Of a stretch of DNA of 64,000 bases, positions 1 through 64,000 are shown in pieces. The stretch is taken from IMG/VR virus record IMGVR_UViG_3300035492_000075. One strand, 5' to 3'. The DNA comes from a virus. Made by a program: the position numbers and the translations under genes. Positions within the stretch are counted from its first letter, which is position 1; each line of letters begins with the position of its first letter. The notes below the pieces were generated by a model, which was given only the letters and a program-made list of their open reading frames with translations, had not been told where the DNA came from and made no database searches.

Positions 1-167
1 TCTGCGCGGTTGTTTCCCTATCAGCAGAATGGTTCTTCGGTGTGGACACTTCTATCGTCAACCGTTGGATCAGCTCCATCATGACGTGCGCATTTGTTGT
101 CCACTTCTTAGAAAGTGAATATGCCATTAGTGAGTTGATGGCTGAACGGGGGCATGAAGATGACTGA
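1..167 (+). CDS. C-terminal end of a hypothetical hydrophobic protein (partial, continues upstream of window)
   Basis: Frame 3 is open from the window edge to TGA 165-167 (...WISSIMTCAFVVHFLESEYAISELMAERGHEDD*). The stop overlaps the next ATG. Confidence 0.35.
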   Translation, partial: CAVVSLSAEWFFGVDTSIVNRWISSIMTCAFVVHFLESEYAISELMAERGHEDD

Positions 168-591
168 TTCCACATCGGTACATCGCTTTATCTCTGGCGC
201 TGCAACTCTCGCTGCTATCGTCTGTTGGATCATCGCTGTTGGGTTTGTGTGGAACAACGACGTCACACCAGTGCAGCACACCATCGTGCTTATCGTGCTT
301 GGTGTTTCACTCGTCTTCTTGTGGAACGTTGGCTTTCCAGAGGAAGAGGAACTTTGGTCTCGTTACACATACGTCGTCTACAAGTTCGTACCAGAAGATG
401 ACGTTGATGACGTTGATGACGTTGACATGAAGAAAGCGACATATACAGAAATCCCGACTCTGCATGCCTCGACATTCGACAACGCGAAACGCCTGACATC
501 GATGATGAATGACTCTCGCTCGTCTGGAGACAATTTCCACTACGACTTCAAGGAACACCTGCTCGTTGACAAGACATTTGGGGATTACTAA
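154..591 (+). CDS. hypothetical membrane protein with acidic DDV repeat
   Basis: 145-aa ATG ORF with N-terminal hydrophobic segments and a DDVDDVDDVD repeat. No family recognised. Confidence 0.6.
   Translation: MKMTDSTSVHRFISGAATLAAIVCWIIAVGFVWNNDVTPVQHTIVLIVLGVSLVFLWNVGFPEEEELWSRYTYVVYKFVPEDDVDDVDDVDMKKATYTEIPTLHASTFDNAKRLTSMMNDSRSSGDNFHYDFKEHLLVDKTFGDY
397..426 (+). repeat. 9-bp tandem repeat GATGACGTT x3.3, in frame (codes DDVDDVDDVD)
   Basis: Read directly from the sequence. Confidence 0.9.
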
Positions 592-595
592 AACC

Positions 596-796
596 ATGAC
601 TGGGCTGAACAAGAAGCAGCATCTGTACATCATTTGCTGGTTGGTAGCTGCTGCTATCGGTTTCTACTGCACTATTGAGATGATTATGTCACTCCCTCCG
701 TACTCTGAAGAGCGGATTCAGATCGCGATGTGGATTTTCCCTTGCGCTGGTTTGATCGGGATGATCATAGCGCACACATTGGATTGGTTCGAATGA
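596..796 (+). CDS. small hypothetical membrane protein (66 aa)
   Basis: ATG 596 lies 5 nt after the previous stop. Two hydrophobic helices. The listed 509 start lies inside the upstream gene. Confidence 0.55.
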   Translation: MTGLNKKQHLYIICWLVAAAIGFYCTIEMIMSLPPYSEERIQIAMWIFPCAGLIGMIIAHTLDWFE

Positions 797-1083
797 CCGT
801 CTACGTTGACGATATGAAAGCCAAGCTGGGTAGAATGACCATGTGCCATATGCTTGCAGATTCTGATGAAGAACTACTTGCAATGGCACATAAGATTGGT
901 GTACCATTACATCATCATCAGTTCCCCGGCACACCAAAGAGCCACTTCGACATCTGTATGCAGAAGAAAGCATTGGCTATCGCTGCTGGGGCTGTTCAAA
1001 TCACCATGAAGGACGCTGGTAGGATCATCAAACGGCGTCGGGAGGCTTCAGATGGGTCAGCCGATATTCAAGCAGGTAGTTGA
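793..1083 (+). CDS. DUF4031-like protein
   Basis: MTVYVDD...GRMTMCHMLADSDEELLAMAHKIGV...SHFDIC...ALAIAAGA fits the DUF4031 pattern. ATGA start/stop overlap with the upstream ORF. Confidence 0.6.
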   Translation: MTVYVDDMKAKLGRMTMCHMLADSDEELLAMAHKIGVPLHHHQFPGTPKSHFDICMQKKALAIAAGAVQITMKDAGRIIKRRREASDGSADIQAGS

Positions 1084-2020
1084 GCGGTTTGTTGACGAAC
1101 TCACACTCGACGAACGAATCAGCATCGTCAAACAGGCATCGACCGCGTACAATGAAGGCTGGTTGAGTCTCTCACCGGCTCAGGATGAGTGGCTTCGGAT
1201 GCTTTGCCTCTCCATCTCCGAACAGCGTTACTATTACCTCACCGACCGTGCCATTGATTTGTGCTGGCGAGCTATCCAAGGTGAGCAGATGTGGGCTGGT
1301 GATGGGCGTACTGAAGAAAAGCGCCTGCATGAACACCAGACCATGAATAAAGGGCATCGTCTGATCTCCTACAGAGCTCGCTGGAAGAATCGCAGCAAGC
1401 GCAACACGAAGTACAATAACCAGTATGGGATCGTCGACAAGATTGGACGTAGTGATCGCGTCTGGGTTGTGCTTCCTGCTCTAAACAAACGAATGAATCT
1501 CCATGTGGATCGCATCACACCATATGAATACGGAAAAAAGGATGTAAAAAGAATGAACCAATTCGAATATCAAGACGAAGTGGTTGTTATCGCTCCTCGT
1601 CTGAAAACAACTGGTGAAACGGCTTCGGTAGCCAGAACCACATCAGACGGTTATGTGATCGTCATGTTCAAGGACGGTTCTCGCGGTCGCTACTTACCAG
1701 AAAGTCTGATGAAGAAAGAACATCAGAAGACTGATGAATCACCGAAGAAGCAATCGCGAAAGCTTCTCCCGGTCGTCGTTGTTGCATGGGGAGCTGACGA
1801 AAGCTACTGTCGATCCGTGCTGGAAGAAATTCACAACCCATATAAGGATTTCGACGAATGTACGATTTTCTTTGTGGAGAAATATGAGGACGTGTTCGAC
1901 CATGAGGTTATTATCAATGTGATGGACACCAACGATGCTGTTGCGGTATACTACCCACTCGAAGACACTGGTGCTGTTTTTGTGAACAAGGTAGTTCCGG
2001 TTGAAGTGGTCCTTAAATAA
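1052..2020 (+). CDS. hypothetical protein
   Basis: 322-aa ORF with a GGGAGG SD upstream of the ATG. No family recognised. Confidence 0.7.
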   Translation: MGQPIFKQVVERFVDELTLDERISIVKQASTAYNEGWLSLSPAQDEWLRMLCLSISEQRYYYLTDRAIDLCWRAIQGEQMWAGDGRTEEKRLHEHQTMNKGHRLISYRARWKNRSKRNTKYNNQYGIVDKIGRSDRVWVVLPALNKRMNLHVDRITPYEYGKKDVKRMNQFEYQDEVVVIAPRLKTTGETASVARTTSDGYVIVMFKDGSRGRYLPESLMKKEHQKTDESPKKQSRKLLPVVVVAWGADESYCRSVLEEIHNPYKDFDECTIFFVEKYEDVFDHEVIINVMDTNDAVAVYYPLEDTGAVFVNKVVPVEVVLK

Positions 2021-2098
2021 GGTTCTATGAAGTTCAAACTGTAAAGCGATGCCGCTAAGGAGGTGACCTATGAAATAGATGCATAGGAGACCTGTAAA

Positions 2099-2557
2099 AT
2101 GTCTAGAACGAAAAGAAATCAAGAGATGTGCTCCAGTCGGAGAGTTCTACGAGAGTGGCATTACCTTCGCGGTGAACGGGAGAGAAGAACCTCATATATC
2201 AGAACGAATGAGAAGTGCATCCGCAAGATGTACCGTATCGTTGGATGGACAGAGAATTCCTTCCCGATTAGCGAGATACGTGAGTATGTTGTTGATATCC
2301 ACCGCGTAGTATTGAACGAGACTTTTTGGTGGGAAGACGACGGATTCGAGACCTATGAGGATTGTGTTGCGAGTCATATACGTGATCTTCAGCGCGATGG
2401 TTCTTGGGTCCGTGGACGCATCGAGAAGTATTGGAGTGTTCAAGCCAATCGTAGGGCACGTCATAATGCCAAGACGGCGATCAGAAATGCCATTGAGACT
2501 GACTCGTTCGACGAGATGGTCATCGAAGGTAAGGAAGATTTGAGCTGGTACTGGTAA
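2099..2557 (+). CDS. hypothetical protein
   Basis: 152-aa ORF with a GGAGA SD 8 nt upstream, followed by a terminator. Confidence 0.7.
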   Translation: MSRTKRNQEMCSSRRVLREWHYLRGERERRTSYIRTNEKCIRKMYRIVGWTENSFPISEIREYVVDIHRVVLNETFWWEDDGFETYEDCVASHIRDLQRDGSWVRGRIEKYWSVQANRRARHNAKTAIRNAIETDSFDEMVIEGKEDLSWYW

Positions 2558-2561
2558 GGGA

Positions 2562-2589
2562 AAAGGGACTCGAAAGAGTCCCTTTTTCG
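2562..2589 (+). terminator. rho-independent terminator
   Basis: AAGGGACTC-GAAA-GAGTCCCTT hairpin followed by a TTT run. Confidence 0.7.
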
Positions 2590-2599
2590 TATCTGAGTG

Positions 2600-2628
2600 T
2601 TGTGTTTTCTGTCAGGAGTGTGTATAAT
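2600..2628 (+). promoter_or_regulatory. sigma70-like promoter TTGTGT-N17-TATAAT
   Basis: Hexamers at 2600-2605 and 2623-2628, directly after the terminator and before the next ORF. Confidence 0.45.
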
Positions 2629-2654
2629 GGGCTCATCGAAATCAACGAGGACAG

Positions 2655-3317
2655 GTGAACCCCATGTATACCAATAGACAGAGACGCATCAAAAGAAATT
2701 ACGTCGAAGGTGATGTGGCTTTGGTGTTACCACAATACAACATCCACACAACAATCAGTAACAACCAGACGTACGTTGTCGGTGGTGGGCTTCACGTTGT
2801 CGTGAGATCACATTCGTCTGTCGAACCAGATGAGCTCGGTCGTCGCGTGATCTCTGTTGATGATGCAAACGCTCATGCTGAGCGACTCTCTTATATCTGC
2901 CATGGTGATGATGCATACAAACTGCTCACTACCCGCTGGTATATGGAAGTTGACCCTCAGAGCAATCAGTATCCAGTGATCGCGAATTATCTTCAGGGTA
3001 TTGGTTTTGATGTTGACCGACTCAACCATAATGACCGCTTTATCGGGAACACATATACTGGTATGGGGTTGCATTCTATTCTTGTGTCTGTGCAAAAAAT
3101 TCCAGAGAAGACAGAGCTTCACACATTGGAAGTTGACATCGAACCGCGACCTGCTGTAACCAGTATTCGTTTGATCGATGATGCGAAACGCGAGCGTGAG
3201 GCAGAGATGACACGGTTGCTTATGGAGTCGTTTGAACTCACACAAGAGTTGAACGCGATTCAGCGCAAGATCAGAGAAAACACTGACAGGGTTGCAGAAC
3301 TGTCTCTAACGGTGTGA
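2655..3317 (+). CDS. hypothetical protein
   Basis: 220-aa ORF from GTG 2655; ATG 2664 is an alternative start. C-terminal coiled-coil-like segment. Confidence 0.7.
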   Translation: MNPMYTNRQRRIKRNYVEGDVALVLPQYNIHTTISNNQTYVVGGGLHVVVRSHSSVEPDELGRRVISVDDANAHAERLSYICHGDDAYKLLTTRWYMEVDPQSNQYPVIANYLQGIGFDVDRLNHNDRFIGNTYTGMGLHSILVSVQKIPEKTELHTLEVDIEPRPAVTSIRLIDDAKREREAEMTRLLMESFELTQELNAIQRKIRENTDRVAELSLTV

Positions 3318-3330
3318 TATATACTCAGAT

Positions 3331-3407
3331 ATCCTCGTAGCTCAACTGGAAAGAGCAACGAACTTCTAATTCGTAGGTTGTAGGTTCGAGTCCTACCGGG
3401 GATACCA
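3331..3407 (+). tRNA. tRNA-Arg (anticodon UCU)
   Basis: Hand-folded cloverleaf: acceptor ATCCTCG/CGGGGAT, D arm GCTC/GAGC, anticodon stem ACGAA/TTCGT with loop CTTCTAA, T arm GTAGG-TTCGAGT-CCTAC, discriminator A, encoded CCA. Confidence 0.9.
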
Positions 3408-3428
3408 TCTTGATATAAAGGTGAACAG

Positions 3429-3653
3429 ATGATTTTTTACAAGAAAAGCAAGATTCGAATTCAGTTCAGGAGCGGTGCAGTCGACGAGTTGTGGGTGTGG
3501 GACATCAGCACCCGGTTCTCTGGTAATGTATTAACTGGGTTCAAGTGGCATCTGTGTAGTGGGCGTATCATGTTCGTCGACATCAGTCAGATCGAGTACA
3601 TCCGAGAAGTAGACAGTAAACTCGTCTTCCGTCTCTTCGACCCAAAAATGTGA
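3429..3653 (+). CDS. hypothetical protein
   Basis: 74-aa ORF with an AAGGTG SD. Confidence 0.55.
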   Translation: MIFYKKSKIRIQFRSGAVDELWVWDISTRFSGNVLTGFKWHLCSGRIMFVDISQIEYIREVDSKLVFRLFDPKM

Positions 3654-3660
3654 TATCATC

Positions 3661-4035
3661 ATGTTTTCAATTAAAATCGTCAAACAGTCGTATGACAGCT
3701 TTTCTTCTGAGATCGTAGAAGACCTCATTGACTACGAGTGGAAGAACATCGAGACTGCGAAGAAAGCACTACAAATGATTAAAGAACACCATGAGTTCTA
3801 CCGCAGGGCAGATCGTAGTTATGGTGCACGGACGGAAACAACCGAACTTGCCAAGACCAGACCATGGTTCTCCGACACCATAGACGTACTAGACTGGGAT
3901 TACCAGATTACTCTCCCAGTGGATGATGAGGAAGTGCATTCTCGGACCTTCGTCGTAAACTGGGTAGGTTGGGGTTCTGATTTGATGAGCGCCTCGGTCA
4001 TGATCAAGAGTGACGAGTTTACATACGTCCCTTGA
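3661..4035 (+). CDS. hypothetical protein
   Basis: 124-aa ORF between the two tRNA genes. Confidence 0.6.
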   Translation: MFSIKIVKQSYDSFSSEIVEDLIDYEWKNIETAKKALQMIKEHHEFYRRADRSYGARTETTELAKTRPWFSDTIDVLDWDYQITLPVDDEEVHSRTFVVNWVGWGSDLMSASVMIKSDEFTYVP

Positions 4036-4045
4036 ATGACATCAT

Positions 4046-4122
4046 GCGCGGGTGGCCAAGTTGGCAGAGGCGGGGGACTTAAAATCCCTCAGACACGAGT
4101 TCGAATCTCGTCTCGCGTACCA
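4046..4122 (+). tRNA. tRNA with anticodon UAA (Leu-like body, short variable loop)
   Basis: Acceptor GCGCGGG/CTCGCGT, D arm GCC-AAGTTGGCAGA-GGC, anticodon stem GGGGA/TCCCT with loop CTTAAAA, 5-nt variable loop CAGAC, T arm ACGAG-TTCGAAT-CTCGT, A73, encoded CCA. Confidence 0.8.
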
Positions 4123-4130
4123 TTTTCTTA

Positions 4131-4159
4131 TTGACACATGATTTCTTCTCCTTTAAGCT
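4131..4159 (+). promoter_or_regulatory. sigma70-like promoter TTGACA-N17-TAAGCT
   Basis: Hexamers at 4131-4136 and 4154-4159, just downstream of the tRNA. Confidence 0.5.
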
Positions 4160-4185
4160 GATATCTTTCATCGTGGAGTAAGCAA

Positions 4186-4407
4186 ATGAACACCATCCTA
4201 GTCTTCTTCGTCAGTATGGTCGTGATGAACCTGTGCTTCTACATCGTAGCCGGGTTGATCTGCTGGAAGTACCCTAAAGGTGCATGCTACGAGTTCTGTA
4301 GGAACATCGTGCTCACTGGAGATTCGTCTCGGTTCACGTTCTACGCAAGCCTGACGGCATCGTTTTTTCTGGCAGTGATCTTCCATACCATCACCGTTGG
4401 AGTTTGA
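4186..4407 (+). CDS. small hypothetical membrane protein
   Basis: 73-aa ORF with a GGAG SD and two hydrophobic helices. Confidence 0.55.
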   Translation: MNTILVFFVSMVVMNLCFYIVAGLICWKYPKGACYEFCRNIVLTGDSSRFTFYASLTASFFLAVIFHTITVGV

Positions 4408-4453
4408 TTGTGACACCAAACGAATTCGAAAAAATTCTCAAAGAGGAAAAATC

Positions 4454-4963
4454 ATGGATATTCAAAAACTTGGTCTGGTAAACGACATCTACCATGTCAT
4501 CCAGCGTTGTGAAAAACAGTTGGCTCTGCTCCAAAGCGTGAAGGACACCTACGCTTCTGGCGAACGAGACGCTGTCAAAGGCGGTTACTACCTCTCAATT
4601 TCCCAACATTCTGATGGTAGCGGCTCCCGTGTTGACCTCGGTGGCTGCTGCGTCGCAGAAGAAACAGTCGCCGCAATCGAGATGATTCTGGTGCGAAAGA
4701 TTGACACCCTGAGCAAGGAACTCATGAAACTTGGGGTCGGTGGTCTGGTGTGTGAGGACACTCCACTCGTCTCGCAGTCGTTCCTTACCAAGGATCAGAT
4801 TCGAGATGTGTTCATGGAAAATGGCTTCACCATCAAGGATGGTCTGACAGACCTGAAACCATATGTATATGAGGCGGCTGATGCGTTGATCATGAAAGCA
4901 TACACGGTTATCAAAGACGCCTTTTTGTACTCCATGAACGATGAGAGAAAATCAGATGAGTAA
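4454..4963 (+). CDS. hypothetical protein
   Basis: ATG 4454 is preceded by AAGAGGAAAA. The listed 4397 start is a TTG inside the previous gene. Confidence 0.65.
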   Translation: MDIQKLGLVNDIYHVIQRCEKQLALLQSVKDTYASGERDAVKGGYYLSISQHSDGSGSRVDLGGCCVAEETVAAIEMILVRKIDTLSKELMKLGVGGLVCEDTPLVSQSFLTKDQIRDVFMENGFTIKDGLTDLKPYVYEAADALIMKAYTVIKDAFLYSMNDERKSDE

Positions 4964-5738
4964 GCTAGATACGAAAGACCCAATGGGGTCTCGGATGAAG
5001 GCATATGAGCGGGTTGAAACCGACCGAAAACTGGACGGTATCATCTATGCTCGTATCGATGGTCGCGGCTTTTCCAAGTTCACCAAGAGTTTCAAGAAGC
5101 CGTATGACACCAACATCATTGGTGCCATGCAAGCTACTACCGAACATCTGGTTCGTGTCACCAACGCCGTTTGTGGGTACACCCAGTCAGATGAGATCAG
5201 TCTCATGTGGGATAACACCGACGACCCAAAATCGGAGCACTTCTTTGCCGGTAAGGTACAGAAGATGGTGAGTACTCTGGCTGCTATGGCGTCCGTGAAG
5301 TTCTATTCCGTGCTGGCTGAGAAAGGTGTTCTTCCAAAAGATTCGCTACCCACATTCGATGCTCGCGTGTATGAGCTACCAGATCGGTACGAAGCGATGA
5401 ACGCGTTTCTCTGGCGGCAGCAAGATGCCAAGCGCAATGCAATCCAGATGCTCGGTCAGAGCCAGTGGAGCCATCGTGAGTTGCAGAACAAGAGCACCGA
5501 TGATGTCGAGCTGATGTTGATGGAGCGAGACCCATGGTTGGTCTGGGGCGCACCGCATGACTTCATGCGTGGGACATTCTACAAGCGTTGCACCATCGAG
5601 AAACAGTTGGAGGTTGGTACAGTCAAGCGCACCATTGTTGCACATTACTATGTTGACCTTATGGAGCTCATCAACACTGACGCTAGAGTCGATTTTGTCT
5701 GTACAAAGAAAATGGAGCTGAGTGACTACGATGACTAA
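4956..5738 (+). CDS. tRNA-His guanylyltransferase (Thg1)-like 3'-5' nucleotidyltransferase
   Basis: MKAYE...IYARIDGRGFSKFTK.FKKPYD...YTQSDEISL motifs are typical of Thg1/TLP. ATG 4956 overlaps the upstream stop. Confidence 0.85.
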   Translation: MSKLDTKDPMGSRMKAYERVETDRKLDGIIYARIDGRGFSKFTKSFKKPYDTNIIGAMQATTEHLVRVTNAVCGYTQSDEISLMWDNTDDPKSEHFFAGKVQKMVSTLAAMASVKFYSVLAEKGVLPKDSLPTFDARVYELPDRYEAMNAFLWRQQDAKRNAIQMLGQSQWSHRELQNKSTDDVELMLMERDPWLVWGAPHDFMRGTFYKRCTIEKQLEVGTVKRTIVAHYYVDLMELINTDARVDFVCTKKMELSDYDD

Positions 5739-6114
5739 CTTTGAAGAGTACATAAAGAACCCACCACATCTGGTTACTGAGCACTTCATTCGACACCTGC
5801 GCTGGGTACTTGATGGTGAGTGTGGTATGCCTGCATGGGAGCGTGGCGGGAAACAGCGTGTGGTGTCCATGGCGGCGTGTATCGTCGATGGTAACCTCGT
5901 CGTAGGGAATCGCCACTTCTGCCCCGTGATGAGCCTCCAGCTCGACCGACTGGGCGTTCGTGGTGGTTCCAAGCCAAGTGAGCAAGGCTTCGTTGATCAA
6001 TTCGGGATTTACATGACTCGCGAAGAGGCGTATATTGTTGCCAAAGCAGCCGGTCAACTCAAGTATCATGAGGATGACTGGGGCGAAGTTCTTTACTCGG
6101 AGAGTTACCTATGA
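5731..6114 (+). CDS. hypothetical protein (coupled to the Thg1-like gene)
   Basis: ATG 5731 overlaps the Thg1-like stop (ATGACTAA). 127 aa. No family recognised. Confidence 0.6.
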   Translation: MTNFEEYIKNPPHLVTEHFIRHLRWVLDGECGMPAWERGGKQRVVSMAACIVDGNLVVGNRHFCPVMSLQLDRLGVRGGSKPSEQGFVDQFGIYMTREEAYIVAKAAGQLKYHEDDWGEVLYSESYL

Positions 6115-6449
6115 GCTTGGGAGACACACCAGCATACGATTTCCTGCCAGACAACGATAACGCGGCTAAAGAATTCCGTCGCATGATCGAAGAACGTCAG
6201 ACTATCGAAAAGAAGGAGGAACGTCAGTTCATCGTTGATATGATGGTGAAGGACTTCGGTGAGGGTAGAGCGGATGTTCGTTTGCGTCTCGACAGAGCAA
6301 ACAAATCTCAACGAGTTTTTGTTCCGCCTGTGCTCACACGTGATGAGATCGAACAGCTCCTGAACGAACTCGGTTCGACTCAGTATTCACTTTCAGATGG
6401 AAACAGTGAACTGAAAGTGAAGAACCCATTCCCAATGGTGTTGAAATGA
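6111..6449 (+). CDS. hypothetical protein
   Basis: 112-aa ORF with a GGAGAG SD and an ATGA overlap with the upstream stop. Confidence 0.6.
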   Translation: MSLGDTPAYDFLPDNDNAAKEFRRMIEERQTIEKKEERQFIVDMMVKDFGEGRADVRLRLDRANKSQRVFVPPVLTRDEIEQLLNELGSTQYSLSDGNSELKVKNPFPMVLK

Positions 6450-6547
6450 AAAAAGACGATGACGATATCGAAGTAACAGAAAATGATGCGGTATCACTAG
6501 CCATGGCAATCATTGTTCTGGCTATACTGGGTTTCATAATTTTTTAA
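6446..6547 (+). CDS. possible 33-aa membrane peptide
   Basis: ATGA overlap with the upstream stop. MKKDDDDIEVTENDAVSLAMAIIVLAILGFIIF has a clear TM helix. Below the ORF-track cutoff. Confidence 0.35.
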   Translation: MKKDDDDIEVTENDAVSLAMAIIVLAILGFIIF

Positions 6548-6631
6548 CTCGATCACACTTTTTTACAAACGGTGCTTCTCTTTTGAACTTTCTTATGCTA
6601 GAGTCAGTGCATACCTGAGAGGTACGTGAAA

Positions 6632-6832
6632 ATGACCACCAAAGAAAATGAACTAGAGAAGCTTAGACAAGCTAGAGACTATTACCGCAAAACATGCGAC
6701 TCGTACCTCTGTGCTCCAGCGGACGGGAAAGCACTTGATCATGCGTATATGACAGATGCAAGAAGGGCATACACGGAAGCTTGTATAAAATTTGTAGAGC
6801 ATTATGTGCTTGACAGTGAAAGCACTGACTGA
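6632..6832 (+). CDS. hypothetical protein
   Basis: ATG 6632 lies 9 nt after a GAGAGG SD; 66 aa. Confidence 0.5.
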   Translation: MTTKENELEKLRQARDYYRKTCDSYLCAPADGKALDHAYMTDARRAYTEACIKFVEHYVLDSESTD

Positions 6833-6872
6833 TAAGATTCACACTTAAATCTGAACTGAAAAGGAAAAAGCG

Positions 6873-7499
6873 ATGAGCAACAAGATCACAGTAACAAGAG
6901 CACTGACTCGACTGAAGACGCTGGACAGCCTGATACAAAGCAAGATCACTGGTGCAACCTTCTGCGGTGTCGCCGTGAATGGTAAGGTGAACAACACCAA
7001 CGGTAAGTCCAGTGAAGATTTCGCATCTGGTGTGGTCTCTACACTGAAGTCAATCGATGATCTGATCACCGAGCGAGCCAACATCAAGACTGCCATCAAC
7101 AAGTCGAACCACGAGACGCTGGTGACAATCGGCGGAGAGCAGATGACTGTTGCTATGGCGATTGAGCGGAAGCATTCCGTTGGCTACACTGCGATGCGCC
7201 TTGATGCTTTGCGCCGTCAACTGGCTGACAGTGCCCGCGTTGCCCAACGTACAAACGATGAGATGGAGAAGAACATCGACCACATGCGCAACGAGTTCTT
7301 CTCCGATGGTGACATGACGAAGACCACCGAGTTCGAGGCTCTGGAAACAAGCATGCGTAAGTCTCGCACTGCGACGGTTGTCTCCGCACCGAACATCGAA
7401 GCGCTGATTGAGAAGCTCGCTGAAGAGAAACAGAACTTCGAGGAAGAGGTCGACTACGTCCTCTCCGAGGTCAACGCAACAACCTTTATCAGAGTCTAA
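6873..7499 (+). CDS. hypothetical coiled-coil protein
   Basis: 208-aa ORF with an AAGGA SD. Heptad-like helical composition. No confident family. Confidence 0.65.
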   Translation: MSNKITVTRALTRLKTLDSLIQSKITGATFCGVAVNGKVNNTNGKSSEDFASGVVSTLKSIDDLITERANIKTAINKSNHETLVTIGGEQMTVAMAIERKHSVGYTAMRLDALRRQLADSARVAQRTNDEMEKNIDHMRNEFFSDGDMTKTTEFEALETSMRKSRTATVVSAPNIEALIEKLAEEKQNFEEEVDYVLSEVNATTFIRV

Positions 7500-7786
7500 C
7501 CGGCTCTGATAAATAAAAGAGTTTGAATCGATAGCGAACAGCGGAATCTTGCAAACTATCATATATCATATATTCGCCAATGACCATGTTGAGTCCTTAT
7601 ATTGCGAAAATATGACTAGAACGCAAAGTTGAAAGCTTAACGTTTAGAAGTTTAATGTTGATGGTTTAAGTCTTCAAAGCATATGGCTAACAAGACAAAA
7701 GATCATAAAATCCTTGATGTAAAGGTGAATAACGATTTGCAAGGCGTTACGCGACCTCAAGGCTGCTACCCGGTTCAACACTATTG

Positions 7787-7813
7787 AAAAGCCCGCCATG
7801 TGCGGGCTTTTCT
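7787..7813 (+). terminator. rho-independent terminator
   Basis: AGCCCGC-CATGT-GCGGGCT hairpin followed by TTTTCT. Confidence 0.75.
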
Positions 7814-7815
7814 CG

Positions 7816-7844
7816 TTGACACGCATAATCCAACATGATAAAAT
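7816..7844 (+). promoter_or_regulatory. sigma70-like promoter TTGACA-N17-TAAAAT
   Basis: Hexamers at 7816-7821 and 7839-7844, 33 nt upstream of ATG 7877. Confidence 0.6.
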
Positions 7845-7876
7845 TCCTCTGGTTTCCAACATGAGGAATTGACATT

Positions 7877-8461
7877 ATGACCTACAAGCAAAAAACACTC
7901 TCAACCCTCTTCGCTCTCATCGTTGGGTTTGGTTTTCTCTACTTCGATGGTAAAAGTCATGGAGCCCTTCGCAACTCATCAAGCTTCCACGATATCATTC
8001 CACTGGTGTATTTCACTACTGGATGGGATAAACCATTGATCCAATTTGACCTTGAAACCCGCCGCCAACGATGCAAGGCAGACCCAGAGTGCAACAAGCT
8101 AGCTGAGGCAGTAGTGTATGAGGCTCGCAACGATACGCTGTTCGGACAGTACGCGGTAGCCAGTGTCATCCTGAACCGTGTCGACGACCGTCGTTGGCCC
8201 AACACCATCCGTGGTGTGGTTCATCAGGGGAATGGATCACAGTTCGAATATCTGAAGAACATGCACATACAGAAGAAGCCCACACAAGCCGACTGGGACA
8301 CTGCACGAGTCGTTGCATTTGATCTCACGAATGGTATAATGCAACGAGTTACTGACGCAAACCATTACTATAACCCGCGTACAGTTCGTCGGAAGCCACG
8401 TTTCGCAGAGGTATACGAATACGTTCTCTCCACACAATTTCATGACTTCCACAAATGGTGA
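7877..8461 (+). CDS. SleB-type cell wall hydrolase with N-terminal signal-anchor
   Basis: KLAEAVVYEARNDTLFGQYAVASVILNRVDDRRWPNTIRGVVHQ...QFEY matches the Hydrolase_2/SleB pattern. N-terminal Gly/Ala-rich TM segment LSTLFALIVGFGFLYF. Confidence 0.75.
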   Translation: MTYKQKTLSTLFALIVGFGFLYFDGKSHGALRNSSSFHDIIPLVYFTTGWDKPLIQFDLETRRQRCKADPECNKLAEAVVYEARNDTLFGQYAVASVILNRVDDRRWPNTIRGVVHQGNGSQFEYLKNMHIQKKPTQADWDTARVVAFDLTNGIMQRVTDANHYYNPRTVRRKPRFAEVYEYVLSTQFHDFHKW

Positions 8462-8466
8462 ACATT

Positions 8467-9078
8467 ATGGCAAACGTATTTTTTATGGCAGACCTCCATC
8501 TGGGTCACAAAGCAATCGGTAAATATCGTCACGGTGTTAGCAACGTGGAAGAGAACACCGAGAAGCTGAAGAACAATTTCAATACGATGGTCAGTAAGCG
8601 GGACACCGTTTATTTCCTCGGCGACATCGCGTTTTCATGGGAAATGCTCATGGAGCTGAAGACATGGAACGGTAGCAAAATCCTGATCGCTGGTAACCAC
8701 TGCACTGACCATACCACTATGGCACAAATCATTGACTCTGGAGTGTTTAATGGTATTTACGCTCTGAAGAAGTACAAAGAGTTCTGGTTGTCACATGCAC
8801 CCATCCATCCTACTGAACTGCGTGGTAAAACAAACATCCATGGACATGTTCACTACCAGACACTGGAGGATGCTCGGTATGTGAACGTGTCTGTCGACAA
8901 CACCGATATGCGCCCGGTCGATCTGAACCACATTCGCAAGGTGATGCGTATGCGTCAGAATGACTCTTACACACCATCGATGGAAGTTCGTCTCCAAGAA
9001 GAGATCAACAGTGCGCTCGGTATCCGAGGACCGATAGAACGGAAAACAACTAAATACTCGGATATGATTATCCCATAG
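8467..9078 (+). CDS. metallophosphoesterase (calcineurin-like)
   Basis: Motifs FFMADLHLGH, YFLGD, IAGNHC and GHVH. Confidence 0.75.
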   Translation: MANVFFMADLHLGHKAIGKYRHGVSNVEENTEKLKNNFNTMVSKRDTVYFLGDIAFSWEMLMELKTWNGSKILIAGNHCTDHTTMAQIIDSGVFNGIYALKKYKEFWLSHAPIHPTELRGKTNIHGHVHYQTLEDARYVNVSVDNTDMRPVDLNHIRKVMRMRQNDSYTPSMEVRLQEEINSALGIRGPIERKTTKYSDMIIP

Positions 9079-9087
9079 GTGAGGAAG

Positions 9088-9249
9088 ATGAACATTCGAA
9101 AGAAACCACAAAAACGCCAGATAGCCACCAATCCGGTGGCTAAACACCTCGAAGAGCTCAATCGTCCTAAGACGCATCGAGACAGAACAAAGTATGATCG
9201 CCGTGACAAAGGCTTCCGAAAGGAAGCCTTTTTTGTATCTGCTGCTTGA
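9088..9249 (+). CDS. possible small basic protein (53 aa)
   Basis: Strong SD AGGTGAGGAAG before ATG 9088. Lys/Arg-rich. The 3' end runs through the terminator hairpin. Below the ORF-track cutoff. Confidence 0.4.
   Translation: MNIRKKPQKRQIATNPVAKHLEELNRPKTHRDRTKYDRRDKGFRKEAFFVSAA
9208..9236 (+). terminator. rho-independent terminator
   Basis: AGGCTTCC-GAAA-GGAAGCCT hairpin followed by TTTTTT. Confidence 0.7.
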
Positions 9250-9274
9250 CAGACCCCAGAGTTACCTGTACGAT
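9246..9274 (+). promoter_or_regulatory. sigma70-like promoter TTGACA-N17-TACGAT
   Basis: Hexamers at 9246-9251 and 9269-9274, right after the terminator. Confidence 0.55.
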
Positions 9275-9309
9275 TCTAGCCTAATCCTCAAGTAAAGACT
9301 GAAACCAAC

Positions 9310-9729
9310 ATGATATCAAATGAAGAGCTAGAAGCAACCAAGGGAAAAGACCTTCTCGTCTTTCTCGATGATGAGCGAGAACGCCAACACGTCACATGGA
9401 TGAAAATACCAGATCGCCCGGTAGCGAGAATTGTTCGCACCTACCAAGAATTTCTCGAAGAGGTTGATCGTCTCGCTGACCGTGGTGATCTCTCGGATGT
9501 TGCGTTCTCGTTCGATCACGATATCCAATGCATCAATACATACGGTGGTCGGGTGGTAGAACGCACTGGGTACGATTGCCTGCAATACCTGTTGATGGTA
9601 TGCGTACAACGTGATATCATGATCCCCACGGACGTTACGTTCCACACACAGAACCCAGTTGGATTAGCCAATATGGCTTCGTACTACAAGTTTGTCAAAA
9701 CCTACCAGAAGAATGGAGTAAGAGCATGA
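9310..9729 (+). CDS. cyclic-phosphate-processing receiver (cREC)-like domain protein
   Basis: The pattern VFLDDER...VRTYQEF...FSFDHDI...TGYDCLQYL...FHTQNPVG..NM matches the phage cREC/REC-like family as I remember it. Confidence 0.55.
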   Translation: MISNEELEATKGKDLLVFLDDERERQHVTWMKIPDRPVARIVRTYQEFLEEVDRLADRGDLSDVAFSFDHDIQCINTYGGRVVERTGYDCLQYLLMVCVQRDIMIPTDVTFHTQNPVGLANMASYYKFVKTYQKNGVRA

Positions 9730-10586
9730 TCCTTATCATCGACGCAAACGGTGAGAAGCACTACCCACAGCGGGTAAAGTACCCAAGTGGTGAGCTTGGA
9801 GTGAGTCTCCCCGAAGAAATGGTTGCACCACTTGAATTGCATTTCTGTTTCAAGAACAGCGATGATATCGTTGAGCTGATGTTGGTCGCAGAAGTGTTGA
9901 CACGCGCTCGATATAACAAATACACAAAATTGGTGATCCCATATCTACCGTTCGCCCGACAGGATCGTACAACCCACGAAACTGAGGCGTTCAGCCTCAA
10001 AGCGTTCGCACGATTGGTTAACAGTTTCAACTTCCACCATGTGGTTCTGTTTGACCCACACAGCGATGTATCTGCGGCTCTCTTCGATCATCCGTTGGTG
10101 ATCAATCAGCGCTCGTTGTTCGATGGCGTCACAACGCTGTACCCAGAGGTTGCTGCTAGTTTCGATACCGTTGATGTGGTCATCGCCCCAGATGCCGGAG
10201 CGGTCAAGAAAGCAAACGAAGTCGCAACATCACTCGGTAAGGGCATCCTGTTCGCATCAAAGACGCGTGACACGAATACCGGTAAACTGAGCAACATCGT
10301 CGCACCTGATAATGTCTTCGGTAAGAAGGTACTGATCGTCGACGACCTGATTGATGCCGGTGGTACGTTTATTGGTCTGGCTCAGGAACTGCGGAAAAAG
10401 GGTGCAACGAATGTATTTCTGTATGCAACTCACGGACTATTCACCAAAGGAGTGGACATCCTGCTTGACAGTGGCATCGACCGTATCGTAACATTCAACA
10501 CTTACAACACGGGCGAAACTGGGTTTACGAACCAATACCGGTGTTTTTATGCGGATTACCGCGAACTTCTGAAACACATCAAGTAA
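9726..10586 (+). CDS. prs: ribose-phosphate pyrophosphokinase (PRPP synthetase)
   Basis: PYLPFARQDR and the PRPP loop KVLIVDDLIDAGGT. ATGA coupling to the upstream ORF. Confidence 0.85.
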   Translation: MILIIDANGEKHYPQRVKYPSGELGVSLPEEMVAPLELHFCFKNSDDIVELMLVAEVLTRARYNKYTKLVIPYLPFARQDRTTHETEAFSLKAFARLVNSFNFHHVVLFDPHSDVSAALFDHPLVINQRSLFDGVTTLYPEVAASFDTVDVVIAPDAGAVKKANEVATSLGKGILFASKTRDTNTGKLSNIVAPDNVFGKKVLIVDDLIDAGGTFIGLAQELRKKGATNVFLYATHGLFTKGVDILLDSGIDRIVTFNTYNTGETGFTNQYRCFYADYRELLKHIK

Positions 10587-10598
10587 GGAACTGACATC

Positions 10599-12419
10599 AT
10601 GTTGAAACTCTTCGCACCAAATGTCGCCGACGTGTACAAAGTAGGACACGTCAACATGTACCAAGAGCAGTTGGAGTTCCTGTGCTCTAACATGACCCCT
10701 CGTACCGACAAGTATTTCGGTGCTCGTTCGGAACACTACGACGACACGATGGTTGTCTGGGGCATCCAAGGTCTGGTGAAAGAACTGCTCATTGAGCTGT
10801 GGAACGAAACATTCTTCGATCAACCGAAAGACAAGGTCATCATGCGGTATGCCCGTCGTATGAAAGGCATTCTGGGCTTCGACCTCGCGGTCGCTCACAT
10901 GGAAAACCTGTGGGAACTGGGCTTCATGCCCATCGAGATCAAGGCGCTGCCGGAAGGCTCTCGCGTTGGCATGAAAGTGCCTGTACTGACCATTCGTAAC
11001 ACCCTGCCGGGATTCGGTTGGTTGGTGAACTATCTGGAAACCGCCATCTCCAATATGCTCTGGAAGATGATGACAGTGGCTACCATCGCAGCCGAATACC
11101 GTCGCACCTTCGAGCACTACGCAACCATGACCGGTTGTACGGGTGATCTGCGCATGGCAATCGCAATCCAAGGTCACGATTTCTCGTACCGTGGCGTCGG
11201 TGGCCCTGAAGACGGTGCTCGTAGTAACTCTGGTCACCTGCTGTCGTTCATTGGTACTGATACGCCACCGGCTATCGACTATCTGGAAGACTACTACGGT
11301 GCTGATGAGCAGGTAATGGGTGAAGAACCAATTGGTGTGTCCGTTCCTGCGACTGAGCACAGTGTCAGCTCGACGAACATCATGTTCATCATGCGCAAAC
11401 TGGAAGAAGAAGGTGAGTACAAAGGCACGAAGGTTGGTTCGTTCGATTTCGACAACCGCCAACTGGCTGAATACTGCTTCCTGAAGGAACTGATCACCGA
11501 GAAGTACCCTTCTGGTATCGTCAGTTACGTGGCTGATACCTACGACTACTTCTTCGTGGTGAACCGTATCCTGCCGTTGCTGAAGGATGAGATCGAAAAC
11601 CGCCAGCCAGATGAACTTGGTTTTGCCAAGGTTGTGATCCGCCCGGACAGTGGTAAGCCACAGGAAATCCTGTGTGGGAATCTGCCTCGCTTCTACGGTA
11701 CACCGATCTCGGAGATCATGTCTGATATCGCCTCGAAGGGCTGGATGCTGATCGATGAGGATACCCCTCAAGGCATTCACACTGTCACACGACGTTTCTT
11801 TGTTGACGGTGTCTGCTACGAAGCGAAGTTTACTGTCCGTGTTGATCGTGGTCTGTTCAGTGGTGATGCAATCCCGTCGAGCGTTAGTCACAACGCAACC
11901 GCCGAAGTGGTTGAACCGTCTTGGGAAGAGCAAGGAACCTTCGATAGCCTGTACAAGACTTTCGGTGGCACCAAGACCGAAACTGGTCATATCCTGCTCA
12001 ACCCGAGTATCGGTGTGATCTACGGAGACTCGATCACAGTTCAGACACAGAACAGCATCCTGAAGCAGATGATGGAAGATGGTTACGCCTCAATCAACGT
12101 CGTCTTCGGGGTCGGTTCGTATTCTTACCAGTACATGACCCGTGATACCTTCGGCACTGCCATGAAGGCTACACATTGCACCATCGCTGGTGAGGATATC
12201 GAGGTCTACAAAGACCCGGCTACAGGCGACAAGATGAAGAAATCGGCACGAGGTTTACTGCGTGTTGAACTGGAAGACGGCAAGTATGTTCTCTATGATC
12301 AGCAAACTGAAGAACAGTCTGATCAAGGTGAATTGCGAACCGTGTTCATGAACGGTCAGATTCAAAACGAAGAGACTCTCCCGACGATCCGTCGTCGACT
12401 GGAACAGTGGTCGTTTTAA
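10599..12419 (+). CDS. nadV: nicotinamide phosphoribosyltransferase (NadV/Nampt family), unusually long
   Basis: N-terminal DVYKVGH, PATEHS, VIRPDSG, VIYGDSI and GVGSYSYQ motifs. 606 aa. Confidence 0.85.
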   Translation: MLKLFAPNVADVYKVGHVNMYQEQLEFLCSNMTPRTDKYFGARSEHYDDTMVVWGIQGLVKELLIELWNETFFDQPKDKVIMRYARRMKGILGFDLAVAHMENLWELGFMPIEIKALPEGSRVGMKVPVLTIRNTLPGFGWLVNYLETAISNMLWKMMTVATIAAEYRRTFEHYATMTGCTGDLRMAIAIQGHDFSYRGVGGPEDGARSNSGHLLSFIGTDTPPAIDYLEDYYGADEQVMGEEPIGVSVPATEHSVSSTNIMFIMRKLEEEGEYKGTKVGSFDFDNRQLAEYCFLKELITEKYPSGIVSYVADTYDYFFVVNRILPLLKDEIENRQPDELGFAKVVIRPDSGKPQEILCGNLPRFYGTPISEIMSDIASKGWMLIDEDTPQGIHTVTRRFFVDGVCYEAKFTVRVDRGLFSGDAIPSSVSHNATAEVVEPSWEEQGTFDSLYKTFGGTKTETGHILLNPSIGVIYGDSITVQTQNSILKQMMEDGYASINVVFGVGSYSYQYMTRDTFGTAMKATHCTIAGEDIEVYKDPATGDKMKKSARGLLRVELEDGKYVLYDQQTEEQSDQGELRTVFMNGQIQNEETLPTIRRRLEQWSF

Positions 12420-12438
12420 TAGACGACCCTGTTAAACT

Positions 12439-12472
12439 AAAAGCCGTTGGTGTCCATCTCCACGGCTTTTTT
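12439..12472. terminator. bidirectional rho-independent terminator between convergent genes
   Basis: AAAAGCCGTTGG...CCACGGCTTTTTT hairpin flanked by an A-run and a T-run. Confidence 0.7.
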
Positions 12473-12476
12473 GTGC

Positions 12477-13427
12477 CTACTGTATCATTCTCTGGATGTC
12501 TTCCAGTGTTTCATACATGAGGCACTCGGTGTGACCCCTGAACTTGTTTGTTGGTTCGAATCTCTTATTTCGCAGTACGTCTATTATCTGTTGCTCTAAT
12601 CTAAACGCATCTATCATTCGCATTTCTTTTAACTCTAGAACTTTTACAGTGATGTTGTCTAATTCGTACTGGTACTTTCTCCCTGTTCTCCAGTTTCTTG
12701 TTATCCCGACTTTCAAAAATCGTTCGTCTGTTGTATGATCTTCAAATGCTAGTAAGTACAGCACACCAGCAGCATCGGCAATCTCGGGATGTCTCGAAAA
12801 CCCAATCTCACTGTAAACTCCTCCACCCCTATTTGGGTAGCATATTGGGCATCGTGTTCTACCCTTCTCCCCTGCAAGTAATACTGGTTTCATTTCGAAA
12901 CTTCTATTAGTTTTCGTGCATATGAACGTCGCTTTGTTAGTGGTTCCTGTATATTCGAACCGCTCAAACGAGAAATGATCACCATGTTTATTCTTGATCT
13001 TTTCTTCTACCATGTCCTGCATAGCAATTCCCGTCCCACGTTTAGCGCACCTAGTGCATCCAATCCCGCGCATATGATCTTTCGGTAACTGTTCAAACTC
13101 ACCATGACGTGGGCATATAATAGTGACTTTGTCGCGTGATCGGGTGTATACGACCTTGCTGTAATCGTACTTGCCATTATGTGCTTTGGTCGACTTCTCT
13201 ATAAATTCGTCTTTTGTTGTCTTTCGTTTGGATACCGCACATGCTGGGCAACCATTTCGGTGAAGATGGCTGCTTGCTTTTTGTTCAAACTCACCGTGCG
13301 TTGGGCAAATGATTTTCACATTATCTTTTGACCCAGTGTAAACAACCTTAGAGTAATCATATTTGTCACCGTGGACGGTACGTGCTTTCTCTATAAATAA
13401 TTCAGTTGTCAGTTTTGTGTAAGACAT
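12477..13427 (-). CDS. free-standing homing endonuclease-like protein (three Zn-ribbon repeats + GIY-YIG/T5orf172-like C-terminal domain)
   Basis: Three tandem ~65-aa modules (KYDYSKVVY..IICP.HGEFEQ....GC..C). C-terminal VLYLLAF...LKVGIT...FRGHTEC. Lone minus-strand gene at a strand switch. Confidence 0.7.
   Translation of the reverse strand: MSYTKLTTELFIEKARTVHGDKYDYSKVVYTGSKDNVKIICPTHGEFEQKASSHLHRNGCPACAVSKRKTTKDEFIEKSTKAHNGKYDYSKVVYTRSRDKVTIICPRHGEFEQLPKDHMRGIGCTRCAKRGTGIAMQDMVEEKIKNKHGDHFSFERFEYTGTTNKATFICTKTNRSFEMKPVLLAGEKGRTRCPICYPNRGGGVYSEIGFSRHPEIADAAGVLYLLAFEDHTTDERFLKVGITRNWRTGRKYQYELDNITVKVLELKEMRMIDAFRLEQQIIDVLRNKRFEPTNKFRGHTECLMYETLEDIQRMIQ
13392..13399 (+). promoter_or_regulatory. 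T4-type late promoter-like TATAAATA
   Basis: Exact TATAAATA 44 nt upstream of the gp4-like start, embedded in the 5' end of the opposite-strand endonuclease gene. Confidence 0.35.
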
Positions 13428-13442
13428 AGGAGACACTCATCA

Positions 13443-13888
13443 TTGGCTAGAAATTATCAGCAGGGGATTTATGAAGTAAAAAATCCCGAAAAGTACGTTG
13501 GTACTAAGAACCCAAGATATTTATCGTCGTATGAGCGAGTTTTTTTTTTTCATGGGCAGATCGCTCTCCCGGTGTCCTCAAGTGGGGTGCAGAAGTCGTC
13601 GTTGTCAAATATTACAACCCTGTAAAACAACGTATGGCTAGGTACATCGTTGATGTCTTTATGGTTTATAGAACAAAGACCGGTGAAGAGAAGACCGCTC
13701 TCATCGAGATTAAACCAATGGCGCAGTGCAAGAAACCTACGAAAGGAAAAAAGAGCCAGAAGACAATCATCGAAGAGCAACTGACGTATGCGACCAACCA
13801 AGCAAAGTGGGAAGCAGCGGAAAAGTACGCGAAAGAGAGGGGATGGGAGTTCAGGGTGGTTACCGAGAACTCCATCTTCAAGGGCTAG
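13443..13888 (+). CDS. gp4: head completion nuclease (T4 gp4-like), interrupted by a -1 frameshift in a T11 run
   Basis: TTG start with an AGGAGA SD. N-part MARNYQQGIYEVKNPEKYVGTKNPRYLSSYERVFF continues in the -1 frame as SWADRSPGVLKWGAEVVVVKYYNPV...IEIKP...KWEAAEKYAKERGWEFRVVTE, which is gp4 family architecture. Confidence 0.7.
13540..13550 (+). repeat. T11 homopolymer at the gp4-like frameshift site
   Basis: Counted directly from the sequence. Confidence 0.95.
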
Positions 13889-14430
13889 GAAGGTCGAATT
13901 GACACGTACTGATCGAACAGCCAATAGTCGACGTTGTCATACTCCAGAGTGATCGAAATCTCCGTTTCTGCTGAGTCTGAGATATTTGGGTCACTATGGT
14001 TGACGTTTTGAATGAAACACCCTTTCAGCATAAACTTCTCTGTCTCTTCCTGTTTAGAGTTATACAGGATCAGTTCGACATCAAACTTATAATCGCGTCC
14101 CATATCCATCACACCGAACTTGTCGGGGTAGCGGTTCATCTGACGAAACATCTGAACATAGACGAATGTACTGACGATTGATTCTTCGTCGTCCCGAAAT
14201 GTGATTGTCACTGGAGCTAGTGTAATCTTCTGTGCATCCTTATACGTCGCACTACGTCGACTAAGCTGTGTTGTCACTACGTCGATGTTCGGGCGGATGA
14301 AGTTCTTCGTCTGTTTACCAAGGACGTTGCTGAAGTTCTCTGGTATCCCATAAAACTTCGCATAGAACGCATCATTACGACGATTCTTGTTGTTGAAGTT
14401 AACCAACTTCTCTTCTAATGTTAAAGCCAT
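13885..14430 (-). CDS. tail tube-fold protein (gp19/gp54/tube-terminator-like)
   Basis: AAGGAG SD. The C-terminal ...ETEISITLEYDNVDYW resembles the conserved C-terminus of T4 tube-family proteins. Lies next to the gp15-like gene. Confidence 0.5.
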   Translation of the reverse strand: MALTLEEKLVNFNNKNRRNDAFYAKFYGIPENFSNVLGKQTKNFIRPNIDVVTTQLSRRSATYKDAQKITLAPVTITFRDDEESIVSTFVYVQMFRQMNRYPDKFGVMDMGRDYKFDVELILYNSKQEETEKFMLKGCFIQNVNHSDPNISDSAETEISITLEYDNVDYWLFDQYVSIRPS

Positions 14431-14439
14431 ATAAACTCC

Positions 14440-15141
14440 TTACTGAGGACCATTCTCATCGATGATGGTTGTTAGTACGATTTCTTCGGACTCGTCGATG
14501 ATATTATTCGTGATCTCAAGAATAACACTGTCGGTGTCAATACCATGCGGATAACGAAGGCGTACTGGGACTTCGAAGTTCAACGTAAGCATAATCACCT
14601 CTTTCTGTGTTGAGAGAGGAGTCTGAATCTCAGGTTGAATCCCGACGAGGGTGATATCGGTGATATAGTCTGCGTTGTGTGCATCCGTGTCTACTTGGAT
14701 GGTTACCCTCGGGTTGAAGATGAGGAGAATCTGTTCCAGAATCTCGAACAATTCAGTCGTCGATGACGCGTAGATAGAAACGTCCATAGGGAGAATGAAC
14801 GCAGGTCCAAGTTTCCGCTCTAGCGTATCGTTGGAACCAATCATGTGCTTTGAAACCTTGTCGGTATGATACGGATTCGGTTTGTTCTCTTGGTCCACCT
14901 GAATACCAGTCATATTCACGGCGAGAACTGGAACACTCGCAGCAACGAAGCGGCTTTTCTTCGTGAGAACATTGGCGACCACACGAGACATGCTACCGTA
15001 AACGACTGGTACGCGTTTGGTGCGGACTTCACCGCCTCGCGCAACACCATCTTTCACTTGAAAGCCACTGAAAACGCGCATAAACTGACCGATGTATTTT
15101 TTAAACTGTTCCCCGTTACGGTATGGGTATAGTGATGACAT
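14440..15141 (-). CDS. gp15: tail sheath stabilizer/completion protein (T4 gp15-like)
   Basis: RVPVVYGS, VPVLAVNMTGIQVD, ELFEILEQILLIFNP and LTLNFEV parallel T4 gp15 blocks. ATG 15141 has a GGAGA SD; the listed 15153 start is a TTG. Confidence 0.7.
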   Translation of the reverse strand: MSSLYPYRNGEQFKKYIGQFMRVFSGFQVKDGVARGGEVRTKRVPVVYGSMSRVVANVLTKKSRFVAASVPVLAVNMTGIQVDQENKPNPYHTDKVSKHMIGSNDTLERKLGPAFILPMDVSIYASSTTELFEILEQILLIFNPRVTIQVDTDAHNADYITDITLVGIQPEIQTPLSTQKEVIMLTLNFEVPVRLRYPHGIDTDSVILEITNNIIDESEEIVLTTIIDENGPQ

Positions 15142-15159
15142 TTTTATCTCCAAACTGAC

Positions 15160-15180
15160 TATATTTAGGGTGTAAATACT
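15160..15180. promoter_or_regulatory. divergent late-type promoter motifs (minus CTAAATATA, plus GTAAATACT)
   Basis: 42-bp divergent intergenic region. Motifs at 15160-15168 (minus) and 15172-15180 (plus). Confidence 0.35.
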
Positions 15181-15183
15181 TAC

Positions 15184-15960
15184 ATGAGAAACGTATTCGA
15201 AGAAAAGCTAGCAGAAGCATTCAATAATGCCAGTTATATGGATGTTCGTGGTTTACGAGCATTGTATTATGGGCGTCTAGACTTGTATGCGTCATTCACC
15301 GACGATGGTGAAATCGAAACATCCGGCATGTCTGGTGGTTCTCTCGTGCGTCCAGAAGGTGTTCTCGGTCACACCATTGATGCGATTGTTGGTCGCAAGG
15401 TTAGCTCATCATACTTCTACGCCAACGTGTTCCGGTGGAGGAAGACACAGGTTTTCGTAGAAGACATCAGAACTCACAACTATGAGAAGTATCAGGACGA
15501 CTTGGAGTTGTTCAGAACACTCCGATACATCAAGCCGGGTGTTAAGGAAGCAGCCGAGAAGGCAGCAGAATCGTCGCTACTGCGTTCTTACTTTGAACGC
15601 CTATGGGTATTGACCAAAACAGCAGCAGAGGCGTCAGGATCGATTTCTGACCGCGTATGGGCTCAAATCCTCGATGACCTTGGTTATGCTGGTTTCTCTG
15701 ATCCATCTGGTAAGGGTATTCTGATTCCAGAGCGAGTACCATGCACACTGATTCTGAACCCCAGAGAGATTACAGAACTGGATATCGTCCCTATTCAAAA
15801 ATACAGAGTAGACCCACGACGCAGGATCGTGGATCAGGTAAATAGAAAAGTCAGAAAGATGGCTACGAAGCGAAACCGCATTGCTAAACGAAAGTTCAGT
15901 GATCGCACAGAAAGAGACAGCAACGGAAAGTCACTCTTTAACTTTCTGACGATGTTATAA
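15184..15960 (+). CDS. hypothetical protein
   Basis: 258-aa ORF with no obvious SD and a basic C-terminus. Confidence 0.55.
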   Translation: MRNVFEEKLAEAFNNASYMDVRGLRALYYGRLDLYASFTDDGEIETSGMSGGSLVRPEGVLGHTIDAIVGRKVSSSYFYANVFRWRKTQVFVEDIRTHNYEKYQDDLELFRTLRYIKPGVKEAAEKAAESSLLRSYFERLWVLTKTAAEASGSISDRVWAQILDDLGYAGFSDPSGKGILIPERVPCTLILNPREITELDIVPIQKYRVDPRRRIVDQVNRKVRKMATKRNRIAKRKFSDRTERDSNGKSLFNFLTML

Positions 15961-15970
15961 GGGGAAAGTA

Positions 15971-16684
15971 ATGACATGTTCAAGTGGTAAACGTCTAAGC
16001 ACAGGGCGAAAAGTCGGTGTCGTTTCCGTTTATGGTTCAAAGACCCGCGCTCTACAACGAAGAATATCATTTGAGCAATTTGGTCTGACGTTTAAAACCA
16101 TCCAGCTCTTCAAATATCTCGGTAGTAGAGAAAATGATATCCCATCCGACGATGACCTTCAAAGCCCAATTTTCTTTGAGGTTCCAGATCGTGCATATGC
16201 GTGTAACCCGATTGAAGTTCCTGTCGGGATGGAACCAATCCAAGAAAGTAAGATGGACTTCTCCCGCTTCGGGCTTATCGATCCTACTCAGGACGAAGCA
16301 ACATTTCGCATGCATGTCGACGACTTTCAGTTCATCGGAAGAGCACCAATCGTTGGTGATGTGTTCGAGGTTCCATTCTACTCGACTTGTGATGCAAAAG
16401 CCCTGTGGGAGATCACAGATGTCGACCGTCGGGTTGAAGCAGAGAAGTTTTATTGTGTAATCAGCGCAACACCGTTCACTGCGTCTCGTAAGACCCGTGA
16501 GATCGAATCGATCAACAACGAAGATATTCTGGATGAATTTATGAGTGAGATCGACACAGAGGTCTCCGAAGACGTACCAGCAGCTACAGTAGGGTTTGAC
16601 AACGATCCGGTAACACCAGAAGACGTTGACTACCGAAACAAGGATCAGGCTAGCTTCCTAGACGATCCAACGAAGACTTTTTAA
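15971..16684 (+). CDS. hypothetical structural protein (possible neck protein)
   Basis: 237-aa ORF with an AAGGGGA SD, immediately upstream of the gp13-like gene. The neck assignment rests on position only. Confidence 0.55.
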   Translation: MTCSSGKRLSTGRKVGVVSVYGSKTRALQRRISFEQFGLTFKTIQLFKYLGSRENDIPSDDDLQSPIFFEVPDRAYACNPIEVPVGMEPIQESKMDFSRFGLIDPTQDEATFRMHVDDFQFIGRAPIVGDVFEVPFYSTCDAKALWEITDVDRRVEAEKFYCVISATPFTASRKTREIESINNEDILDEFMSEIDTEVSEDVPAATVGFDNDPVTPEDVDYRNKDQASFLDDPTKTF

Positions 16685-16692
16685 GGTGATAT

Positions 16693-17424
16693 ATGAGTGA
16701 AATTTCAGATCAGTTTTATGAAGAGGTAATGCTCCGTCTCGGCGGGTCGATTGTTGACGTCGAGATGACGGAGTGCGACTTCTCGACTGCTTTCCGCGCA
16801 GCCAAGCGAACTTTTAAACAAAAGGGTCATGACAACTATCGTCGGGCGTTTCTTGCACTGGAAGTGAACAAAGCGACTACAACGTACCAGCTACCAACCG
16901 AAGTCGACACTGTCGTGAAGATCATCAAACCGACATATGGCTGGACAGTAGAAGACCCCTTCGCCATGGCAACATATAACGAAGTGTTTGCTTCTGCGTA
17001 TCGTGGTGGGGCTGGTAGCCGTGCAGACTTCCTGTCGTATGAGCTATCGTTGCAACTGGTTGAGATGTGGCAGCGGTACACTGTCTATGATGCGCAGTTC
17101 GATTTCGACGTGTTCAAGAAAGAACTTCGGTTGCTGCGAAAGCCAGAGACAACAACCACATGGATCGTTGAATGCTACACTACGCTGACAGATGACGAGT
17201 ACATGCAGATCGATTGGATCATCCGCATGACAATCGCGCTGTCCAAACAGATTCTCGGTGCAGCATATCGCAAGCTCGGTCAGGTATCAGGCCCAGATGG
17301 CCCCGTTCAACTTCCCGGCTCTGAAATGATTCAGGAAGGCAAGGAAGAAGAGCGTATCCTGATCGAAGAGATCGATATGTACACCGATGGTGCAGCAGAC
17401 TTCAACGAGATTCGTCTCGGCTGA
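16693..17424 (+). CDS. gp13: neck protein (T4 gp13-like)
   Basis: FYEEVMLRLGGSIVDVEMTECDF..AFRAAKRTF parallels the T4 gp13 N-terminus. C-terminal LPGSEMIQEGKEEERILIEEI parallels the gp13 C-terminus. Confidence 0.75.
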   Translation: MSEISDQFYEEVMLRLGGSIVDVEMTECDFSTAFRAAKRTFKQKGHDNYRRAFLALEVNKATTTYQLPTEVDTVVKIIKPTYGWTVEDPFAMATYNEVFASAYRGGAGSRADFLSYELSLQLVEMWQRYTVYDAQFDFDVFKKELRLLRKPETTTTWIVECYTTLTDDEYMQIDWIIRMTIALSKQILGAAYRKLGQVSGPDGPVQLPGSEMIQEGKEEERILIEEIDMYTDGAADFNEIRLG

Positions 17425-17796
17425 TCACCTTGAGAGGCGGCGGGTCCACCTGCCGCCTACTACTGTTCTACAACCAGTTGTATCCCGATTGTAGAGGTAA
17501 ACCCAGATTGGTTCTCCTGTAGAGTAATCAATCGCTCTAATGTACATCGACTTCTCTGGGTCAAACACATTGTACCCCTCCAGTGCATCCATCCGCTCAA
17601 GCGTCTTCTCGTCGACATCATAAATCTCAACATCGATAGTACACTCCATGACGCATGTTCGTTTCACACCCGGAAACCAGCACAAGTCGATCATTTCGTA
17701 CCCGCGCAGTGTTGCTGTTCGGACGAACACGGAGTTTTCGAGAATGTGGTTGTTTGAGAAGCCACGCTTCAATGTGCCATAAACTGCTACCTTCAT
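17425..17796 (-). CDS. gamma-glutamylcyclotransferase (AIG2/GGACT-like)
   Basis: MKVAVYGTLKRGFSNNHIL...RGYEM...VEIYDVDEKTLERMDALEGY fits the family pattern. Confidence 0.75.
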   Translation of the reverse strand: MKVAVYGTLKRGFSNNHILENSVFVRTATLRGYEMIDLCWFPGVKRTCVMECTIDVEIYDVDEKTLERMDALEGYNVFDPEKSMYIRAIDYSTGEPIWVYLYNRDTTGCRTVVGGRWTRRLSR

Positions 17797-18284
17797 TTGA
17801 ATCTATTCCTCCAGTTTCTTTCGACATAGTCGCGGTAATAATCAGCCGCTTCCGCCTTTGATATGCGACCGTTCTCGTCTGGGCTACCAACTGGAACGAT
17901 GGAGCGACCTGCCCTGAGACTTAACATCATTATCAGACGTTCATTGAGCTCACACCACGTGATAAATCTTACTGCCGTCAGAACGAGATTCAATACTCGG
18001 TCGTTTGTTTGAAACTCACTTTCCATAGTAGACATTAGCACCATAATCCGTAGTTGACACGCGTAGACGTTAAGTGGGATTCTGAAGATGTGAGAATACG
18101 CGTAAAACAACGCATCTGTTCGCATCTGTTCGCATGGGTTAACCACCTCACGTGTTGAGTAATATTCGTCTACTACTGCGTCAACTGTGTCTAGATGGGC
18201 TTTATTTTTTACTCCCACCACGGTGTGCTTATATGATGGTGATAAAATACTGTATTCGCCAGTCAGTTCTGTGATCTTCCCCAT
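17793..18284 (-). CDS. hypothetical protein
   Basis: ATG 18284 has a GGAGA SD just downstream of the terminator. The listed 18353 start is a TTG upstream of the hairpin. Confidence 0.6.
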   Translation of the reverse strand: MGKITELTGEYSILSPSYKHTVVGVKNKAHLDTVDAVVDEYYSTREVVNPCEQMRTDALFYAYSHIFRIPLNVYACQLRIMVLMSTMESEFQTNDRVLNLVLTAVRFITWCELNERLIMMLSLRAGRSIVPVGSPDENGRISKAEAADYYRDYVERNWRNRFK

Positions 18285-18296
18285 ACTATTCTCCGT

Positions 18297-18325
18297 GAAA
18301 ACAAAGCCCCAATGAAGGGGCTTTG
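18297..18325 (-). terminator. rho-independent terminator
   Basis: CAAAGCCCC-TTCATT-GGGGCTTTG followed by TTTT on the minus strand. Confidence 0.6.
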
Positions 18326-18349
18326 CTCGGGGTGCGCTAACCAGACGGA

Positions 18350-18742
18350 TCAACCGTTAGCGAGTGCTTTCAGCTCTTCGTCGGACTTTTCACCGAGTGC
18401 GGCAACCTGACGGTCAGCCAGAATCTTGGCAGCAGCCTCTTTCATGGCGGCATTTTGAGCAGCAGTAGCAGCCTTAGAGGCTTCTGCATCTGCTTTATCC
18501 AGACGGTACTGGATAACCGCTTTGACCAGCTCGAATTGCAGGTTCAGCATCTTCAGCTTCGGATTCGAACGCTTGATGAAGCTTTCTTCTTGACCTTCGT
18601 TGATCTCACGACGCAAACCCTTCGCCAGTGTATCCAACTTGGTCAACGGAAGATCGTACAGACTCTCCACGGCGACTACGGCGTTGCCGACAGAGAAGCG
18701 AACCTTCTCACGAGCTGCCAGTTCAAAAATATTCTCACTCAT
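18350..18742 (-). CDS. hypothetical protein (Ala/Lys-rich helical)
   Basis: 130-aa ORF with a GAGGAAAGAAGG SD. Confidence 0.65.
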   Translation of the reverse strand: MSENIFELAAREKVRFSVGNAVVAVESLYDLPLTKLDTLAKGLRREINEGQEESFIKRSNPKLKMLNLQFELVKAVIQYRLDKADAEASKAATAAQNAAMKEAAAKILADRQVAALGEKSDEELKALANG

Positions 18743-18770
18743 CCTTCTTTCCTCTTTCGATTGTGTTGTG

Positions 18771-20789
18771 TTACAGCGAAACTTCGATGAATCGTGCGTA
18801 GCTTCCGGTTACCTTGAAGACGAGAGTCTCGCGCTTCGAGGTAGAGAAACCGATACCGCTCAACTGTTCTTCATTGTACTGCACCTTGGACTGGGATGCA
18901 AGAACCTCAAACACTTTTCGATGCGGGTTCAGCTCACCCTTCAGGTATTCGTTGTACAGGCCAGTCACTTCGTCTGGGTTCTTGCAGCCTTTCAGGATGA
19001 AGAACAGGTGCTTGTTACCAACCTCGTTCTCGCCCCAGTGGTTCGGGGAATTCATGATCATCGACACGTCAACGAACTGATTGGTTTTTAGACCCCATAC
19101 ATCGATAGACGTGCCAGAACGCGACGAGGTCGGTTTCAGAATGTCGACGATGCGAGCAGTCTGTTTCTCTACTACGATCTTACAGATATCGACGCTACCA
19201 CCACTGCGAACACCGTTCGGGATGTGATACGAGCGCAGTTCACCCAGTACCTCAACTTCGATGTCGATACCGTCCGGGCACTCTTCCATCCAACGATAGT
19301 TCTTGACTACGAATGTGTACTCACCGGAACGCAGTTTGCCGATCTTGTCGACGGCGATGTTCTCGCACGGGTGTTCCATGTTCCGACCACCACCACCACA
19401 GTTCGCGTCAACATCCAGAGCGATACCACGGGCACGTGACTGGCGGTTACCGTAGTACACATGCTCGTTCATACCGTAAAAGTGTAAGTCGAAGTCGGTA
19501 GCGTTATCCCAGCTAATGGAAGCGCGAATCTCACCATCAACCTTACCACCAGCCTTCTTAACACGTTCTTTCAGCGAGTCAGTCACGCCACCGTTGTACG
19601 CCCAACCGAACGGATTGCTCCATTTCAGGATGTTCGGTGCATCGTTGTAGACCGGCGCTGTCAGGCTCATCAGGTTGTTCGTGAATTTACCATCGAACAG
19701 AACCTCGATCTTCTTGGCAGACGGTACGACGTTCTTCAGGAACTGATCGATACCCATCTTTTCCATCTTCTTGTTCTGAACGTCGGTGTCGCTCTTGACG
19801 TGTTTGGTATCCAGCAGCGAATCGAACACATTGTCAGAGCCCAGCGACCCAACTGCACCATCGGCGTTGTAGTAGAGCAGGTCATTTATGTTGATGTCGC
19901 GCTCAGTCGCATGACGACGGAACAACGAACGCTCGCAACCCAGTTCTTCTACCTTCTTCTTGGCGAGTTTGATCTGAGTCGGGCTCACCTTGGAAGAAGA
20001 GCGATGGTAGTTGCTCGGATCGACCTTGACTTCATACGCACCTACTGCGTCTGTGATGTCCTTACCATCTACCAGATCGTTCAGTAGCGAGCCGATCACC
20101 GTACCACGGATACGGGCGTATGCGCAGTTACCATCGGCGACCAGTTTCCATGTAGCCAGCTCACGTTGGCGATCACTCCACTTCTCAGCCAGAACGGCAA
20201 CCTCAAGGAACGCTTGAACCATCCATCGATGTTCCTGACCACGCTCCAACCCACCATCGATCAGTTCCAGAACAGTCTGAAGAACTTCGATGCTGTAGTC
20301 TGTCAGTGCGCGGTTCAACATTTCGTGATCGGTGCGAACCTTCGACAGCGCGGTGCTTGTCCGTGGGGTTGAAACGAAGCCAGCCGGAACACGAGTGTAG
20401 AAATGGCTTTGATTCAGTGGGCTCAGCATCAGGCTACCATATGCAGCCATCTCTGCACGGAACAACCCAGCGATGCTGTCGTTCTTGACCAGATCGTTCA
20501 GTGCGTCAGCAACGACTTGGTACTCATCATCCAGCTTGACATCCCAGATAGAGTTCAGTACGCCATTCTTGATGACGACGACGTTACCGATGTTGGTGAT
20601 GAAGCTCTTGCAGCAGTTACAATCATGCTCTGTGCGTTCTTTCATCATCGGGTTGGTGCCAGCAGGGAAAGAACCAATGTAGGTTTCCCAGAGCTGTGCT
20701 TTGGTTGTCTTGGTTTGGAACAGTGCGCCGCTCTGAGTCAGCAGTTCAAAACGATCTTGCACTGTTTTTGCGAATGCATTGAAATCCAT
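18771..20789 (-). CDS. large conserved hypothetical protein (672 aa)
   Basis: ATG 20789 follows an AAGGTG SD. N-terminal FPAGTNPMMKERTEHDCNCCKSFI cluster. A central-to-C-terminal segment DFDLHFYG...GIALDVDAN...HPCENI resembles DUF2135-type modules. Confidence 0.8.
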   Translation of the reverse strand: MDFNAFAKTVQDRFELLTQSGALFQTKTTKAQLWETYIGSFPAGTNPMMKERTEHDCNCCKSFITNIGNVVVIKNGVLNSIWDVKLDDEYQVVADALNDLVKNDSIAGLFRAEMAAYGSLMLSPLNQSHFYTRVPAGFVSTPRTSTALSKVRTDHEMLNRALTDYSIEVLQTVLELIDGGLERGQEHRWMVQAFLEVAVLAEKWSDRQRELATWKLVADGNCAYARIRGTVIGSLLNDLVDGKDITDAVGAYEVKVDPSNYHRSSSKVSPTQIKLAKKKVEELGCERSLFRRHATERDININDLLYYNADGAVGSLGSDNVFDSLLDTKHVKSDTDVQNKKMEKMGIDQFLKNVVPSAKKIEVLFDGKFTNNLMSLTAPVYNDAPNILKWSNPFGWAYNGGVTDSLKERVKKAGGKVDGEIRASISWDNATDFDLHFYGMNEHVYYGNRQSRARGIALDVDANCGGGGRNMEHPCENIAVDKIGKLRSGEYTFVVKNYRWMEECPDGIDIEVEVLGELRSYHIPNGVRSGGSVDICKIVVEKQTARIVDILKPTSSRSGTSIDVWGLKTNQFVDVSMIMNSPNHWGENEVGNKHLFFILKGCKNPDEVTGLYNEYLKGELNPHRKVFEVLASQSKVQYNEEQLSGIGFSTSKRETLVFKVTGSYARFIEVSL

Positions 20790-20882
20790 CTTTTTCACCT
20801 TGTGTGGGTTTGTTGATGGGGTGATTCTATCAAACCATTAGAGAAACACCAATAGTATTTTTCTATAAGAACACAATAGACA

Positions 20883-20908
20883 CAAAAAAGCCCGCACTAG
20901 GCGGGCTT
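20883..20908 (-). terminator. rho-independent terminator after the gp32-like gene
   Basis: AGCCCGC-CTAGT-GCGGGCT followed by TTTTTT on the minus strand. Confidence 0.7.
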
Positions 20909-20914
20909 GTTCTG

Positions 20915-21913
20915 TTACCGAAGACCACTCAGGCGGTCGCGGAGGGAACCACCAGTTTTGGCCGGAGCTTTACGCTCCTTCTCTTCCGGTTCATCTTCCT
21001 GTTCAGGCTCAGGATCAGATTTGCGAGAACGCCGTGGAGGTTCTTGTTCTTCCTCTTCCTCTTCGTCACGGCTGCGACGAGTACGGCTTGGGCGATCTGC
21101 TTCCTCTTCCTCCTCATCGCGAGAGCGACGGGTGTTGCGAGGTTGACGCGTGGGTTCATCATCGTCATCATCGTCATCACCAGCTTGGTTCAACTTCTTG
21201 GCAAGAGCGAGTACCCACTCTTCCAGCTCTTCTTCAGTAGAAACCGGCGTGATAAGATCAAGAGTCTCATAGTCATACTGCTCGACGACGCGATCCTCGA
21301 AGTACTCAAGATCATCATCACTGACAACCTTACGAGAGAAGTAAGAGTCCTCATACGAGGCATAACCACCCTTGTTTTTGGTTTTCTTGATAACGAACGG
21401 AGTCTGGAACAGCATTTCCTCGTCGATCTCACCCTCGACAATCGCGTTTTTGATCTGTGCTTCTACCGCGTACGGCACAAAGAACAACTTCATCTCGTTT
21501 TTGTCAGGGCAAACAGGGATTTCGAACGGTGCATCGAGAACCAGACAGCTCATAACAGTGCGGTCTTTACCCCACCAATTCTTTGCTTCATCCTTGTATG
21601 ATTTGTCACCGGTTTCTTTGAACTTATCGTTCAGCTTGAAACCTTGTTGGCAGGCTGGGCAGTCGCCACCAGTAGCTTCATGCAGACAACGGATGGCTTT
21701 GATACCACGGGCACCCTTTGGTGCGTTGTGGGTTCTCCACTTCGCCCACAGTTCACCGTTGATGTCTGGCATGAACAGGATGGTCATCTTCTCGTTGTCT
21801 TTCAGGTCGAAGTAGTTCAGGACACGGGGATCGTCCTTACGACCTTGAGTGGTTTCTTCGATGGTCTTTTTCAGATCAGTTTTCAGTTTCAGTTTCAGGT
21901 TTTTCAGTGCCAT
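20915..21913 (-). CDS. gp32: single-stranded DNA-binding protein (T4 gp32-like) with repetitive charged tail
   Basis: Zn-site-like H...C...CPAC (RTHNAPKGARGIKAIRCLHEATGGDCPACQ), OB-core-like region, DDDDDDDE and RRSRDEEEEE repeats at the C-terminus. Confidence 0.85.
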   Translation of the reverse strand: MALKNLKLKLKTDLKKTIEETTQGRKDDPRVLNYFDLKDNEKMTILFMPDINGELWAKWRTHNAPKGARGIKAIRCLHEATGGDCPACQQGFKLNDKFKETGDKSYKDEAKNWWGKDRTVMSCLVLDAPFEIPVCPDKNEMKLFFVPYAVEAQIKNAIVEGEIDEEMLFQTPFVIKKTKNKGGYASYEDSYFSRKVVSDDDLEYFEDRVVEQYDYETLDLITPVSTEEELEEWVLALAKKLNQAGDDDDDDDEPTRQPRNTRRSRDEEEEEADRPSRTRRSRDEEEEEEQEPPRRSRKSDPEPEQEDEPEEKERKAPAKTGGSLRDRLSGLR

Positions 21914-21928
21914 TTTGGTAGTTTCCTC

Positions 21929-21937
21929 AGTATTTCA
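21929..21937 (-). promoter_or_regulatory. late/middle-type promoter-like motif TGAAATACT
   Basis: 16 nt upstream of the gp32-like ATG; shares the AAATACT core with other upstream regions. Confidence 0.3.
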
Positions 21938-21976
21938 ATTATCAATTATCGCGGTAGTTTCATTCACAGTAAAACA

Positions 21977-22699
21977 TTATTTACTAGGAATGACAAGCAC
22001 GTTCACCATGCCAATGTTGAACACAGCGATTTTGTGCTCAGTCACAGCAAATACAGCATTCCCGCCATTTGCTGCTTTGGATTCCTTCATCACAAGCTGG
22101 AACGACGGAACGTCCCAAGACGATGTGAAGTTTGCGAGGTCTTCAGCCCCATCGATCACGAGCTCATCAGTGAAGCTATCGTCTTCGCCGTCGAAGATCG
22201 TGGTGGTTAGAATACCATCCTTCAATGTGAGAGAGATAGTGCGATCTGCTTTTGAGCCAGTCATTGCCATCGCAGCGATTGCTGTTGTGATGTTTGCAAC
22301 ATATTCACCGGGGAGAACGATTTTCTCATCCAGACCAATGTTACTTGGTACACGCTTAGGGATAGTCAGCCGGGTAGGGTCGGCACAACGGAATGATGCA
22401 CTACGACGGCCTTGTTTCAATGTCAAGTCGGTGATGAACTTCCCATCAGCACCACTACTACTGACGGTTGCCTTTGTCACGTCGAACAAGTCGATACGAG
22501 CAAGGAGACCACGGACAGTCTGAATGCCAACCGGTGCGTCAAAGAATTCACCATCGATTTCGTGGAAAACCACAACGTTACTCTTACTTGCACCACGAAC
22601 GAGGGTCATTCCCTCGTTCTCTGGCGATGTTTCGATTGCTGCTTCTTCGATCCCGACCGATGCGAGCGTATTCAGCAGCTTCTGTAGTTCAGTTAGCAT
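21977..22699 (-). CDS. gp45: sliding clamp (T4 gp45-like)
   Basis: ATG 22699 follows an AAGGAGGA SD. 240 aa with two-domain-like repeat architecture. FRCADPTRLTIPKRVP parallels the gp45 FWPAADPSTVVAPNKP block. Confidence 0.7.
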   Translation of the reverse strand: MLTELQKLLNTLASVGIEEAAIETSPENEGMTLVRGASKSNVVVFHEIDGEFFDAPVGIQTVRGLLARIDLFDVTKATVSSSGADGKFITDLTLKQGRRSASFRCADPTRLTIPKRVPSNIGLDEKIVLPGEYVANITTAIAAMAMTGSKADRTISLTLKDGILTTTIFDGEDDSFTDELVIDGAEDLANFTSSWDVPSFQLVMKESKAANGGNAVFAVTEHKIAVFNIGMVNVLVIPSK

Positions 22700-23085
22700 G
22701 TTTCCTCCTTTTTGGAAATGTAGACCCAAGTGTAGGGCATTTCGTACAGCAACTCAAGTACTTTCGAAGGAATCACAAGAATCTTCTTATGGATAGCACG
22801 GTAGTTGCCAATGGTGTATTCGTTATCACCACTTTCGTGGCGGATGATAGGGAAGAAGTAACCTTCCAGTTCATCAGCCAGCGCGTCAGTAGCAATTGCG
22901 CTGATTTTGTTCTGATCGTCGAACAAATCGATGTAGAAAATTTTTTTATACGTCCCGGTTACCTCACCAAAGAGGATGTCTTCACCGGAAATCGCTGGTT
23001 TGGGGATAGACCCAATTGGTTGCTCATGAAGCAACGCCATGAGCCGCCCCCAGAGTACGTGTAGTAGATTAGTCGCTGTTGTCAT
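22693..23085 (-). CDS. hypothetical protein
   Basis: 130-aa ORF with an ATGA overlap with the helicase stop. Confidence 0.6.
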   Translation of the reverse strand: MTTATNLLHVLWGRLMALLHEQPIGSIPKPAISGEDILFGEVTGTYKKIFYIDLFDDQNKISAIATDALADELEGYFFPIIRHESGDNEYTIGNYRAIHKKILVIPSKVLELLYEMPYTWVYISKKEETC

Positions 23086-24455
23086 TTTTTCTTTCCTCGT
23101 GTTTGGCCGGTGCGTAGTGCCATATCCAATTTCTTCTTAGCGGACATGGTGTCTTCTCCCTCTGGCTCTGATGCTTTTTTCCCTCCCAGTTTCAGACCAG
23201 CAGGCGGTTTAGCAGTAGTCCCGTTATTCGGCTTATCAGAGATACGCAACGTGTGCGGACAACGATAGAGTATACGATTCTTCGTAGTCTTTCCACCGTT
23301 TCGAATCTTCATCTGAACAGCCTGAACTTGGTTGTTGTCGATGTCCTCGTCCGTAGCAACGAGACCAACGCCCCAGTCCGCTGCGTTGATAACACTGATA
23401 CCACCTGCAATGTGGTGTGGTGAGAGATTCACGACGTCATACCCATCTCGGTTAATCTGACCGGCAGAGAAGCCGTACATGTTGTACTCGTCAAGAATGT
23501 CTTTTAGACCAAACACCTTGCGCTCATCCTCATCGAATTTGTTCATGTCGCGACGCATACCAGAAGAATCAGCACCCATCAGTCCGAGGTAGTCAACTAT
23601 CAGGTAATCTGGTGCTTTACCATACAGGAGGATGTACTCCATCACAACACTACGAATCATACTCGGTGTTGTACCAAAGCGCATCTTTTTAGTCAGGATT
23701 CGACCATACCCCTTCTCGCTTCTCAGAACACTCAGACTTTGAGCAATCTCGGATGCGAGTAGTTTGTGCTTACTGATGTCGTGCCCTGTCAGGATCGCAT
23801 CAAAGCGCTTGGAGTAAAGCTCTTCCCGTAGCTCAAGACTGATGACGATTCCATCGTACCCACGCTTAGAAAATCGCTCAGCGACGTTGGCGAGCATAAC
23901 AGACTTGCCACCGGCAGTTGCAGAGAAAAACAAACCCAGCTCAGCACGACGGACCTTGTTTACGAGCTCATCAATCGCATCGATACCGATACTGATCTCT
24001 TCTACGCCTTCGTCCATATTCTCGATGCGCAGTTGTGGGTCGACAAACAAATCGGTGCCGATGGTACTATCGAGTTTGATGAGAAGTGCCTCGCGCACTC
24101 GTTCGGAGATTCCATGCATGTTGCGGTCTTTCAGAAGCTCAACAGAGTCAATGATTGCCGCTTCCATCGCAGAGTCCTGACACAGCGCCTCGATCTCGTC
24201 AAGTAAATACTGCTCATCCCCCGGTTCAAGCTCACGGTTCTTCAGCTTAACACCCAACTCAGCATCAATCACGTCCATCGCTGGGATGCTATGATATTGT
24301 TCAAAATGATCGAGAACAAAATCCACCACCTCATCGAGCGGAGGTTCAAAGTACGACCCTTTAAGAATCCTAAAACACCGTATGAACGATGGTCTGTGTG
24401 TTAACAGAGTCTCCAACAAGAGCTTCTGTTTTTTATTGATTACGTCGGTAGCCAT
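23082..24455 (-). CDS. gp41: replicative DNA helicase (DnaB/T4 gp41-like)
   Basis: Walker A FSATAGGKS, IVDYLGLM and SAGQINRDG motifs. ATG 24455 follows an AAGGAG SD. Confidence 0.9.
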   Translation of the reverse strand: MATDVINKKQKLLLETLLTHRPSFIRCFRILKGSYFEPPLDEVVDFVLDHFEQYHSIPAMDVIDAELGVKLKNRELEPGDEQYLLDEIEALCQDSAMEAAIIDSVELLKDRNMHGISERVREALLIKLDSTIGTDLFVDPQLRIENMDEGVEEISIGIDAIDELVNKVRRAELGLFFSATAGGKSVMLANVAERFSKRGYDGIVISLELREELYSKRFDAILTGHDISKHKLLASEIAQSLSVLRSEKGYGRILTKKMRFGTTPSMIRSVVMEYILLYGKAPDYLIVDYLGLMGADSSGMRRDMNKFDEDERKVFGLKDILDEYNMYGFSAGQINRDGYDVVNLSPHHIAGGISVINAADWGVGLVATDEDIDNNQVQAVQMKIRNGGKTTKNRILYRCPHTLRISDKPNNGTTAKPPAGLKLGGKKASEPEGEDTMSAKKKLDMALRTGQTRGKKK

Positions 24456-24456
24456 T

Positions 24457-25401
24457 TTACTCCTTTTCCGCCCATAGATTATACCGCACCCTCCCCTCAA
24501 GGTGGTTGCTCGTTGTGTTTTCACTGATCATTTGCATGGCAGCAACTTTGCCATACTTCACAACCGCCTCGTTGAGGTCTTTACAGTCCCATGGTGGGAT
24601 ACAGAGTTCCCATCCATAGCTCGCGAACTGGTCAACGAACTTACATTTACCAGATCGGTCTGGAAGCATTATAACACGTTTCCCTTTCAGAAAAAATGCT
24701 TGCTCCTTCGAAACTTTGTCACCGAGGCACCCAACCGCAAACGGTAGGCTCCGTGCATCGACCGTCCCCTCAACAACGATAGCAATATCCCTTACCCGTC
24801 TCTCGGGCATGTACAGGACATGTGTGTTTCCGTCATAAATGGACACATACTTTCGTTTGGCGACGACATGAAACCCGATCAATCTGCTGCCAGAATACAT
24901 CGCAATCGCAAACAACCCGGCATACTGCCCACGCTCTATAACAAAAATATCATTCGTCCCGACACAGCGTCGTTCAGACCACTCAACAACCCGTTGTTTT
25001 AAATCATCATCTCTGCTTTCCTCGAACGGTATAAACCCTTCGGGAACCTTAATGGCGTGATAACCATGCTTAGTGTATAGGTGCGAGTCTTGGTCTTCCA
25101 TCAACGCCATGAGACCGCTTTTCTTCTTGACTGTCAGAAGATCGATGGGGATTTTTATGTTCATGGTCTGCATCAGGTGTTTGAAGCGCTTCGACGTGTA
25201 TTCACCTAGCTTCATTCCACATGTTGCATCACATTTCCCACGGAAACAGTTGTACCTGATCTCGTCTTCAGTAAAGAAGAAACCACCAGTGCGTGTGCGC
25301 TTCTCACCACAAACAGGACAAAAACAACTATACCACCCGGTGTTCTCCTGTCGATCCAGATGCAGTTGGATGTTTGATTTAAGCGTATCGAAACTATTCA
25401 T
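24457..25401 (-). CDS. gp61: DNA primase (T4 gp61-like, Zn finger + TOPRIM)
   Basis: CFCPVCGEKR...CFRGKC zinc ribbon and VVEGTVDARSL TOPRIM motif. Confidence 0.85.
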   Translation of the reverse strand: MNSFDTLKSNIQLHLDRQENTGWYSCFCPVCGEKRTRTGGFFFTEDEIRYNCFRGKCDATCGMKLGEYTSKRFKHLMQTMNIKIPIDLLTVKKKSGLMALMEDQDSHLYTKHGYHAIKVPEGFIPFEESRDDDLKQRVVEWSERRCVGTNDIFVIERGQYAGLFAIAMYSGSRLIGFHVVAKRKYVSIYDGNTHVLYMPERRVRDIAIVVEGTVDARSLPFAVGCLGDKVSKEQAFFLKGKRVIMLPDRSGKCKFVDQFASYGWELCIPPWDCKDLNEAVVKYGKVAAMQMISENTTSNHLEGRVRYNLWAEKE

Positions 25402-25416
25402 GGTTGGATTATACCG

Positions 25417-25761
25417 TCAGAGTGACATGAACGCAAGGAAGTCTTTCATGTTGTGAACATAGATGTCAGACAGGGCATCCATCACATCTTGGGGGACTTG
25501 ACCGTTGAACAACGCCTTGGTCGGAGTGTACTTGATTTCTTGCGTACCACCATTATCACGACCGTACACCAGATAGGTGTCATTGGTTCCTTGATAGACG
25601 TACACACACCCACGCAGAAGGTGAGGCTTGATCCCCTTCCCGATCTTATACGCGAAAGCTGTCAGTATCTTCCTACCGTCCGTCTGGAGCTGAAACTTCT
25701 CTCGTAGAAGCATTTTCTTGTCTTCTGGGGTGAAAACGACAATCGCGTCACCAATGAACAT
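25417..25761 (-). CDS. hypothetical protein
   Basis: 114-aa ORF with an AAGGA SD. Confidence 0.6.
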   Translation of the reverse strand: MFIGDAIVVFTPEDKKMLLREKFQLQTDGRKILTAFAYKIGKGIKPHLLRGCVYVYQGTNDTYLVYGRDNGGTQEIKYTPTKALFNGQVPQDVMDALSDIYVHNMKDFLAFMSL

Positions 25762-25819
25762 CGCGTTTTCCTTTATTAAAAAAGTCTCGTAAATAACAGA
25801 AACGGAGACAATTTATAAC

Positions 25820-26158
25820 ATGCAACACATAAAATTGCTTGACGAGATTCAACTTAAAGACCGTGTATTGACTGGTGTGGTTGATTACGTCACGACCAAA
25901 AATATTATTTTTTACGACATCTCTATGAATGATGATCCAGAAGTAATCAAACTACTACTCATGTGGCGAATGTTCTATACACATATGCGTTTCTCTGTTT
26001 TCAAAGAACTGTTTTTCGCTCATGTCTCAATGCGCAAACCAAACCTTGTAAACAGGAAGAAGATTGTTCACCCAAGCTTCCAGAAAATCGACAAGCCATC
26101 TCGTACTGTGCGTCGACTCACCAAGAAACAACTTGCTGCTGCAACCGACACAGAATAG
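25820..26158 (+). CDS. hypothetical protein (lone plus-strand ORF in the minus-strand block)
   Basis: 112-aa ORF with a GGAGA SD. The 3' end overlaps the convergent gene by 41 nt. Confidence 0.45.
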   Translation: MQHIKLLDEIQLKDRVLTGVVDYVTTKNIIFYDISMNDDPEVIKLLLMWRMFYTHMRFSVFKELFFAHVSMRKPNLVNRKKIVHPSFQKIDKPSRTVRRLTKKQLAAATDTE

Positions 26159-26705
26159 CTGCTATCATAACTGCGTAAGAGACTGCGTGTGATTTTTTGA
26201 AGTATACCCCACTCCGTGGTCTCTTGTACAGAATTCTTCGAACCCCTTCCCTATCTGCTCGATATTCGTCCACCAGATGCGCTTTACCGGGTCGGATTAG
26301 TGCCAAGCAATCAGCTAGCTCGATTATCGAGGTAGGCTCGATATCCTGTATGAGATCGTAATGTGTTGAAATATGGGGCAGCTTTGAAACTATATCACGC
26401 CTGCGTAGGAGACTCCATTCTGGTTCTTCTTCTAACGCAGCCAACAAGTCATCCTTGTTTTTGAATATGTCGTAACTGGTGTTTGTTAGGATGTCGACCT
26501 TGAGCAGGTCCATAGCATCACCATCCTTATAGTCTATAGCTGCATTACCAGTCATATGATCCACTGGGACACGCTGTATGTATACACCTGATGGGTGAGG
26601 CAGGACTTTGCCTGCCTCGGCATTGTACACCATCGCACGGGTGCCATAAGCTGTACGTTCGACCCCACTTTGAACGTCGATGTCTACGTCAAATATTCGA
26701 CTCAT
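26118..26705 (-). CDS. DNA polymerase III alpha-like fragment B (catalytic palm/finger remnants)
   Basis: FDVDIDV, HPSGVYI, LLKVDIL, LALIRPG and YFKKSHAVSYA line up, in order, with PolIIIalpha motifs PDFDxDF, HAGGVxI, KxDFLGL, RPGP and FNKSHxAAYA. Confidence 0.6.
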   Translation of the reverse strand: MSRIFDVDIDVQSGVERTAYGTRAMVYNAEAGKVLPHPSGVYIQRVPVDHMTGNAAIDYKDGDAMDLLKVDILTNTSYDIFKNKDDLLAALEEEPEWSLLRRRDIVSKLPHISTHYDLIQDIEPTSIIELADCLALIRPGKAHLVDEYRADREGVRRILYKRPRSGVYFKKSHAVSYAVMIAAILCRLQQQVVSW

Positions 26706-27160
26706 CACTTAACCAAGTAAAAGTTCACTTCTTCGATCACATCATCAAACTTTGAGATCATCACAGACTTGACAGCGTTTCGCATGCTCCTACCATTGAG
26801 AAATTCTGTCAAGTAGAAAAGCGCCAGTAGTGCTTCCTGTCTGTCCTCATCATTATCATTTGTCTTTTCTAGGATAGCCTTCGCTTGAGCTACCATAGAT
26901 TCCTTCGAACAGATACCGTTCTTGGCATATTCGGTGACTGTGTTGAACATGATCTGAGACGCGGCTAGCGCTGTTTCTTTTTCCAGCCTGACAACACACT
27001 CGAATGCATCCCGCAATCGGGAGTTACTGTAGGCCGTCTCATGGTAGAAGAAATTATGGTCAGGCCACTCATCGACGGCGATATACAATTCTTTCAGGAT
27101 AGAAGCCTCATATTCATCAAGAGGCTTCTTCTCTGTGTTTTTGCACTCACTTAAAGACAT
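26705..27160 (-). CDS. hypothetical protein
   Basis: 151-aa ORF with a TGATG overlap with the upstream stop. Confidence 0.6.
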   Translation of the reverse strand: MSLSECKNTEKKPLDEYEASILKELYIAVDEWPDHNFFYHETAYSNSRLRDAFECVVRLEKETALAASQIMFNTVTEYAKNGICSKESMVAQAKAILEKTNDNDEDRQEALLALFYLTEFLNGRSMRNAVKSVMISKFDDVIEEVNFYLVK

Positions 27161-27873
27161 CAGCCTTTAATCCCCAATCCTTTCTCTTCTAAAGTATTAA
27201 CCAGTTCCATGATCCGGTTCTGGTAGTCAACAGGAAGCCGGTTCATACGCCCATCGAAGTCTGGGTGGTTCATTGCCAACCAGTAGATGCTGATCTTCGC
27301 TTTCTCAATCGACCGAATGAAGAACAGGTCATCGCTTTCGAGCTCGTCTTTAAAGCGTTCAAAGAACTTAGCCGATCCCATGAGGTCGCAGGAATGGGAG
27401 AACAGACGAAACTCACGCATGCTCTGTTCTTCGATGCCAACCTTCAGGAGGGTAGGAAGGTTAGTCAGGTTTTTGATTTGGTTGAGCCAATCAAGATACG
27501 CCAGAACGTCGGTGATCTCGTGTAGGGTACAGAACATCGACAGACGCACGAACTGATTGTAAAACTTGCTCTTGATGAACGTCTTCAGGCTGATGCGAGC
27601 CTTTGGGTTCACTTCACTGATGACATCCTTGTAAAGCTGATACGCTCGCAGTTCAGTCAAAGTGCCCTTTGCAACGTCGCGCAGTGTGTGGCAATTCTTC
27701 TGAGCGAAGTGGCGCTCCAATGCCCAGAACTTTGCAAACGTTTTACCACACACAGGGCATAGGTTGATCCCGTTCTTCAGTGGTACCAACGTGACGTCAT
27801 ACATCGCGTCAACCGAGTTCATGATCTTCAGGTCAGACGCGGTTTTTGATACATCATTTTTCACTTCTTGCAT
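27160..27873 (-). CDS. hypothetical protein with C2H2-like zinc finger
   Basis: LCPVCGKTFAKFWALERHFAQKNCH. ATG 27873 follows GGAGAATAAA. Confidence 0.6.
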   Translation of the reverse strand: MQEVKNDVSKTASDLKIMNSVDAMYDVTLVPLKNGINLCPVCGKTFAKFWALERHFAQKNCHTLRDVAKGTLTELRAYQLYKDVISEVNPKARISLKTFIKSKFYNQFVRLSMFCTLHEITDVLAYLDWLNQIKNLTNLPTLLKVGIEEQSMREFRLFSHSCDLMGSAKFFERFKDELESDDLFFIRSIEKAKISIYWLAMNHPDFDGRMNRLPVDYQNRIMELVNTLEEKGLGIKG

Positions 27874-27874
27874 T

Positions 27875-28297
27875 TTATTCTCCATAAAGCTCTTTTAGCT
27901 CTTTGATATCATCTTCTGACATCATCGGTAGGATGTCTTTTGCTTGATCATACCCACATTCGTAATGTTTCGCCAGTTTTCTGATGATAGAATCTTCATT
28001 CTTACCAACAGACTTCACGAACTGGTATCTAGTCCTGTCGATTCCTGCGTTTGCCGTGATGAGCATCTTCAGAAGTAACCGAGGATGTGCAGAGAACGAA
28101 AAGACAAACTCATTAACGACTGCATCAGTCAGAAGCACATGAATCTCGTTGTTGTCGACGGCACCATTCATCCACATCAACAGAACGAACGGTGACAGAG
28201 ACTTCAACTGGTCGTCGGTGAGCCCATCAACAAAAGCATAATCGCCTTTGTTGATGGCATCAAATAGAGCGAACAAAGTATTATCACGAATCGCCAT
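27875..28297 (-). CDS. gp62: clamp loader small subunit (T4 gp62-like)
   Basis: Lies immediately downstream of the gp44-like gene (TAATG overlap). IIRKLAKHYECGYDQAKDI parallels gp62 IIKLLAKRYQVNTNDAINY. Confidence 0.6.
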   Translation of the reverse strand: MAIRDNTLFALFDAINKGDYAFVDGLTDDQLKSLSPFVLLMWMNGAVDNNEIHVLLTDAVVNEFVFSFSAHPRLLLKMLITANAGIDRTRYQFVKSVGKNEDSIIRKLAKHYECGYDQAKDILPMMSEDDIKELKELYGE

Positions 28298-29214
28298 TAT
28301 TGCTCCATGAAGAGTTGATAGACAAAGGCATCCAGATGCAGACGTTGGTTGGCACAGCGTTGTGCGCGATCAAGGTACTGTGACAGAGAAATAATCGCAG
28401 CATCCGTGTCGAGGTTCTTCACATTCTGGATGTTTGTGTACACCGCTTCGTAGTAGGCATCGTAGTTGCTCCCGTCTACGCCCGCAGTGAGCTGTAGGAG
28501 CGTTTCTTTGTCTACTTCTGACGAAGACCAAGCTTCGACCCATTCGTCCAGTGACGAGCCTTTCACGGCGTTCTGGAGAGCTGTGACCTGTTTGAACTCG
28601 TTGGTGTGCTCGTCAATACTGTTGATGATCTTGCGCAAGTCAGGTGCATACGCCTCAACGTGAGACATCAGATCGTGTTCATCGAGCACTTCGAGTCCTT
28701 CCTTCTCAACGATGTCGCAAATCAGATCGAGGATACCGTCGAGGTTCACAGCACCCATGATAATCGTCTGGAAGCGGCTATGCAGTGCAGGGGTTATCTG
28801 TTTCGGGTTGTTGGCGGTCATAATAAACCTGACACCGTCGCTATACTCTTCGATGATGTCACGCAGCGCATCTTGTGTTTGGCGGGTCAGGCGATCAGCC
28901 TCTTCCATCAGGACGATCTTAAAACCACCCATGGAGATTTTTTTCATCCACGGCTCCAGTTCTTCACGGATGAACCCGATCCCGTTCGTCAGTGAACCGT
29001 TGATGCGCTTCAGGTCAGATGGGTCAACATCGAGTTCGTTGATCAGGATTCGTGCTAGTGTTGATTTCCCACAACCGGGCGAACCTGTGAACAGCAGATT
29101 GGGGATTTCCCCATCTTTGAGCCATTTGGTTACTTTGTCTTCAGTCGTTTTGTCCTGAAAGACGTAACCCTTGATGGTATTTGGGCGGTATTTTTCAACC
29201 AGCAGTTTCTTCAT
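28297..29214 (-). CDS. gp44: clamp loader large subunit (RFC/T4 gp44-like AAA+)
   Basis: KYRPNTI, Walker A GSPGCGKST, Walker B-like MEEADRL and sensor-like TANN motifs. Confidence 0.9.
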   Translation of the reverse strand: MKKLLVEKYRPNTIKGYVFQDKTTEDKVTKWLKDGEIPNLLFTGSPGCGKSTLARILINELDVDPSDLKRINGSLTNGIGFIREELEPWMKKISMGGFKIVLMEEADRLTRQTQDALRDIIEEYSDGVRFIMTANNPKQITPALHSRFQTIIMGAVNLDGILDLICDIVEKEGLEVLDEHDLMSHVEAYAPDLRKIINSIDEHTNEFKQVTALQNAVKGSSLDEWVEAWSSSEVDKETLLQLTAGVDGSNYDAYYEAVYTNIQNVKNLDTDAAIISLSQYLDRAQRCANQRLHLDAFVYQLFMEQ

Positions 29215-29224
29215 TTTTCATTCT

Positions 29225-29254
29225 CCAAAAAAGAAAGCCCATTATAGGGCTTTC
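29225..29254 (-). terminator. rho-independent terminator
   Basis: GAAAGCCC-TATAAT-GGGCTTTC followed by TTTTTT on the minus strand. The SD and ATG of the gp44-like gene follow. Confidence 0.6.
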
Positions 29255-29438
29255 ATTGTACAACCGCAACCTCGTCCCACGCACCTTTTCGGATAGAATA
29301 GTGCGTGTAACGGTGGGAAAACTGGTTGCGATGGCCAACCGCGTAGTCGATGGCATCGTCCTCTGAGAGCTTCGTGGTTAGAAACTCTTCCGTTTCACCA
29401 CTCATCCCGTAGATGTAGTGGCGAAACGTCGATACCAT
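29253..29438 (-). CDS. small hypothetical protein
   Basis: ATG 29438 lies 1 nt after the glutaredoxin stop. Longer starts would overlap the glutaredoxin gene. Confidence 0.4.
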   Translation of the reverse strand: MVSTFRHYIYGMSGETEEFLTTKLSEDDAIDYAVGHRNQFSHRYTHYSIRKGAWDEVAVVQ

Positions 29439-29439
29439 G

Positions 29440-29721
29440 TCACTCGCTAGCATCGCTTTCTTGCTTTTTGAAATGCTCGACAAGATCATTGAAACCTCCG
29501 ATATGATGGTAGCCAATCCCCATTGGATGTTCCAAGTATATCTGAGGTACTGTCTTGTGTCCAGCACCGATCACAAAGTCGTAGTGATCCTTGTTCTCTG
29601 GGCGCAGAATATCGATGTAATCGTATTCGCATAGACCCTCTTTATTCTTCTGGTCGAGTAGAACTTTTGCACGTTGGCAGTATGAGCAATCTGGCTTACC
29701 GTAGACGATGTATTTTTTCAT
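29440..29721 (-). CDS. glutaredoxin (NrdC-like)
   Basis: YGKPDCSYCQRAK active site, TVPQI and GGFNDL motifs. ATGA overlap with the nrdB stop. Confidence 0.85.
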   Translation of the reverse strand: MKKYIVYGKPDCSYCQRAKVLLDQKNKEGLCEYDYIDILRPENKDHYDFVIGAGHKTVPQIYLEHPMGIGYHHIGGFNDLVEHFKKQESDASE

Positions 29722-30833
29722 AGAATTCCTTTAAATTCAAATACTTGGGCGTCGTCAACGTCGTTCTCAATCTGAGCGACACGATAGTTAACGATCTCAA
29801 TTTCTTGTGCTGCTGCTTGGATGAGGTCAGGTTTGACGTATTTATCCATATACGGCAGTGGGTTCTTCTCTGGCACTTCACCAAAGCGAGCGGTGTCAAA
29901 CTTCAGACCAACCCGGCTGTACATCGGTGCTGCCAGAAAGCGAGTGTAGTCCTTGAACATATCAGGGGTCACACCCAGAACGTGGCGTCCGTTACTGAAC
30001 ACGTAGTCGGTGAACGAGAATTCCTGCATCACACACTCGTCGAAGATTTCCTTGATCTCGTATTTGATCTCTTGGAAAATCCAGTCATAGCCTTCATTCG
30101 ACATCATGATACTCTGGATAGCACGACCGAAGCGAGCATGTAGCAGTTCGTCTTTACAGATCGCAGTGATCTCGTTTCCGATACCTTGGAACTTACCAGT
30201 CTCAGTCAAAGCAAACGTACAGGCGAAACTCGCCATGAACGATACAGCTTCCAGAGTGTAAATCGCGAAGATGGTCTTCAGCAGTTGTTTCTTAACACGA
30301 ACGATATCGATATTCGGGTTCAGTTGATACTCAGCAGCCATAGTCGCGGTTTCATTGAACACACGTCGGATGACAGCAGAGCGGTATGCCACATGCATAT
30401 CAGCCTTGGCTTTTTCGATAACCTCGTTCGGGTCGTCAAAGCACTTGCGGATGATCAGCGAGTATGCAGAAGCGTGAATGCCTTCAAACAACGACCATGC
30501 CTGAAGCACCTTGGTCAGCTCGTTGTTGGTGGTGAACGGTTCCAACAGGCTCATGATCGAGCGGGATGCTACGCTGTCTAGCAGCCACTGCGACATCAGG
30601 TTGATAACCATCACATCGCGGGTTGCGGCGTCACAGGTCTTCAGTTCCTGCTTGTCATTGGACAGGTTGAACTCCGTCTCCCGCCAGAACTGACCCATTT
30701 GCTCTTCATAGAGCTCTTCGAGGATCGGGTACGTTACGTTGATCGAATCAGCGAAACCCTGATCCTCCCCCAGAAACAGCGGGTATTTCCCGCTGATGTT
30801 TCCGTTATTTTGAATGTTTGCTACGTCTCTCAT
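29718..30833 (-). CDS. nrdB: ribonucleotide reductase class Ia beta subunit
   Basis: Typical ferritin-like R2 pattern (FWRETE, EGIHA, EAVSFMASF, DELLHARF) with a C-terminal tail. Confidence 0.9.
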   Translation of the reverse strand: MRDVANIQNNGNISGKYPLFLGEDQGFADSINVTYPILEELYEEQMGQFWRETEFNLSNDKQELKTCDAATRDVMVINLMSQWLLDSVASRSIMSLLEPFTTNNELTKVLQAWSLFEGIHASAYSLIIRKCFDDPNEVIEKAKADMHVAYRSAVIRRVFNETATMAAEYQLNPNIDIVRVKKQLLKTIFAIYTLEAVSFMASFACTFALTETGKFQGIGNEITAICKDELLHARFGRAIQSIMMSNEGYDWIFQEIKYEIKEIFDECVMQEFSFTDYVFSNGRHVLGVTPDMFKDYTRFLAAPMYSRVGLKFDTARFGEVPEKNPLPYMDKYVKPDLIQAAAQEIEIVNYRVAQIENDVDDAQVFEFKGIL

Positions 30834-30842
30834 TTTCCTTCC

Positions 30843-33800
30843 TTACAATTTACAGGATTCGCACGAACCTTCCTCGTCATCATCCTCTTCCAGATGTTCT
30901 GAGATCGGATCGAATTGGATGATTGGTGTGTCTTTCTCTTCGTCATCGTCGGTGTTGGTGAGGAAGTTCTCATAGTACCACGTCTTCATCCCCAGCTCAG
31001 CAGCAAGGAACAGACGCTGATACAGTTCTGACAGTTTCTTCTTACGCCCACTTGTTAGGTCGGTGTAGAAGTCAGCAGAAATTCCTTGACCAGTAAACTT
31101 CTGAATGATGGCATAAAACTTCACCAAATCCAAGTGATCGATGTCATATGCCCACTGATAAGACTCAGATAGAGTTTCCCAACCCGGTGCCTCGAAGAAC
31201 ACAATGCCTTTCTTGGACTTCTTGTAAATCTGGTGCTCACGGTACGGGTACGGGCCATTCATGCTGCCAGTGTACACAGAGCTGCTCTCTACAGGCATGT
31301 AAGCTTCCAGTACAGAGAAGCGCATACCATATCGCTTGATCTCTTCACGCAGCCCTTCCCAGTCACACAGAAGCGGTTGGGTGTGGTGTTCATCGACGCC
31401 TTTGGAATAGGTGTCAATCGGTAGCCACGGCTTCTCTTCTGAGTAACGAGTCTTGTGGAACCACCCACATGCACCACGCTCTTTCGCCAGACGGACAGAT
31501 GCCTTGTGCAGGGCAAACGAATGCAGCTCAGCCAGACGGTGAATAGCGTTACGACCTTCAACCGTGTCGTATTTCAGCCCCTGCTTCGCCATCCAGTGTG
31601 CAACGTCAGTCATGCCTACGCCAATGCTGCGACGGTTCTTTGCGGTGAACTCAAGACGCGGGTATGGGTACTGAGTACGCTCAATCGTGTTGTCAATGGT
31701 CTTCGCAGCCACATAAACGGTCTGGATGTAGTCTTCTGCGTCTTCGATGCGAGAAACAACGATACTGGCAAGGAAACACAATGCGATCTCACCACTAGAA
31801 TCGATGTTTGAAAGCGATTCGACGCTCGGGATAGCCTTGGTGACCAGAGCGATCTCTTGGCATTGACCAGTCAAAATCCCGTTGAACATACCCATATGGC
31901 GTTTTGGTTCATTGAAGCAGTATGTGTCATCAACCCGACCCTCGTCAACAACAGACTCAACCATAACAAAACGCTTCGCGTCCCGTTGTACTGACCGTTT
32001 CTCGATCTTCAGTCGACGGCACATGAGCCCCATCGAAATCAGTTTTTGGGTGTCGACGCTGGTTAGTAGGATGCGATACGCGTCTTTAGTGTCGAAATAA
32101 CCAAGCTCACCGGAACCATCGTTTAGCGGAAACAGTTGCTGCCCAGCGTCAGACATCTTCTTAACCTTAGCAGAAACACCAAGAGTATGGAGCATCATCT
32201 GAACCTCACGCAGGAACGGAAGGTTAATCGACACGGCAGCTAACTGTTCGTTTGTTCCATTTCGATACACGCAACCATCAGCGTCTAGATATCCAGCAAG
32301 CCACTCAAGACGTGATTCGATAGAATATCCACTCGATGGTACGAAAAACTTTTCACGAAGGTCTTGATAGTGCTTATGCTGACGTTTGACGTTGTCATTA
32401 GCGTACCACTTTGACCCACCGCTAAACTCTTCCGCTAGGAGACGTTTTTCGCCGTATAGGTAAATCCGCTGCCCTTCTTTTGTTAGACAACCATCACCAC
32501 TGTAGAAACCGTTGATATACGCTTTATCCAACTCGACACCATCCCCAAAGATCACAGGGAGATCAAATTTCGCGAGCTTGTCCCCAGCGACCAGATCGGC
32601 AGCACGAACCTCTTTATAGGGCTTACCATAGCCGTCAAAGACATAGAACTTGTGATATGGGGTGCATTCAAGCTCATAACCAGAGTCCGTGACTACTTTC
32701 AGCAGGCGTTGGTTTTCACCGGTCTTCACAACATCCACATCCGACCATTCCATCCCATTCCACACAGGAACATTACAACCTTCGAGCTCGGCGATGGGGA
32801 CATAACCACGATCAGTAAGAATCTGAGTTTCCGGTGCAACACAAAGATTTGACAGACGAATCTCCTCCTTGAACGGGGTGTGCTTGTTCACGTTGTCAAT
32901 AAACGTCGGGTAGATGCGAGAGACGTCATTGCGCTGGTACAGGAACAGGTCGATCACCTTACGCGCAGGCAGGATCGTTTTCTTGATCAGCGGGTTGTTG
33001 AACACAGCATCATATTCAGCACGGAACGCATCGGTATCACGAGAGTACATCAAATCCCATAGGCGTGGGGCGTAGTATTTGCTTACGAGCATCCAATCTT
33101 CATTGCGAGCTGCTTTCTCAATGCACAGGTGCTTCAGTACGATACTGTAATCGAGGTGCTCGATACGTGCCTTCGGATCAGTGCGCTGACTCTTCAGGCG
33201 CAGCAACATTTCGACTTCAGGATCGAGACAGGTGAACGTCACAGTAGCAGAGCCGCCACGGGTTACCTGAGTGTTACCACACACCATCGTCTTACCGTTA
33301 CGACGAACAATAAGAATATGAGTCGGTACGGTGACACAATATACCATTCCATCATATGGCTGAGTTGTGATCTTGGTTGATTCGCCCGTAGACTCGTGTT
33401 GGTTGTATACGGTGGTGCGATAACAAGACCCGTACTTTACTAGAGAACTACGAAGATTCGTCACAGCAGCAACAAACTGAACGGCGTCAGCGACCTCTTT
33501 CACGGATGTATTGAAAACACATATAGCATTCCCCTTTAGTTCATAATCACCATCCCAGTTACGCAACTCGTCAAAGAACTCAAGCGCTGCTTTTGTAGAC
33601 CATGATCGTTCATAAACCCAGTTCAGGTTTTTCTCAAGAACAAAATGAGGTTGTTTGACTCGATAGAAATCATACAGTCCGTCCTTCGTCATTCGCTCAA
33701 CATGAGACACCCCAAACGACATTGTCTTCTCGGAATGGAATGGAATTTGGTTCTCACGAAGTAACCATTCCAACCGTTCGGACTTGCGTTTTTTAGAGAA

Positions 33801-35078
33801 TCCAAACAGGTATGAGTCACTAACTGTTTCATTCGCCCGCACGGTTCCATCTGCCTGAAACGCAATCCGCAGGCGGTCTAACGGTGTTAAATCGGTATAA
33901 TCACCATTCAACGAAGCACCAAAGTCCCATGCTGTGCACCGGGATGGGACAAATTCGTCCGCTCGAACGAATTCATACCCATCGCTAGTTTGTTCTGTCT
34001 TGTCCCCGTATCGAACGCGTCTGTTCGCCATCTGGTGATTGTCAGTTACCATGATGTCAACACCTTTCTTATGAAAATGGTACATCGTCCCGCTGAAAGG
34101 AAGCGCTACATACTCGGTCGGTTTAACGAACTCTACGGTGCGGTCGTGGTTTACCTGTGCAACCAAGTCTTCCGGTGTCAGATCGCGGAATAGTTTAAAC
34201 CCACGAGAAGTCAACACCTCTGTCTCTGGGTCATAACACATCGCCTTCACAGCCTTGTCAAGATATCCGTACAGGGGGAACTTACCAGTATGTTTGACAC
34301 GACCACCCTTCACCGGGTCATTGATAGAGCGAGTGTCGTATTCGATACCGATACCTGAGCGGTTTGCAGTCATCTCAAACGCAACGTGTGTAGCAGCACC
34401 AATCGACTGCATGGTATCGCCACCAGTGATCACACAGCAGGACGGTGCGCCTTGCATGGTGGTACGCTCACCATTCAGGGTTGGGGTTGGTAGGTTGATT
34501 TTGAGAGATTTAAACTCTTGGTACGCCTCAATCACGCTCTTCAGGCGGGTAGACGGGTGCTCATCACGGTTGTTGGACATCGCCATACCCATGCTCATCA
34601 TCTGAGGACTTTCATGACACACATCATTGGTGCTGATGGCGTACTTGTCGTAGAACTGCTTCAGGGTGGCATATTCATATGTGAAGTCAGCCGGGTGGTC
34701 GATGACAGCGTCAAGGACATCCAGTTCTTCGTCGGTGTACCCCATGAAGTCCCAGTGACCAGCACGAACCATGTAGGCGTAGTAGTCCTTCAGGGAAGGG
34801 ATAGAGAAGTCGCCAAATGCTTCTTTGTAGATTTGACCCAGCAGCAGACGAGCCGCCATCTTCACATGACCGCGATCCTTGCGTTCAACGCATGTCTTGA
34901 TCAGTGCATTGTGGATGTCTGACGATTTCGCGGTGTCTCCCAGAACTCGGATAGCCGAAAACAGCACATCAGACCACGACACGTCACACGTCTGGCTTGC
35001 CCATTCAGCCCATTTGTTGAGCTTGTCTGCGTCAAAAGCCTCGGTTGATCCGTCTCGTTTTATTACAAATTTAACCAT
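30843..35078 (-). CDS. nrdA: ribonucleotide reductase class Ia alpha subunit containing two inteins
   Basis: ATP-cone N-terminus (VIKRDGSTEAFDADK). Exteins sum to 762 aa and are colinear with NrdA (RGGSAT, SNL|CQEIAL, C-terminal CESCKL). Confidence 0.95.
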   Translation of the reverse strand: MVKFVIKRDGSTEAFDADKLNKWAEWASQTCDVSWSDVLFSAIRVLGDTAKSSDIHNALIKTCVERKDRGHVKMAARLLLGQIYKEAFGDFSIPSLKDYYAYMVRAGHWDFMGYTDEELDVLDAVIDHPADFTYEYATLKQFYDKYAISTNDVCHESPQMMSMGMAMSNNRDEHPSTRLKSVIEAYQEFKSLKINLPTPTLNGERTTMQGAPSCCVITGGDTMQSIGAATHVAFEMTANRSGIGIEYDTRSINDPVKGGRVKHTGKFPLYGYLDKAVKAMCYDPETEVLTSRGFKLFRDLTPEDLVAQVNHDRTVEFVKPTEYVALPFSGTMYHFHKKGVDIMVTDNHQMANRRVRYGDKTEQTSDGYEFVRADEFVPSRCTAWDFGASLNGDYTDLTPLDRLRIAFQADGTVRANETVSDSYLFGFSKKRKSERLEWLLRENQIPFHSEKTMSFGVSHVERMTKDGLYDFYRVKQPHFVLEKNLNWVYERSWSTKAALEFFDELRNWDGDYELKGNAICVFNTSVKEVADAVQFVAAVTNLRSSLVKYGSCYRTTVYNQHESTGESTKITTQPYDGMVYCVTVPTHILIVRRNGKTMVCGNTQVTRGGSATVTFTCLDPEVEMLLRLKSQRTDPKARIEHLDYSIVLKHLCIEKAARNEDWMLVSKYYAPRLWDLMYSRDTDAFRAEYDAVFNNPLIKKTILPARKVIDLFLYQRNDVSRIYPTFIDNVNKHTPFKEEIRLSNLCVAPETQILTDRGYVPIAELEGCNVPVWNGMEWSDVDVVKTGENQRLLKVVTDSGYELECTPYHKFYVFDGYGKPYKEVRAADLVAGDKLAKFDLPVIFGDGVELDKAYINGFYSGDGCLTKEGQRIYLYGEKRLLAEEFSGGSKWYANDNVKRQHKHYQDLREKFFVPSSGYSIESRLEWLAGYLDADGCVYRNGTNEQLAAVSINLPFLREVQMMLHTLGVSAKVKKMSDAGQQLFPLNDGSGELGYFDTKDAYRILLTSVDTQKLISMGLMCRRLKIEKRSVQRDAKRFVMVESVVDEGRVDDTYCFNEPKRHMGMFNGILTGQCQEIALVTKAIPSVESLSNIDSSGEIALCFLASIVVSRIEDAEDYIQTVYVAAKTIDNTIERTQYPYPRLEFTAKNRRSIGVGMTDVAHWMAKQGLKYDTVEGRNAIHRLAELHSFALHKASVRLAKERGACGWFHKTRYSEEKPWLPIDTYSKGVDEHHTQPLLCDWEGLREEIKRYGMRFSVLEAYMPVESSSVYTGSMNGPYPYREHQIYKKSKKGIVFFEAPGWETLSESYQWAYDIDHLDLVKFYAIIQKFTGQGISADFYTDLTSGRKKKLSELYQRLFLAAELGMKTWYYENFLTNTDDDEEKDTPIIQFDPISEHLEEDDDEEGSCESCKL
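31863..32843 (-). mobile_element. intein 2 (327 aa, LAGLIDADG type) at the catalytic SNL/C site of NrdA
   Basis: Starts CVAPETQILT after ...RLSNL and ends ...FNGILTGQ before CQEIAL. DOD motifs YINGFYSGDGC and WLAGYLDADGC. Codons checked at both junctions. Confidence 0.85.
33273..34238 (-). mobile_element. intein 1 (322 aa, LAGLIDADG type) in NrdA
   Basis: Starts CYDPETEVLT after ...AVKAM and ends ...KTMVCGN before TQVTRGGSAT. DOD-like motifs RIAFQADGT and FFDELRNWDGD. Confidence 0.85.
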
Positions 35079-35114
35079 TATTCCTCCGTTTAGCGACCCA
35101 AGCGGGCCAGATGG

Positions 35115-35360
35115 TTACAGGTGTTTCAGTGTTTGCCGTACAAGCAAATTCTCGTTGCACATTCTATCAGCTTCCATGAGGCTGGTGCAAGTGGTGTTGA
35201 GGTAATCTCCCTCGATGGTGACCGTACCGTCCATCAGAACGCGAATGACGTAGTCATAGTCCTGTAGGTTTTGGTCTCCGATGAAAATTCCACGCCCTTT
35301 CTCTTTGAGAACAAGGATCGGTTTGCGTGGGTATTCAGGTGATGGCATCATTGTGTGCAT
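35115..35360 (-). CDS. small hypothetical protein
   Basis: The listed start 35384 lies inside the terminator hairpin, so ATG 35360 (or 35351/35348) is more plausible. Confidence 0.45.
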   Translation of the reverse strand: MHTMMPSPEYPRKPILVLKEKGRGIFIGDQNLQDYDYVIRVLMDGTVTIEGDYLNTTCTSLMEADRMCNENLLVRQTLKHL

Positions 35361-35369
35361 CCTATTTAG

Positions 35370-35392
35370 AGGAAAGGGGAGCATTGCTCCCC
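35370..35392 (-). terminator. rho-independent terminator after rIIB
   Basis: GGGGAGC-AAT-GCTCCCC followed by TTTCCT on the minus strand. Confidence 0.55.
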
Positions 35393-35399
35393 AAAATCC

Positions 35400-36530
35400 T
35401 TATTCGATTTCGTTACTGAAGTCACTGTCAGGTGCATCATCGACTCGGCTGTTCGGGCCTTCTTCGAACGCAGCACCAGTGATACCCGGTTCGTCTCTGA
35501 AGATTTCACGAACGACCTTGTACTTACACACCCGCGCCTTCGCCTTCACTTGACCCTGCCCGTCGATACTGTAGTAGACTTTCGGGATCGACACGAAGTC
35601 AGCCGGGTCGACAGCACAGAGGACAACGCGTTGACCGCTGTACGATGCGAGGTATGCCTTGGAGCACACGTGAAGACCTGCTGAGCATGTGACGTTCGAG
35701 TCGCTGTCTACATTGAAGCGCTTCATCTCAACCGTTTTACCGATGCGGTTGTCGATCTTCCCGGTGTAACAGTCCCTGTAGTTGTCCTTGATGCGCTTGT
35801 AACACAGCACCATACCATCTTCGTCGATCTCGATGTCACTGGCGACCAAGAAGTCATACAACTCTTTCACAGCCCGTGGGGATGGGTTGTTCAACAGGCG
35901 CTCAGAGAAACGAATAAGACGATCTGGCTCTTTGCCACTACGAACCAGTTCGACTGCACGTTGCGCGAGGGTAGCTGGCATGTAGTGATGAGTGACGCCA
36001 TCATCGTATACCAGTTGCCCTCGCTCGGTATCCAGCGTGAAGAGACCGTATGTCAGCTTCTTCATCACGTATGCTTCGTCAAGGAACAGGAACGCCTCGT
36101 GTAGCTTACCTTCTTTCGCCAGTGCAGCAGCTTCATCGAACTTCGGCGCTCCAACACGAACGATCTGGCTTGCTGGTGCTTCGGAACCATCGATGCGAAC
36201 ACGGGTGATGTTCAGCAGGGTTGCGTCACCAACAACGAAGTAACGATAGTCATTCGGATCAACGATGTCATCATCGCTGTCTTCTTCGTCGTCCTCTTCT
36301 TCGAAGTCGTCCTCAACAACCAATGCCTCTGGTGCTGAAGATTCCTCTACCGCTGGGGAGGCAGAAACGCGCTTCGGTTCAGACTGAGAAAATTCAGCCA
36401 CGATTCGACCAACGGTACGAGCAGACACAGCGTGTTGCTCTGCTGTTCGTGTTTTGTTGTTGGTCTTCAACCATGTGTTGTAGATCGCCCGTTTGACGGA
36501 TTCGGGCATCTTTGAATTGCGATCAGACAT
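35400..36530 (-). CDS. rIIB: rIIB protein
   Basis: NNPSPRAVKELYDFLVASDIEIDEDG...CSAGLHVCSKAYL...VSIP...CKYKVVREI is colinear with T4 rIIB. ATG 36530 follows an AGGAGA SD. Confidence 0.85.
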   Translation of the reverse strand: MSDRNSKMPESVKRAIYNTWLKTNNKTRTAEQHAVSARTVGRIVAEFSQSEPKRVSASPAVEESSAPEALVVEDDFEEEDDEEDSDDDIVDPNDYRYFVVGDATLLNITRVRIDGSEAPASQIVRVGAPKFDEAAALAKEGKLHEAFLFLDEAYVMKKLTYGLFTLDTERGQLVYDDGVTHHYMPATLAQRAVELVRSGKEPDRLIRFSERLLNNPSPRAVKELYDFLVASDIEIDEDGMVLCYKRIKDNYRDCYTGKIDNRIGKTVEMKRFNVDSDSNVTCSAGLHVCSKAYLASYSGQRVVLCAVDPADFVSIPKVYYSIDGQGQVKAKARVCKYKVVREIFRDEPGITGAAFEEGPNSRVDDAPDSDFSNEIE

Positions 36531-38850
36531 TTGTAGTCTCCTTTTCATTTTCGTTGACCATGATAACATAATTCATGGAATGTTCAATCAGTTTTTTCGC
36601 GTTGATCACATCAGCGTCAGTGGCGTCAATAGTATCGTCATAGTCGTCATCCGCAACCGTCATGTCAGCAACAGTGTCAACCGCACGGGAAAACGCAGAC
36701 AACATAACCAACGGGTATCGGTGAGTGAACTCGATTACTTTACGCTTCCAATACTCTCTGAGATACGACATAACGAAGTTGGTGTATGCGATCATGTAGT
36801 CGTCACCGATTAGCTGGTACTCACTAACAGTAGTGTCATGCTCGGCATGTAGCTCAATGATCCGAGCAGATACCTTCTTCGCGAATGGATCGATATCATC
36901 GTCAAGCGCCATGATGGTCTTGAGCTGACGGAAGTTATCGGTGTAGTTGAAACGTTCATCTTGCATCACACGACGCAATGAACGCTCTTCGAAGTCATAT
37001 CCTCGTTCTTCAATAAACTCATCGACATGCGGTATACCGAGAGCGTCGATCTTTTTCTCATTGATTTTTGTTCGGCGTAAGATATACACCAGCTCGTCAT
37101 CGCCAACCTTCTTGGGGTCGATTCTGTTACCGAGTACCCGTTCGAATTCATATGTATCCATTCTACGTTTCCCAACAACAACGCACTTGTCATGGGAGTC
37201 GACGAAGTAGTAACGTCCTTTGAAGTCGTCGGGCACAGTGAGCAGCATCTGAGAAGCCAGATCGACCCGCAGCGAGTTCTTCATCTTAAAACGAGAGAGT
37301 TTGAAGAACCCAGCACGGAACGTATTATTGTCATGGCGGATGTGAACACCCTTCTTACGATTCTTCTTCCGCTCATCCAGCCACATCTGATGATAAACCG
37401 CGTAGTCGGTTACTTCGATCTTACAACCAAAGACCCGCTCAAGACGAGCAACGGTAGCATCCGTGATGTAATCGATGATGTAATCGAAGTGGTGCGGAAC
37501 AAACTCGTCAAATATCGTCTTCTTGTAAACGATCCCACTGTTGTTTCGCATGATTCGAAGTGGTTCGCTTAGAACACGGTTGCCAGCAGCATCAAACTCG
37601 AAGATATTGCTGTTCTCATCATCGTTTTCCGTTGCACGAATGTATGCTGGCTGGCAGGAAGCCAACACGCTCGTGTTCCTTGCGCGGGTGAACTCCAGTG
37701 ACCGTGTTCTCACTGTCTTGCGTCTCTTGAATCCGTTTGCACGAAAGACGTGTTTACCATAGTCAATATAGTCGAATGCGTTCATTTCACGCGTCTCGAC
37801 GTAATTCTTTACCCGCGTACCAAATTTCTGATTTAGAATCGCATTGCGATGCAACGGATGGATACTGTCATCGTTTGCGATATCGTAGAAGCCCTGAAGG
37901 CGGTCGCGAAGAGCGTCCCTGAACCGTTTCAGCAGGATTTCCTTTGACTCATCGGTGATCTGAAGCGCTTCACGAGATGTAGCAGGACGAACCTCACTCA
38001 CGTCAGTCTTGATGAACATCGGGGTGTTAACACCAAACAGGCGTGTTGACAAATCGATTTCATCGTATTCTGCACCGATGTTGCGAGCAGATACTGGGTA
38101 GGCAACAGGTCCAGAGGTAACCATGATCTCGGTTCCATCGACTGCTGCTTTCATACCAACACGGTCACGTGTGGCACTGAACCATGTGCTAGTCTCACGC
38201 ATAGCAGCAGGCGCGTCAGGATAAGCCAGACGGAAATCAGGGTGGATAACATCCGGGGTAGTCGGGAAGAAACTCAGGTAGAACGCTGCTTCCGCGTAGA
38301 ACTCATCGATGTCCTCTTCCGCAACAGGAATCTTCACCAGTACACCGTTCGGAGCAATGGTTGGTACTTGAGAGACGATTGTCATCATCGGGCCACCGAG
38401 TTCATCAAGATACATCATAGCCGTGATCTCAACCCCATCTTTGCGCATACGAACGGTGAACTGCTTGTTCTTGTATGCGAATGGGGTCTTGGAGCCCAGA
38501 CCAAATGCACCGGCAACGTCATCGCGCTCTGATTTGGTAGATTCACCCATGACACAGTAGACGTTGAACGCGTCTTCCTCATTCATACCGATACCGAAGT
38601 CTTCGACCTCAAAGTACGGGTGAATAGCGTTGGGAAGAACGACACGGAACGGCTTCTCAGGGCATCCGGCGTCTGCATGGGAATCATATGCATTGGTGCA
38701 GAGTTCGCGAACGATAGCAGCGATCTTGTACTGGTAGATACCAGAGAACAGGATTTCAAACATCTTCGCGTTTGCTTGGATGGATACTTTCTTCGACTTT
38801 GTACCTTCAAGCTGAGTGTACAGGTCAGAACGTTGAGTAGTGATCTTCAT
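36523..38850 (-). CDS. rIIA: rIIA protein (GHKL ATPase-like N-terminus)
   Basis: MKITTQR...MFEILFSGIYQYKIAAIVRELCTNAYDSH...EDFGIGM...GAFGLGSKTPFAY is colinear with the T4 rIIA N-terminus. Confidence 0.9.
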   Translation of the reverse strand: MKITTQRSDLYTQLEGTKSKKVSIQANAKMFEILFSGIYQYKIAAIVRELCTNAYDSHADAGCPEKPFRVVLPNAIHPYFEVEDFGIGMNEEDAFNVYCVMGESTKSERDDVAGAFGLGSKTPFAYKNKQFTVRMRKDGVEITAMMYLDELGGPMMTIVSQVPTIAPNGVLVKIPVAEEDIDEFYAEAAFYLSFFPTTPDVIHPDFRLAYPDAPAAMRETSTWFSATRDRVGMKAAVDGTEIMVTSGPVAYPVSARNIGAEYDEIDLSTRLFGVNTPMFIKTDVSEVRPATSREALQITDESKEILLKRFRDALRDRLQGFYDIANDDSIHPLHRNAILNQKFGTRVKNYVETREMNAFDYIDYGKHVFRANGFKRRKTVRTRSLEFTRARNTSVLASCQPAYIRATENDDENSNIFEFDAAGNRVLSEPLRIMRNNSGIVYKKTIFDEFVPHHFDYIIDYITDATVARLERVFGCKIEVTDYAVYHQMWLDERKKNRKKGVHIRHDNNTFRAGFFKLSRFKMKNSLRVDLASQMLLTVPDDFKGRYYFVDSHDKCVVVGKRRMDTYEFERVLGNRIDPKKVGDDELVYILRRTKINEKKIDALGIPHVDEFIEERGYDFEERSLRRVMQDERFNYTDNFRQLKTIMALDDDIDPFAKKVSARIIELHAEHDTTVSEYQLIGDDYMIAYTNFVMSYLREYWKRKVIEFTHRYPLVMLSAFSRAVDTVADMTVADDDYDDTIDATDADVINAKKLIEHSMNYVIMVNENEKETTNV

Positions 38851-38885
38851 GGGTAACCTTTTGAAGTGCGTTGAAAGGGTGTAGC

Positions 38886-39470
38886 TTACCAGAGGATGAC
38901 GTTGTTTTCAAGTGCTTCTGACCAGTTTTCGATATACCACATCTGTTCATCGGCAGACGTGTGTACATCTTCTCCCTCAAACGTCCGAATCATGTACTCT
39001 GCTGGGTAAAGACCGATAGCCGGGATACCAAGCTTGTGTGCTGCGACGAGACCGGCTACATCGGCACCAGTCTGTCCACCACTGCGAATCTCTTTGATCG
39101 GTACATAGGTCATGACGATCCGAAGCACGTCATATACGAACTGGTTGACGTCTTCCTGACGAATATGGTGCATGTAGAATGTAAACATGGTGTTACCGGC
39201 GATATTGAGTTTTGGTGATTCAATATCCCTGATCTCTCGGATGATCTGCATCCCAGCTTCCAGCCGTATGTGGTTCATCCGGTTGTGGTTGTCGATCCCA
39301 TCACGGTCGACGCCGACCATGGTGTAACGAGCAGCGGAACGCTTCGTTAGCTCACTCCCAGAACTGTTCTTGTTCACACAGAACAGGATTGTATGATCAG
39401 CTTGTTTCGCGTTCTCGATTGTCCGAGCCCGGTAACCGAATGTGTCGTGTTCTAAAAGTTCGATAGTCAT
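38886..39470 (-). CDS. SLOG-superfamily (YpsA / putative molybdenum-carrier-like) domain protein
   Basis: SGGQTGADVAGLVAAHKLGIPAIGLYP matches the GGQTGxDxAAL...GIPxGG motif. ATG 39470 lies just after the terminator. Confidence 0.55.
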   Translation of the reverse strand: MTIELLEHDTFGYRARTIENAKQADHTILFCVNKNSSGSELTKRSAARYTMVGVDRDGIDNHNRMNHIRLEAGMQIIREIRDIESPKLNIAGNTMFTFYMHHIRQEDVNQFVYDVLRIVMTYVPIKEIRSGGQTGADVAGLVAAHKLGIPAIGLYPAEYMIRTFEGEDVHTSADEQMWYIENWSEALENNVILW

Positions 39471-39497
39471 AAAATAAAATGGGGGCGAAAGCCCCCC
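39471..39497 (-). terminator. rho-independent terminator after the RNA ligase gene
   Basis: GGGGGC-TTTC-GCCCCC followed by ATTTTATTTT on the minus strand. Confidence 0.65.
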
Positions 39498-39502
39498 AGT
39501 CC

Positions 39503-40576
39503 TCACTTTTCTTTGAGAAGATATTTTGTTGAGACTGCTTTAAATGTGAAGTCACCTTCTTCTGACTTGAAGACGATGCCTTCTCGATACTTTCCGTTGA
39601 AAGCAGACGGACCAGTAGCCCATTCTTGGAGCTCTTCGTACAGCGGCAGTTCGGAGAAAGTCTTCAGAACCGGTACATAGTCCAGACCCATCAGTTTTAC
39701 CAGATGAGATGCTGCCGACGGCTTCAGATACTCTTGTGCATCGATATCGTATACGGAGTAAACGAACAGGCGGTGTTCCTCAAGATTCTCGAAGTTACAT
39801 TGAATGCCCGGTCCAACAACCTCGCCTTGAATTGCGAAATTACCAGATTCGCCCATCTTCTGAGAAAACTCACGAAGCTTTGCGTCGAGGTCGTATTTCA
39901 CGAACATGTCGTAGAAGACGTTCCCCGGTTTGTCTTTCTTCAGCTCAAGGTTTCGAGAACAGAAACCAGTCTCACCGTCGTTGATGTATGCAGTGAAAGA
40001 GCTACCATCCAGCTTCACAGAAACCTCGAACACCTCACCAGCAGCACGAGCATCTTCGTACTTGCGCTTGCAGTTTTGGTAACGTTCCTGATCTGTCTTA
40101 CGGATGAACGACGGAAAGTTACCCTTCGCCTCACCAGACAACACAGCACCAGACTGTTTCGGTTCGTACTTGATGATACCGAGACGGTAATCCAGTGAGA
40201 GAGCCATGTTCAGCATTTCGACAGCACCGTCTCGGTCGACGTAAGTCAGAAGAGATTCGGTGAGCTCACGAATCTCAGGGTCGGTGATAGGAATCAGAAG
40301 ACCCTGACTCAGCTCACCACGCAGCTTCATGGTTTTGATGCGAGCGTAACGTTTACCATCAACCTCACGCTCATTGCGACCAGCAAGGAACGCAAACTGA
40401 GGATCGTCCAGCGGCAACATGCTGTCGATTTCCATGTAGATGGCGATACATTGTGGTGAGAATTCACCTTTACGAACACAGACCTGCCATCCACCAATAA
40501 TGGCGAGTTCCAGTGAATCTGCATTTGGGTGTTCTTTGATCTCGTCAATAACGACCAGTTTAGCCAGTTTTCTCAT
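39503..40576 (-). CDS. ATP-dependent RNA ligase, DraRnl/Rnl5-like (N-terminal OB + adenylyltransferase)
   Basis: N-terminal VVIDEIKEHPNADSLELAIIGGWQVCVRKGEF...MKLRGELSQGLL and lysine motif VSVKLDGSS. Confidence 0.8.
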   Translation of the reverse strand: MRKLAKLVVIDEIKEHPNADSLELAIIGGWQVCVRKGEFSPQCIAIYMEIDSMLPLDDPQFAFLAGRNEREVDGKRYARIKTMKLRGELSQGLLIPITDPEIRELTESLLTYVDRDGAVEMLNMALSLDYRLGIIKYEPKQSGAVLSGEAKGNFPSFIRKTDQERYQNCKRKYEDARAAGEVFEVSVKLDGSSFTAYINDGETGFCSRNLELKKDKPGNVFYDMFVKYDLDAKLREFSQKMGESGNFAIQGEVVGPGIQCNFENLEEHRLFVYSVYDIDAQEYLKPSAASHLVKLMGLDYVPVLKTFSELPLYEELQEWATGPSAFNGKYREGIVFKSEEGDFTFKAVSTKYLLKEK

Positions 40577-40664
40577 CTTTTTTCCTCCGTGGAACTTCCA
40601 CAGTTAAACATGCTTTTTTTAAGTGGGCTTAATGGTTCAAAGAACACATCAAAACCATGCTGGG

Positions 40665-40694
40665 ATAATACATCACGAGCGGTGTCCAAGTCAA
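40665..40694 (-). promoter_or_regulatory. sigma70-like promoter TTGACT-N18-TATTAT
   Basis: Minus-strand hexamers at 40694-40689 and 40670-40665, about 90 nt upstream of the RNA ligase ATG. Confidence 0.5.
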
Positions 40695-40714
40695 ATTCTT
40701 TTTCGTGTTAATCT

Positions 40715-40996
40715 TCACGAATTCCCCGGTGGAAGGACGACCTCGAAGTATGGTTCGGCACACGGGCGGTCATCACACCTGTATGTTGCAACGAAACCTG
40801 CACCGTAAAATGCACGAGTAATTCTGCCTGCGTCGATGTCATTGTTGAGATGCCGAATGATGTCACTGCGATAAACACGAATCATCGACCCAGAAGACCG
40901 GATAAAACGTTCTGCTACTACATCTCGGATGAAGTCCCCAAACCCGTCAATAGGTTCACTACGCTCAACGAGCATTCTTACATCGTTTGCGTTCAT
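40715..40996 (-). CDS. hypothetical protein
   Basis: 93-aa ORF with an ATGA overlap with the upstream stop. Confidence 0.55.
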   Translation of the reverse strand: MNANDVRMLVERSEPIDGFGDFIRDVVAERFIRSSGSMIRVYRSDIIRHLNNDIDAGRITRAFYGAGFVATYRCDDRPCAEPYFEVVLPPGNS

Positions 40997-41478
40997 TTCA
41001 ATTTCCTTTTTCGTTGTGTACCGAATTCGATTACCAGCATCACGATTGGTTTGAGAATTTTACCATGTGGGGCAAGAGAATGCAACTTCCGTGGTTTGAA
41101 CAAGTGACCTTTTCCGCGTTCTGTAACCACTTCATACTCACGGTCGTCATCCCCAACGAATTTGAATGTAGCCCCATCAGTGTTGAAGATCACAAGGTTG
41201 ATCGGTGTTTCGACCATATCTGTATGGTGGATGACACCGTAGCTGTAGAGAACACATGCTGATTTCACAGGGGCATCACAGTTCTTGATGATCTCCTTGT
41301 TCTCCAGAAACAGTGGACTGATCATCTCAGTATGAACACCAGTCTCTCTACAGAAGCTGTCAATGGTCTTGGTATTGATACCCTTGTACTCCTGAAAGGC
41401 ATCGATGAATTTCAATGCCTTCCGGGTATCGACCTCGATGTTCCCATACAGGGACTCATATCGGCTGACGTTTGTCAT
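40993..41478 (-). CDS. possible 2OG-Fe(II) oxygenase-like protein
   Basis: HxD...H arrangement (VIHHTDMVE ... NLVIFN ... GATFKF ... KGHLFKPRKLHSLAPH) resembles the P4H-type jelly-roll motif order. Confidence 0.45.
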   Translation of the reverse strand: MTNVSRYESLYGNIEVDTRKALKFIDAFQEYKGINTKTIDSFCRETGVHTEMISPLFLENKEIIKNCDAPVKSACVLYSYGVIHHTDMVETPINLVIFNTDGATFKFVGDDDREYEVVTERGKGHLFKPRKLHSLAPHGKILKPIVMLVIEFGTQRKRKLK

Positions 41479-41483
41479 GGTGA

Positions 41484-42041
41484 TCAGCGCAGTTGGTTGA
41501 CACTGTCAGTGCCGGACTCGAACTTCTGATCGACATCACCGAGGGTGACGATCTTGAAGTCGTCCAGATCGACCTTCGGGTAGCCAGCGATGTCAAGCCA
41601 GAATCCAGACCAGACGTAGCTCAACGCGGCTTCGTAGTTGCGCTTCACATCAATGAGCTGCTTCTGTGACGCTGCAAACTCGTTACGACCGGCTTCCATA
41701 ACCTGCTGAATCTGACGATACAACATGGGGTCGAGGCTCATGTTCTGTTCCTGAATCCACTGGAACACAGCCTGAGAGCCATTCTCACCGTAGCGACCTT
41801 GGAAGGTAGCCTCAATGACGTCTTCGAGGTCATTCTTGAACATGTCAGGCACTTGGGCGATTTCCTGCACCTTCGTGGTGTAGTTGTTCAGGACAACCTT
41901 GTTCTCGTCGTATGTGGCGTTAAGGCGTGTCTCAAACTGCACACCCTTGTTCGCGTAGGTGACGTACATACCGACGGCACTAACACCAACCATCATGCCC
42001 AGAGACAGGATTACTGCCAGTACAATTGCTACTGCTTTCAT
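41484..42041 (-). CDS. lemA: LemA family membrane protein
   Basis: N-terminal TM helix followed by the YANKGVQFETRLNA...EIAQVP...FQGRYGENG...NEFAASQKQL...RNYEAALS LemA-type pattern. Confidence 0.8.
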   Translation of the reverse strand: MKAVAIVLAVILSLGMMVGVSAVGMYVTYANKGVQFETRLNATYDENKVVLNNYTTKVQEIAQVPDMFKNDLEDVIEATFQGRYGENGSQAVFQWIQEQNMSLDPMLYRQIQQVMEAGRNEFAASQKQLIDVKRNYEAALSYVWSGFWLDIAGYPKVDLDDFKIVTLGDVDQKFESGTDSVNQLR

Positions 42042-42056
42042 GATTTCTTTCCTTTT

Positions 42057-43169
42057 TCAGCTATCAAGTTTTGCTGCGATGATTGCGATCCCGAACGGAG
42101 CGAAAATGCTGAACAGGATCACGAAGATGATGACGCCCTTTGGGATTTCGATGCTGTCTTCCAAGTATGCAAAATCTTCGATGTCACGAGGGACATAGTG
42201 TTTCGTAATGCTTGTCAGAATCACATCACTCACCAGTTTGTTGTCGAATGTTGCGACGTCAAGGATACCGTCTCTGATCGCAATCGTCAACATCTGATTT
42301 TTACTCCAAGAGTATGCACCAGCAGACTTGATTGTACCATCCGGCTCAACACCAATCAAGACTGTTACATCGTTGATCTTACCGCCAATGAGCTTCGTCA
42401 TGATGTCATCATCGATTTCCGAGGTGTGTCCATGGATGATGACGTTCACGTTCACTGCGCGGCTGCGTAGAGTCTTCAGCCCCTCGTTCAGCAGTTCATT
42501 GAACTTGCCAGACGGAGTGTACTTGGTCTGATACGTGATGACGCGCTCTGCACGGTAGTAATCTGTGATGCGTGTCGGGTAGCCAATAGCAGGCAGACTT
42601 TCAGCATCAACGTTGTTGAACAGCGTCGTCGGTGATGCCTTGATGTAGTTGAAGTAGCTGAAACGCTTGGCGAAGGGCTCGCCGATGCGAACAGCAGTCC
42701 AACGAGGTGGTTCACGCGTTCCTTGGCGGTTCACACGATCAATCAGGATGTTACCGACGTTGGATTTGACAACCCAGTCATAGTCATATGAGTGCTCATA
42801 GCAAGTAGAGCAAACTTCGGTACAGGAACGGTTTGACCCCGATCCTGAGCAGCTCTGACGGCAATTGCAACGATATGAATGCTCACATGACACGCGGTCG
42901 CGATACTTTCCGGTGACCTCACCGTTGATGACCAGTGTGTCATCACCAGCACTATTGAAAGCGACAAGAAGAGTCGCACCAATCACCAGCGAGTAGAAGA
43001 CACCACCCATGGCGATTTCCTTGTAGGAAATTCCATCATCAGCACCGAAACGGTAGCGTACTTTTCGACGATGAAGAAAATATTTCGCATACACGTAACG
43101 TGCTGCGAACATGAACACCACATAGACAGGAAGGGTGATTGCGATGACAAAGAATGTTGTTGCCAGCAT
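42057..43169 (-). CDS. Cys-rich multi-pass membrane protein, hypothetical
   Basis: ATG 43169 follows a GGAGA SD; the listed 43181 is a TTG. TM helices at both ends. CEHSYRCNCRQSCSGSGSNRSCTEVCSTCYEH cluster. Confidence 0.7.
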   Translation of the reverse strand: MLATTFFVIAITLPVYVVFMFAARYVYAKYFLHRRKVRYRFGADDGISYKEIAMGGVFYSLVIGATLLVAFNSAGDDTLVINGEVTGKYRDRVSCEHSYRCNCRQSCSGSGSNRSCTEVCSTCYEHSYDYDWVVKSNVGNILIDRVNRQGTREPPRWTAVRIGEPFAKRFSYFNYIKASPTTLFNNVDAESLPAIGYPTRITDYYRAERVITYQTKYTPSGKFNELLNEGLKTLRSRAVNVNVIIHGHTSEIDDDIMTKLIGGKINDVTVLIGVEPDGTIKSAGAYSWSKNQMLTIAIRDGILDVATFDNKLVSDVILTSITKHYVPRDIEDFAYLEDSIEIPKGVIIFVILFSIFAPFGIAIIAAKLDS

Positions 43170-43183
43170 AGTTTTCTCCAAAA

Positions 43184-43207
43184 GAAAGGGGGGCTGAAGC
43201 CCCCTCT
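43184..43207 (-). terminator. rho-independent terminator after the DNA ligase gene
   Basis: GGGGGC-TTCAG-CCCCCC followed by TTTCTTTT on the minus strand. Confidence 0.65.
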
Positions 43208-44602
43208 TTAGTCCATAAGCTGGATCAGATCGACGAATGCCGTCACCTGTTCAACCAGCCGTTCTCGGCTGTCGGCAAAATCTCGATCAGTCCGAATCTC
43301 GACAAAACGAGGAAGATAGAGAGCGTACATACCAGTGCGCTCGTCATATACCACATCATTGTATCGAACAGTGATGATTTTGTCTACGATTAGCTCAGGG
43401 TTTTTGAACCATTCCTTTCGCTGTTTGTCGGTGATGCCAGCACAGAAGAAGTGAACAGTTCCACAGGTAGTCACACATTCGAGCGACCCAACCATACCGG
43501 CATATTTCCCCTTGCCTTCCTTGATCCCGATAACCTTGACTTCACCATCAACAGCAACCTTCATTTTCATGTGCTTGCCGCTGGTTCCGTTCTTCCATAC
43601 CTCGTTCGGGTCTTTTACGATCAGACCTTCCTCGCCTGCCAAGCGAACTTCATTGAAAAAGTCTGCAAGCTGTGTGAAATTTACACAGTCAACATACTTT
43701 ATCAGCGAGAAGCTGCTCGGATATTGACCAGCAGTCATCTGATGGACGAGGTCATCCCAAATCTGTGAGTACGGGGTGTCGTCAGACCCAGCAAAGAACG
43801 AATCGAGCGGTATTTGATTCCAGACACTGAAAACAACCCTTGTGGAATCGATGTCTTCTGGTTTCTGATTCAGGTAACCGTTACCTGTCTGCCTGTCCAT
43901 AACACCAGTGCCATCGTCGCTCAGAACCAGTGCTTCACCTTGAATAACCGTGTTCTTGTGCTTCTCCAGCAGTTGCTCGACCTCATCAGCGGTGAGCAGT
44001 CCATCACATGGCTTACCGTTTCTGGAGAAGACCTGTACTGTGTTGTGATACACAATGATATCGACGTATTTCCCATCAGCCTTCAACTGTGCGATCTTAC
44101 GATCTTTCAGCTTCTTCAGCTTCTTCTCAGAGAAGCTAGACATGCGTTGGTACGGATGTTCAGCAACAACAACACCCCTGTCAGACGAGTTAAACGTGCT
44201 GATACCGCAACCACAACGAAGATCACGCTCAAAAATCATCTTGATGACACGACGCTCATCATTGTTCGCAGCAGAGTAGACCATACGAATTAGATGATCA
44301 CTACGATGACCACGAATCCCATCACTACTGATGTTCTCAAATAGCGAGAACACCTTTTCGAGACCAACCCCGATTCCAGTCGTTCCTTTGTACTCTTCGA
44401 CAATAGGATCAATGTTGGTGCGTCCGTAGGTATACCGCACCTCGTCGTACACGAACATCAGGAAACGATCAAAATCTACCAATGCTACACTGTTTCCACT
44501 ACCAACGAATCCGTTGATGATGGCTAGTTTCTCTGTCTTCTTGCTGGTCATTGCCAGCAAGTCGACGAGTGCCGTGATCTGTGATGCCTGAAGGGATGAC
44601 AT
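43208..44602 (-). CDS. ATP-dependent DNA ligase
   Basis: Adenylation motif AQLKADGKY, EGLIVK, and a C-terminal OB-like region. Confidence 0.85.
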   Translation of the reverse strand: MSSLQASQITALVDLLAMTSKKTEKLAIINGFVGSGNSVALVDFDRFLMFVYDEVRYTYGRTNIDPIVEEYKGTTGIGVGLEKVFSLFENISSDGIRGHRSDHLIRMVYSAANNDERRVIKMIFERDLRCGCGISTFNSSDRGVVVAEHPYQRMSSFSEKKLKKLKDRKIAQLKADGKYVDIIVYHNTVQVFSRNGKPCDGLLTADEVEQLLEKHKNTVIQGEALVLSDDGTGVMDRQTGNGYLNQKPEDIDSTRVVFSVWNQIPLDSFFAGSDDTPYSQIWDDLVHQMTAGQYPSSFSLIKYVDCVNFTQLADFFNEVRLAGEEGLIVKDPNEVWKNGTSGKHMKMKVAVDGEVKVIGIKEGKGKYAGMVGSLECVTTCGTVHFFCAGITDKQRKEWFKNPELIVDKIITVRYNDVVYDERTGMYALYLPRFVEIRTDRDFADSRERLVEQVTAFVDLIQLMD

Positions 44603-44922
44603 CAGATTCCCTCCGATGAGATCAGGCAGCGGTAGTAGTCTTGTAGCTGAAGTTCACTCACAAGAATCATCTTCGGCTCATTGTCCAGTGCGATCAGGTA
44701 TACGTGACCGGTGACAGAACCGGTTGAAACCTGTCGCTGGTTCTTCGTCTGAAAAGTGAACTCGTATCCGTCGCGGGTGTCGACGCAAGTGTACGTCATG
44801 CTTCCTTGAAAGCCCTGAGCATGAGACTCTCTTGAACCGAAAAACGCGACCACACAAATCAGAATGAACGCAACGATGATCAGCAGCTCAATGATGGTAA
44901 AACCGTTTTGTTTCGTTTTCAT
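44602..44922 (-). CDS. type IV prepilin/pseudopilin-like protein
   Basis: Class III signal MKTKQNG|FTIIELLIIVAFILICVV (G-F-T-x-I-E motif) followed by a ~75-aa globular part. Confidence 0.7.
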   Translation of the reverse strand: MKTKQNGFTIIELLIIVAFILICVVAFFGSRESHAQGFQGSMTYTCVDTRDGYEFTFQTKNQRQVSTGSVTGHVYLIALDNEPKMILVSELQLQDYYRCLISSEGI

Positions 44923-44934
44923 GATATTTCCTTT

Positions 44935-45705
44935 TTAAATTTCAATAACCATATATGGATCGAATGTTGTTTCGCTCTCACGTGGGTAACCCTGCATATT
45001 TGAGATGAACATTGTATCACCAATCAACTCCTGCCTGCAACGACCGTGAACATGACCAAACGCCCAATACTTCGCACGAAGAGCAACTTCAAGCCACTGG
45101 TTTACGAAGTACGCAGAAACTCCATTGTACTCGAAGTCCTCGTTGTTCAGGTATTCCAGCGGTGGAAAGTGAGTCATAACAAACGGAATCAGCTTGTTCT
45201 GCTCGGCAGTTGTGATCGCCTTACTGATGAACTTCTTGTCCTGCTTCGCGTTCTCGATCATTCGCTCCACTGACCAATCATTATGGAAATGGAAGTCAGA
45301 GATATTAAAATGAACGTTCTTGACTCGATCTTCAAGTGGTTCTTTATCTGAATACGCCTTCAGATCAGACCAGCCAGTAGCACCAATGAACAGATGACCA
45401 TGAAACTCGAAGGTGTTTCGATCCATATAGGTGATGCCAGTACGACGGCACAGTTCACGCATATCCTGACGCTGTTTCTTGACACTCGCAGCACCATAGA
45501 ACTCGTGGTTCCCCGGAATGAACAGTACAGGCACATGAGCCGGAATGAATGCACGGATAGCAGCCAGATCATAGTAGTTCTTGGCGTTGACGATGTCCCC
45601 ACAGAGCAGAACGATGTCGGAGTTTGCTCCAACATACTTGAACATACCGGGTGTCATACGCTGACGAGTTTCTGTATGAAGATCAGAAAAAATTGATACT
45701 TTCAT
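44935..45705 (-). CDS. metallophosphoesterase
   Basis: Motifs FSDLHTE, LLCGDIV, PGNHEFYG and GHVHG. Confidence 0.8.
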   Translation of the reverse strand: MKVSIFSDLHTETRQRMTPGMFKYVGANSDIVLLCGDIVNAKNYYDLAAIRAFIPAHVPVLFIPGNHEFYGAASVKKQRQDMRELCRRTGITYMDRNTFEFHGHLFIGATGWSDLKAYSDKEPLEDRVKNVHFNISDFHFHNDWSVERMIENAKQDKKFISKAITTAEQNKLIPFVMTHFPPLEYLNNEDFEYNGVSAYFVNQWLEVALRAKYWAFGHVHGRCRQELIGDTMFISNMQGYPRESETTFDPYMVIEI

Positions 45706-46259
45706 GAGTTTGTTACCTTGTCAAAAATTTCTTTGTCTTTGATGAAGACGGTAAAGTTGAGGTCATACCACTCTTCACTGAGCATCCGAGAAACAACATC
45801 CCAGTCTCCTCCACCAACACCACATCCAACCATCGGGAGCCCAATCTTGACACGATGCAGTGGGTATTTGGATCGAACCAAGTATTCCCGAAGTTGCTTG
45901 ATGGCAGATCGAAGAAGCACGTAGTCGGTGTTTGGCCCCGGAGATACCTGACCATACATATTAGCGACGTACAGAATATGCCCTGTTTGTGGATTCTTCG
46001 CAGCATGAGTAACATATGTCTCACCGGCAGGTGTCTTTTCTACCTCCCTGAGCGCCTTGACGATATTCTGGTCAAACGCCTCGACACGCGGAAAATTGAC
46101 TGCGACAGCGCGAGCAAAGCCAGAGCCAAAAACACCCTGACAATTGGTCTGATGTGCGATGATGTCGATTTCGCCGCTTTTGAGTGCGTACTCAATGAGA
46201 TCGGCATGCATATAGCGAATGCTACCGGGTGTTTCTTGGAAGATGACTTCGTCGGTCAT
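45702..46259 (-). CDS. macrodomain protein (TARG1/Poa1p-like ADP-ribose binding/hydrolase)
   Basis: IIAHQTNCQGVFGSGFARAV and IGLPMVGCGVGGGDW parallel the two macrodomain loops of TARG1-type proteins. Confidence 0.75.
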   Translation of the reverse strand: MTDEVIFQETPGSIRYMHADLIEYALKSGEIDIIAHQTNCQGVFGSGFARAVAVNFPRVEAFDQNIVKALREVEKTPAGETYVTHAAKNPQTGHILYVANMYGQVSPGPNTDYVLLRSAIKQLREYLVRSKYPLHRVKIGLPMVGCGVGGGDWDVVSRMLSEEWYDLNFTVFIKDKEIFDKVTNS

Positions 46260-46263
46260 GGAA

Positions 46264-46488
46264 TTACTCCGTTTCGTCTTTTTTGATAGAACCGTACACT
46301 ACGATTCCAGAAGGCTTCACGGTAGCAGTACCACGACCGCGTGTCAACACCACCGGCTCATCTTCCGAGCGGGACTGGATAGTCCAGCCCTCTCGAATGA
46401 GCCCATCGATGATTTTTCGCAGAGCGACAAAGCGCCCTGACTGGCTTCGACGTTCAGTCGAACCCGAAGAGGTCTCTTTTGATTGCAT
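46264..46488 (-). CDS. small hypothetical protein
   Basis: ATG 46488 follows an AAGGAAG SD. Overlaps the 3' end of the polymerase gene by 35 nt. Confidence 0.45.
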   Translation of the reverse strand: MQSKETSSGSTERRSQSGRFVALRKIIDGLIREGWTIQSRSEDEPVVLTRGRGTATVKPSGIVVYGSIKKDETE

Positions 46489-47365
46489 CTCGTCTTCCTT
46501 TGGCATCCCACTCAAGGGACGCAAGATAGTTTTCAATTTTCTTCTTGGCTTTTAGCCATTCCGTCGCATAGTCAATCTTGAACTCGTCGAACCAGTCTGG
46601 AAAGACTGTCATATCAATCGGGAACGCAATGTACTTGCTCTTCGGATGTTTGATGTACACCAGACCAACCTTTTCACCCGGCATGATCTGCTTGTCCAGT
46701 TTACCACAGTTCTCGTTCCAGAACATAGTAGCTCGTACCTGATACGGGAAACCTTTCATCGACCCCGTCATGGCATAGGCATCCTGACAGCGCTTCAGCG
46801 TCTTGACGTTGATTGGCTTGGCAATCTCGATAGCGCTGAACTCTTCAAACGAACGACGCATCTTCTGAACCTCATCCAACACATAATCCATATCATAACC
46901 GTCAAGAATCATATCCACCAGCTTACGGAGAATCTGTTTAATCGCCTTGGATGTGTCGGACTTCTTGAGCTCAACACCCATGATCTTCATCTTGTCGACG
47001 CGCTTTCCTTCAGAGTCGACAACATGCATGATGTAACGCTTCTTCGTCAGGAACAGAGCCTTGTCGAATACTACCTCGCGATCCGTCTTTACCGTCCCCT
47101 TACGAGACTCAGGCGTGTTGAATGCTCGAACACAGAAGTCTGGGAATGCTTCATTGGTCAGATTACCGATCTCGTCTGCCACAGCCACGATATCGTCAAG
47201 TGAGTCGTCTTCTCCGACGACACTGTTCAAGGTCAGCATGATCGAGTCAGTATCACCAGCAATCGCATGCTTCAGCGGTAACTGATCCCACACATACCCT
47301 TCTTTGGGGTCGTCTCTCCAACCCCATACCACGTTTGTCTCTTCAAAATCGATCATATCAGTCAT
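46454..47365 (-). CDS. gp43: family B DNA polymerase, C-terminal cistron (palm motif C + thumb; gp43B-like)
   Basis: Contains AGDTDS (motif C) and a C-terminal DLFGFD clamp-binding-like tail. ATG 47365 has its own GGAGG SD 9 nt upstream. Confidence 0.85.
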   Translation of the reverse strand: MTDMIDFEETNVVWGWRDDPKEGYVWDQLPLKHAIAGDTDSIMLTLNSVVGEDDSLDDIVAVADEIGNLTNEAFPDFCVRAFNTPESRKGTVKTDREVVFDKALFLTKKRYIMHVVDSEGKRVDKMKIMGVELKKSDTSKAIKQILRKLVDMILDGYDMDYVLDEVQKMRRSFEEFSAIEIAKPINVKTLKRCQDAYAMTGSMKGFPYQVRATMFWNENCGKLDKQIMPGEKVGLVYIKHPKSKYIAFPIDMTVFPDWFDEFKIDYATEWLKAKKKIENYLASLEWDAKGRRDAIKRDLFGFD

Positions 47366-49094
47366 TTGCCAGTGCCTCCACATACGAGTTTGCTTTGTAT
47401 GCTTGGAATTTACTAATCACCTGACCGGTCAGAGTAATACTCTTCGCCAGACGGATGTCGTAGAGGCGGAAGTGCGCGTTACTGATACATCCATACAGCG
47501 AGTTACAAATAATCTTCATCACGCTCTGATAGAGGTTATTGATGTTTGCTTCATCTTCGTCACCCCGCTCTTCTGCCTCCTTCTTCATCCGCTGGTACAT
47601 CTTACGGGTGTCGAATCTGTCTTTGACGTATACAGACAACAAGCCGAATTCACCACTGAAGAGAGTGCCATTCGCAGAGATACACCAGCCGTTCTCAATG
47701 ATAATATCATAGAGTGCGCTAGCATTGCATTCGATGTGATCGGTGACTTCCCCATCAATGATCTGATCAAGAATAACCATTGTGTCTTTCTTGGTCATTA
47801 CAGCGATATAATCTTTGTATCCGCCGTTGAGCTGCCCAACCATCGTCTCTGTGGAGAGTCCGAGCATCATCATGGCACTGGGGTACAGAGCAGTCAAGTC
47901 GACCGTAAAGCCCCATTTGTGAAGCCCTGAAATGGTGTCATAAACGATAGCACCCTCAAACTTCTCCTTCTCACTACCAGTCTTGTCAGCCAACACAACC
48001 CCACGGCTATGGCAGAACTTCAGGAAGCCCATTTCAATCGGCTTTACAGAACCAACTACGTCTCGGGCGAACACACTGTTCATGCGAGACAGGGTTACTG
48101 CCAGACGAATGATCTGGTGCTTACGGTCAAGGTACAGTAACAGACGAGCGTCGTGGATACCGTATTCAAAGAAGAGGTCAGGGTTCTCGCGGTAGAGCTC
48201 ACCAAGGTCACCCTCGTAGTCAACCTTGTCAATACCCAAGTCTTCAGTACAGACGGCACTGAGGCTGAACGAAGTCTTCTCAGACGGGATGAACTTCTTG
48301 TAGAGCTCAAGCATATCAAGATGCTGTCTACCAACAAGTGTCCATTCGACACGCTCTTCGGCATTATCATTGATAAACTCACGCTTCTTGGCTTTGAAGC
48401 CATCGCGACAGAACATGCGGAGCGCGTCTTTCTCTCCGAACTCCATGATCGCCCGTTCCATGATATACGGTAAGTCGAAGCCGTTGGTATACCAACCCGC
48501 CATGATGTCAACATCACGCTCTTCCAGCATGTCTGCAAGTGTTTCGAGTAGCTCACGTTCATCACGACACGAGATGGTCACGACAGGATACTCACCGTAC
48601 TTGTCGGTTACCTTCACCTTAGCTTCATCGAGCTTCAAGATGAGATACTCTTGACGCTTGGTGTCAAAAGCTTGGAACGAGTTAATGTACCCGTATGGGT
48701 TTTGTGGTGATGGGTATCCGTTTCCGTCGTTCAGGTCAAAGAAGACCTCGATATCATACAGGAAGACGTTATAGGGAGCATCCAAAGGGGCAGCAGCGTA
48801 TGTGTCGATGAGGCATTTGTACGTCGGTGATACGTCGCTTTCATAGAGTGACTGCCTGCTGTCAACGAATTTATTGAAAGTCCAGCGATCTTCAAAGTTC
48901 ATGCGTTTGAGGGGACGACCGAAGAGGTCTTTCGCATCCGGGTTACCGCTGTTGTCTAGCTGGTAGCAGTACAGGTATTTGGAGATGGGGTGAGTCTCGA
49001 CAATCAACTCCCCATCTTTGTCGCGGCACCACACAGTCAACTCGTCTGAGGTGGCTACTGCGTCAATATAGTTGTAGTTCATGAAACTCTCCAA
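47358..49094 (-). CDS. gp43: family B DNA polymerase, N-terminal cistron (exonuclease, motif A and B; gp43A-like)
   Basis: Exo motifs (FLYDIEV), motif A VDLTALYPS and motif B KIICNSLYG. Ends 25 aa after motif B. Confidence 0.9.
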   Translation of the reverse strand: MESFMNYNYIDAVATSDELTVWCRDKDGELIVETHPISKYLYCYQLDNSGNPDAKDLFGRPLKRMNFEDRWTFNKFVDSRQSLYESDVSPTYKCLIDTYAAAPLDAPYNVFLYDIEVFFDLNDGNGYPSPQNPYGYINSFQAFDTKRQEYLILKLDEAKVKVTDKYGEYPVVTISCRDERELLETLADMLEERDVDIMAGWYTNGFDLPYIMERAIMEFGEKDALRMFCRDGFKAKKREFINDNAEERVEWTLVGRQHLDMLELYKKFIPSEKTSFSLSAVCTEDLGIDKVDYEGDLGELYRENPDLFFEYGIHDARLLLYLDRKHQIIRLAVTLSRMNSVFARDVVGSVKPIEMGFLKFCHSRGVVLADKTGSEKEKFEGAIVYDTISGLHKWGFTVDLTALYPSAMMMLGLSTETMVGQLNGGYKDYIAVMTKKDTMVILDQIIDGEVTDHIECNASALYDIIIENGWCISANGTLFSGEFGLLSVYVKDRFDTRKMYQRMKKEAEERGDEDEANINNLYQSVMKIICNSLYGCISNAHFRLYDIRLAKSITLTGQVISKFQAYKANSYVEALAND

Positions 49095-49122
49095 AACAAG
49101 AAAGGGGCTCAGAGCCCCTTTC
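49093..49122 (-). terminator. rho-independent terminator upstream of the polymerase gene
   Basis: GAAAGGGGC-TCTGA-GCCCCTTTC followed by TTGTTTT on the minus strand. Confidence 0.65.
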
Positions 49123-49126
49123 TATT

Positions 49127-49447
49127 TTACTCGCTGTCCGAGTCGCCGTCAACCGGTGCCGGAATGGCAGTAGCTGTTCGGGTTTTTCGACGGTGGTCAG
49201 TGAGCTTCTCGTTCAGCTCAACGGTGAGCTCCAGCTTCGCGATCTTCTCGCTGATGCTGTCATCGTAACGCTCCTTGACCAGTGCGTTAAATTCGGCGGT
49301 GGTTAGCCCGACTTCTTCTTTAACCATCGATGCGATCTCTGCGCGAAGGTCTTTCTCGCCTTGCTGGCGGACAAGGCTGTCTGCTGCTTCCTGTACGGCG
49401 TTGTCGAGTTTGGTCAATACTTCTGCTGAAAAAATGATATCTGACAT
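49127..49447 (-). CDS. hypothetical protein
   Basis: 106-aa ORF with an AAGGGGA SD. Confidence 0.6.
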   Translation of the reverse strand: MSDIIFSAEVLTKLDNAVQEAADSLVRQQGEKDLRAEIASMVKEEVGLTTAEFNALVKERYDDSISEKIAKLELTVELNEKLTDHRRKTRTATAIPAPVDGDSDSE

Positions 49448-49456
49448 GTTGTCCCC

Positions 49457-49693
49457 TTATTTTCCTTGGATTCGGTTGGAAATACCTTCCAACGCAATGA
49501 TACTATCCATGACGTAATGATTCGGGAAGAAACCAAAACCATAGTCGTGGATTTTCTTCACATGATGAGAAATCTCTACCTGAGTTTCCTTATCGGAAGG
49601 GCGGTTTTTGGTGCGCAATTGATGCATAACACTGCGGAATCGACGTTCCGCACTGCTCAGTTGACGTACATTGCTTTTTGTTTCGTGTTTCAT
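49457..49693 (-). CDS. hypothetical protein
   Basis: 78-aa ORF with an AAAGGA SD. Confidence 0.55.
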   Translation of the reverse strand: MKHETKSNVRQLSSAERRFRSVMHQLRTKNRPSDKETQVEISHHVKKIHDYGFGFFPNHYVMDSIIALEGISNRIQGK

Positions 49694-49705
49694 GGTATTT
49701 TCCTT

Positions 49706-50530
49706 TTACTGCATATTAGTGATGTTTACTTCGTCTTCGCCAACAATACCAGAACCACCACTGGTGATCTCAGTATTGTAATGAAGTTCGATAAGGTTTA
49801 CTGCGACATTGAAGTCGTCATCGGTTTCTAACGCATTAACACGGACGCCACAACAGGAGTCCAACAGCTCGTACTCGATACCACCAATGTTGATATACGA
49901 GCGATGATACGGGACTGGTAGAGTGGTGTCCGCTTCGATGAAAGATTCGTAGCTGATAGCCACCCCTCGTTCAATCATTTCATTTCCGGTGAAGAAGACG
50001 TCTGTCTTACCAGCGTCATTCACTTCTTCCTCTGTCATAATCCCGCGTACTACGTATGTAGCAAAGATCGGCTGGAAAAGACGTTGGTTCACTTCAGAGA
50101 ATACAACATGTTGTGGTGTTTTACCAGTATACTGATACCCTTCCCGATGCGCCATAATAAGGGAAGTTCTTGAGGTGACGCGGACGTTCCCCATACACCA
50201 GATCATGAAAGCAGCAGACATGGCAATACCGTTCACGATGGTGATCAGGTTTCGATATGTCTTGAGAATATCCATGAGCTCACAGAGGGTTGATACATCC
50301 CCACCGGGGGAGTTGAGGTAGACCATGCACGTGTCGTACTGACGAGCCATCTCACGGAGAGAATTCAGAGCGTCTGAGTAGACGGCTGGTTGTTGAATAG
50401 CACCCCGTATCTGCAAGACTACCCGTCCTACTTCTTGATCAACGCCGACCATGATGGACGATGGACCCATATCGTCCATATCTTCATCGCTCTTCGATTT
50501 TGCTGTTACGTTAGTGGTTTTACTCAACAT
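49706..50530 (-). CDS. ClpP/S49-like serine protease
   Basis: YLNSPGGDVSTLCELMDIL...NGIAMSAAFMI...AHRE matches ClpP-fold motif order. Confidence 0.8.
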   Translation of the reverse strand: MLSKTTNVTAKSKSDEDMDDMGPSSIMVGVDQEVGRVVLQIRGAIQQPAVYSDALNSLREMARQYDTCMVYLNSPGGDVSTLCELMDILKTYRNLITIVNGIAMSAAFMIWCMGNVRVTSRTSLIMAHREGYQYTGKTPQHVVFSEVNQRLFQPIFATYVVRGIMTEEEVNDAGKTDVFFTGNEMIERGVAISYESFIEADTTLPVPYHRSYINIGGIEYELLDSCCGVRVNALETDDDFNVAVNLIELHYNTEITSGGSGIVGEDEVNITNMQ

Positions 50531-51764
50531 GGATTGTGACTGCCTTTTTCAATTTTAGGGTTTTTGCTTTTGTTACCACAACGATGAGCATTATATCTGA
50601 TCTGATTGCGTTGTCAATATCGCCATCAGAAATATAACCGTCTGTTATTATAACAACCGCGTTGATTTTTTCATCATCGGCTTCGATACTTCTTTCAACT
50701 TCTTCGATGATTGGGCTCATGTATGTACCACCACCCCCAATCGTCTTTTCTGCGATTTCTCGCACTGTGATACCATCCTCCGAGGTGAAAGTACCGATTT
50801 TATGCGCTTGAGTGTCACAGTTGAAGAGTGTGATCTCCCAGCTCTCATAACTATTCATGATACCGTCTAACTCGGAGACTGCTCTCAGGTAGTCATCGTC
50901 TCCCATTGAGCCGGATGTGTCAACGGCGAATGCGATTTTTATTTTCTTTCCATGGTTTGCAGGGAAAATAACCCCACCGTTTGGTTGGTTCAATGACGAG
51001 TATTTCATGTAACTGCGTCGAGACGGGACCGTACTGTCAATCGCAGCAAAGAACATTGCACCCCAGTCAGCCACCGGCTTATACAACTCGCGAAATCTCC
51101 TGATCACGTACGTTTCACCAACACAATCACCAACACCAACACCGTGATCTGTCATCTCTGCGTAAGTAGTTGCTGCTTGGACGTCTCGAATCTGTTGCTC
51201 AATGAGTTTTTTCGATCCCCCATTACCGACGAAATGGTTAGTGTCATTCTCTGGATCATCATCAAGGAGATCATATATCTCGTCAGACGACATACCAAGA
51301 TACTTCTGATCGTATAAACCACCAGCAGGAAGAGACATATACTTTCGATAACGTTTATTATAAACAACATCACCGTTATCATTTAGGTACACACCAGCAG
51401 CATCGAGGTTAATCTGATAGTCAGTGGCTCGGTTCCAGCGTTCCTTTCGATACCCCAAATCAATCATCCGCTCGATATGCGTCTTGTATATATGAGAGAG
51501 CTCATGATACAAGACAAATGCTCGTTCCTCCAGAGTCAGACTACCGAAGAATTGATCATTGAAGTATATCCCGGTTCTCTCTTCGTGCACAACGGCGAAT
51601 GCTGTTTGTTCAAAACGACTAAACCCTATCTCGTCTACTTTTGCAATGAGGTATGAGAAAAGAGGAGAAGCCAGAATCATCTGAACCCGTGTGTCAGCTA
51701 ACGCACGGGTATATGACTCTGGTACATCTACAGTCTCGATGCCAAGGTCGCTGAAAATACTCAT
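50520..51764 (-). CDS. putative metallopeptidase + vWA domain protein (DUF2201-like)
   Basis: HExxH (VLYHELSHIY) in the N-terminal half and a MIDAS-like FAVDTSGSM in the C-terminal half. TGATG overlap with the AAA gene. The listed start 51794 is a TTG. Confidence 0.75.
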   Translation of the reverse strand: MSIFSDLGIETVDVPESYTRALADTRVQMILASPLFSYLIAKVDEIGFSRFEQTAFAVVHEERTGIYFNDQFFGSLTLEERAFVLYHELSHIYKTHIERMIDLGYRKERWNRATDYQINLDAAGVYLNDNGDVVYNKRYRKYMSLPAGGLYDQKYLGMSSDEIYDLLDDDPENDTNHFVGNGGSKKLIEQQIRDVQAATTYAEMTDHGVGVGDCVGETYVIRRFRELYKPVADWGAMFFAAIDSTVPSRRSYMKYSSLNQPNGGVIFPANHGKKIKIAFAVDTSGSMGDDDYLRAVSELDGIMNSYESWEITLFNCDTQAHKIGTFTSEDGITVREIAEKTIGGGGTYMSPIIEEVERSIEADDEKINAVVIITDGYISDGDIDNAIRSDIMLIVVVTKAKTLKLKKAVTIHVE

Positions 51765-52852
51765 CACTTGATTCTCGTTTTGAGACGTTCCCAATGCCCA
51801 GAGAATAGCGGGTTGGAAATAATACTCACGCCTACCCGAATTGAGCTTCTTACCGCTCGAAAGAACACAATGAACATCTCGTCTTGGAGCTGATTTGCAA
51901 TCTCAGCGTATCCTGTTAGATCGGTACACGAGTCGTTCTCGACGACATCGATCAGTTCTACGGCAAGACCAGTGGCGACCCCAAATTCGATAGCCGGTTC
52001 TTCACGCGGGATTTTGTACTCATACGTTGGGTCATTGCTTCGCACACGAGACCAGTCAGGTAGTTTCGATGCGAACTTCATATAGGCGCAGAAGTTTGCA
52101 CCGACTACGCTACCAACACATCCAAGTGTTGCGTCGTAGAACTCATCACTGTCATACTCACTCTCGGAGAACATCTCCATGATACCACTCAGCAACTCCC
52201 ATGTTCGAGGAACAGCGCTGGTGATAGAGTCATCATTCGATCCAACGAAGTAGATGTGGTCCCTCTTCCACGAGCAATAACCGATGATGTGCGGGTTTAG
52301 CTTTCGGTCGATGGCGTATGGGATGAACGTGTTTTTCGCCGACTCAGGATCGATAACCATGTGAACAGCGAAACGAGTAGCCATTGCGACTGACAGTTCC
52401 CGAGCACCAGTCTTATCGGTTCTCATATTGCCAGCGGCGACGATTATCACATTGTCCGGCAGCTTTTTACCGTTCTGAAGCTTTCGGTCGAGAATCAACG
52501 CGAAAGATGCAACCAGCGTATCCGGTAGCGCATTTTTCAGCTCGTCGAAGAAAATGATAGTAGGACGTTCACCGGTAGGGAACCATGTATGAGTGGAAAA
52601 GAACTGAGAACCCTCCCATACATACGGAAGACCAAGTACAGCAGAGGCATCAACACCAGCGAGGCGTACATCGATAAAATCAGCGCCGATCTCTTCTGCT
52701 ACCTCTCGAACGATCTGGCTTTTACCCAAAGCAGGAGCACCATGGATGAACACATTCTTCCAACCACGGTCTGGGTTTGCTAGCTGGTGTTTGGCAATGC
52801 GACGAAACAGGTTCTTCGCTCTTGCGATGTCAATCTTATGATATTCAGCCAT
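51764..52852 (-). CDS. MoxR/CbbQ-like AAA+ ATPase
   Basis: Walker A HGAPALGKSQ and Walker B IIFFDEL, an AAA_5-type layout. Confidence 0.85.
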   Translation of the reverse strand: MAEYHKIDIARAKNLFRRIAKHQLANPDRGWKNVFIHGAPALGKSQIVREVAEEIGADFIDVRLAGVDASAVLGLPYVWEGSQFFSTHTWFPTGERPTIIFFDELKNALPDTLVASFALILDRKLQNGKKLPDNVIIVAAGNMRTDKTGARELSVAMATRFAVHMVIDPESAKNTFIPYAIDRKLNPHIIGYCSWKRDHIYFVGSNDDSITSAVPRTWELLSGIMEMFSESEYDSDEFYDATLGCVGSVVGANFCAYMKFASKLPDWSRVRSNDPTYEYKIPREEPAIEFGVATGLAVELIDVVENDSCTDLTGYAEIANQLQDEMFIVFFRAVRSSIRVGVSIISNPLFSGHWERLKTRIK

Positions 52853-53166
52853 TACAGACCTCGAAGCCTTTCTAGATCAGCAGCAGGAATAACATCCAAG
52901 TAGTGAGACTTGGAATCGTAAACAAGGTATTGATTCTCGATATTAAGCTCGTTTCGAGTAAAGTACCCATCCTCGCCGTCAGCCTGACAACCTGCTACAG
53001 GACCAACAATCTTGTATACACCAGACTTGAGTGGTGTGGCAAGCTTCGCTGTTTTAAATGCTTCCTTGGTACTGACGCCTTCATCGGTGTTGAATATGTC
53101 GACTACCCCAAGGGATTCGTTTCCTGTGTCTACACAAGACAACCGTGTGTAAAGTCTGCGACTCAT
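52852..53166 (-). CDS. hypothetical protein
   Basis: 104-aa ORF with a GAGGAG SD and a TAATG overlap downstream. Confidence 0.6.
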   Translation of the reverse strand: MSRRLYTRLSCVDTGNESLGVVDIFNTDEGVSTKEAFKTAKLATPLKSGVYKIVGPVAGCQADGEDGYFTRNELNIENQYLVYDSKSHYLDVIPAADLERLRGL

Positions 53167-53169
53167 TTG

Positions 53170-53454
53170 TCACTCCTCGATGATAGCCATGATTTCTTTC
53201 TCAGCGGTAACACCGTACTCCTTCTTGGAGCTTTCCAGTGCGAACGGCGGTGTGATACGTTTCCATGATGCCAGTACGGTGTTACCGACCTTTACGTACT
53301 TCACATCGGGGCCAACCGCGATCACTGTGAAGTTCTGCATGTCGTTCTGACTGATGTCTTCCTTGTAGAAGATAGTAGAACCACTCGCTTCGTGGTGGGG
53401 TTTCAGCTTCAGAAGTACATCGGCGTTCATTGGTCGAAATGTTTCAGGGTTCAT
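53170..53454 (-). CDS. GroES/Cpn10-like co-chaperonin
   Basis: 94 aa. PMNADVLLKLKP...FTVIAVGPDVKYVKVGNTVL...EKEIMAIIE is colinear with GroES. Confidence 0.7.
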   Translation of the reverse strand: MNPETFRPMNADVLLKLKPHHEASGSTIFYKEDISQNDMQNFTVIAVGPDVKYVKVGNTVLASWKRITPPFALESSKKEYGVTAEKEIMAIIEE

Positions 53455-53475
53455 TCAGTTGTCTCCAAAAATTTT

Positions 53476-53504
53476 ATCGTACAGGAACGAGGACTATGTG
53501 TCAA
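53476..53504 (-). promoter_or_regulatory. sigma70-like promoter TTGACA-N17-TACGAT
   Basis: Minus-strand hexamers at 53504-53499 and 53481-53476. The -35 element overlaps the stop of the upstream gene. Confidence 0.5.
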
Positions 53505-54034
53505 TAATCATTGTCGTCGATTTTAGTAAGCTCAATGAAAGGAATGTCATATTTGACAGGGTCGATGTCATTGATCTCTAGGAGGTAGCATACCAGAGAC
53601 GCACAGGAACTTCCACGCCCAACACCCCACACCACACCATTTTCCTTAAATTTCTGTATAACGTCGGAAGTTCGTAATAGAAAAATTGTGTTCTGTTTCT
53701 TTTGAAAATATGTAAGCTCTTGTTCAAGCCTTTCAATGTACGCTGGGTTGTCACTGAAACGCGGGGAAGCCTCTATCCGAGAAACAAGCAGTTCAAACGC
53801 TTCGTCTTCGTTGATGTGCACATCTTCATACTCAGGCTCAGGAGACGTGAGAATGTCCTTGTGGTACAAAGTTTGGTAGACTTCCCCATCATACCCCTCC
53901 ACATCGTCGTCGATGATCATCCAATCAATGCTTCTACCACGGATGATATTCTCAGCCATGGTATCTGCTGTTACTAAACTGTACCCATTTTCAAGAAGGA
54001 TACGGCGTCTTGCCTCGTCTAGATACTCTCTCAT
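53501..54034 (-). CDS. DNA polymerase III alpha-like fragment A (N-terminal palm segment)
   Basis: YIERLEQEL..F...FLLRTSDVIQKFKENGVVWGVGRGSSCASLVCYLLEINDIDPVKYDIPF parallels PolIIIalpha RLxxEL...YFLIV...GPGRGSAAGSLVAYxLxITxxDP...LxFERF. Confidence 0.65.
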   Translation of the reverse strand: MREYLDEARRRILLENGYSLVTADTMAENIIRGRSIDWMIIDDDVEGYDGEVYQTLYHKDILTSPEPEYEDVHINEDEAFELLVSRIEASPRFSDNPAYIERLEQELTYFQKKQNTIFLLRTSDVIQKFKENGVVWGVGRGSSCASLVCYLLEINDIDPVKYDIPFIELTKIDDNDY

Positions 54035-54510
54035 ACGAAGAATATTTCAAAAGTCTTGTCTTTCATTTTGTTGTGCTGGTCGATGCTACTAACCAGAATG
54101 ATACCGCCACAGTCATTGGAAGTTACCGGGATGGGTGCTTTGTCCTTGGACATGGGGAAGTAGCACTTACCGTCTTTTCGGTAATCTCTCAGTGCGATAT
54201 CGTTCAGTGTCCATGTACGAAGGTTCTTCGATATGGTCAAGACTTGAATATCGCGACCGATTAGTTCATCAATCATAATCCAGTCAATGTTTCCATCAGG
54301 ACAGGAACATAGGATGTATGTCCCAGCCGGAATATCGAATGATAGTTCACCGATGCGAACATTGAAGAAGTCGCCCTCGATAACATCCCAAGTATACTGG
54401 TATCGTAGCATATAGTCTTCGTCTTCGATGGAAAACTCAAATATTTGTGTATCGACGCAGCCAGCCGTCTTCGACGATACTGGGTTCATATCCTCATCAA
54501 TAAAGTTCAT
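54031..54510 (-). CDS. hypothetical protein
   Basis: 159-aa ORF with a GAGGA SD and an ATGA overlap with the downstream PolIIIalpha-like fragment. Confidence 0.6.
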   Translation of the reverse strand: MNFIDEDMNPVSSKTAGCVDTQIFEFSIEDEDYMLRYQYTWDVIEGDFFNVRIGELSFDIPAGTYILCSCPDGNIDWIMIDELIGRDIQVLTISKNLRTWTLNDIALRDYRKDGKCYFPMSKDKAPIPVTSNDCGGIILVSSIDQHNKMKDKTFEIFFV

Positions 54511-54527
54511 TAAAAATCCTCAAATTT

Positions 54528-55988
54528 TCAAACAATGATGTTGCTTGTTCCTTCAGTATACTCGTAATGCTCTTCCCTGTAAATAGCCAATCGCTCTCTT
54601 CTGTGCTTTTTAGCAAAAGGATTGTTTGATGAAACATCAACCACCTCAACCTCATCAACCACACCATCGCGACGAAGTCCACGACCGATGCCCTGCATGA
54701 TGTACGTGTAGTTCTTACCCACGTCGATCAGGTACAGGCGGAAGATTCGGTTGGATGAGATACCAGTACCAGAAGTTCCGAACGTAGCACAGAACATGTG
54801 ATCGTCCATATCATCGAACTTGGCGAACAGATCGTCTCGAACTTCGGACTTCGTCTCGTCCACGATCAGCCCAACGCCAAGGTAATCAGACATCAACTTA
54901 CCAAGACCAGCGTGACATAGAATCAGCGTGTTTTTTGGGTCTTGCTTATGACGGGTTTCAATGAAGTCCGCGATAGCCTGAATTCGCTCGGAATTAGAAA
55001 GGTTATAGTCTTCTTCTATTGACCAGTCAAAGTCTTTACCAAGCGCGTCGATCACACCTTCGATCTCAGCATGCTTTGTTACAACCATCTCAATCTTCAT
55101 AGCACTGGAGATACCGCGTTCCATAAGCTCTTTCTGTTTGACAGTACGCAGGATGCCACCACCCAAGTGAGCCATAATCTTGTTGCGTTTGAACGGATCA
55201 GCCTTCACCTTCGGAATGGAGCCAGACATACCAAGGCGAACAGGGCAGTGTCCCATGTCGAAGCGAAGCATATCGGCGAAAACGTCGCCAAACGTGTGAA
55301 TTTCATCAACCATAATTACCCATTGGCAGTTTGCAAACTCTTTGACACAGTTCATGAACAGCTTGTTGGTGATGATGATGTGGCGGGCGTTCTGAATGAA
55401 CTTCTTCCGATCAGCAGGCTTGGTTTTAGCCGTGAGGACAGCAGCGTTCAGGTTCGTCTTAGCGTAGTCAGCATATGTCTGCTTAGCGAGCTTCTCAGTA
55501 GGAACGATCACAACACTTTTGATGAATGGGTCGTAAACCTTTGAGATACCGACACAAATCCACGACTTACCACCGTTTGTGCCAACATCGAACAGACCCA
55601 TGCGATTGTTTATCGCTGCGTTGATACAGTCGACCTGATAGTCGCGTAGGTGGTGTCCAGACTCTTCAAGCAGGAACGATGAATCGATCTCCTTGATATC
55701 GGGATTGAATGGTTCTTGCTCTACGATCAGGTCGATGTCTTCGTCGAGGTCGTACCCAAGGCGCTCAACATTGTCAAGAACCTTATCCAGCTCATAGATG
55801 AATCCAAGGCCAGACTCATCGAACAGACTCTCCCTGCCATCCCAAATCTTTGCTTTATATGCAGCCGTAGTGAAGCAGCCTTTGACGAAGATACCGGTGT
55901 TGTCGCGAATAAAATCAATATCCTTACGACGCAGGCCAGCCAGTTCAAAGTTTACATGGTCATGGATTGTAAGCTGGAGTTCTTTCAT
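54528..55988 (-). CDS. uvsW: SF2 DNA/RNA helicase (T4 UvsW-like)
   Basis: LRDYQ, GTNGGKS (motif I), MVDEIHTF (motif II), and C-terminal helicase motifs TFGTSGTGIS and QGIGRGLR. Confidence 0.85.
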   Translation of the reverse strand: MKELQLTIHDHVNFELAGLRRKDIDFIRDNTGIFVKGCFTTAAYKAKIWDGRESLFDESGLGFIYELDKVLDNVERLGYDLDEDIDLIVEQEPFNPDIKEIDSSFLLEESGHHLRDYQVDCINAAINNRMGLFDVGTNGGKSWICVGISKVYDPFIKSVVIVPTEKLAKQTYADYAKTNLNAAVLTAKTKPADRKKFIQNARHIIITNKLFMNCVKEFANCQWVIMVDEIHTFGDVFADMLRFDMGHCPVRLGMSGSIPKVKADPFKRNKIMAHLGGGILRTVKQKELMERGISSAMKIEMVVTKHAEIEGVIDALGKDFDWSIEEDYNLSNSERIQAIADFIETRHKQDPKNTLILCHAGLGKLMSDYLGVGLIVDETKSEVRDDLFAKFDDMDDHMFCATFGTSGTGISSNRIFRLYLIDVGKNYTYIMQGIGRGLRRDGVVDEVEVVDVSSNNPFAKKHRRERLAIYREEHYEYTEGTSNIIV

Positions 55989-56290
55989 GTGAGCGAGATG
56001 CCCCCGATCTCTTCCTCGACTTCTTCATCACCAATGACAGACGCCATCACCTTGTTAGACAGCTTCTTCAGAGCGCGGTACTCGATCAGCAGCATGGCGG
56101 TCTTGATGTTGTTATGATACATCGTGAGGTCTTTTTGGAGTCGGATGGCGACCTCTTTTTCTTTCTGAAGACGCTCAATCATATCAGAAAGTTCTTCATC
56201 CGTCTTACCAGAAAGCCACTCAAGGGTGTCTGGGTCTGCTTCAATATGGAAGAAGTCGTCGATAATGCGCATGCGGTTCATTAGGCTCAT
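55985..56290 (-). CDS. hypothetical protein
   Basis: 101-aa ORF with a GAGGTG SD and an ATGA overlap with the uvsW-like start. Confidence 0.6.
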   Translation of the reverse strand: MSLMNRMRIIDDFFHIEADPDTLEWLSGKTDEELSDMIERLQKEKEVAIRLQKDLTMYHNNIKTAMLLIEYRALKKLSNKVMASVIGDEEVEEEIGGISLT

Positions 56291-56298
56291 ATGTCACC

Positions 56299-56745
56299 TC
56301 AGATCATGTGATTTTCTGCACTGGCGATGACAGCACCAGTGATGTTGTTCAGCACGTACTTGCGGCTGATGATCGCCTCGTTGATCTCGCGTGTGTTGTC
56401 ACGGAGCTGTCGGATGTCGATGAGAAGACGCTTTGCAGCCTTGTAGTCGGCATCGGCTTTGGCATATTCTTTCGCCTCGGAGATATTCACGCTCTTGTAG
56501 CCGTCTTTCATCTCTCTACCAACTGCTGTGGCGTATGCGGCCTCGACTTCCATCTCACATATGTCGTGCAGGTGTGAAAGGTTCTTACCGAACATACCCC
56601 ACTGAAGCTGAAGATCGACCTGTGTGGACAGTGCCTCTTTTAGTACCTTATCAGAAACACTGATGTCGTCGACTGTGTCTTCGTATAGCTGATCGAATCT
56701 TGCTTGTAGAGCTGCGAATTTGGTTTGAATATCTTGAATCTTCAT
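56299..56745 (-). CDS. possible recombination mediator (UvsY-like)
   Basis: 148 aa, helical. MKIQDIQ... N-terminus and size similar to T4 UvsY. Sits between the uvsX- and uvsW-like genes. Weak call. Confidence 0.45.
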   Translation of the reverse strand: MKIQDIQTKFAALQARFDQLYEDTVDDISVSDKVLKEALSTQVDLQLQWGMFGKNLSHLHDICEMEVEAAYATAVGREMKDGYKSVNISEAKEYAKADADYKAAKRLLIDIRQLRDNTREINEAIISRKYVLNNITGAVIASAENHMI

Positions 56746-56801
56746 TAAGAACTCCTATTGCCCGAAGAGTAGCATATGGCTAAATATATAGCAACCCCAT
56801 T

Positions 56802-57854
56802 TCAGTCTAATTTCCGATAACCACGACATGTCTTTGTTTTTCCAGATAAAAACATAGAAATTGCACCTTCTGATACACCAAATACCTCTTTCATATCAGC
56901 GCGAGTAAGCGAAACAGTATCTCCACTAGGAGAACACAAATGATATGTCTTCTGGTCTGTCCTACCAATCGGGGCGAAATTCTCACGGTTCCATGCCATA
57001 TGAATCCCACGACACGTTTTAATGTCACCCCTGATCAGTGTCAGTAACTCGCTCAGAGCAACACCAGATTCCTCAGATAATATACGTGGTGTTGTTTCTG
57101 TTTCAATGTTGTTGACAACAAACAGAAATTTGGTGTCTATGATAGCAGGACACGGTCTCTTTCGTTCAATCAGCTCAATGTGTTTGTCGTATGCGTCTTT
57201 GTACATCCAGTCATTTTTGCTTACTTTTCTCCCGTCGAAAAATGGTCGATTTCGGGAGAAATCTATACCAGTTTTCAGAACAAACTCACCATACGTCCCG
57301 ACAAACTCTTCACCACTCATCTTGTTTACGAAATGACACATAACATCTTGAATACACACAAAGTCAAGTGGTTTCGTTCTGCTGTGGTTACTAACTGACC
57401 AGCCTTTGACAGATCGATGGATGCCTCTAACAAGCCCACCGAAGTGCTTGGAACTGTAAAGAACCCCCATTTCATACACACTACATGTTTGTTGCCTACC
57501 ATCCTTATGCGTGAATGTGAAAATGCGGTTGTCTCGGTTGTGTGCTACGTCATGGTAGAACTTCTCGCTCGTCTGCTTTGCTCGGTTGAAGAAGTTCTTA
57601 TTCGTGTCCACAGAGAAAATGTTATGCAACCTCTGTTCGATCATCGTCGCCCGTTCCCTGCATTTGGTTACGACAATGATCTTATACCGGTAGGATTGAG
57701 GGTTTTCCTTTTGATCGAGCAAAAAAGACTGATCACTTGAAGATGAAAAATATGACACGCCAAGGTCATCTCGTGGGTGTTGTCGTGATGATCTACTACC
57801 GTAGTAGTGTTTTTGTTCCCTAATGGACGTTATTCGATAGACATAGTGATACAT
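56802..57854 (-). CDS. GIY-YIG homing endonuclease (Seg-like)
   Basis: MYHYVYRITSIREQKHYYGSRSS...DLGVSYFSSS...ERATMIEQRLHN...NFFNRA GIY-YIG module plus a C-terminal repeated DNA-binding-like region. Confidence 0.85.
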   Translation of the reverse strand: MYHYVYRITSIREQKHYYGSRSSRQHPRDDLGVSYFSSSSDQSFLLDQKENPQSYRYKIIVVTKCRERATMIEQRLHNIFSVDTNKNFFNRAKQTSEKFYHDVAHNRDNRIFTFTHKDGRQQTCSVYEMGVLYSSKHFGGLVRGIHRSVKGWSVSNHSRTKPLDFVCIQDVMCHFVNKMSGEEFVGTYGEFVLKTGIDFSRNRPFFDGRKVSKNDWMYKDAYDKHIELIERKRPCPAIIDTKFLFVVNNIETETTPRILSEESGVALSELLTLIRGDIKTCRGIHMAWNRENFAPIGRTDQKTYHLCSPSGDTVSLTRADMKEVFGVSEGAISMFLSGKTKTCRGYRKLD

Positions 57855-57874
57855 ACATACATTCTCCTATGTCT

Positions 57875-57883
57875 CTATTTATG
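57875..57883 (-). promoter_or_regulatory. late-type promoter-like motif CATAAATAG
   Basis: 20 nt upstream of the endonuclease ATG, with an AGGAGA SD in between. Confidence 0.35.
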
Positions 57884-57912
57884 AAGTAGCGAATTTTTAA
57901 TACCCAAATTAA

Positions 57913-57942
57913 GTAAAAGAAAAGGGGAGCTTAGCTCCCCTT
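57913..57942 (-). terminator. rho-independent terminator after the uvsX-like gene
   Basis: AAGGGGAGC-TAA-GCTCCCCTT followed by TTCTTTT on the minus strand. Confidence 0.7.
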
Positions 57943-57944
57943 GT

Positions 57945-58964
57945 TCATTCTGACATATCGTCGTCGAAGTGTTCATCACTCTCAACGAGCTCATCCTTAC
58001 CGAACTTCTCGTTGAACAATACCATTAGCGCCTCTACGTGATCGTCAAGTTTACTGGCCTGAAACTTCACAGTCTCACCATCATCTTCGTAGCTATACCA
58101 GCCGCCGTTCTTCCCGACGATTCCAGTTTCTTCCAGTACCTCAAGAAGACCGTCATTGAAGTCCAGACCCTTGGTATACGGAACATGTAGCTCACCTTTC
58201 TGGAATGGTGCGGTGAAGCGAGTCTTACTGACCTCGAACTTGATGCGCACACCAGCAGTAACCTCACCACCTTCCTTCAGCTTAGCCTTTTCCAACTTGA
58301 CAGCCATACTAGGGAAAAACTGGAAGCCCTTACCACCGGTACAAATCCAGCGACCTTCGCCGTTCAACATGTCTTGGTTCTGGTACGCGTGGGTGACCAT
58401 TACACAGAAGGCATCATACTTGCTGATCTTCTTGTTGATGTTTTTCACGAACAGCTTCAGTTTCTTGCTGAACTGACCCATATCACCCTTGGTGATACCC
58501 TTCTCAAACTCGGTTTCTTCCTTCTCAGAAAGCAGACCAGCCAGAGAATCGATGATCAGGATGAACTTAGAGTCTGGTTCCAGAATACCGAAAATCTCAG
58601 ACAATGCGACTGTGGCTTCCTCAATGGTTGCCACATTGATCGGAAGGAACTTGTTTTCATCCAGCGAAATACCAATCTTGGTCATGTAGTCTTCAGAGAT
58701 TGAATCTTCAGAGTCCATGTAGATGATAGTATAGCCTTTGCGTTGAGCGTCCAGTGCTGCGTTCGACGTTAGAAACGTTTTGCCTGTGCCGCTCTCGCCC
58801 CACAACAGAACAGAACGACGGTTTGGGATACCGACATCGATGCGACCCGTCATGCGATAGTTCAACAGCGCGTTACCCGTGCTGATCCATGCGTCAGGGT
58901 CATTCATCTCCGTCATGATGTCTCGTTTAGTGAGAGCCTTGCGAATCTTAGTCAGATCAACCAT
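57945..58964 (-). CDS. uvsX: RecA-family recombinase (T4 UvsX-like)
   Basis: Walker A WGESGTGKT, IIIDSLAG, and a RecA core layout. Confidence 0.9.
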   Translation of the reverse strand: MVDLTKIRKALTKRDIMTEMNDPDAWISTGNALLNYRMTGRIDVGIPNRRSVLLWGESGTGKTFLTSNAALDAQRKGYTIIYMDSEDSISEDYMTKIGISLDENKFLPINVATIEEATVALSEIFGILEPDSKFILIIDSLAGLLSEKEETEFEKGITKGDMGQFSKKLKLFVKNINKKISKYDAFCVMVTHAYQNQDMLNGEGRWICTGGKGFQFFPSMAVKLEKAKLKEGGEVTAGVRIKFEVSKTRFTAPFQKGELHVPYTKGLDFNDGLLEVLEETGIVGKNGGWYSYEDDGETVKFQASKLDDHVEALMVLFNEKFGKDELVESDEHFDDDMSE

Positions 58965-59260
58965 TACACAGACTCCTGAAGCAGTGCTACTGGTTCACCA
59001 GTGAAGATTTGCCAGTCGGTTGCCAGCATATCACCGTTGGACGGTTGCCACACTGAAACTGTCTTCTGAGCAGTAAAGATATCGATGTGTGCTTGGTAGT
59101 TGATGGTAGTTCCTTCTGGGAAGATACCCATCAGAGGAGCGCGGTTGACCTGAAACTGGGAACCGGGTACAAGGAAAATGAACATTCCCTTCCCATTCCA
59201 GCCTTCGCGACATACGCGTTCGCCGTTCTTGACGGCGCTCAGTGCTTCTTCAAAATTCAT
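58964..59260 (-). CDS. DUF2829 (Tad2-like) protein
   Basis: MNFEEALSAVKNGERVCREGWNGKGMFIF...HIDIFTAQKTVSVWQPSNGDMLATDWQIF matches the DUF2829 consensus end to end. Confidence 0.8.
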   Translation of the reverse strand: MNFEEALSAVKNGERVCREGWNGKGMFIFLVPGSQFQVNRAPLMGIFPEGTTINYQAHIDIFTAQKTVSVWQPSNGDMLATDWQIFTGEPVALLQESV

Positions 59261-59302
59261 GTTACTTCTCCTTTTTCAGCTTGAATCTTAGGACGGTTTC
59301 AT

Positions 59303-60778
59303 TTAACCGTCAACCCTTTTTATCAAATCTGCGAAACTTTTGACATTAGGGTCGTTTGTTACATCTCTTGCTGCCCGATCAAGGTGTCGGATGACGCTGC
59401 GATAGTATTCTTCTCGCATGAACGTGGGGTCCATAGCGACTAGCATAACATAAGAGATAAACAGAATGTCATTTTGTATCTCATCAAAGCGTCTTTCGTA
59501 ATCTGCACCACCGAAGAATCGGAACTCGATACGACGTTGAGAAACGTCAGCATGCAGCATGTGTCTCAAGTTGATGGCACGTTCCTTGGCGTTGTCACGG
59601 AGAACCATCTTGGAGAACTCATCCAAGAAATTTCGGGAACCGTTAAACTTATAGAGTCGTGCCAGTTCTTCGACTGGTGTCTCACCGCTACGATTCGAGC
59701 TGCTGGTAAGGAAATCGGTTATTGGCATGACGAACTGGTTGCGTAGTGGGAACTTCATGAACTTCTTCGACCCACGAGACCGCCCTTGATAGAAGTCAAC
59801 GTCCATCAGCATCATCATCTTCACGATATCAATCTTGTCCAGACTCAAACCATTGTCGATAGAGACGTTCAGGTGCATGCCAGTGCTGTTGTCTGTGCCA
59901 CCGACCTTTCGAATAAACTGAAACATCTCATCCATGACGTCTAGGATTTCTTCATATCGAAGTGGTTTTGTGATCACTTCCACCCCATCGGGGACAGTAA
60001 TGTCAGGGGTTACTCTGTCAATATATCGAGAATCAACAGGAATACCGGCTGCAACGATTTCGACCTTAGTCTTCATCACGTCGCCATCGCGATCTGCATC
60101 AATAACGCTGACGATGCCATCATTCAGAGCTTTCTCACTGATATTCGGCGAAACGAACTCACAGTCTTGATCCAGATAATCAACGATGGCACTCATCGCC
60201 TCAAAGACAACCAATGCGCTCCTCTTGTCGATTGACGGGCTCTGGCGTAACCCAGCAGCAGCAACAATGGATCGTGCCTTGGCTGAACCCTTTGGTCCCA
60301 TGAGACTGTATGCTATGCCCATACCTCGGGTGATATCGCCCTTATACGAACTGACGATCTCCTGACTCGGTTTCAAGATGCTCACACCGAACTCGTATGC
60401 AATCTTAGCCGCTTCTGGGAGAACTGTCTCTTGGATATATTCTTTTTCCACTTCGTCGATGGTCGTCGTGTCGAAAATAAAACCTTCGATATCGTCAGCG
60501 TACTCTTGAATGGTGGTGCGACTGTATGACTGGATATTCTTGATGCCACGAGAGAGAAGTTTCACAGGGGCAACAATCTTCTTGGTGATAGGGTTCTCTT
60601 GCTCATCTGGAGGAAGGAACTCGTTGAGCGCGTTGGCACCTTCGGTTACGTTAAACTCAAATTCTATACCGAAACGAAACCGGTTAATATTGCGAAGCAC
60701 TACTTTTCTAGCAGTTTGATCGAAACGGGCTGCTTCTAACAACTCCATCTCTTCGTAAATCAGGTTTTCAAAGCTCAT
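59303..60778 (-). CDS. hypothetical protein, possible amidoligase (GS-like fold) family
   Basis: ATG 60778 follows a GGAGA SD. RFGIEFEF, STGMHLNVS and RIEFRFFGG resemble Amidoligase_2 motif order. Confidence 0.6.
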   Translation of the reverse strand: MSFENLIYEEMELLEAARFDQTARKVVLRNINRFRFGIEFEFNVTEGANALNEFLPPDEQENPITKKIVAPVKLLSRGIKNIQSYSRTTIQEYADDIEGFIFDTTTIDEVEKEYIQETVLPEAAKIAYEFGVSILKPSQEIVSSYKGDITRGMGIAYSLMGPKGSAKARSIVAAAGLRQSPSIDKRSALVVFEAMSAIVDYLDQDCEFVSPNISEKALNDGIVSVIDADRDGDVMKTKVEIVAAGIPVDSRYIDRVTPDITVPDGVEVITKPLRYEEILDVMDEMFQFIRKVGGTDNSTGMHLNVSIDNGLSLDKIDIVKMMMLMDVDFYQGRSRGSKKFMKFPLRNQFVMPITDFLTSSSNRSGETPVEELARLYKFNGSRNFLDEFSKMVLRDNAKERAINLRHMLHADVSQRRIEFRFFGGADYERRFDEIQNDILFISYVMLVAMDPTFMREEYYRSVIRHLDRAARDVTNDPNVKSFADLIKRVDG

Positions 60779-60810
60779 CTGTTTCTCCAAATAAGACGAT
60801 ATATTTACAA

Positions 60811-60841
60811 ACAAAAACGCCCAAGTCAATACTTGGGCGTT
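60811..60841 (-). terminator. rho-independent terminator after phoH
   Basis: ACGCCCAAGT-ATTG-ACTTGGGCGT followed by TTTTTG on the minus strand. Confidence 0.7.
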
Positions 60842-60866
60842 TAATGTTAGCGGTGGACGGTACTGC

Positions 60867-61610
60867 TTAGATTCGAGATTCTGCGATCAGGAATTGTTTT
60901 ACGATCTCACTGCGGACAATATCGTCTTGGGTGAAATCTACCATACCAACTAGGTCTTGGCTCATTTCGTTCAGAACCTTGCGAAGTTGGTTAAAACCGG
61001 ACACCTCACGATGGCGTGTGAGATCGGTTTGTCGGTCGTCACCGATGAAGATCATTCGGCAATTGACACCGACACGGGTCATAATGGTTGATAACTCGGC
61101 GTAGTCCATGTTCTCAGCTTCGTCGACGATGACGATCTGATCATTGAACGTGTCGCCACGTAGGAATGAAGATGAAATGAAGTCTACCTGACCCAGTGCC
61201 TTGGCATGTCGGTAGCCATCTTTGAAACTAAGAAGCTCTCGGAAGATACTCTCGTATGGGCGTTCATAAACTGCCATCTTCTCTTCTTCCGTACCCGGTA
61301 GAAACCCTTTCTTCCGAACCTCTACAGCAGAACGGATGATGGTGATTTTCTCATATGGGCTCGAACTGTCAAACGCCTCTTCCATTGCAGCAGCCAGAGC
61401 TAAGTATGTCTTACCTGTACCTGCCCAACCGTGTAGTGAGATGATGGGGATGTCTTGGTAGTAGAGTCGCAGAAACTCTGCTTGGTTCTCACTTTTTGCT
61501 TTGAATGGTTTCACGTCATGCGAATGGAGCCTCTTGTTGGCTCCCAGTATACGGACATTACTCTCACTCTCGTTTTCAGTATTCAGATGCTGCTTACGTG
61601 TTTTACTCAT
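60867..61610 (-). CDS. phoH: PhoH-like ATPase
   Basis: Walker A GWAGTGKTYLA, VIVDEAENM, and the typical PhoH length. Confidence 0.9.
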   Translation of the reverse strand: MSKTRKQHLNTENESESNVRILGANKRLHSHDVKPFKAKSENQAEFLRLYYQDIPIISLHGWAGTGKTYLALAAAMEEAFDSSSPYEKITIIRSAVEVRKKGFLPGTEEEKMAVYERPYESIFRELLSFKDGYRHAKALGQVDFISSSFLRGDTFNDQIVIVDEAENMDYAELSTIMTRVGVNCRMIFIGDDRQTDLTRHREVSGFNQLRKVLNEMSQDLVGMVDFTQDDIVRSEIVKQFLIAESRI

Positions 61611-61801
61611 AGTTCAGGATGCTCCTATCGACGCACACCGCTTAGGAATATTTATAACCCACCTAAAAAAAATTGTTCATTGACTTTTTCTATTCATAAA
61701 TCAAAACCGATTGATCAAATTTATTTCCCTAATATATTCCAATGAAACTTCAACGAAAATCCAGTGAACGGGTGAGGAGCGTAGCGAGCGACAGCGAGCC
61801 T

Positions 61802-61881
61802 AGCGACTCAATACTTATTACTGTATTCAAAGAATGAAAAATCCTTCCATTTCATAGACATATCCCAAGCGACTAAATACT
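61802..61881 (+). promoter_or_regulatory. two copies of AGCGACT(C/A)AATACT, putative tandem phage promoters
   Basis: Copies at 61802-61815 and 61868-61881 in the 291-bp divergent intergenic region. The second copy is 21 nt upstream of ATG 61902. Confidence 0.4.
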
Positions 61882-61901
61882 AGGAACGACAGGAGAAGAC
61901 C

Positions 61902-62315
61902 ATGTCAAAGAACCCACTAGATGACGAATTCAATATCGCAACAGACAACATGATCGATGATGACTACGTAGCCGTACACATCCCAGACGAGCGCGAGCTG
62001 AAAAACCTTGACTTGATTGCTGACCTTGCGCTAAAGGCGTACAAGGAGCAGATGGATGATATCGCCTTGATCGAACCAAAGAACCGGGTGAAGTACCTTG
62101 AGGTATGCGAGCGATACCTGAACCAAGCCAAAGACGCTATCTACAAGAAGAAGTACCTCGAAGAGATGGCTAAACGCATCGTTAAGGCGAATGCCGGTAA
62201 GACGGGGTCAGAGGTTGCCAAAGACGGCGCTGGTGAAGATGAAGAAAGCACCGCTGAGTACAAGCCTTTGAGTCGTGCTGAGCTTGCAGAGAAGGTCAGA
62301 CTGGTTAAGAAATGA
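61902..62315 (+). CDS. hypothetical protein (possibly small terminase-like; weak)
   Basis: 137-aa ORF with an AGGAGA SD. Helical and acidic, with a size and pattern loosely like T4 gp16. Confidence 0.6.
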   Translation: MSKNPLDDEFNIATDNMIDDDYVAVHIPDERELKNLDLIADLALKAYKEQMDDIALIEPKNRVKYLEVCERYLNQAKDAIYKKKYLEEMAKRIVKANAGKTGSEVAKDGAGEDEESTAEYKPLSRAELAEKVRLVKK

Positions 62316-62911
62316 GAGTTGAAGACCTTTTCGAGGGAGTTTCCAAGACTCTCTATCATTTCACCACGTTCGATCATGCGAGCGGTATCCTTCGCTCGAA
62401 TACCATGCGTTCACGAATCGGTGAAATCTCATTCAGCCGGTCGGTCATGGGGTCAAACCCACGCGACCACCGAATGATTGGTGTACTCTTCGAGCTCGAT
62501 GGTGAAGCTCTGGGTCAACGCTACAGCGGTTCACCTGTTGGGCGTGAAGAAATGGATGAAGATGACTGGCAGATCGTACACCTAAGAGGCAAGGGATCAC
62601 AGATGGAAGATCGTATCTATACGAACGAGATCAAAGGCATTCGTCGGTATATCACCAGAGCAATCATCTATATGCCACGAGAGGTGTACCGTTCTGGTGG
62701 TGGGGATAACCTCGATGGTGACTACAACGAACAGCTTCGACACATTATCGATGTGGTGAAAGAGCTGAAAGGTATTCCTTTTATCACTGTTACATCAGAA
62801 CGAGGAATCCCAACTACCAACTACCTGTTGCGGAATATACAAAGAACATATAATGACTCTGTGAAGGAGTTCAAATCAATGCTTACAAACATGGGGTTTA
62901 AATTCGGATGA
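62312..62911 (+). CDS. paralogue family member 1 (MxVExLFEG...LYHxT)
   Basis: 199 aa with an ATGA overlap. Shares an N-terminal ~120-aa core with the next ORF. Confidence 0.7.
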   Translation: MRVEDLFEGVSKTLYHFTTFDHASGILRSNTMRSRIGEISFSRSVMGSNPRDHRMIGVLFELDGEALGQRYSGSPVGREEMDEDDWQIVHLRGKGSQMEDRIYTNEIKGIRRYITRAIIYMPREVYRSGGGDNLDGDYNEQLRHIIDVVKELKGIPFITVTSERGIPTTNYLLRNIQRTYNDSVKEFKSMLTNMGFKFG

Positions 62912-63828
62912 AAGTAGAAGAACTATTTGAGGGGATCAGCAATGTTCTCTATCACTCAACTGGCATAATGCAAGCAGCCAGTATCATTGAGGACAATCGC
63001 TTTATCCTTAGTGCCGATTTTGCGAAAGATGCAGAAATGAAGTCTGGTAAGCCTATGTTCTATCTAAGTACCACACGTAGTCGTGCTGGTAGCTACCATA
63101 ATAGTGAGAACAGTATGTTTAATGGAACTGTCATCTTTGTCTTGGATGGGCGAAAGCTTGCTCAGACCTATGCTGGCAAGCCAGTCGATTATTGGGGCGA
63201 TTCGTTCAGAAACGAGCACGGTGTTCCGTTGAATGATGAGATGGAAGATCGCATCTTCTCACCAACCAGAACGATCCCGGCGCTGAAGTACATCATGAGT
63301 GTCGATATCATGATGAAAGAGCCTCGTAGAAGCACGTTCAGCGATGAGCCAATGAAAGACACTCATCGCGGTCTCAATAAGCTGATTTTCGCTGCCAAAC
63401 GAGCTGGAGTCCCTGTTAGAGTATTTGACACCCAGAGTACGATGCTAACCGGTAGAAACCCGGCTGGTCTTGGTGCTGTTGTCAATCGCAGCGAAGGCTC
63501 TCCGATGTTCGGCGACGCACCAAGTCGACGTTACAAGCCATACGAGACTGACGCTCTGCGTAACCTTATCCTCATTGGCGAGATGCTACTGAAGGGAAAG
63601 CGACCGACCAAGGAAATGATGTTCTTCTTCACTGGCCCGTATGGGTACAATAACCCGTACTACAGGAAAGAAATGATCGGTAAATTGAAGAACGATATGT
63701 TCAACGAAACAAAGCGGGAGTCTATGCAGAAGCTCCGAACACTGATGGTGAAATTCCGTGTAGGAAACGTCATCGATCTGGCTGAAGCGATTCATGCCGA
63801 AGTAGAAAGATTAGGATACCTAGAATGA
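62908..63828 (+). CDS. paralogue family member 2
   Basis: 306 aa with an ATGA overlap. Shared blocks: MKVEELFEGIS..LYHST, VIFVLDGRKLAQTYAGKPV, EMEDRIF. Confidence 0.7.
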   Translation: MKVEELFEGISNVLYHSTGIMQAASIIEDNRFILSADFAKDAEMKSGKPMFYLSTTRSRAGSYHNSENSMFNGTVIFVLDGRKLAQTYAGKPVDYWGDSFRNEHGVPLNDEMEDRIFSPTRTIPALKYIMSVDIMMKEPRRSTFSDEPMKDTHRGLNKLIFAAKRAGVPVRVFDTQSTMLTGRNPAGLGAVVNRSEGSPMFGDAPSRRYKPYETDALRNLILIGEMLLKGKRPTKEMMFFFTGPYGYNNPYYRKEMIGKLKNDMFNETKRESMQKLRTLMVKFRVGNVIDLAEAIHAEVERLGYLE

Positions 63829-64000
63829 ATATTGAAGAATTGTTTGAAAACAAAGACGAGCTATTGACCGAAGCTCTTCGTACTGAACTGGCGAAAGACG
63901 TGGATAGGATTTATACGCAGTTATTCAGAGATGATGTACAGAAACTGTTCAACGGCGGACACGCTGATGACGTTTCGGTTCGTCTTCTCACACCACCAAC
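63826..64000 (+). CDS. possible third family member (partial, runs off the window)
   Basis: ATGA overlap. Starts MNIEELFEN..., the same N-terminal signature. Confidence 0.55.

What the first reader, a model, noticed from the sequence alone, without database searches (positions are those of the whole stretch)
26118..26705. Miniature PolIII-alpha-like catalytic fragment (part B of a gene split 27 kb apart)
This 195-aa ORF carries, in canonical order, look-alikes of the C-family polymerase active-site blocks:
- FDVDIDV (two catalytic Asp of PDFDxDF).
- HPSGVYI (HAGGVxI).
- LLKVDIL (third Asp, KxDFLGL).
- LALIRPG (RPGP).
- YFKKSHAVSYA (FNKSHxAAYA).

These blocks span roughly 360 aa in bacterial DnaE, so the thumb and much of the fingers appear deleted. 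The preceding palm segment is a separate ORF at 53501-54034.

The phage already encodes a T4-type family B polymerase. A second, radically reduced C-family core would therefore be unexpected.
Basis: partly seen in the sequence, partly recalled or inferred. Interest (0 to 1): 0.75.

Follow-up and report, generated by a model that had tools for sequence, protein, structure and literature searches.

The report
Split miniature PolIII-alpha polymerase, part B
This 195-aa phage gene really is the metal-binding half of a miniature bacterial-type (family C) DNA polymerase whose nucleotide-binding half is a separate gene 27 kb away, but this two-gene mini-polymerase was already described by computation in giant phages in 2021 and has never been tested in the laboratory.

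Summary

- **Part B.** Asp6, Asp8, Asp10 and Asp71 are invariant in its homologues. Its AlphaFold model returns only C-family polymerases from the PDB.
- **Part A.** The ORF at 53501-54034 (minus strand, 177 aa) matches E. coli DnaE residues 314-393, including the GRGS triphosphate loop. It ends just before the catalytic PDFDVDF strand, where part B begins.
- **Fusion model.** A direct A+B fusion folds with pLDDT 92.9 and pTM 0.88. All 19 of its significant PDB matches are PolIII-alpha or PolC.
- **Evolution.** Both genes are under purifying selection and co-occur in about 96 cultured phages. They are always split there, 5 to 182 kb apart. Both sit among replication genes, next to a family B polymerase.
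- **Prior work.** Iyer et al. 2021 (Viruses 13:63) described this "minimal, split DNA polymerase III alpha" in group 2.2 jumbo phages. The window therefore holds a new member of a known kind.
- The system also occurs in roughly 140-kb, non-jumbo phages. Rare naturally fused forms of 375-376 aa exist, and a 629-aa unsplit relative exists.

Enzyme activity and biological role remain untested.

The parts
26118..26705 (-). Part B: the C-terminal half of the mini PolIII-alpha (195 aa). It carries the catalytic strands and a reduced finger module. Motifs: DxDxD (D6, D8, D10), HPSG (37-40), KVD (K69, D71), RPG (138-140) and KKSH (170-173).
   Evidence: ORF and motif positions. phrog_11778 at 2.7e-48. 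Invariant residues. AlphaFold model pLDDT 90.4. Foldseek top 15 hits all C-family polymerases. hhalign to P0364 at E=2.8e-12. dN/dS 0.094.
53501..54034 (-). Part A: the N-terminal half of the mini PolIII-alpha (177 aa). It corresponds to E. coli DnaE residues from about 255-314 to 399. The invariant WGVGRGSSCAS triphosphate-binding loop lies at residues 136-146 (window 53597-53629).
   Evidence: PF07733 at 7e-17. phmmer to E. coli and Taq PolIII-alpha structures at 1.8e-10. hhalign to E. coli DnaE 314-393 at 97.3% probability. NCBIfam fragment-level hits from model position about 255. Invariant residues. dN/dS 0.073.
26673..26693 (-). Codons for FDVDIDV. This is the strand carrying the two catalytic Asp residues (equivalent to E. 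coli D401 and D403) plus the D405 equivalent.
26487..26507 (-). Codons for LLKVDIL. This holds the third catalytic Asp (D71, equivalent to E. coli D555) and K69 (equivalent to K553).
26705..27160 (-). Upstream 151-aa ORF. Its TGA stop overlaps the ATG of part B (TGATG), which suggests translational coupling. Its function is unknown.
   Evidence: The same arrangement is seen in related contigs.
25820..26158 (+). Convergent 112-aa ORF that overlaps the 3' end of part B. A counterpart is present at the same position next to B in Slicko01, RaK2, XacN1 and metagenomic contigs, and next to the fused genes. Whether it belongs to the system is unknown.
46454..49094 (-). Companion family B (T4 gp43-like) DNA polymerase, encoded as two overlapping ORFs. 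The first (47358-49094) holds the exonuclease and the N-terminal part of the polymerase domain. The second (46454-47383) holds the C-terminal part.

Best explanation
Parts A and B are the two subunits of the split minimal DNA polymerase III alpha already described in group 2.2 jumbo phages.

**Shown here.**
- Together, A and B cover one Pol-beta-like nucleotidyltransferase palm plus a reduced finger module.
- A supplies the GRGS loop, which in PolIII-alpha holds the triphosphate of the incoming dNTP.
- B supplies the strand with the two metal-binding Asp residues (D6, D8), the strand with the third Asp (D71, beside K69), and the RPG and KKSH finger motifs.
- The gene break falls in the loop between the helix after GRGS and the DxD strand. 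Neither protein therefore holds a complete active site.

**Inferred.**
- The two proteins assemble non-covalently into a heterodimer of about 43 kDa.
- That heterodimer performs two-metal-ion nucleotidyl transfer, most probably templated DNA synthesis.
- It serves as a second, accessory polymerase beside the T4-type family B replicase, for repair, gap filling or part of one strand's synthesis.
- It lacks the PHP domain, the thumb, the clamp-binding domain, the OB fold and the tau-binding domain. On its own it should be distributive and without proofreading.
For: **Homology of A.** PF07733 scores 7e-17. A aligns with E. coli DnaE 312-389 at 1.8e-10, and hhalign gives 97.3% probability.

**Homology of B.**
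- phrog_405 scores 6.9e-6.
- hhalign to the 629-aa PF07733+PF17657 protein P0364 gives E=2.8e-12.
- Foldseek on the B-only model puts 15 C-family polymerases first. Phage DnaE-like polymerases come first in the viral structure library.

**Fusion model.** The A+B fusion has pLDDT 92.9 and pTM 0.88. All 19 of its significant PDB hits are PolIII-alpha or PolC, and the next hit has E=2.1.

**Conservation.** The catalytic and binding residues are invariant. Purifying selection acts on both genes, with omega 0.09 for B and 0.07 for A.

**Co-occurrence.**
- The fused query P0248 finds 181 places in 96 phage records. None covers at least 80% of the query in one place.
- The genus distributions of A and B mirror each other.

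**Natural fusions.** Fused forms of 375-376 aa occur in three clusters from different samples. In them, PF07733 runs straight across the junction. On a rough tree they nest inside the split forms.

**Gene context.** Both genes sit in replication-gene clusters in the window, Slicko01, RaK2 and XacN1.
- B lies between the clamp loader and the primase and helicase genes.
- A lies between a helicase gene and a GroES-like gene.
- Sources.

**Published reading.** Iyer et al. 2021 reached the same interpretation.
Against: - No biochemical evidence exists for interaction or activity, neither here nor in the literature searched.
- The fusion model used a covalent join and an unpaired alignment. Its well-packed interface is therefore not independent proof of heterodimer formation.
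- Loss of the thumb and the clamp-binding region removes most of the DNA-duplex contacts known in PolIII-alpha (own knowledge of PDB entry 3e0d). Templated synthesis is therefore not assured.
- The two genes are never adjacent. That is unusual for obligate partners.
- Direct sequence searches of B against the PDB were not significant. A comparison with E. coli DnaE as a single sequence gave only a short match. B's assignment therefore rests on transitive profile evidence, the PHROG profiles and the predicted fold.
Confidence: 0.78

Rival explanations
1. A and B do form one active site, but the enzyme is not a templated DNA polymerase. It would instead use the PolIII palm for another nucleotidyl transfer, such as untemplated tailing, primer-like synthesis, DNA or nucleotide modification, or a nucleotide signal.
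For: - The Pol-beta-like nucleotidyltransferase fold supports many such chemistries (own knowledge).
- The thumb, the clamp-binding domain, the OB fold and the PHP domain are all absent.
- The phage already has a complete family B replicase, a clamp loader, a primase and a helicase.
Against: - The finger motifs that position the dNTP and template in PolIII-alpha are retained and invariant. These are RPG and KKSH, including the His equivalent to E. coli H760.
- The only structural neighbours are DNA polymerases.
- There is no match to defence or signalling families.
- The genes lie inside replication clusters.
Confidence: 0.13
2. A and B are independent proteins that no longer work together. 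For example, they could be structural or regulatory replisome adaptors derived from polymerase fragments (pseudo-enzymes).
For: - The genes lie 5 to 182 kb apart and are never adjacent.
- Each one is embedded in a different conserved neighbourhood.
Against: - All catalytic residues are invariant over deep divergence. Pseudo-enzymes do not usually keep them.
- A and B co-occur strictly.
- Natural fusions keep the DnaE order and junction.
- Each half alone lacks a complete nucleotidyltransferase core.
Confidence: 0.05
3. The two ORFs are decaying remnants of a captured dnaE gene, or they are joined after translation by a split intein as in cyanobacterial DnaE.
For: - A polymerase gene broken in two resembles a disrupted gene at first sight.
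- Cyanobacterial DnaE is a famous trans-spliced case (own knowledge).
Against: - The B family has 1632 clusters at 90% identity, all of constant length near 200 aa. The A family is likewise constant in length.
- Omega is about 0.07-0.09.
- There is no room for intein halves. A aligns with DnaE to within about 6 residues of its C-terminus, and B aligns from residue 5.
- Pfam found no intein or Hint domain.
Confidence: 0.02

Closest known systems
Split minimal DNA polymerase III alpha of group 2.2 jumbo phages (Iyer, Anantharaman, Krishnan, Burroughs, Aravind 2021, Viruses 13:63; PMC7824862)
   Same: - There are two stand-alone proteins: an N-terminal NTP-binding part and a C-terminal Mg2+ and template-binding part.
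- They are encoded by distant genes.
- No other PolIII domains are present.
- A family B polymerase accompanies them.
- The window's proteins are homologous to those of RaK2-like phages, XacN1, PA5oct, Atu_ph07 and SCTP-2.
   Different: - The nearest cultured relatives are Alishewanella phages Slicko01 and Slickus01, at 141 kb (54.5% identity for B, 37.6% for A). That is below the paper's 180-kb jumbo cut-off.
- The searches I made of the paper's text turned up no mention of fused 375-aa forms or of intermediate unsplit forms of about 630 aa.
- The paper reads the mini form as ancestral-like. My rough tree and the size series fit reduction followed by re-fusion at least as well.
Bacterial replicative C-family polymerases (DnaE / PolIII-alpha, PolC)
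   Same: - The same palm fold is present.
- The same GRGS loop, Asp triad (E. coli D401, D403, D555), K-x-D, RPG and [NK]KSH motifs occur in the same order.
   Different: - The phage form totals about 372 aa against 1160 aa.
- It has no PHP domain, no thumb, no clamp-binding helix-hairpin-helix region, no OB fold and no tau-binding domain.
- The segment from the D405 equivalent to the HxxG block is 27 aa instead of 107-108.
- The segment from the RPG block to the KSH block is about 32 aa instead of about 117.
- It is split into two polypeptides.
- NCBIfam models score A far below their cut-offs and do not detect B at all.
Cyanobacterial split DnaE joined by a split intein (own knowledge)
   Same: A dnaE-type gene is encoded as two distant pieces.
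   Different: - The break point differs. Here it falls before the catalytic Asp strand.
- No intein sequence is present.
- The pieces are minimal rather than full length.
Shortened unsplit phage DnaE-like polymerases (P0364 of 629 aa; viral-library entries of about 370-800 aa)
   Same: - They share B-family signature strings: PDIDIDVQS, KHPSG and ELADCLALLRP.
- They occur in phage-type replication contexts.
   Different: - They are single polypeptides.
- They retain an N-terminal PHP-like region and a longer finger module. PF17657 scores 1.6e-18 in P0364.
Split family B polymerase gp43 of some T4-related phages (own knowledge: Aeromonas phage Aeh1 genes 43A and 43B)
   Same: It is a phage replicase encoded as two ORFs that must reassemble. 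The window's own family B polymerase is also in two ORFs.
   Different: It belongs to a different polymerase family, and its pieces are adjacent rather than distant.

Membership tests
Split minimal PolIII-alpha of group 2.2 phages (Iyer et al. 2021) | Two stand-alone proteins that correspond to the NTP-binding N-terminal part and the Mg2+/template-binding C-terminal part of the PolIII-alpha catalytic module | tested here: met
   Part A matches PF07733 positions 20-90 and carries the GRGS loop. Part B carries the Asp triad and the finger motifs.
Split minimal PolIII-alpha of group 2.2 phages (Iyer et al. 2021) | The two genes are distantly located | tested here: met
   They are 26.8 kb apart in the window. 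In cultured relatives the distance ranges from 5 to 182 kb.
Split minimal PolIII-alpha of group 2.2 phages (Iyer et al. 2021) | Accompanied by a family B DNA polymerase and T4-type replication genes | tested here: met
   The family B polymerase lies at 46454-49094. A clamp loader, primase, DnaB-like helicase, SSB, UvsX-like RecA and rIIA/rIIB are also present.
Split minimal PolIII-alpha of group 2.2 phages (Iyer et al. 2021) | Sequence homology to the family members in RaK2-like, XacN1, PA5oct and Atu_ph07 phages | tested here: met
   tblastn gives 34-41% identity over at least 90% of B. A is found in the same records.
Split minimal PolIII-alpha of group 2.2 phages (Iyer et al. 2021) | Genome is a jumbo phage (over 180 kb) | not testable with these tools
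   Only 64 kb of sequence is available. The closest isolates have complete genomes of 141 kb, and related contigs are 140-161 kb. This branch is therefore probably not jumbo.
C-family DNA polymerase catalytic core (DnaE/PolC) | Pol-beta-like palm with three catalytic Asp residues (E. coli D401, D403, D555) | tested here: met
   D6, D8 and D71 are invariant. Foldseek hits are C-family polymerases only.
C-family DNA polymerase catalytic core (DnaE/PolC) | GRGS triphosphate-binding loop on the same polypeptide as the Asp triad | tested here: not met
   The loop is present and invariant, but it lies on the separate protein A.
C-family DNA polymerase catalytic core (DnaE/PolC) | N-terminal PHP domain | tested here: not met
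   No PF02811 match was found in A or B. A begins at about DnaE position 255.
C-family DNA polymerase catalytic core (DnaE/PolC) | Thumb domain inserted in the palm | tested here: not met
   There are 27 residues between D10 and H37, against 107-108 between the matching points in E. coli. In the model this segment is a beta-hairpin.
C-family DNA polymerase catalytic core (DnaE/PolC) | Full finger domain | tested here: inconclusive
   PF17657 scores 21.9 bits against a cut-off of 22 and covers only profile positions 53-104 of 166. The RPG and KSH motifs are kept, but about 85 residues between them are missing.
C-family DNA polymerase catalytic core (DnaE/PolC) | Clamp-binding domain, OB fold and tau-binding C-terminal domains | tested here: not met
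   B ends 22 residues after the KSH motif.
C-family DNA polymerase catalytic core (DnaE/PolC) | Template-directed DNA polymerase activity | not testable with these tools
   This needs biochemistry.
Split-intein DnaE | N- and C-intein halves at the break point | tested here: not met
   There is no spare sequence at A's C-terminus or B's N-terminus, and Pfam found no Hint or intein match.

The most novel reading that the evidence does not exclude
The A+B pair would be the smallest natural C-family enzyme, an obligate two-subunit nucleotidyltransferase whose real job in T4-type replisomes is not bulk templated replication. It could be a specialised step that the family B polymerase cannot perform, such as primer hand-off, untemplated or damage-tolerant synthesis, or a non-DNA-polymerase nucleotidyl transfer. 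The rare 375-aa fused forms would then be secondary re-fusions, which would show that the halves are physically coupled.
Probability: 0.15. Interest if true: 0.75.

Novelty: new member of a known kind. Interest (0 to 1): 0.35.

Why it matters
C-family polymerases are the bacterial replicases and were long thought to be large, multi-domain and strictly cellular or cell-derived. A core of about 370 aa in two chains, conserved in more than a thousand phage lineages beside a family B replicase, raises several questions.

- **Minimal requirements.** It asks what the smallest sufficient unit for C-family catalysis is.
- **Two polymerases.** It asks why a T4-type replisome needs a second polymerase.
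- **Origin.** It asks whether the mini form is a relic or a reduction.

This window does not open those questions, because Iyer et al. raised them in 2021. It does add practical handles. One is a natural single-chain version (P0248 and its relatives) suited to biochemistry. Another is a set of cultured phages of about 141 kb (Slicko01) that carry the system. It also flags an annotation gap: part B is invisible to NCBIfam and is mostly labelled 'hypothetical protein'.

Tried and rejected
**Searches that gave little or nothing**
- Near-identity DNA searches of both loci against 50,697 phage records found nothing.
- phmmer of B against PDB sequences gave only a spurious TetR hit.
- The B-family profile against PDB sequences put DnaE at a non-significant E=1.7, although at the expected motifs.
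- hhalign of the B profile against E. coli DnaE as a single sequence aligned only 37 columns, at E=1.3e-3.
- NCBIfam found nothing for B, and PADLOC found nothing for A, B or their neighbours.
- The supplements of Iyer et al. are not held, so the published accession list could not be cross-checked.
- Literature searches for experimental follow-up found none.
- No DnaQ-like exonuclease turned up among the window ORFs scanned, so the idea of an epsilon partner was not pursued.

**Technical dead ends**
- A first mixed alignment of fused, A-only and B-only rows was misaligned by MAFFT (alignment A3).
- Local MAFFT trials then found a set of 60 A rows and 20 B rows that aligns correctly.

**Ideas rejected**
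- The intein or trans-splicing idea fails for lack of room at the junction.
- The pseudogene idea fails on conservation and dN/dS.
Full report
**1. What is at the coordinates**

The finding's ORF is on the minus strand. Its stop codon is at 26118-26120 and its ATG is at 26705, giving 195 aa. The mechanical ORF list starts one codon earlier, at a GTG. The ATG is the better start for two reasons. Homologues begin M-x-R-x-F-D. The ATG also overlaps the TGA of the upstream 151-aa ORF as TGATG, a typical translational-coupling junction.

In E. coli DnaE the matching blocks start at residues 400, 511, 553, 639 and 756. About 360 aa of DnaE therefore correspond to about 170 aa here.

The companion ORF at 53501-54034 (minus strand, 177 aa) also exists.

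**2. Is it really PolIII-alpha?**

*Part A.* The sequence evidence is unambiguous.
- Pfam PF07733 scores E=7e-17.
- phmmer finds E. coli PolIII-alpha structures at 1.8e-10, aligning A 90-167 with DnaE 312-389.
- The A-family profile aligns with DnaE 314-393 at 97.3% probability.
- The WGVGRGSSCAS block is invariant in 31 homologues of 26-66% identity. It corresponds to the GRGS triphosphate loop of DnaE (G361-S364).
- NCBIfam DnaE models align A from model position about 255. They score far below their full-length cut-offs.

*Part B.* This half is much more diverged.
- Direct searches against PDB sequences fail.
- NCBIfam finds nothing.
- Pfam's finger model scores 21.9 bits against a cut-off of 22.

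Four independent lines nevertheless tie B to the family.
- It matches phrog_11778 ('DNA polymerase') at 2.7e-48. It also matches the 1190-position phage DnaE profile phrog_405, at positions 579-698, with E=6.9e-6.
- The B-family profile aligns over 138 columns with residues 326-501 of a 629-aa metagenomic protein, P0364.
  - The alignment has 97.6% probability and E=2.8e-12.
  - It includes the DxDxD, HPSG, K-x-D and ELADCLALxRP blocks.
  - P0364 itself is a solid PF07733 (1.7e-42) plus PF17657 (1.6e-18) protein.
- An AlphaFold model of B alone has pLDDT 90.4 and pTM 0.79. Its first 15 PDB matches are all C-family polymerases: Taq, M. tuberculosis and E. coli PolIII-alpha, and a PolC-type entry.
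  - E-values run from 7e-4 to 0.12, with probabilities of 0.87-1.0.
  - The next hits have probabilities of 0.06 or less.
  - Against the viral structure library, the top hits are phage DnaE-like polymerases.
- The residues that matter are invariant.
  - D6, D8, D10, H37, D49, D71, R138, P139, K141, K170 and H173 are invariant in 29 homologues of 46-81% identity, and K69 is nearly invariant there.
  - The DxDxD, H-x-x-G, K-x-D, RP and [KR]-x-H blocks persist in RaK2, XacN1 and RsoM2USA at 34-41% identity.
  - D6, D8 and D10 line up with E. coli D401, D403 and D405. K69 and D71 line up with K553 and D555. H173 lines up with H760.

**3. The two halves make one domain**

A's last aligned residues correspond to about E. 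coli residue 393-399, and B's residue 6 corresponds to D401. The gene break therefore falls in the short loop between the helix that follows GRGS and the beta-strand that carries the two catalytic Asp residues. Neither protein contains a whole nucleotidyltransferase core.

*Fusion model.* I modelled a direct A+B concatenation (372 aa). The alignment held 60 A-only rows and 20 B-only rows (alignment A5).
- The model has mean pLDDT 92.9 and pTM 0.88. The only soft spot is at the junction.
- Foldseek returns 19 PDB hits at E of 1e-3 or better. Every one is PolIII-alpha or PolC, with query TM-scores of 0.48-0.59. The 20th hit has E=2.1.
- One caveat applies. The chains were covalently joined and the alignment carries no pairing information. 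The model shows that the halves are compatible with one fold. It does not show that they bind each other.

*Natural fusions.* A phmmer scan of 1.84 billion representative proteins with the fused query gave 343 hits at E of 1e-10 or better.
- Nearly all of the listed top 150 are stand-alone proteins of about 170 aa (A type) or about 200 aa (B type).
- One is a 375-aa protein, P0248, that matches across the junction in a single stretch.
- A follow-up search found two more such proteins, P0379 and P0380 (376 aa, 78-81% identity). They come from different samples and sources.
- In these proteins PF07733 runs uninterrupted over the junction.
- They sit at a 'B-type' locus, followed by the same convergent small ORF.
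- In a rough neighbour-joining tree of the B region rooted on P0364, the fused clade is nested among split forms. It lies near the root in only 1 of 100 bootstrap replicates. This suggests secondary re-fusion. The tree is too crude to settle the direction of change.

**4. Conservation, distribution and context**

*Family size and selection.*
- The B family has 1632 clusters at 90% identity, and every one of the 120 best listed is a stand-alone protein of about 200 aa (171-215 aa).
- The A family is likewise stand-alone at about 170-195 aa.
- dN/dS is 0.094 for B against a 97%-identical relative. It is 0.073 for A, although that value rests on only 9 differences.

*Cultured phages.*
- B occurs in 96 records: RaK2-like phages of enterobacteria, PA5oct-like Pseudomonas phages, XacN1, Xoo-sp13, RsoM2USA, Stenotrophomonas CM1 and the Alishewanella phages.
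- A jumbo-type A query finds 84 records with a mirror-image genus distribution.
- The fused query finds 181 places in 96 records, and none is contiguous.
- The separation varies widely.

| Phage | Distance between A and B |
|---|---|
| RsoM2USA | 5 kb |
| Slicko01 | 11 kb |
| XacN1, Xoo-sp13, CM1 | 14-15 kb |
| this window | 27 kb |
| RaK2, CBB | 34 kb |
| PA5oct | 43 kb |
| SCTP-2 | 116 kb |
| Atu_ph07 | 182 kb |

*Gene order in the window, read along the minus strand.*
- Around B: clamp loader (28297-29214), three small ORFs, B, a 114-aa ORF, primase (24457-25401), DnaB-like helicase (23082-24524), and further on SSB.
- Around A: a DEAD-box helicase (54528-55988), a 159-aa ORF, A, then a GroES-like gene (53170-53454). 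After that come a MoxR-like ATPase, a vWA protein, a ClpP-like protease and the family B polymerase.
- The same local orders recur in Slicko01, XacN1 and RaK2.
- No defence-system model matches.

**5. Comparison with what is known**

Iyer, Anantharaman, Krishnan, Burroughs and Aravind (Viruses 2021, 13:63; PMC7824862) described this arrangement. [quoted passage not shown] It accompanies the family B polymerase, and they suggest it may cooperate with that enzyme in strand synthesis or repair.

The window's proteins are homologues of the proteins in those very phage groups. The finding is therefore a rediscovery and a new member of that kind.

No later paper in the searchable library reports an experiment on it. 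In GenBank, part A is often labelled 'DNA polymerase III alpha subunit'. Part B is mostly labelled 'hypothetical protein', while RefSeq records call it 'DNA polymerase'.

- **Not confined to jumbo phages.** The closest cultured relatives are complete 141-kb genomes. Several related contigs are 140-161 kb. Both are below the paper's 180-kb cut-off.
- **Natural single-chain versions exist**.
- **Unsplit relatives of intermediate length exist.**
  - P0364 (629 aa) shares B-family signature strings.
  - The viral structure library holds phage DnaE-like proteins from about 370 aa upward, with many between about 500 and 800 aa.
  - This size series fits stepwise reduction of a phage DnaE at least as well as the 'ancestral relic' reading offered in the paper. 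I cannot decide between the two.

**7. Mechanism, with status of each step**

*Shown here.*
- A and B are homologous to the two contiguous halves of the PolIII-alpha palm and fingers.
- The catalytic residues are conserved.
- Both genes are under purifying selection.
- They co-occur, and natural fusions exist.
- Both sit in replication-gene clusters.

*Inferred.*
- A and B form a heterodimer that rebuilds one two-metal active site.
- The substrate is a dNTP on primed DNA.
- The role is accessory to the family B replicase.
- The complex has low processivity and no proofreading, because the PHP domain, thumb, clamp-binding domain, OB fold and tau-binding domain are absent.

*Rivals.*
- A non-templated or non-polymerase nucleotidyl transfer, about 0.13.
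- Independent, non-catalytic roles for the two proteins, about 0.05.
- Gene decay or intein splicing, about 0.02. This is rejected on conservation and on lack of room at the junction.

**8. Verdict**

The mini-polymerase is striking biology, but it was published as a computational finding in 2021. This window adds a new, probably non-jumbo member plus some useful extensions. I set interest at 0.35. The remaining value lies in the untested biochemistry.

Noticed in passing
window 46454-49094 (-): The family B (gp43-like) DNA polymerase is itself encoded as two ORFs that overlap by 26 nt. The first (47358-49094) holds the exonuclease plus PF00136 positions 15-192. The second (46454-47383) holds PF00136 positions 224-352. 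This could be a frameshift or a two-subunit polymerase, as in some T4-related phages.
   Followed up: partly
window 30843-35078 (-): The NrdA-like ribonucleotide reductase large subunit is 1411 aa, roughly twice the usual size. Its PHROG matches fall in three stretches, and an inserted region (about residues 276-604) matches other families. This looks like an intein or another insertion.
   Followed up: no
window 25820-26158 (+); L001 7270-7596; L004 3776-4132; L005 1843-2280; L007 4548-4886; L008 2035-2394; L011 1641-2000: A small convergent ORF of about 110-145 aa overlaps or abuts the 3' end of part B. A counterpart sits at the same position in Slicko01 (30% identity, E=1e-17), RaK2, XacN1 and metagenomic relatives, and next to the fused 376-aa genes. 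It has no family match.
   Followed up: partly
window 27160-28297 (-) and 54031-54510 (-): Small ORFs flanking B and A are conserved with Slicko01 and XacN1. ORF 27875-28297 resembles XacN1 ORF239. ORF 27160-27885 has a zinc-finger-like CxxC...H motif and resembles XacN1 ORF238. ORF 54031-54510 resembles Slicko01 79539-80006. They are possible replisome accessory proteins or partners of the mini-polymerase.
   Followed up: partly
window 53170-53454 (-): A GroES/Cpn10-like gene lies directly downstream of part A. The same pairing is seen in Slicko01 and XacN1. In RaK2 the positional counterpart, ORF164, is annotated 'head morphogenesis'.
   Followed up: partly
L005 (XacN1) 1-373; RsoM2USA ORF458: XacN1, RsoM2USA and Atu_ph07 also encode a stand-alone DnaQ-like 'PolIII epsilon' exonuclease. 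In XacN1 it lies about 2.5 kb downstream of part B. No counterpart was seen among the window ORFs scanned. It might be a proofreading partner in some lineages.
   Followed up: partly
L009 1066-2193; L011 519-1649 (P0248, P0379, P0380): These are natural single-chain (fused) mini PolIII-alpha proteins of 375-376 aa from three metagenomic samples. On a rough tree they nest among split forms.
   Followed up: yes
L010 9853-11742 (P0364): This is a 629-aa unsplit PolIII-alpha relative with B-family signature motifs. Its contig also encodes UvrD-like and SNF2 helicases, Mu Gam and DnaG primase. It may be an evolutionary intermediate between full-length DnaE and the mini form.
   Followed up: partly
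window 38886-39506, 45702-46259, 44935-45705, 56802-57854, 12477-13436: Other genes of note are a circularly permuted YpsA/SLOG protein, a Macro-domain protein, an Mre11-like phosphoesterase and two homing-endonuclease-like ORFs. One of the endonuclease-like ORFs has a T5orf172 domain.
   Followed up: no
window 26118-26150 (-), C-terminus of part B: The very last residue is Trp in most close homologues (tails ending ...GIxW or VSW). It is not conserved in RaK2, XacN1 or RsoM2USA. This may be a lineage-specific docking tail.
   Followed up: no

What the first reader, a model, noticed from the sequence alone, without database searches (positions are those of the whole stretch)
53501..54034. PolIII-alpha-like fragment A: the palm segment ending where fragment B begins, with no intein halves
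The C-terminal 80 aa (YIERLEQEL...FLLRTSDVIQKFKENGVVWGVGRGSSCASLVCYLLEINDIDPVKYDIPFIELTK) track the PolIIIalpha segment immediately upstream of the PDFDxDF catalytic motif. The ORF then stops at ...IDDNDY*.

The catalytic motif itself opens the ORF at 26705 (MSRIFDVDIDV), on the same strand 27 kb downstream. Cyanobacterial DnaE is split and rejoined by a split intein. Here neither end shows intein blocks, so any assembly would be non-covalent. There is no PHP domain; about 100 aa of unknown sequence precede the palm segment.
Basis: partly seen in the sequence, partly recalled or inferred. Interest (0 to 1): 0.7.

Follow-up and report, generated by a model that had tools for sequence, protein, structure and literature searches.

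The report
Split minimal Pol III alpha, N-half
This 177-residue phage gene is the front half of a stripped-down bacterial-type DNA polymerase whose back half, holding the catalytic aspartates, is a separate gene 27 kb away; the arrangement is real and conserved but was already described in 2021 for T4-like jumbo phages.

Summary
ORF 53501-54034 (-), 177 aa, matches Pfam PF07733 (E 7e-17). Its residues 95-173 align to E. coli Pol III alpha 317-395, including the invariant GRGS nucleotide-binding loop. It stops about 4 residues before the position of the catalytic DxD.

ORF 26118-26705 (-), 195 aa, opens with that motif. D6/D8 correspond to E. coli D401/D403 and D71 to D555. It also carries minimal fingers motifs (RPGK, KKSHA).

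Models of both halves hit only C-family polymerases in the PDB. There are no intein, PHP, thumb, clamp-binding or C-terminal domains.

Both halves are stable stand-alone families of about 175 and 195 aa. They co-occur on one strand, 2.6-34 kb apart, in every complete relative I checked and in 32 of 80 viral contigs.

Two rare end-to-end fusions (375 and 336 aa) join exactly at the break point. They nest among split forms, which argues that the halves work as one enzyme.

This is the "split minimal DNA polymerase III alpha" of group 2.2 jumbo phages (Iyer et al. 2021), seen here in a lineage whose named relatives have about 141 kb genomes. It is a new member of a known kind. Activity has not been shown.

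The parts
53501..54034 (-). Fragment A: N-terminal (nucleotide-binding) half of the split minimal Pol III alpha, 177 aa
   Evidence: PF07733 E 7e-17. phrog_11127 (171-position profile, 'DNA polymerase') E 9.5e-19. Residues 95-173 align to E. coli alpha 317-395. AlphaFold pLDDT 90.6, and the top 17 PDB fold hits are all DnaE or PolC. The 120 best homologues are all 116-199 aa.
53609..53620 (-). GRGS loop of A (G139-R140-G141-S142), equivalent to E. coli 361-364, the glycine-serine phosphate-binding loop of the Pol-beta-like nucleotidyltransferase fold
   Evidence: Invariant in 54 family members. Position mapped from the hhalign register and the DNA sequence.
53840..54034 (-). N-terminal ~65 aa of A: a small beta/alpha module (strands 4-6, 11-13, 19-21, 39-41; helices 23-31, 43-57) with invariant G17; no counterpart identified
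   Evidence: Secondary structure and conservation. The module is absent from the fused protein P0368. It is weak or absent in many A-type ORFs in IMG/VR, where the HMM match starts at position 25-60.
26118..26705 (-). Fragment B: C-terminal (catalytic aspartates plus minimal fingers) half, 195 aa from the ATG at 26705 (an alternative GTG lies at 26708)
   Evidence: phrog_11778 E 2.7e-48. PF17657 fingers E 1.2e-4 here, and 43 of 48 homologues match it. AlphaFold pLDDT 92.8. The top 14 PDB fold hits are all Pol III alpha, followed by a cliff in score. The 120 best homologues are all 171-215 aa.
26676..26690 (-). DVDID motif of B (D6, D8, D10), equivalent to E. coli D401, D403, D405
   Evidence: D6 and D8 are invariant and D10 is conserved in at least 90% of 48 homologues. 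The E. coli sequence PDFDVDF was read. The window DNA was read.
26493..26495 (-). D71 of B (within KVDIL), equivalent to E. coli D555 (within KFDFL), the third catalytic aspartate
   Evidence: Invariant. E. coli sequence read. Only 62 residues separate D8 from D71, against 152 in E. coli, so there is no thumb domain.
26283..26294 (-). RPGK motif of B (R138-K141), equivalent to E. coli ALFRPG (~636-641), fingers
   Evidence: R138, P139 and K141 are invariant. Alignment to E. coli residues 615-654.
26184..26198 (-). KKSHA motif of B (K170-A174), equivalent to E. coli FNKSHS (~755-760), fingers
   Evidence: K170 and H173 are invariant. Alignment to E. coli residues 753-767.
54031..54510 (-). 159-aa ORF translationally coupled to A (ATGA overlap); function unknown
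   Evidence: It is 36% identical to the ORF at the same position in Alishewanella phage Slicko01. It is not conserved in RsoM2USA or RaK2. Context only, not a universal partner of A.
54528..55988 (-). UvsW-type DEAD/ResIII helicase heading the gene string that contains A
   Evidence: Pfam ResIII and DEAD. A helicase lies upstream of A in the same position in Slicko01 and RsoM2USA. In RaK2 uvsW sits instead about 3 kb upstream of B.
26705..29214 (-). Tightly packed gene string ending at B: RFC-type clamp loader (28297-29214), its small subunit (27875-28297), a zinc-finger ~240-aa protein (27160-27885) and a 151-aa ORF (26705-27160)
   Evidence: ORF overlaps seen. Weak clamp-loader hit to phrog_225. 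The same gene order occurs in Slicko01 and RsoM2USA. No minus-strand terminator-like site lies between the RFC gene and B, and one lies just upstream at 29233-29254.
23082..25401 (-). Primase (24457-25401) and DnaB-type helicase (23082-24524) downstream of B
   Evidence: Pfam DnaB_C. Zinc-finger motifs of the primase ORF are visible in the translation. Primase and helicase are annotated in this order downstream of B in RaK2, and a primase/helicase gene in Slicko01.
46454..49094 (-). Family B DNA polymerase (itself in two ORFs), the presumed main replicase that co-occurs with the split Pol III alpha
   Evidence: PF00136 and PF03104. phrog_262 positions 7-565 of 856 on ORF 47358-49094 and positions 574-844 of 856 on ORF 46454-47383.

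Best explanation
ORF 53501-54034 encodes the N-terminal subunit of a two-subunit, drastically reduced C-family (Pol III alpha / DnaE-type) DNA polymerase. It belongs to the 'split minimal DNA polymerase III alpha' family already described in T4-like group 2.2 jumbo phages.

Subunit A (177 aa) supplies the palm helices and the GRGS loop that holds the triphosphate of the incoming nucleotide. Subunit B (26118-26705, 195 aa) supplies the beta-strands carrying the three metal-binding aspartates and a cut-down fingers module (RPGK, KKSHA).

The break falls inside the Pol-beta-like nucleotidyltransferase core, between E. coli positions ~395 and ~396. Neither protein alone has a complete active site.

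What is shown:
- the homology, the conserved catalytic residues and the exact junction;
- the absence of inteins;
- co-occurrence and same-strand synteny inside the replisome gene cluster;
- rare natural fusions at the junction.

What is inferred:
- the two proteins associate non-covalently to rebuild the catalytic domain;
- the complex is an active, probably low-processivity, accessory DNA polymerase working beside the phage family B polymerase (primer extension, repair, or recombination-dependent synthesis).

My confidence that this is a member of that family is about 0.9. My confidence that it is an active heterodimeric polymerase is about 0.6.
For: Homology of A:
- PF07733 E 7e-17; PDB phmmer E 1.8e-10; hhalign probability 97%.
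- Fold search top 17 hits are all C-family polymerases.

Homology of B:
- phrog_11778 E 2.7e-48 and phrog_405 E 6.9e-6.
- PF17657 matches 43 of 48 homologues.
- Fold search top 14 hits are all Pol III alpha, at probability 0.95-1.0.

Catalytic residues are invariant: GRGS in 54 A proteins; D6, D8, D71, R138, P139, K141, K170 and H173 in 48 B proteins. They were mapped onto E. coli D401, D403 and D555.

Both families have stable sizes: A 116-199 aa and B 171-215 aa.

Co-occurrence on one strand:
- Slicko01 11 kb apart, Xoo-sp13 14 kb, XacN1 15 kb, RsoM2USA 4.2 kb.
- A RaK2-like genome has exactly one A and one B, 34 kb apart.
- In 32 of 80 IMG/VR loci found with B, A lies 2.6-9.2 kb upstream on the same strand.
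- In 14 of 80 loci found with A, B lies 3.1-9.3 kb downstream.

Fusions: P0275 (375 aa) matches the A profile over residues 4-185 and the B profile over 187-374. P0368 (336 aa) is likewise fused. Both nest among stand-alone B proteins in a neighbour-joining tree.

Context: the window carries a family B polymerase, UvsW-type helicase, RFC, primase, DnaB-type helicase, gp32-like SSB and UvsX-like RecA. This matches group 2.2 as described in PMC7824862.
Against: - No biochemical or genetic test of this family turned up in the library searched.
- Sequence-only evidence for B against solved structures is weak (profile E 0.5; hhalign probability 20%). B's assignment rests on PHROG and Pfam hits, motif register and the fold search.
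- The enzyme lacks thumb, PHP, clamp-binding and OB domains, so whether it can hold a primer-template is uncertain.
- Many A-type ORFs in IMG/VR have no B within 10 kb, so strict co-occurrence is shown only for complete genomes and for part of the contigs.
Confidence: 0.75

Rival explanations
1. The two ORFs are decaying remnants of a once intact phage DnaE gene, broken up by rearrangement, and have no present function.
For: Only about 370 of the ~1160 residues of a cellular alpha subunit remain. PHP, thumb and the C-terminal domains are missing.
Against: Hundreds of homologues keep the same lengths, starts and stops. The catalytic and nucleotide-binding residues are invariant. Both fold with pLDDT above 90. 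The arrangement is shared by phages whose B proteins are as little as ~35% identical to this one.
Confidence: 0.02
2. The halves are joined covalently after translation (split-intein trans-splicing as in cyanobacterial DnaE) or at the nucleic-acid level (excision of the intervening DNA, or RNA splicing).
For: Cyanobacterial DnaE is a precedent for a split C-family polymerase (my own knowledge). The phage does carry an intein elsewhere, in NrdA.
Against: - Only 4-6 residues follow the homologous part of A and 5 precede the DxD of B. No intein or Hint model hits any of 102 family members.
- The 26.8 kb between the genes holds essential replication genes.
- Across relatives the spacing varies from 2.6 to 34 kb, with A's stop and B's start retained.
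Confidence: 0.02
3. A and B are homologous to Pol III alpha but do not form one enzyme. Each has been recruited to a separate job: for example B alone as a nucleotidyltransferase or DNA-binding factor, and A as a nucleotide-binding regulator or replisome adaptor.
For: The genes sit in different gene strings: A with the UvsW-type helicase and GroES, B with the clamp loader and primase. Many A-type ORFs have no B within 10 kb, and the A pattern matched more IMG/VR stretches than the B patterns did. A carries an extra N-terminal module of unknown role.
Against: The Pol-beta-like active site needs the GS loop (in A) and the aspartates (in B) together, from established knowledge of this fold. Both are invariant. 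Every complete genome examined has exactly one of each. Two independent natural fusions join them end to end at the ancestral junction. The IMG/VR count difference reflects the different search patterns used, not a fair census.
Confidence: 0.12
4. The complex assembles but is not a DNA polymerase. It acts as another kind of nucleotidyltransferase, for example untemplated tailing or synthesis of a signalling nucleotide used against host defence.
For: Thumb, clamp-binding and OB domains are missing and the fingers are shortened by about 85 residues between RPG and KSH. The window is rich in NAD/ADP-ribose and RNA-repair genes: NAPRTase, Macro, SLOG, RNA ligase.
Against: The retained fingers motifs (RPGK, KKSHA) match conserved motifs of the polymerase fingers domain. 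Both genes are embedded among replisome genes rather than among the counter-defence genes. The fused form P0368 is translationally coupled to a PF03090 'Replicase' gene.
Confidence: 0.09

Closest known systems
Split minimal DNA polymerase III alpha of group 2.2 (T4-like) jumbo phages, e.g. RaK2, PA5oct, XacN1, RsoM2USA (Iyer, Anantharaman, Krishnan, Burroughs & Aravind 2021, Viruses 13:63, PMC7824862)
   Same: Two stand-alone proteins, an N-terminal NTP-binding half and a C-terminal Mg2+/template-binding half. They are encoded by distant genes. No other Pol III domains are present. They sit alongside a family B polymerase, RFC clamp loader and UvsW-type helicase. The window's proteins fall in the same PHROG families (11127 and 11778) and hit those phages directly.
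   Different: The window's closest named relatives are ~141 kb Alishewanella phages, and the contigs carrying its closest B homologues are 142-161 kb. That is below the 200 kb jumbo threshold used by Weinheimer & Aylward (PMC9123017). Identity to the jumbo-phage proteins is only about 27-45%. The rare fused forms and the constant 'A upstream of B, same strand' rule reported here are not in the passages of that paper I read.
Cellular Pol III alpha (DnaE) and PolC, C-family replicases (E. coli 2HNH, Taq 2HPI, M. tuberculosis 5LEW, Geobacillus PolC 3F2B)
   Same: Same fold for palm and fingers. Same GS loop, aspartate triad and RPG/KSH motifs, in the same order.
   Different: 372 aa in two chains against ~1160 aa in one. 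No PHP domain and no thumb (62 against 152 residues between the second and third aspartate). Fingers truncated, with B ending at about E. coli 782. No clamp-binding motif, OB fold or tau-binding domain.
Cyanobacterial split DnaE joined by the naturally split DnaE intein
   Same: A C-family polymerase catalytic subunit encoded by two distant genes.
   Different: No intein halves here, so no peptide bond is formed. From memory, the cyanobacterial break lies much further along the protein (after about residue 774 of Synechocystis DnaE, in the fingers), whereas this one is in the palm, between the GS loop and the DxD strand.
Split family B polymerases of T4-like phages (gp43A/gp43B of Aeromonas phage Aeh1 type) and of some archaea
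   Same: A replicative polymerase delivered as two polypeptides that assemble without splicing. This same window has its PolB in two ORFs.
   Different: Those halves are adjacent genes. They are cut between domains of a family B enzyme, not through the catalytic core of a Pol-beta-like fold, and they are not tens of kilobases apart. The Aeh1 and archaeal precedents are from my own knowledge and were not checked here.

Membership tests
Split minimal Pol III alpha of T4-like (group 2.2) phages (Iyer et al. 2021) | N-terminal NTP-binding half and C-terminal Mg2+/template-binding half are separate stand-alone proteins | tested here: met
   A is 177 aa with the GRGS loop. B is 195 aa with the aspartate triad and fingers motifs. 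Homologues are all of the same sizes.
Split minimal Pol III alpha of T4-like (group 2.2) phages (Iyer et al. 2021) | The two halves are encoded by distantly located genes in one genome | tested here: met
   26.8 kb apart on the same strand. Relatives range from 2.6 to 34 kb.
Split minimal Pol III alpha of T4-like (group 2.2) phages (Iyer et al. 2021) | No other Pol III alpha domains (PHP, C-terminal modules) in the proteins or nearby | tested here: met
   No PHP or other Pol III Pfam hit in A, B or 102 homologues. tblastn of E. coli and phage DnaE against the whole window finds only A and B. The rest of the genome is not available.
Split minimal Pol III alpha of T4-like (group 2.2) phages (Iyer et al. 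2021) | Accompanied by a classic family B polymerase, RFC clamp loader, UvsW-type helicase and OB-fold SSB | tested here: met
   PolB 46454-49094, RFC 28297-29214, helicase 54528-55988, gp32-like SSB 20915-21913.
Split minimal Pol III alpha of T4-like (group 2.2) phages (Iyer et al. 2021) | Sequence membership in the same protein families as the jumbo-phage proteins | tested here: met
   phrog_11127 E 9.5e-19 and phrog_11778 E 2.7e-48. tblastn hits to RsoM2USA, Xoo-sp13, XacN1, PA5oct and the RaK2 group. The A and B HMMs each find one ORF in a RaK2-like genome.
Split minimal Pol III alpha of T4-like (group 2.2) phages (Iyer et al. 2021) | Host genome is a jumbo phage (over 200 kb) with gp23-type capsid and phage sigma factors | not testable with these tools
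   Only 64 kb is available, and the contigs carrying A are 61-66 kb. The closest named relatives are 141 kb, and contigs carrying the closest B homologues are 142-161 kb. The lineage is therefore probably sub-jumbo. No capsid or sigma-factor genes were looked for.
C-family DNA polymerase catalytic subunit (DnaE/PolC) | Pol-beta-like palm with GS loop and three catalytic aspartates | tested here: met
   GRGS 139-142 in A. D6, D8 and D71 in B. All invariant and in register with E. coli 361-364, D401, D403 and D555. They lie on two chains.
C-family DNA polymerase catalytic subunit (DnaE/PolC) | Fingers domain (PF17657) | tested here: inconclusive
   The window's B scores 21.9 bits against a cut-off of 22.0 and covers profile positions 53-104 of 166. 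43 of 48 homologues match at E <= 0.01. The fold search supports homology, but the domain is heavily shortened.
C-family DNA polymerase catalytic subunit (DnaE/PolC) | N-terminal PHP domain | tested here: not met
   No PHP hit. Only about 75 residues precede the palm in A.
C-family DNA polymerase catalytic subunit (DnaE/PolC) | Thumb domain between the second and third aspartate; clamp-binding, OB and tau-binding C-terminal modules; a single polypeptide | tested here: not met
   62 against 152 residues between the aspartates. B ends at about E. coli 782. Two polypeptides.
Split-intein DnaE (cyanobacterial type) | N-intein fused to the end of the N-half and C-intein fused to the start of the C-half | tested here: not met
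   Tails of 4-6 and 5 residues only. No intein or Hint Pfam hit at E <= 1 for A and B, nor at E <= 0.01 in 102 homologues. Positive control: the NrdA intein in the same window was detected.

The most novel reading that the evidence does not exclude
Building the active site from two separately encoded chains may be a control device. On this reading the polymerase exists only when both are made: the UvsW-helicase/GroES gene string carrying A, and the clamp-loader/primase string carrying B. The ~43 kDa heterodimer would then be a dedicated hand-off enzyme that extends primase products before the family B polymerase takes over, analogous to Pol alpha or to Bacillus DnaE working with PolC. It would be the smallest working C-family polymerase. 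The fused form sitting next to a PF03090 'Replicase' gene would be the same primer-extension module in a small replicon.
Probability: 0.12. Interest if true: 0.7.

Novelty: new member of a known kind. Interest (0 to 1): 0.35.

Why it matters
If the heterodimer is active, it is the smallest known C-family DNA polymerase, about 370 residues in all. It would also be a polymerase whose catalytic centre is assembled across a subunit interface.

That bears on how the bacterial replicase arose. Iyer et al. read the phage form as a model of the ancestral enzyme. It also bears on why T4-like phages that already have a family B replicase keep a second polymerase inside the replisome gene cluster.

This window adds three modest things. 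The system extends into a lineage whose known genomes are about 140-160 kb. The order 'A upstream of B on the same strand' is kept across viral contigs. Rare natural A-B fusions exist, which give ready-made single-chain constructs for biochemistry.

It does not open a new category.

Tried and rejected
- **Fused A+B structure prediction.** Alignments of the fused query with separate A and B homologues were misaligned by MAFFT (A3 and A5) and were not submitted. The subunit interface is therefore untested.
- **Profile of B against PDB sequences, and hhalign against E. coli or a phage DnaE.** Only weak local matches, E 0.5 to 1e-3. They were useful for register, not as proof. The fold search supplied the proof.
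- **Is the 159-aa ORF coupled to A, or the 151-aa ORF coupled to B, a further subunit?** The 159-aa ORF is conserved only in the Alishewanella phage, not in RsoM2USA or RaK2. The 151-aa ORF is not conserved even there. Rejected as universal partners.
- **Is RaK2 ORF120, in the syntenic position, the A half?** No. The real A of a RaK2-like genome lies 34 kb from B.
- **A proofreading partner.** ORF 56299-56745 gave a sub-threshold 3'-5' exonuclease hit (E 0.0075). It has no PHROG hit and no similarity to the RaK2 exonuclease subunit. Dropped.
- **Promoter and terminator scans around both genes.** Counts were no higher than in shuffled sequence, so nothing can be said about timing of expression.
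- **Megablast of 20 kb of the window against phage genomes.** No match. The phage itself is not in that collection.
- **Literature.** Searches for experimental work on this split polymerase, for the Alishewanella phages and for PA5oct expression data found nothing gene-specific. No supplement of the Iyer paper is held.
- **More fused relatives of P0368.** None were found.
Full report
**What is at the coordinates.** Window 53501-54034 on the minus strand is an ATG-started ORF of 177 codons ending ...KIDDNDY*. Its start overlaps the stop of a 159-codon ORF (ATGA). That ORF follows a UvsW-type DEAD/ResIII helicase gene (54528-55988). A GroES-like gene lies 46 nt downstream (53170-53454).

**Pol III alpha similarity of A.** The C-terminal part is clearly Pol III alpha-like.
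- Pfam PF07733 scores E 7.3e-17, with residues 96-166 on profile positions 20-90 of 260.
- phmmer against PDB sequences aligns residues 90-167 with E. coli alpha 312-389, E 1.8e-10.
- A profile of 54 family members aligns residues 95-173 with E. coli 317-395, probability 97%.
- E. coli residues 396-406 read RVSMPDFDVDF.

**The partner ORF (B).** ORF 26118-26705, on the same strand and 26.8 kb downstream, starts MSRIFDVDIDV. Its ATG overlaps the stop of the preceding ORF (TGATG).
- In an alignment of 48 homologues, D6 and D8 are invariant and D10 is nearly so. They correspond to E. coli D401, D403 and D405.
- D71 in KVDIL is invariant and lines up with E. coli K553-F-D555.
- Further along, ALIRPGK and FKKSHA match E. 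coli ALFRPG (~636-641) and FNKSHS (~755-760).
- Sequence evidence for B against solved structures is weak on its own (E 0.5; hhalign probability 20%; Pfam fingers 21.9 bits against a cut-off of 22).
- Other evidence is stronger. 43 of 48 homologues hit the fingers model. PHROG 11778 matches at 2.7e-48. The AlphaFold model (pLDDT 92.8) has Pol III alpha of Thermus, Mycobacterium and E. coli as its 14 best PDB matches, followed by a sharp drop to noise.
- The model of A (pLDDT 90.6) likewise hits only DnaE and PolC among its top 17.

**How reduced the enzyme is.**
- Together the two proteins have 372 residues, against 1160 for E. coli alpha.
- There is no PHP domain.
- Only 62 residues separate the second and third aspartate, against 152 in E. 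coli, so the thumb is absent.
- The stretch between RPG and KSH is about 85 residues shorter than in E. coli.
- B ends at about E. coli position 782, so the distal fingers, clamp-binding motif, OB fold and tau-binding domain are missing.
- tblastn of E. coli DnaE and of a full-length phage DnaE against the whole window finds nothing beyond A and B.
- The first ~65 residues of A form a small beta/alpha module with an invariant glycine. I could not relate it to anything.
PF07733 position 1 projects to about residue 77 of A, and Foldseek aligns 114 columns to E. coli 2hnh at 3.8 A.

**No covalent rejoining.**
- After the homologous region, A has 4-6 further residues. Before the DxD, B has five. 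A split intein of roughly 100 + 35 residues (sizes from memory) does not fit.
- No intein, Hint or homing-endonuclease model hits A or B at E <= 1, nor any of 102 homologues at E <= 0.01.
- The same search found the intein and LAGLIDADG domain in this window's NrdA (30843-35078), so the method works here.
- The DNA between the two genes holds replication and nucleotide-metabolism genes that cannot be an excised spacer.
- In relatives, A's stop and B's start are retained while the spacing varies widely.

**The split is old, stable and the halves travel together.**
- The 120 best database relatives of A are all 116-199 aa. Those of B are all 171-215 aa.
- In IMG/VR, all 80 best A loci and all 80 best B loci carry stand-alone ORFs: 114-230 aa and 189-226 aa, measured stop to stop.
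- Both halves occur in Alishewanella phages Slicko01 and Slickus01 (11 kb apart), RsoM2USA (4.2 kb), Xoo-sp13 (14 kb) and XacN1 (15 kb).
- A whole RaK2-like genome scanned with HMMs of both families has exactly one A and one B on the same strand, 34 kb apart.
- In 32 of 80 viral loci found with B, A lies 2.6-9.2 kb upstream on the same strand. It is never adjacent and never on the other strand.
- The converse search found B downstream of A in 14 of 80 loci. The rest are short contigs, or have the partner beyond the 10 kb fetched, as in this window.
- Gene order is shared with Slicko01 and RsoM2USA: helicase, x, A ... RFC, RFC small subunit, a zinc-finger protein of ~230-240 aa, (x), B. B is followed by primase/helicase genes in the window, Slicko01 and RaK2.
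- A GroES-like gene follows A in PA5oct as well.

**An unsplit version exists.** Searching 1.84 billion representative proteins with the B profile gave 409 hits. Nearly all of the best 150 are no longer than a stand-alone B, but two are not.
- P0275 (375 aa) matches the A profile over residues 4-185 (E 6e-27) and the B profile over residues 187-374 (E 1e-36). The sequence across the junction reads ...KEFIKDNKEGIYNIADFDIDT... and the DNA there has no gap.
- P0368 (336 aa, seen on two contigs) is also fused. It lacks A's N-terminal module, and its gene overlaps the end of a PF03090 'Replicase' gene.
- The joins fall exactly where the split family breaks.
- In a midpoint-rooted neighbour-joining tree of 111 B domains, the two fusions sit in different subclades, 12 and 6 nodes from the root. 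Each is closer to certain stand-alone B proteins than the family median.
- That points to two secondary fusions rather than ancestral relics. The tree has no support values, so this is only an indication.
- Either way, a fusion of two genes that are never neighbours is the classic sign that their products act together.
- P0368 has no other fused relatives, so the fused state is rare.

**Mechanism.**
- *Shown:* homology of both halves, the exact junction, conserved catalytic and nucleotide-binding residues, absence of inteins, co-occurrence, replisome context, and natural fusions.
- *Inferred:* the two chains associate non-covalently to rebuild the Pol-beta-like palm. The glycine-serine loop of A and the aspartates of B would face one nucleotide. 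The complex would be an accessory DNA polymerase working next to the family B enzyme.
- With no thumb and no clamp-binding motif, it would be expected to have low processivity. Short-patch roles fit best: primer extension after the adjacent primase, repair, or recombination-dependent synthesis with the adjacent UvsW-type helicase. None of this is tested.

**Comparison with what is known.** This is not new as a kind. Iyer et al. [quoted passage not shown] They found it next to a family B polymerase and suggested it cooperates in strand synthesis or repair.
- PHROGs already holds both halves as separate 'DNA polymerase' families.
- Weinheimer & Aylward (2022, PMC9123017) noted PF07733 as a marker of one marine jumbo-phage group.
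- I found no experimental study.
- The window meets every defining feature of the Iyer family that I could test. The exception is genome size, which cannot be read from 64 kb.
- Its closest named relatives are 141 kb, and contigs carrying its closest B homologues are 142-161 kb. The lineage is therefore probably below the jumbo threshold.
- It is not a canonical DnaE: PHP, thumb, C-terminal modules and the single chain all fail.
- It is not a split-intein DnaE.

**Verdict.** It is a new, sub-jumbo member of a published family.

This analysis adds four things:
- the residue-level junction;
- structure-based confirmation of the weakly scoring C-half;
- the same-strand, A-upstream rule across viral contigs;
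- the rare fused forms.

Interest is moderate. The biology is striking and still untested experimentally, but a specialist who knows the 2021 paper would not be surprised.

Noticed in passing
window 46454-49094 (-): The family B DNA polymerase is also in two ORFs that overlap by 26 nt. ORF 47358-49094 (578 aa) covers phrog_262 positions 7-565 of 856 (exonuclease plus the first part of the polymerase). ORF 46454-47383 (309 aa) covers positions 574-844. Separate PHROG families exist for such halves (phrog_2062 and phrog_1918), so this looks like a genuine split PolB rather than a sequencing frameshift. I did not check relatives.
   Followed up: partly
window 30843-35078 (-): A 1411-aa class I ribonucleotide reductase large subunit is interrupted by an intein with a LAGLIDADG homing endonuclease (Intein_splicing and LAGLIDADG_3 hits at about residues 783-980). 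It served as a positive control for intein detection.
   Followed up: partly
L175 1066-2193 (P0275) and L176 3171-4181 (P0368): Rare single-chain minimal Pol III alpha proteins (375 and 336 aa) join an A-type and a B-type half exactly at the break point. P0368 lacks A's N-terminal module and is translationally coupled to a 552-aa PF03090 'Replicase' gene on an 8 kb contig. Both nest among split forms in a neighbour-joining tree, so they are probably secondary fusions.
   Followed up: partly
window 50520-53454 (-): A is followed by a GroES-like gene (53170-53454), a 104-aa ORF, a MoxR-type AAA+ ATPase (51764-52852), a VWA/metallopeptidase protein (50520-51794) and a ClpP-like protease (49706-50530). 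ORFs of matching size, with an annotated metallopeptidase, follow A in Alishewanella phage Slicko01. A GroES-like 'chaperonin' also follows A in PA5oct. Whether the chaperone module has anything to do with assembling the split enzyme is unknown.
   Followed up: partly
IMG/VR loci L106, L107, L112, L122, L131, L133, L136-L142, L148-L153 and others: A large subgroup of stand-alone A-type ORFs (about 150-180 aa) matches the family HMM only from position ~25-60 onward, so the N-terminal module is missing or divergent. They have no B-type ORF within the 10 kb fetched downstream. Their partner may be farther away, more divergent, or absent.
   Followed up: no
PHROG 13169 and 7513; BFVD entries R9ZZ12 (Cellulophaga phage phiST, 525 aa) and A0A1J0MHX4 (Pseudomonas phage PA5, 466 aa): Some phages have 'DNA polymerase III alpha' proteins of ~460-525 aa. 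In the two ~460-position PHROG profiles the A-type core sits near the C-terminal end (positions 331-405 of 463). This suggests other phage DnaE genes are also broken near this point while keeping the N-terminal part.
   Followed up: no
window 35400-38850 (-): rIIA-like (36523-38850, 775 aa) and rIIB-like (35400-36569, 389 aa) genes lie between the two polymerase halves. This is consistent with a T4-like phage.
   Followed up: no
window 10599-12419 (+), 38886-40576 (-), 45702-46259 (-): There is a set of NAD/ADP-ribose and RNA-repair genes: NAPRTase (606 aa), a circularly permuted YpsA/SLOG protein, an RNA ligase with a PHA02142 OB domain, and a Macro domain protein. These are of the kind Iyer et al. 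link to counter-defence.
   Followed up: no
window 29233-29254 (-): A strong terminator-like hairpin (GAAAGCCC...GGGCTTTC followed by TTTTTT) lies just upstream of the RFC gene. No minus-strand terminator-like site lies between RFC and fragment B. This fits one transcription unit running from the clamp loader through B.
   Followed up: no
window 10437-11990 (-): A 517-codon ORF lies antisense to, and almost wholly inside, the NAPRTase gene. It is probably a non-coding shadow ORF.
   Followed up: no
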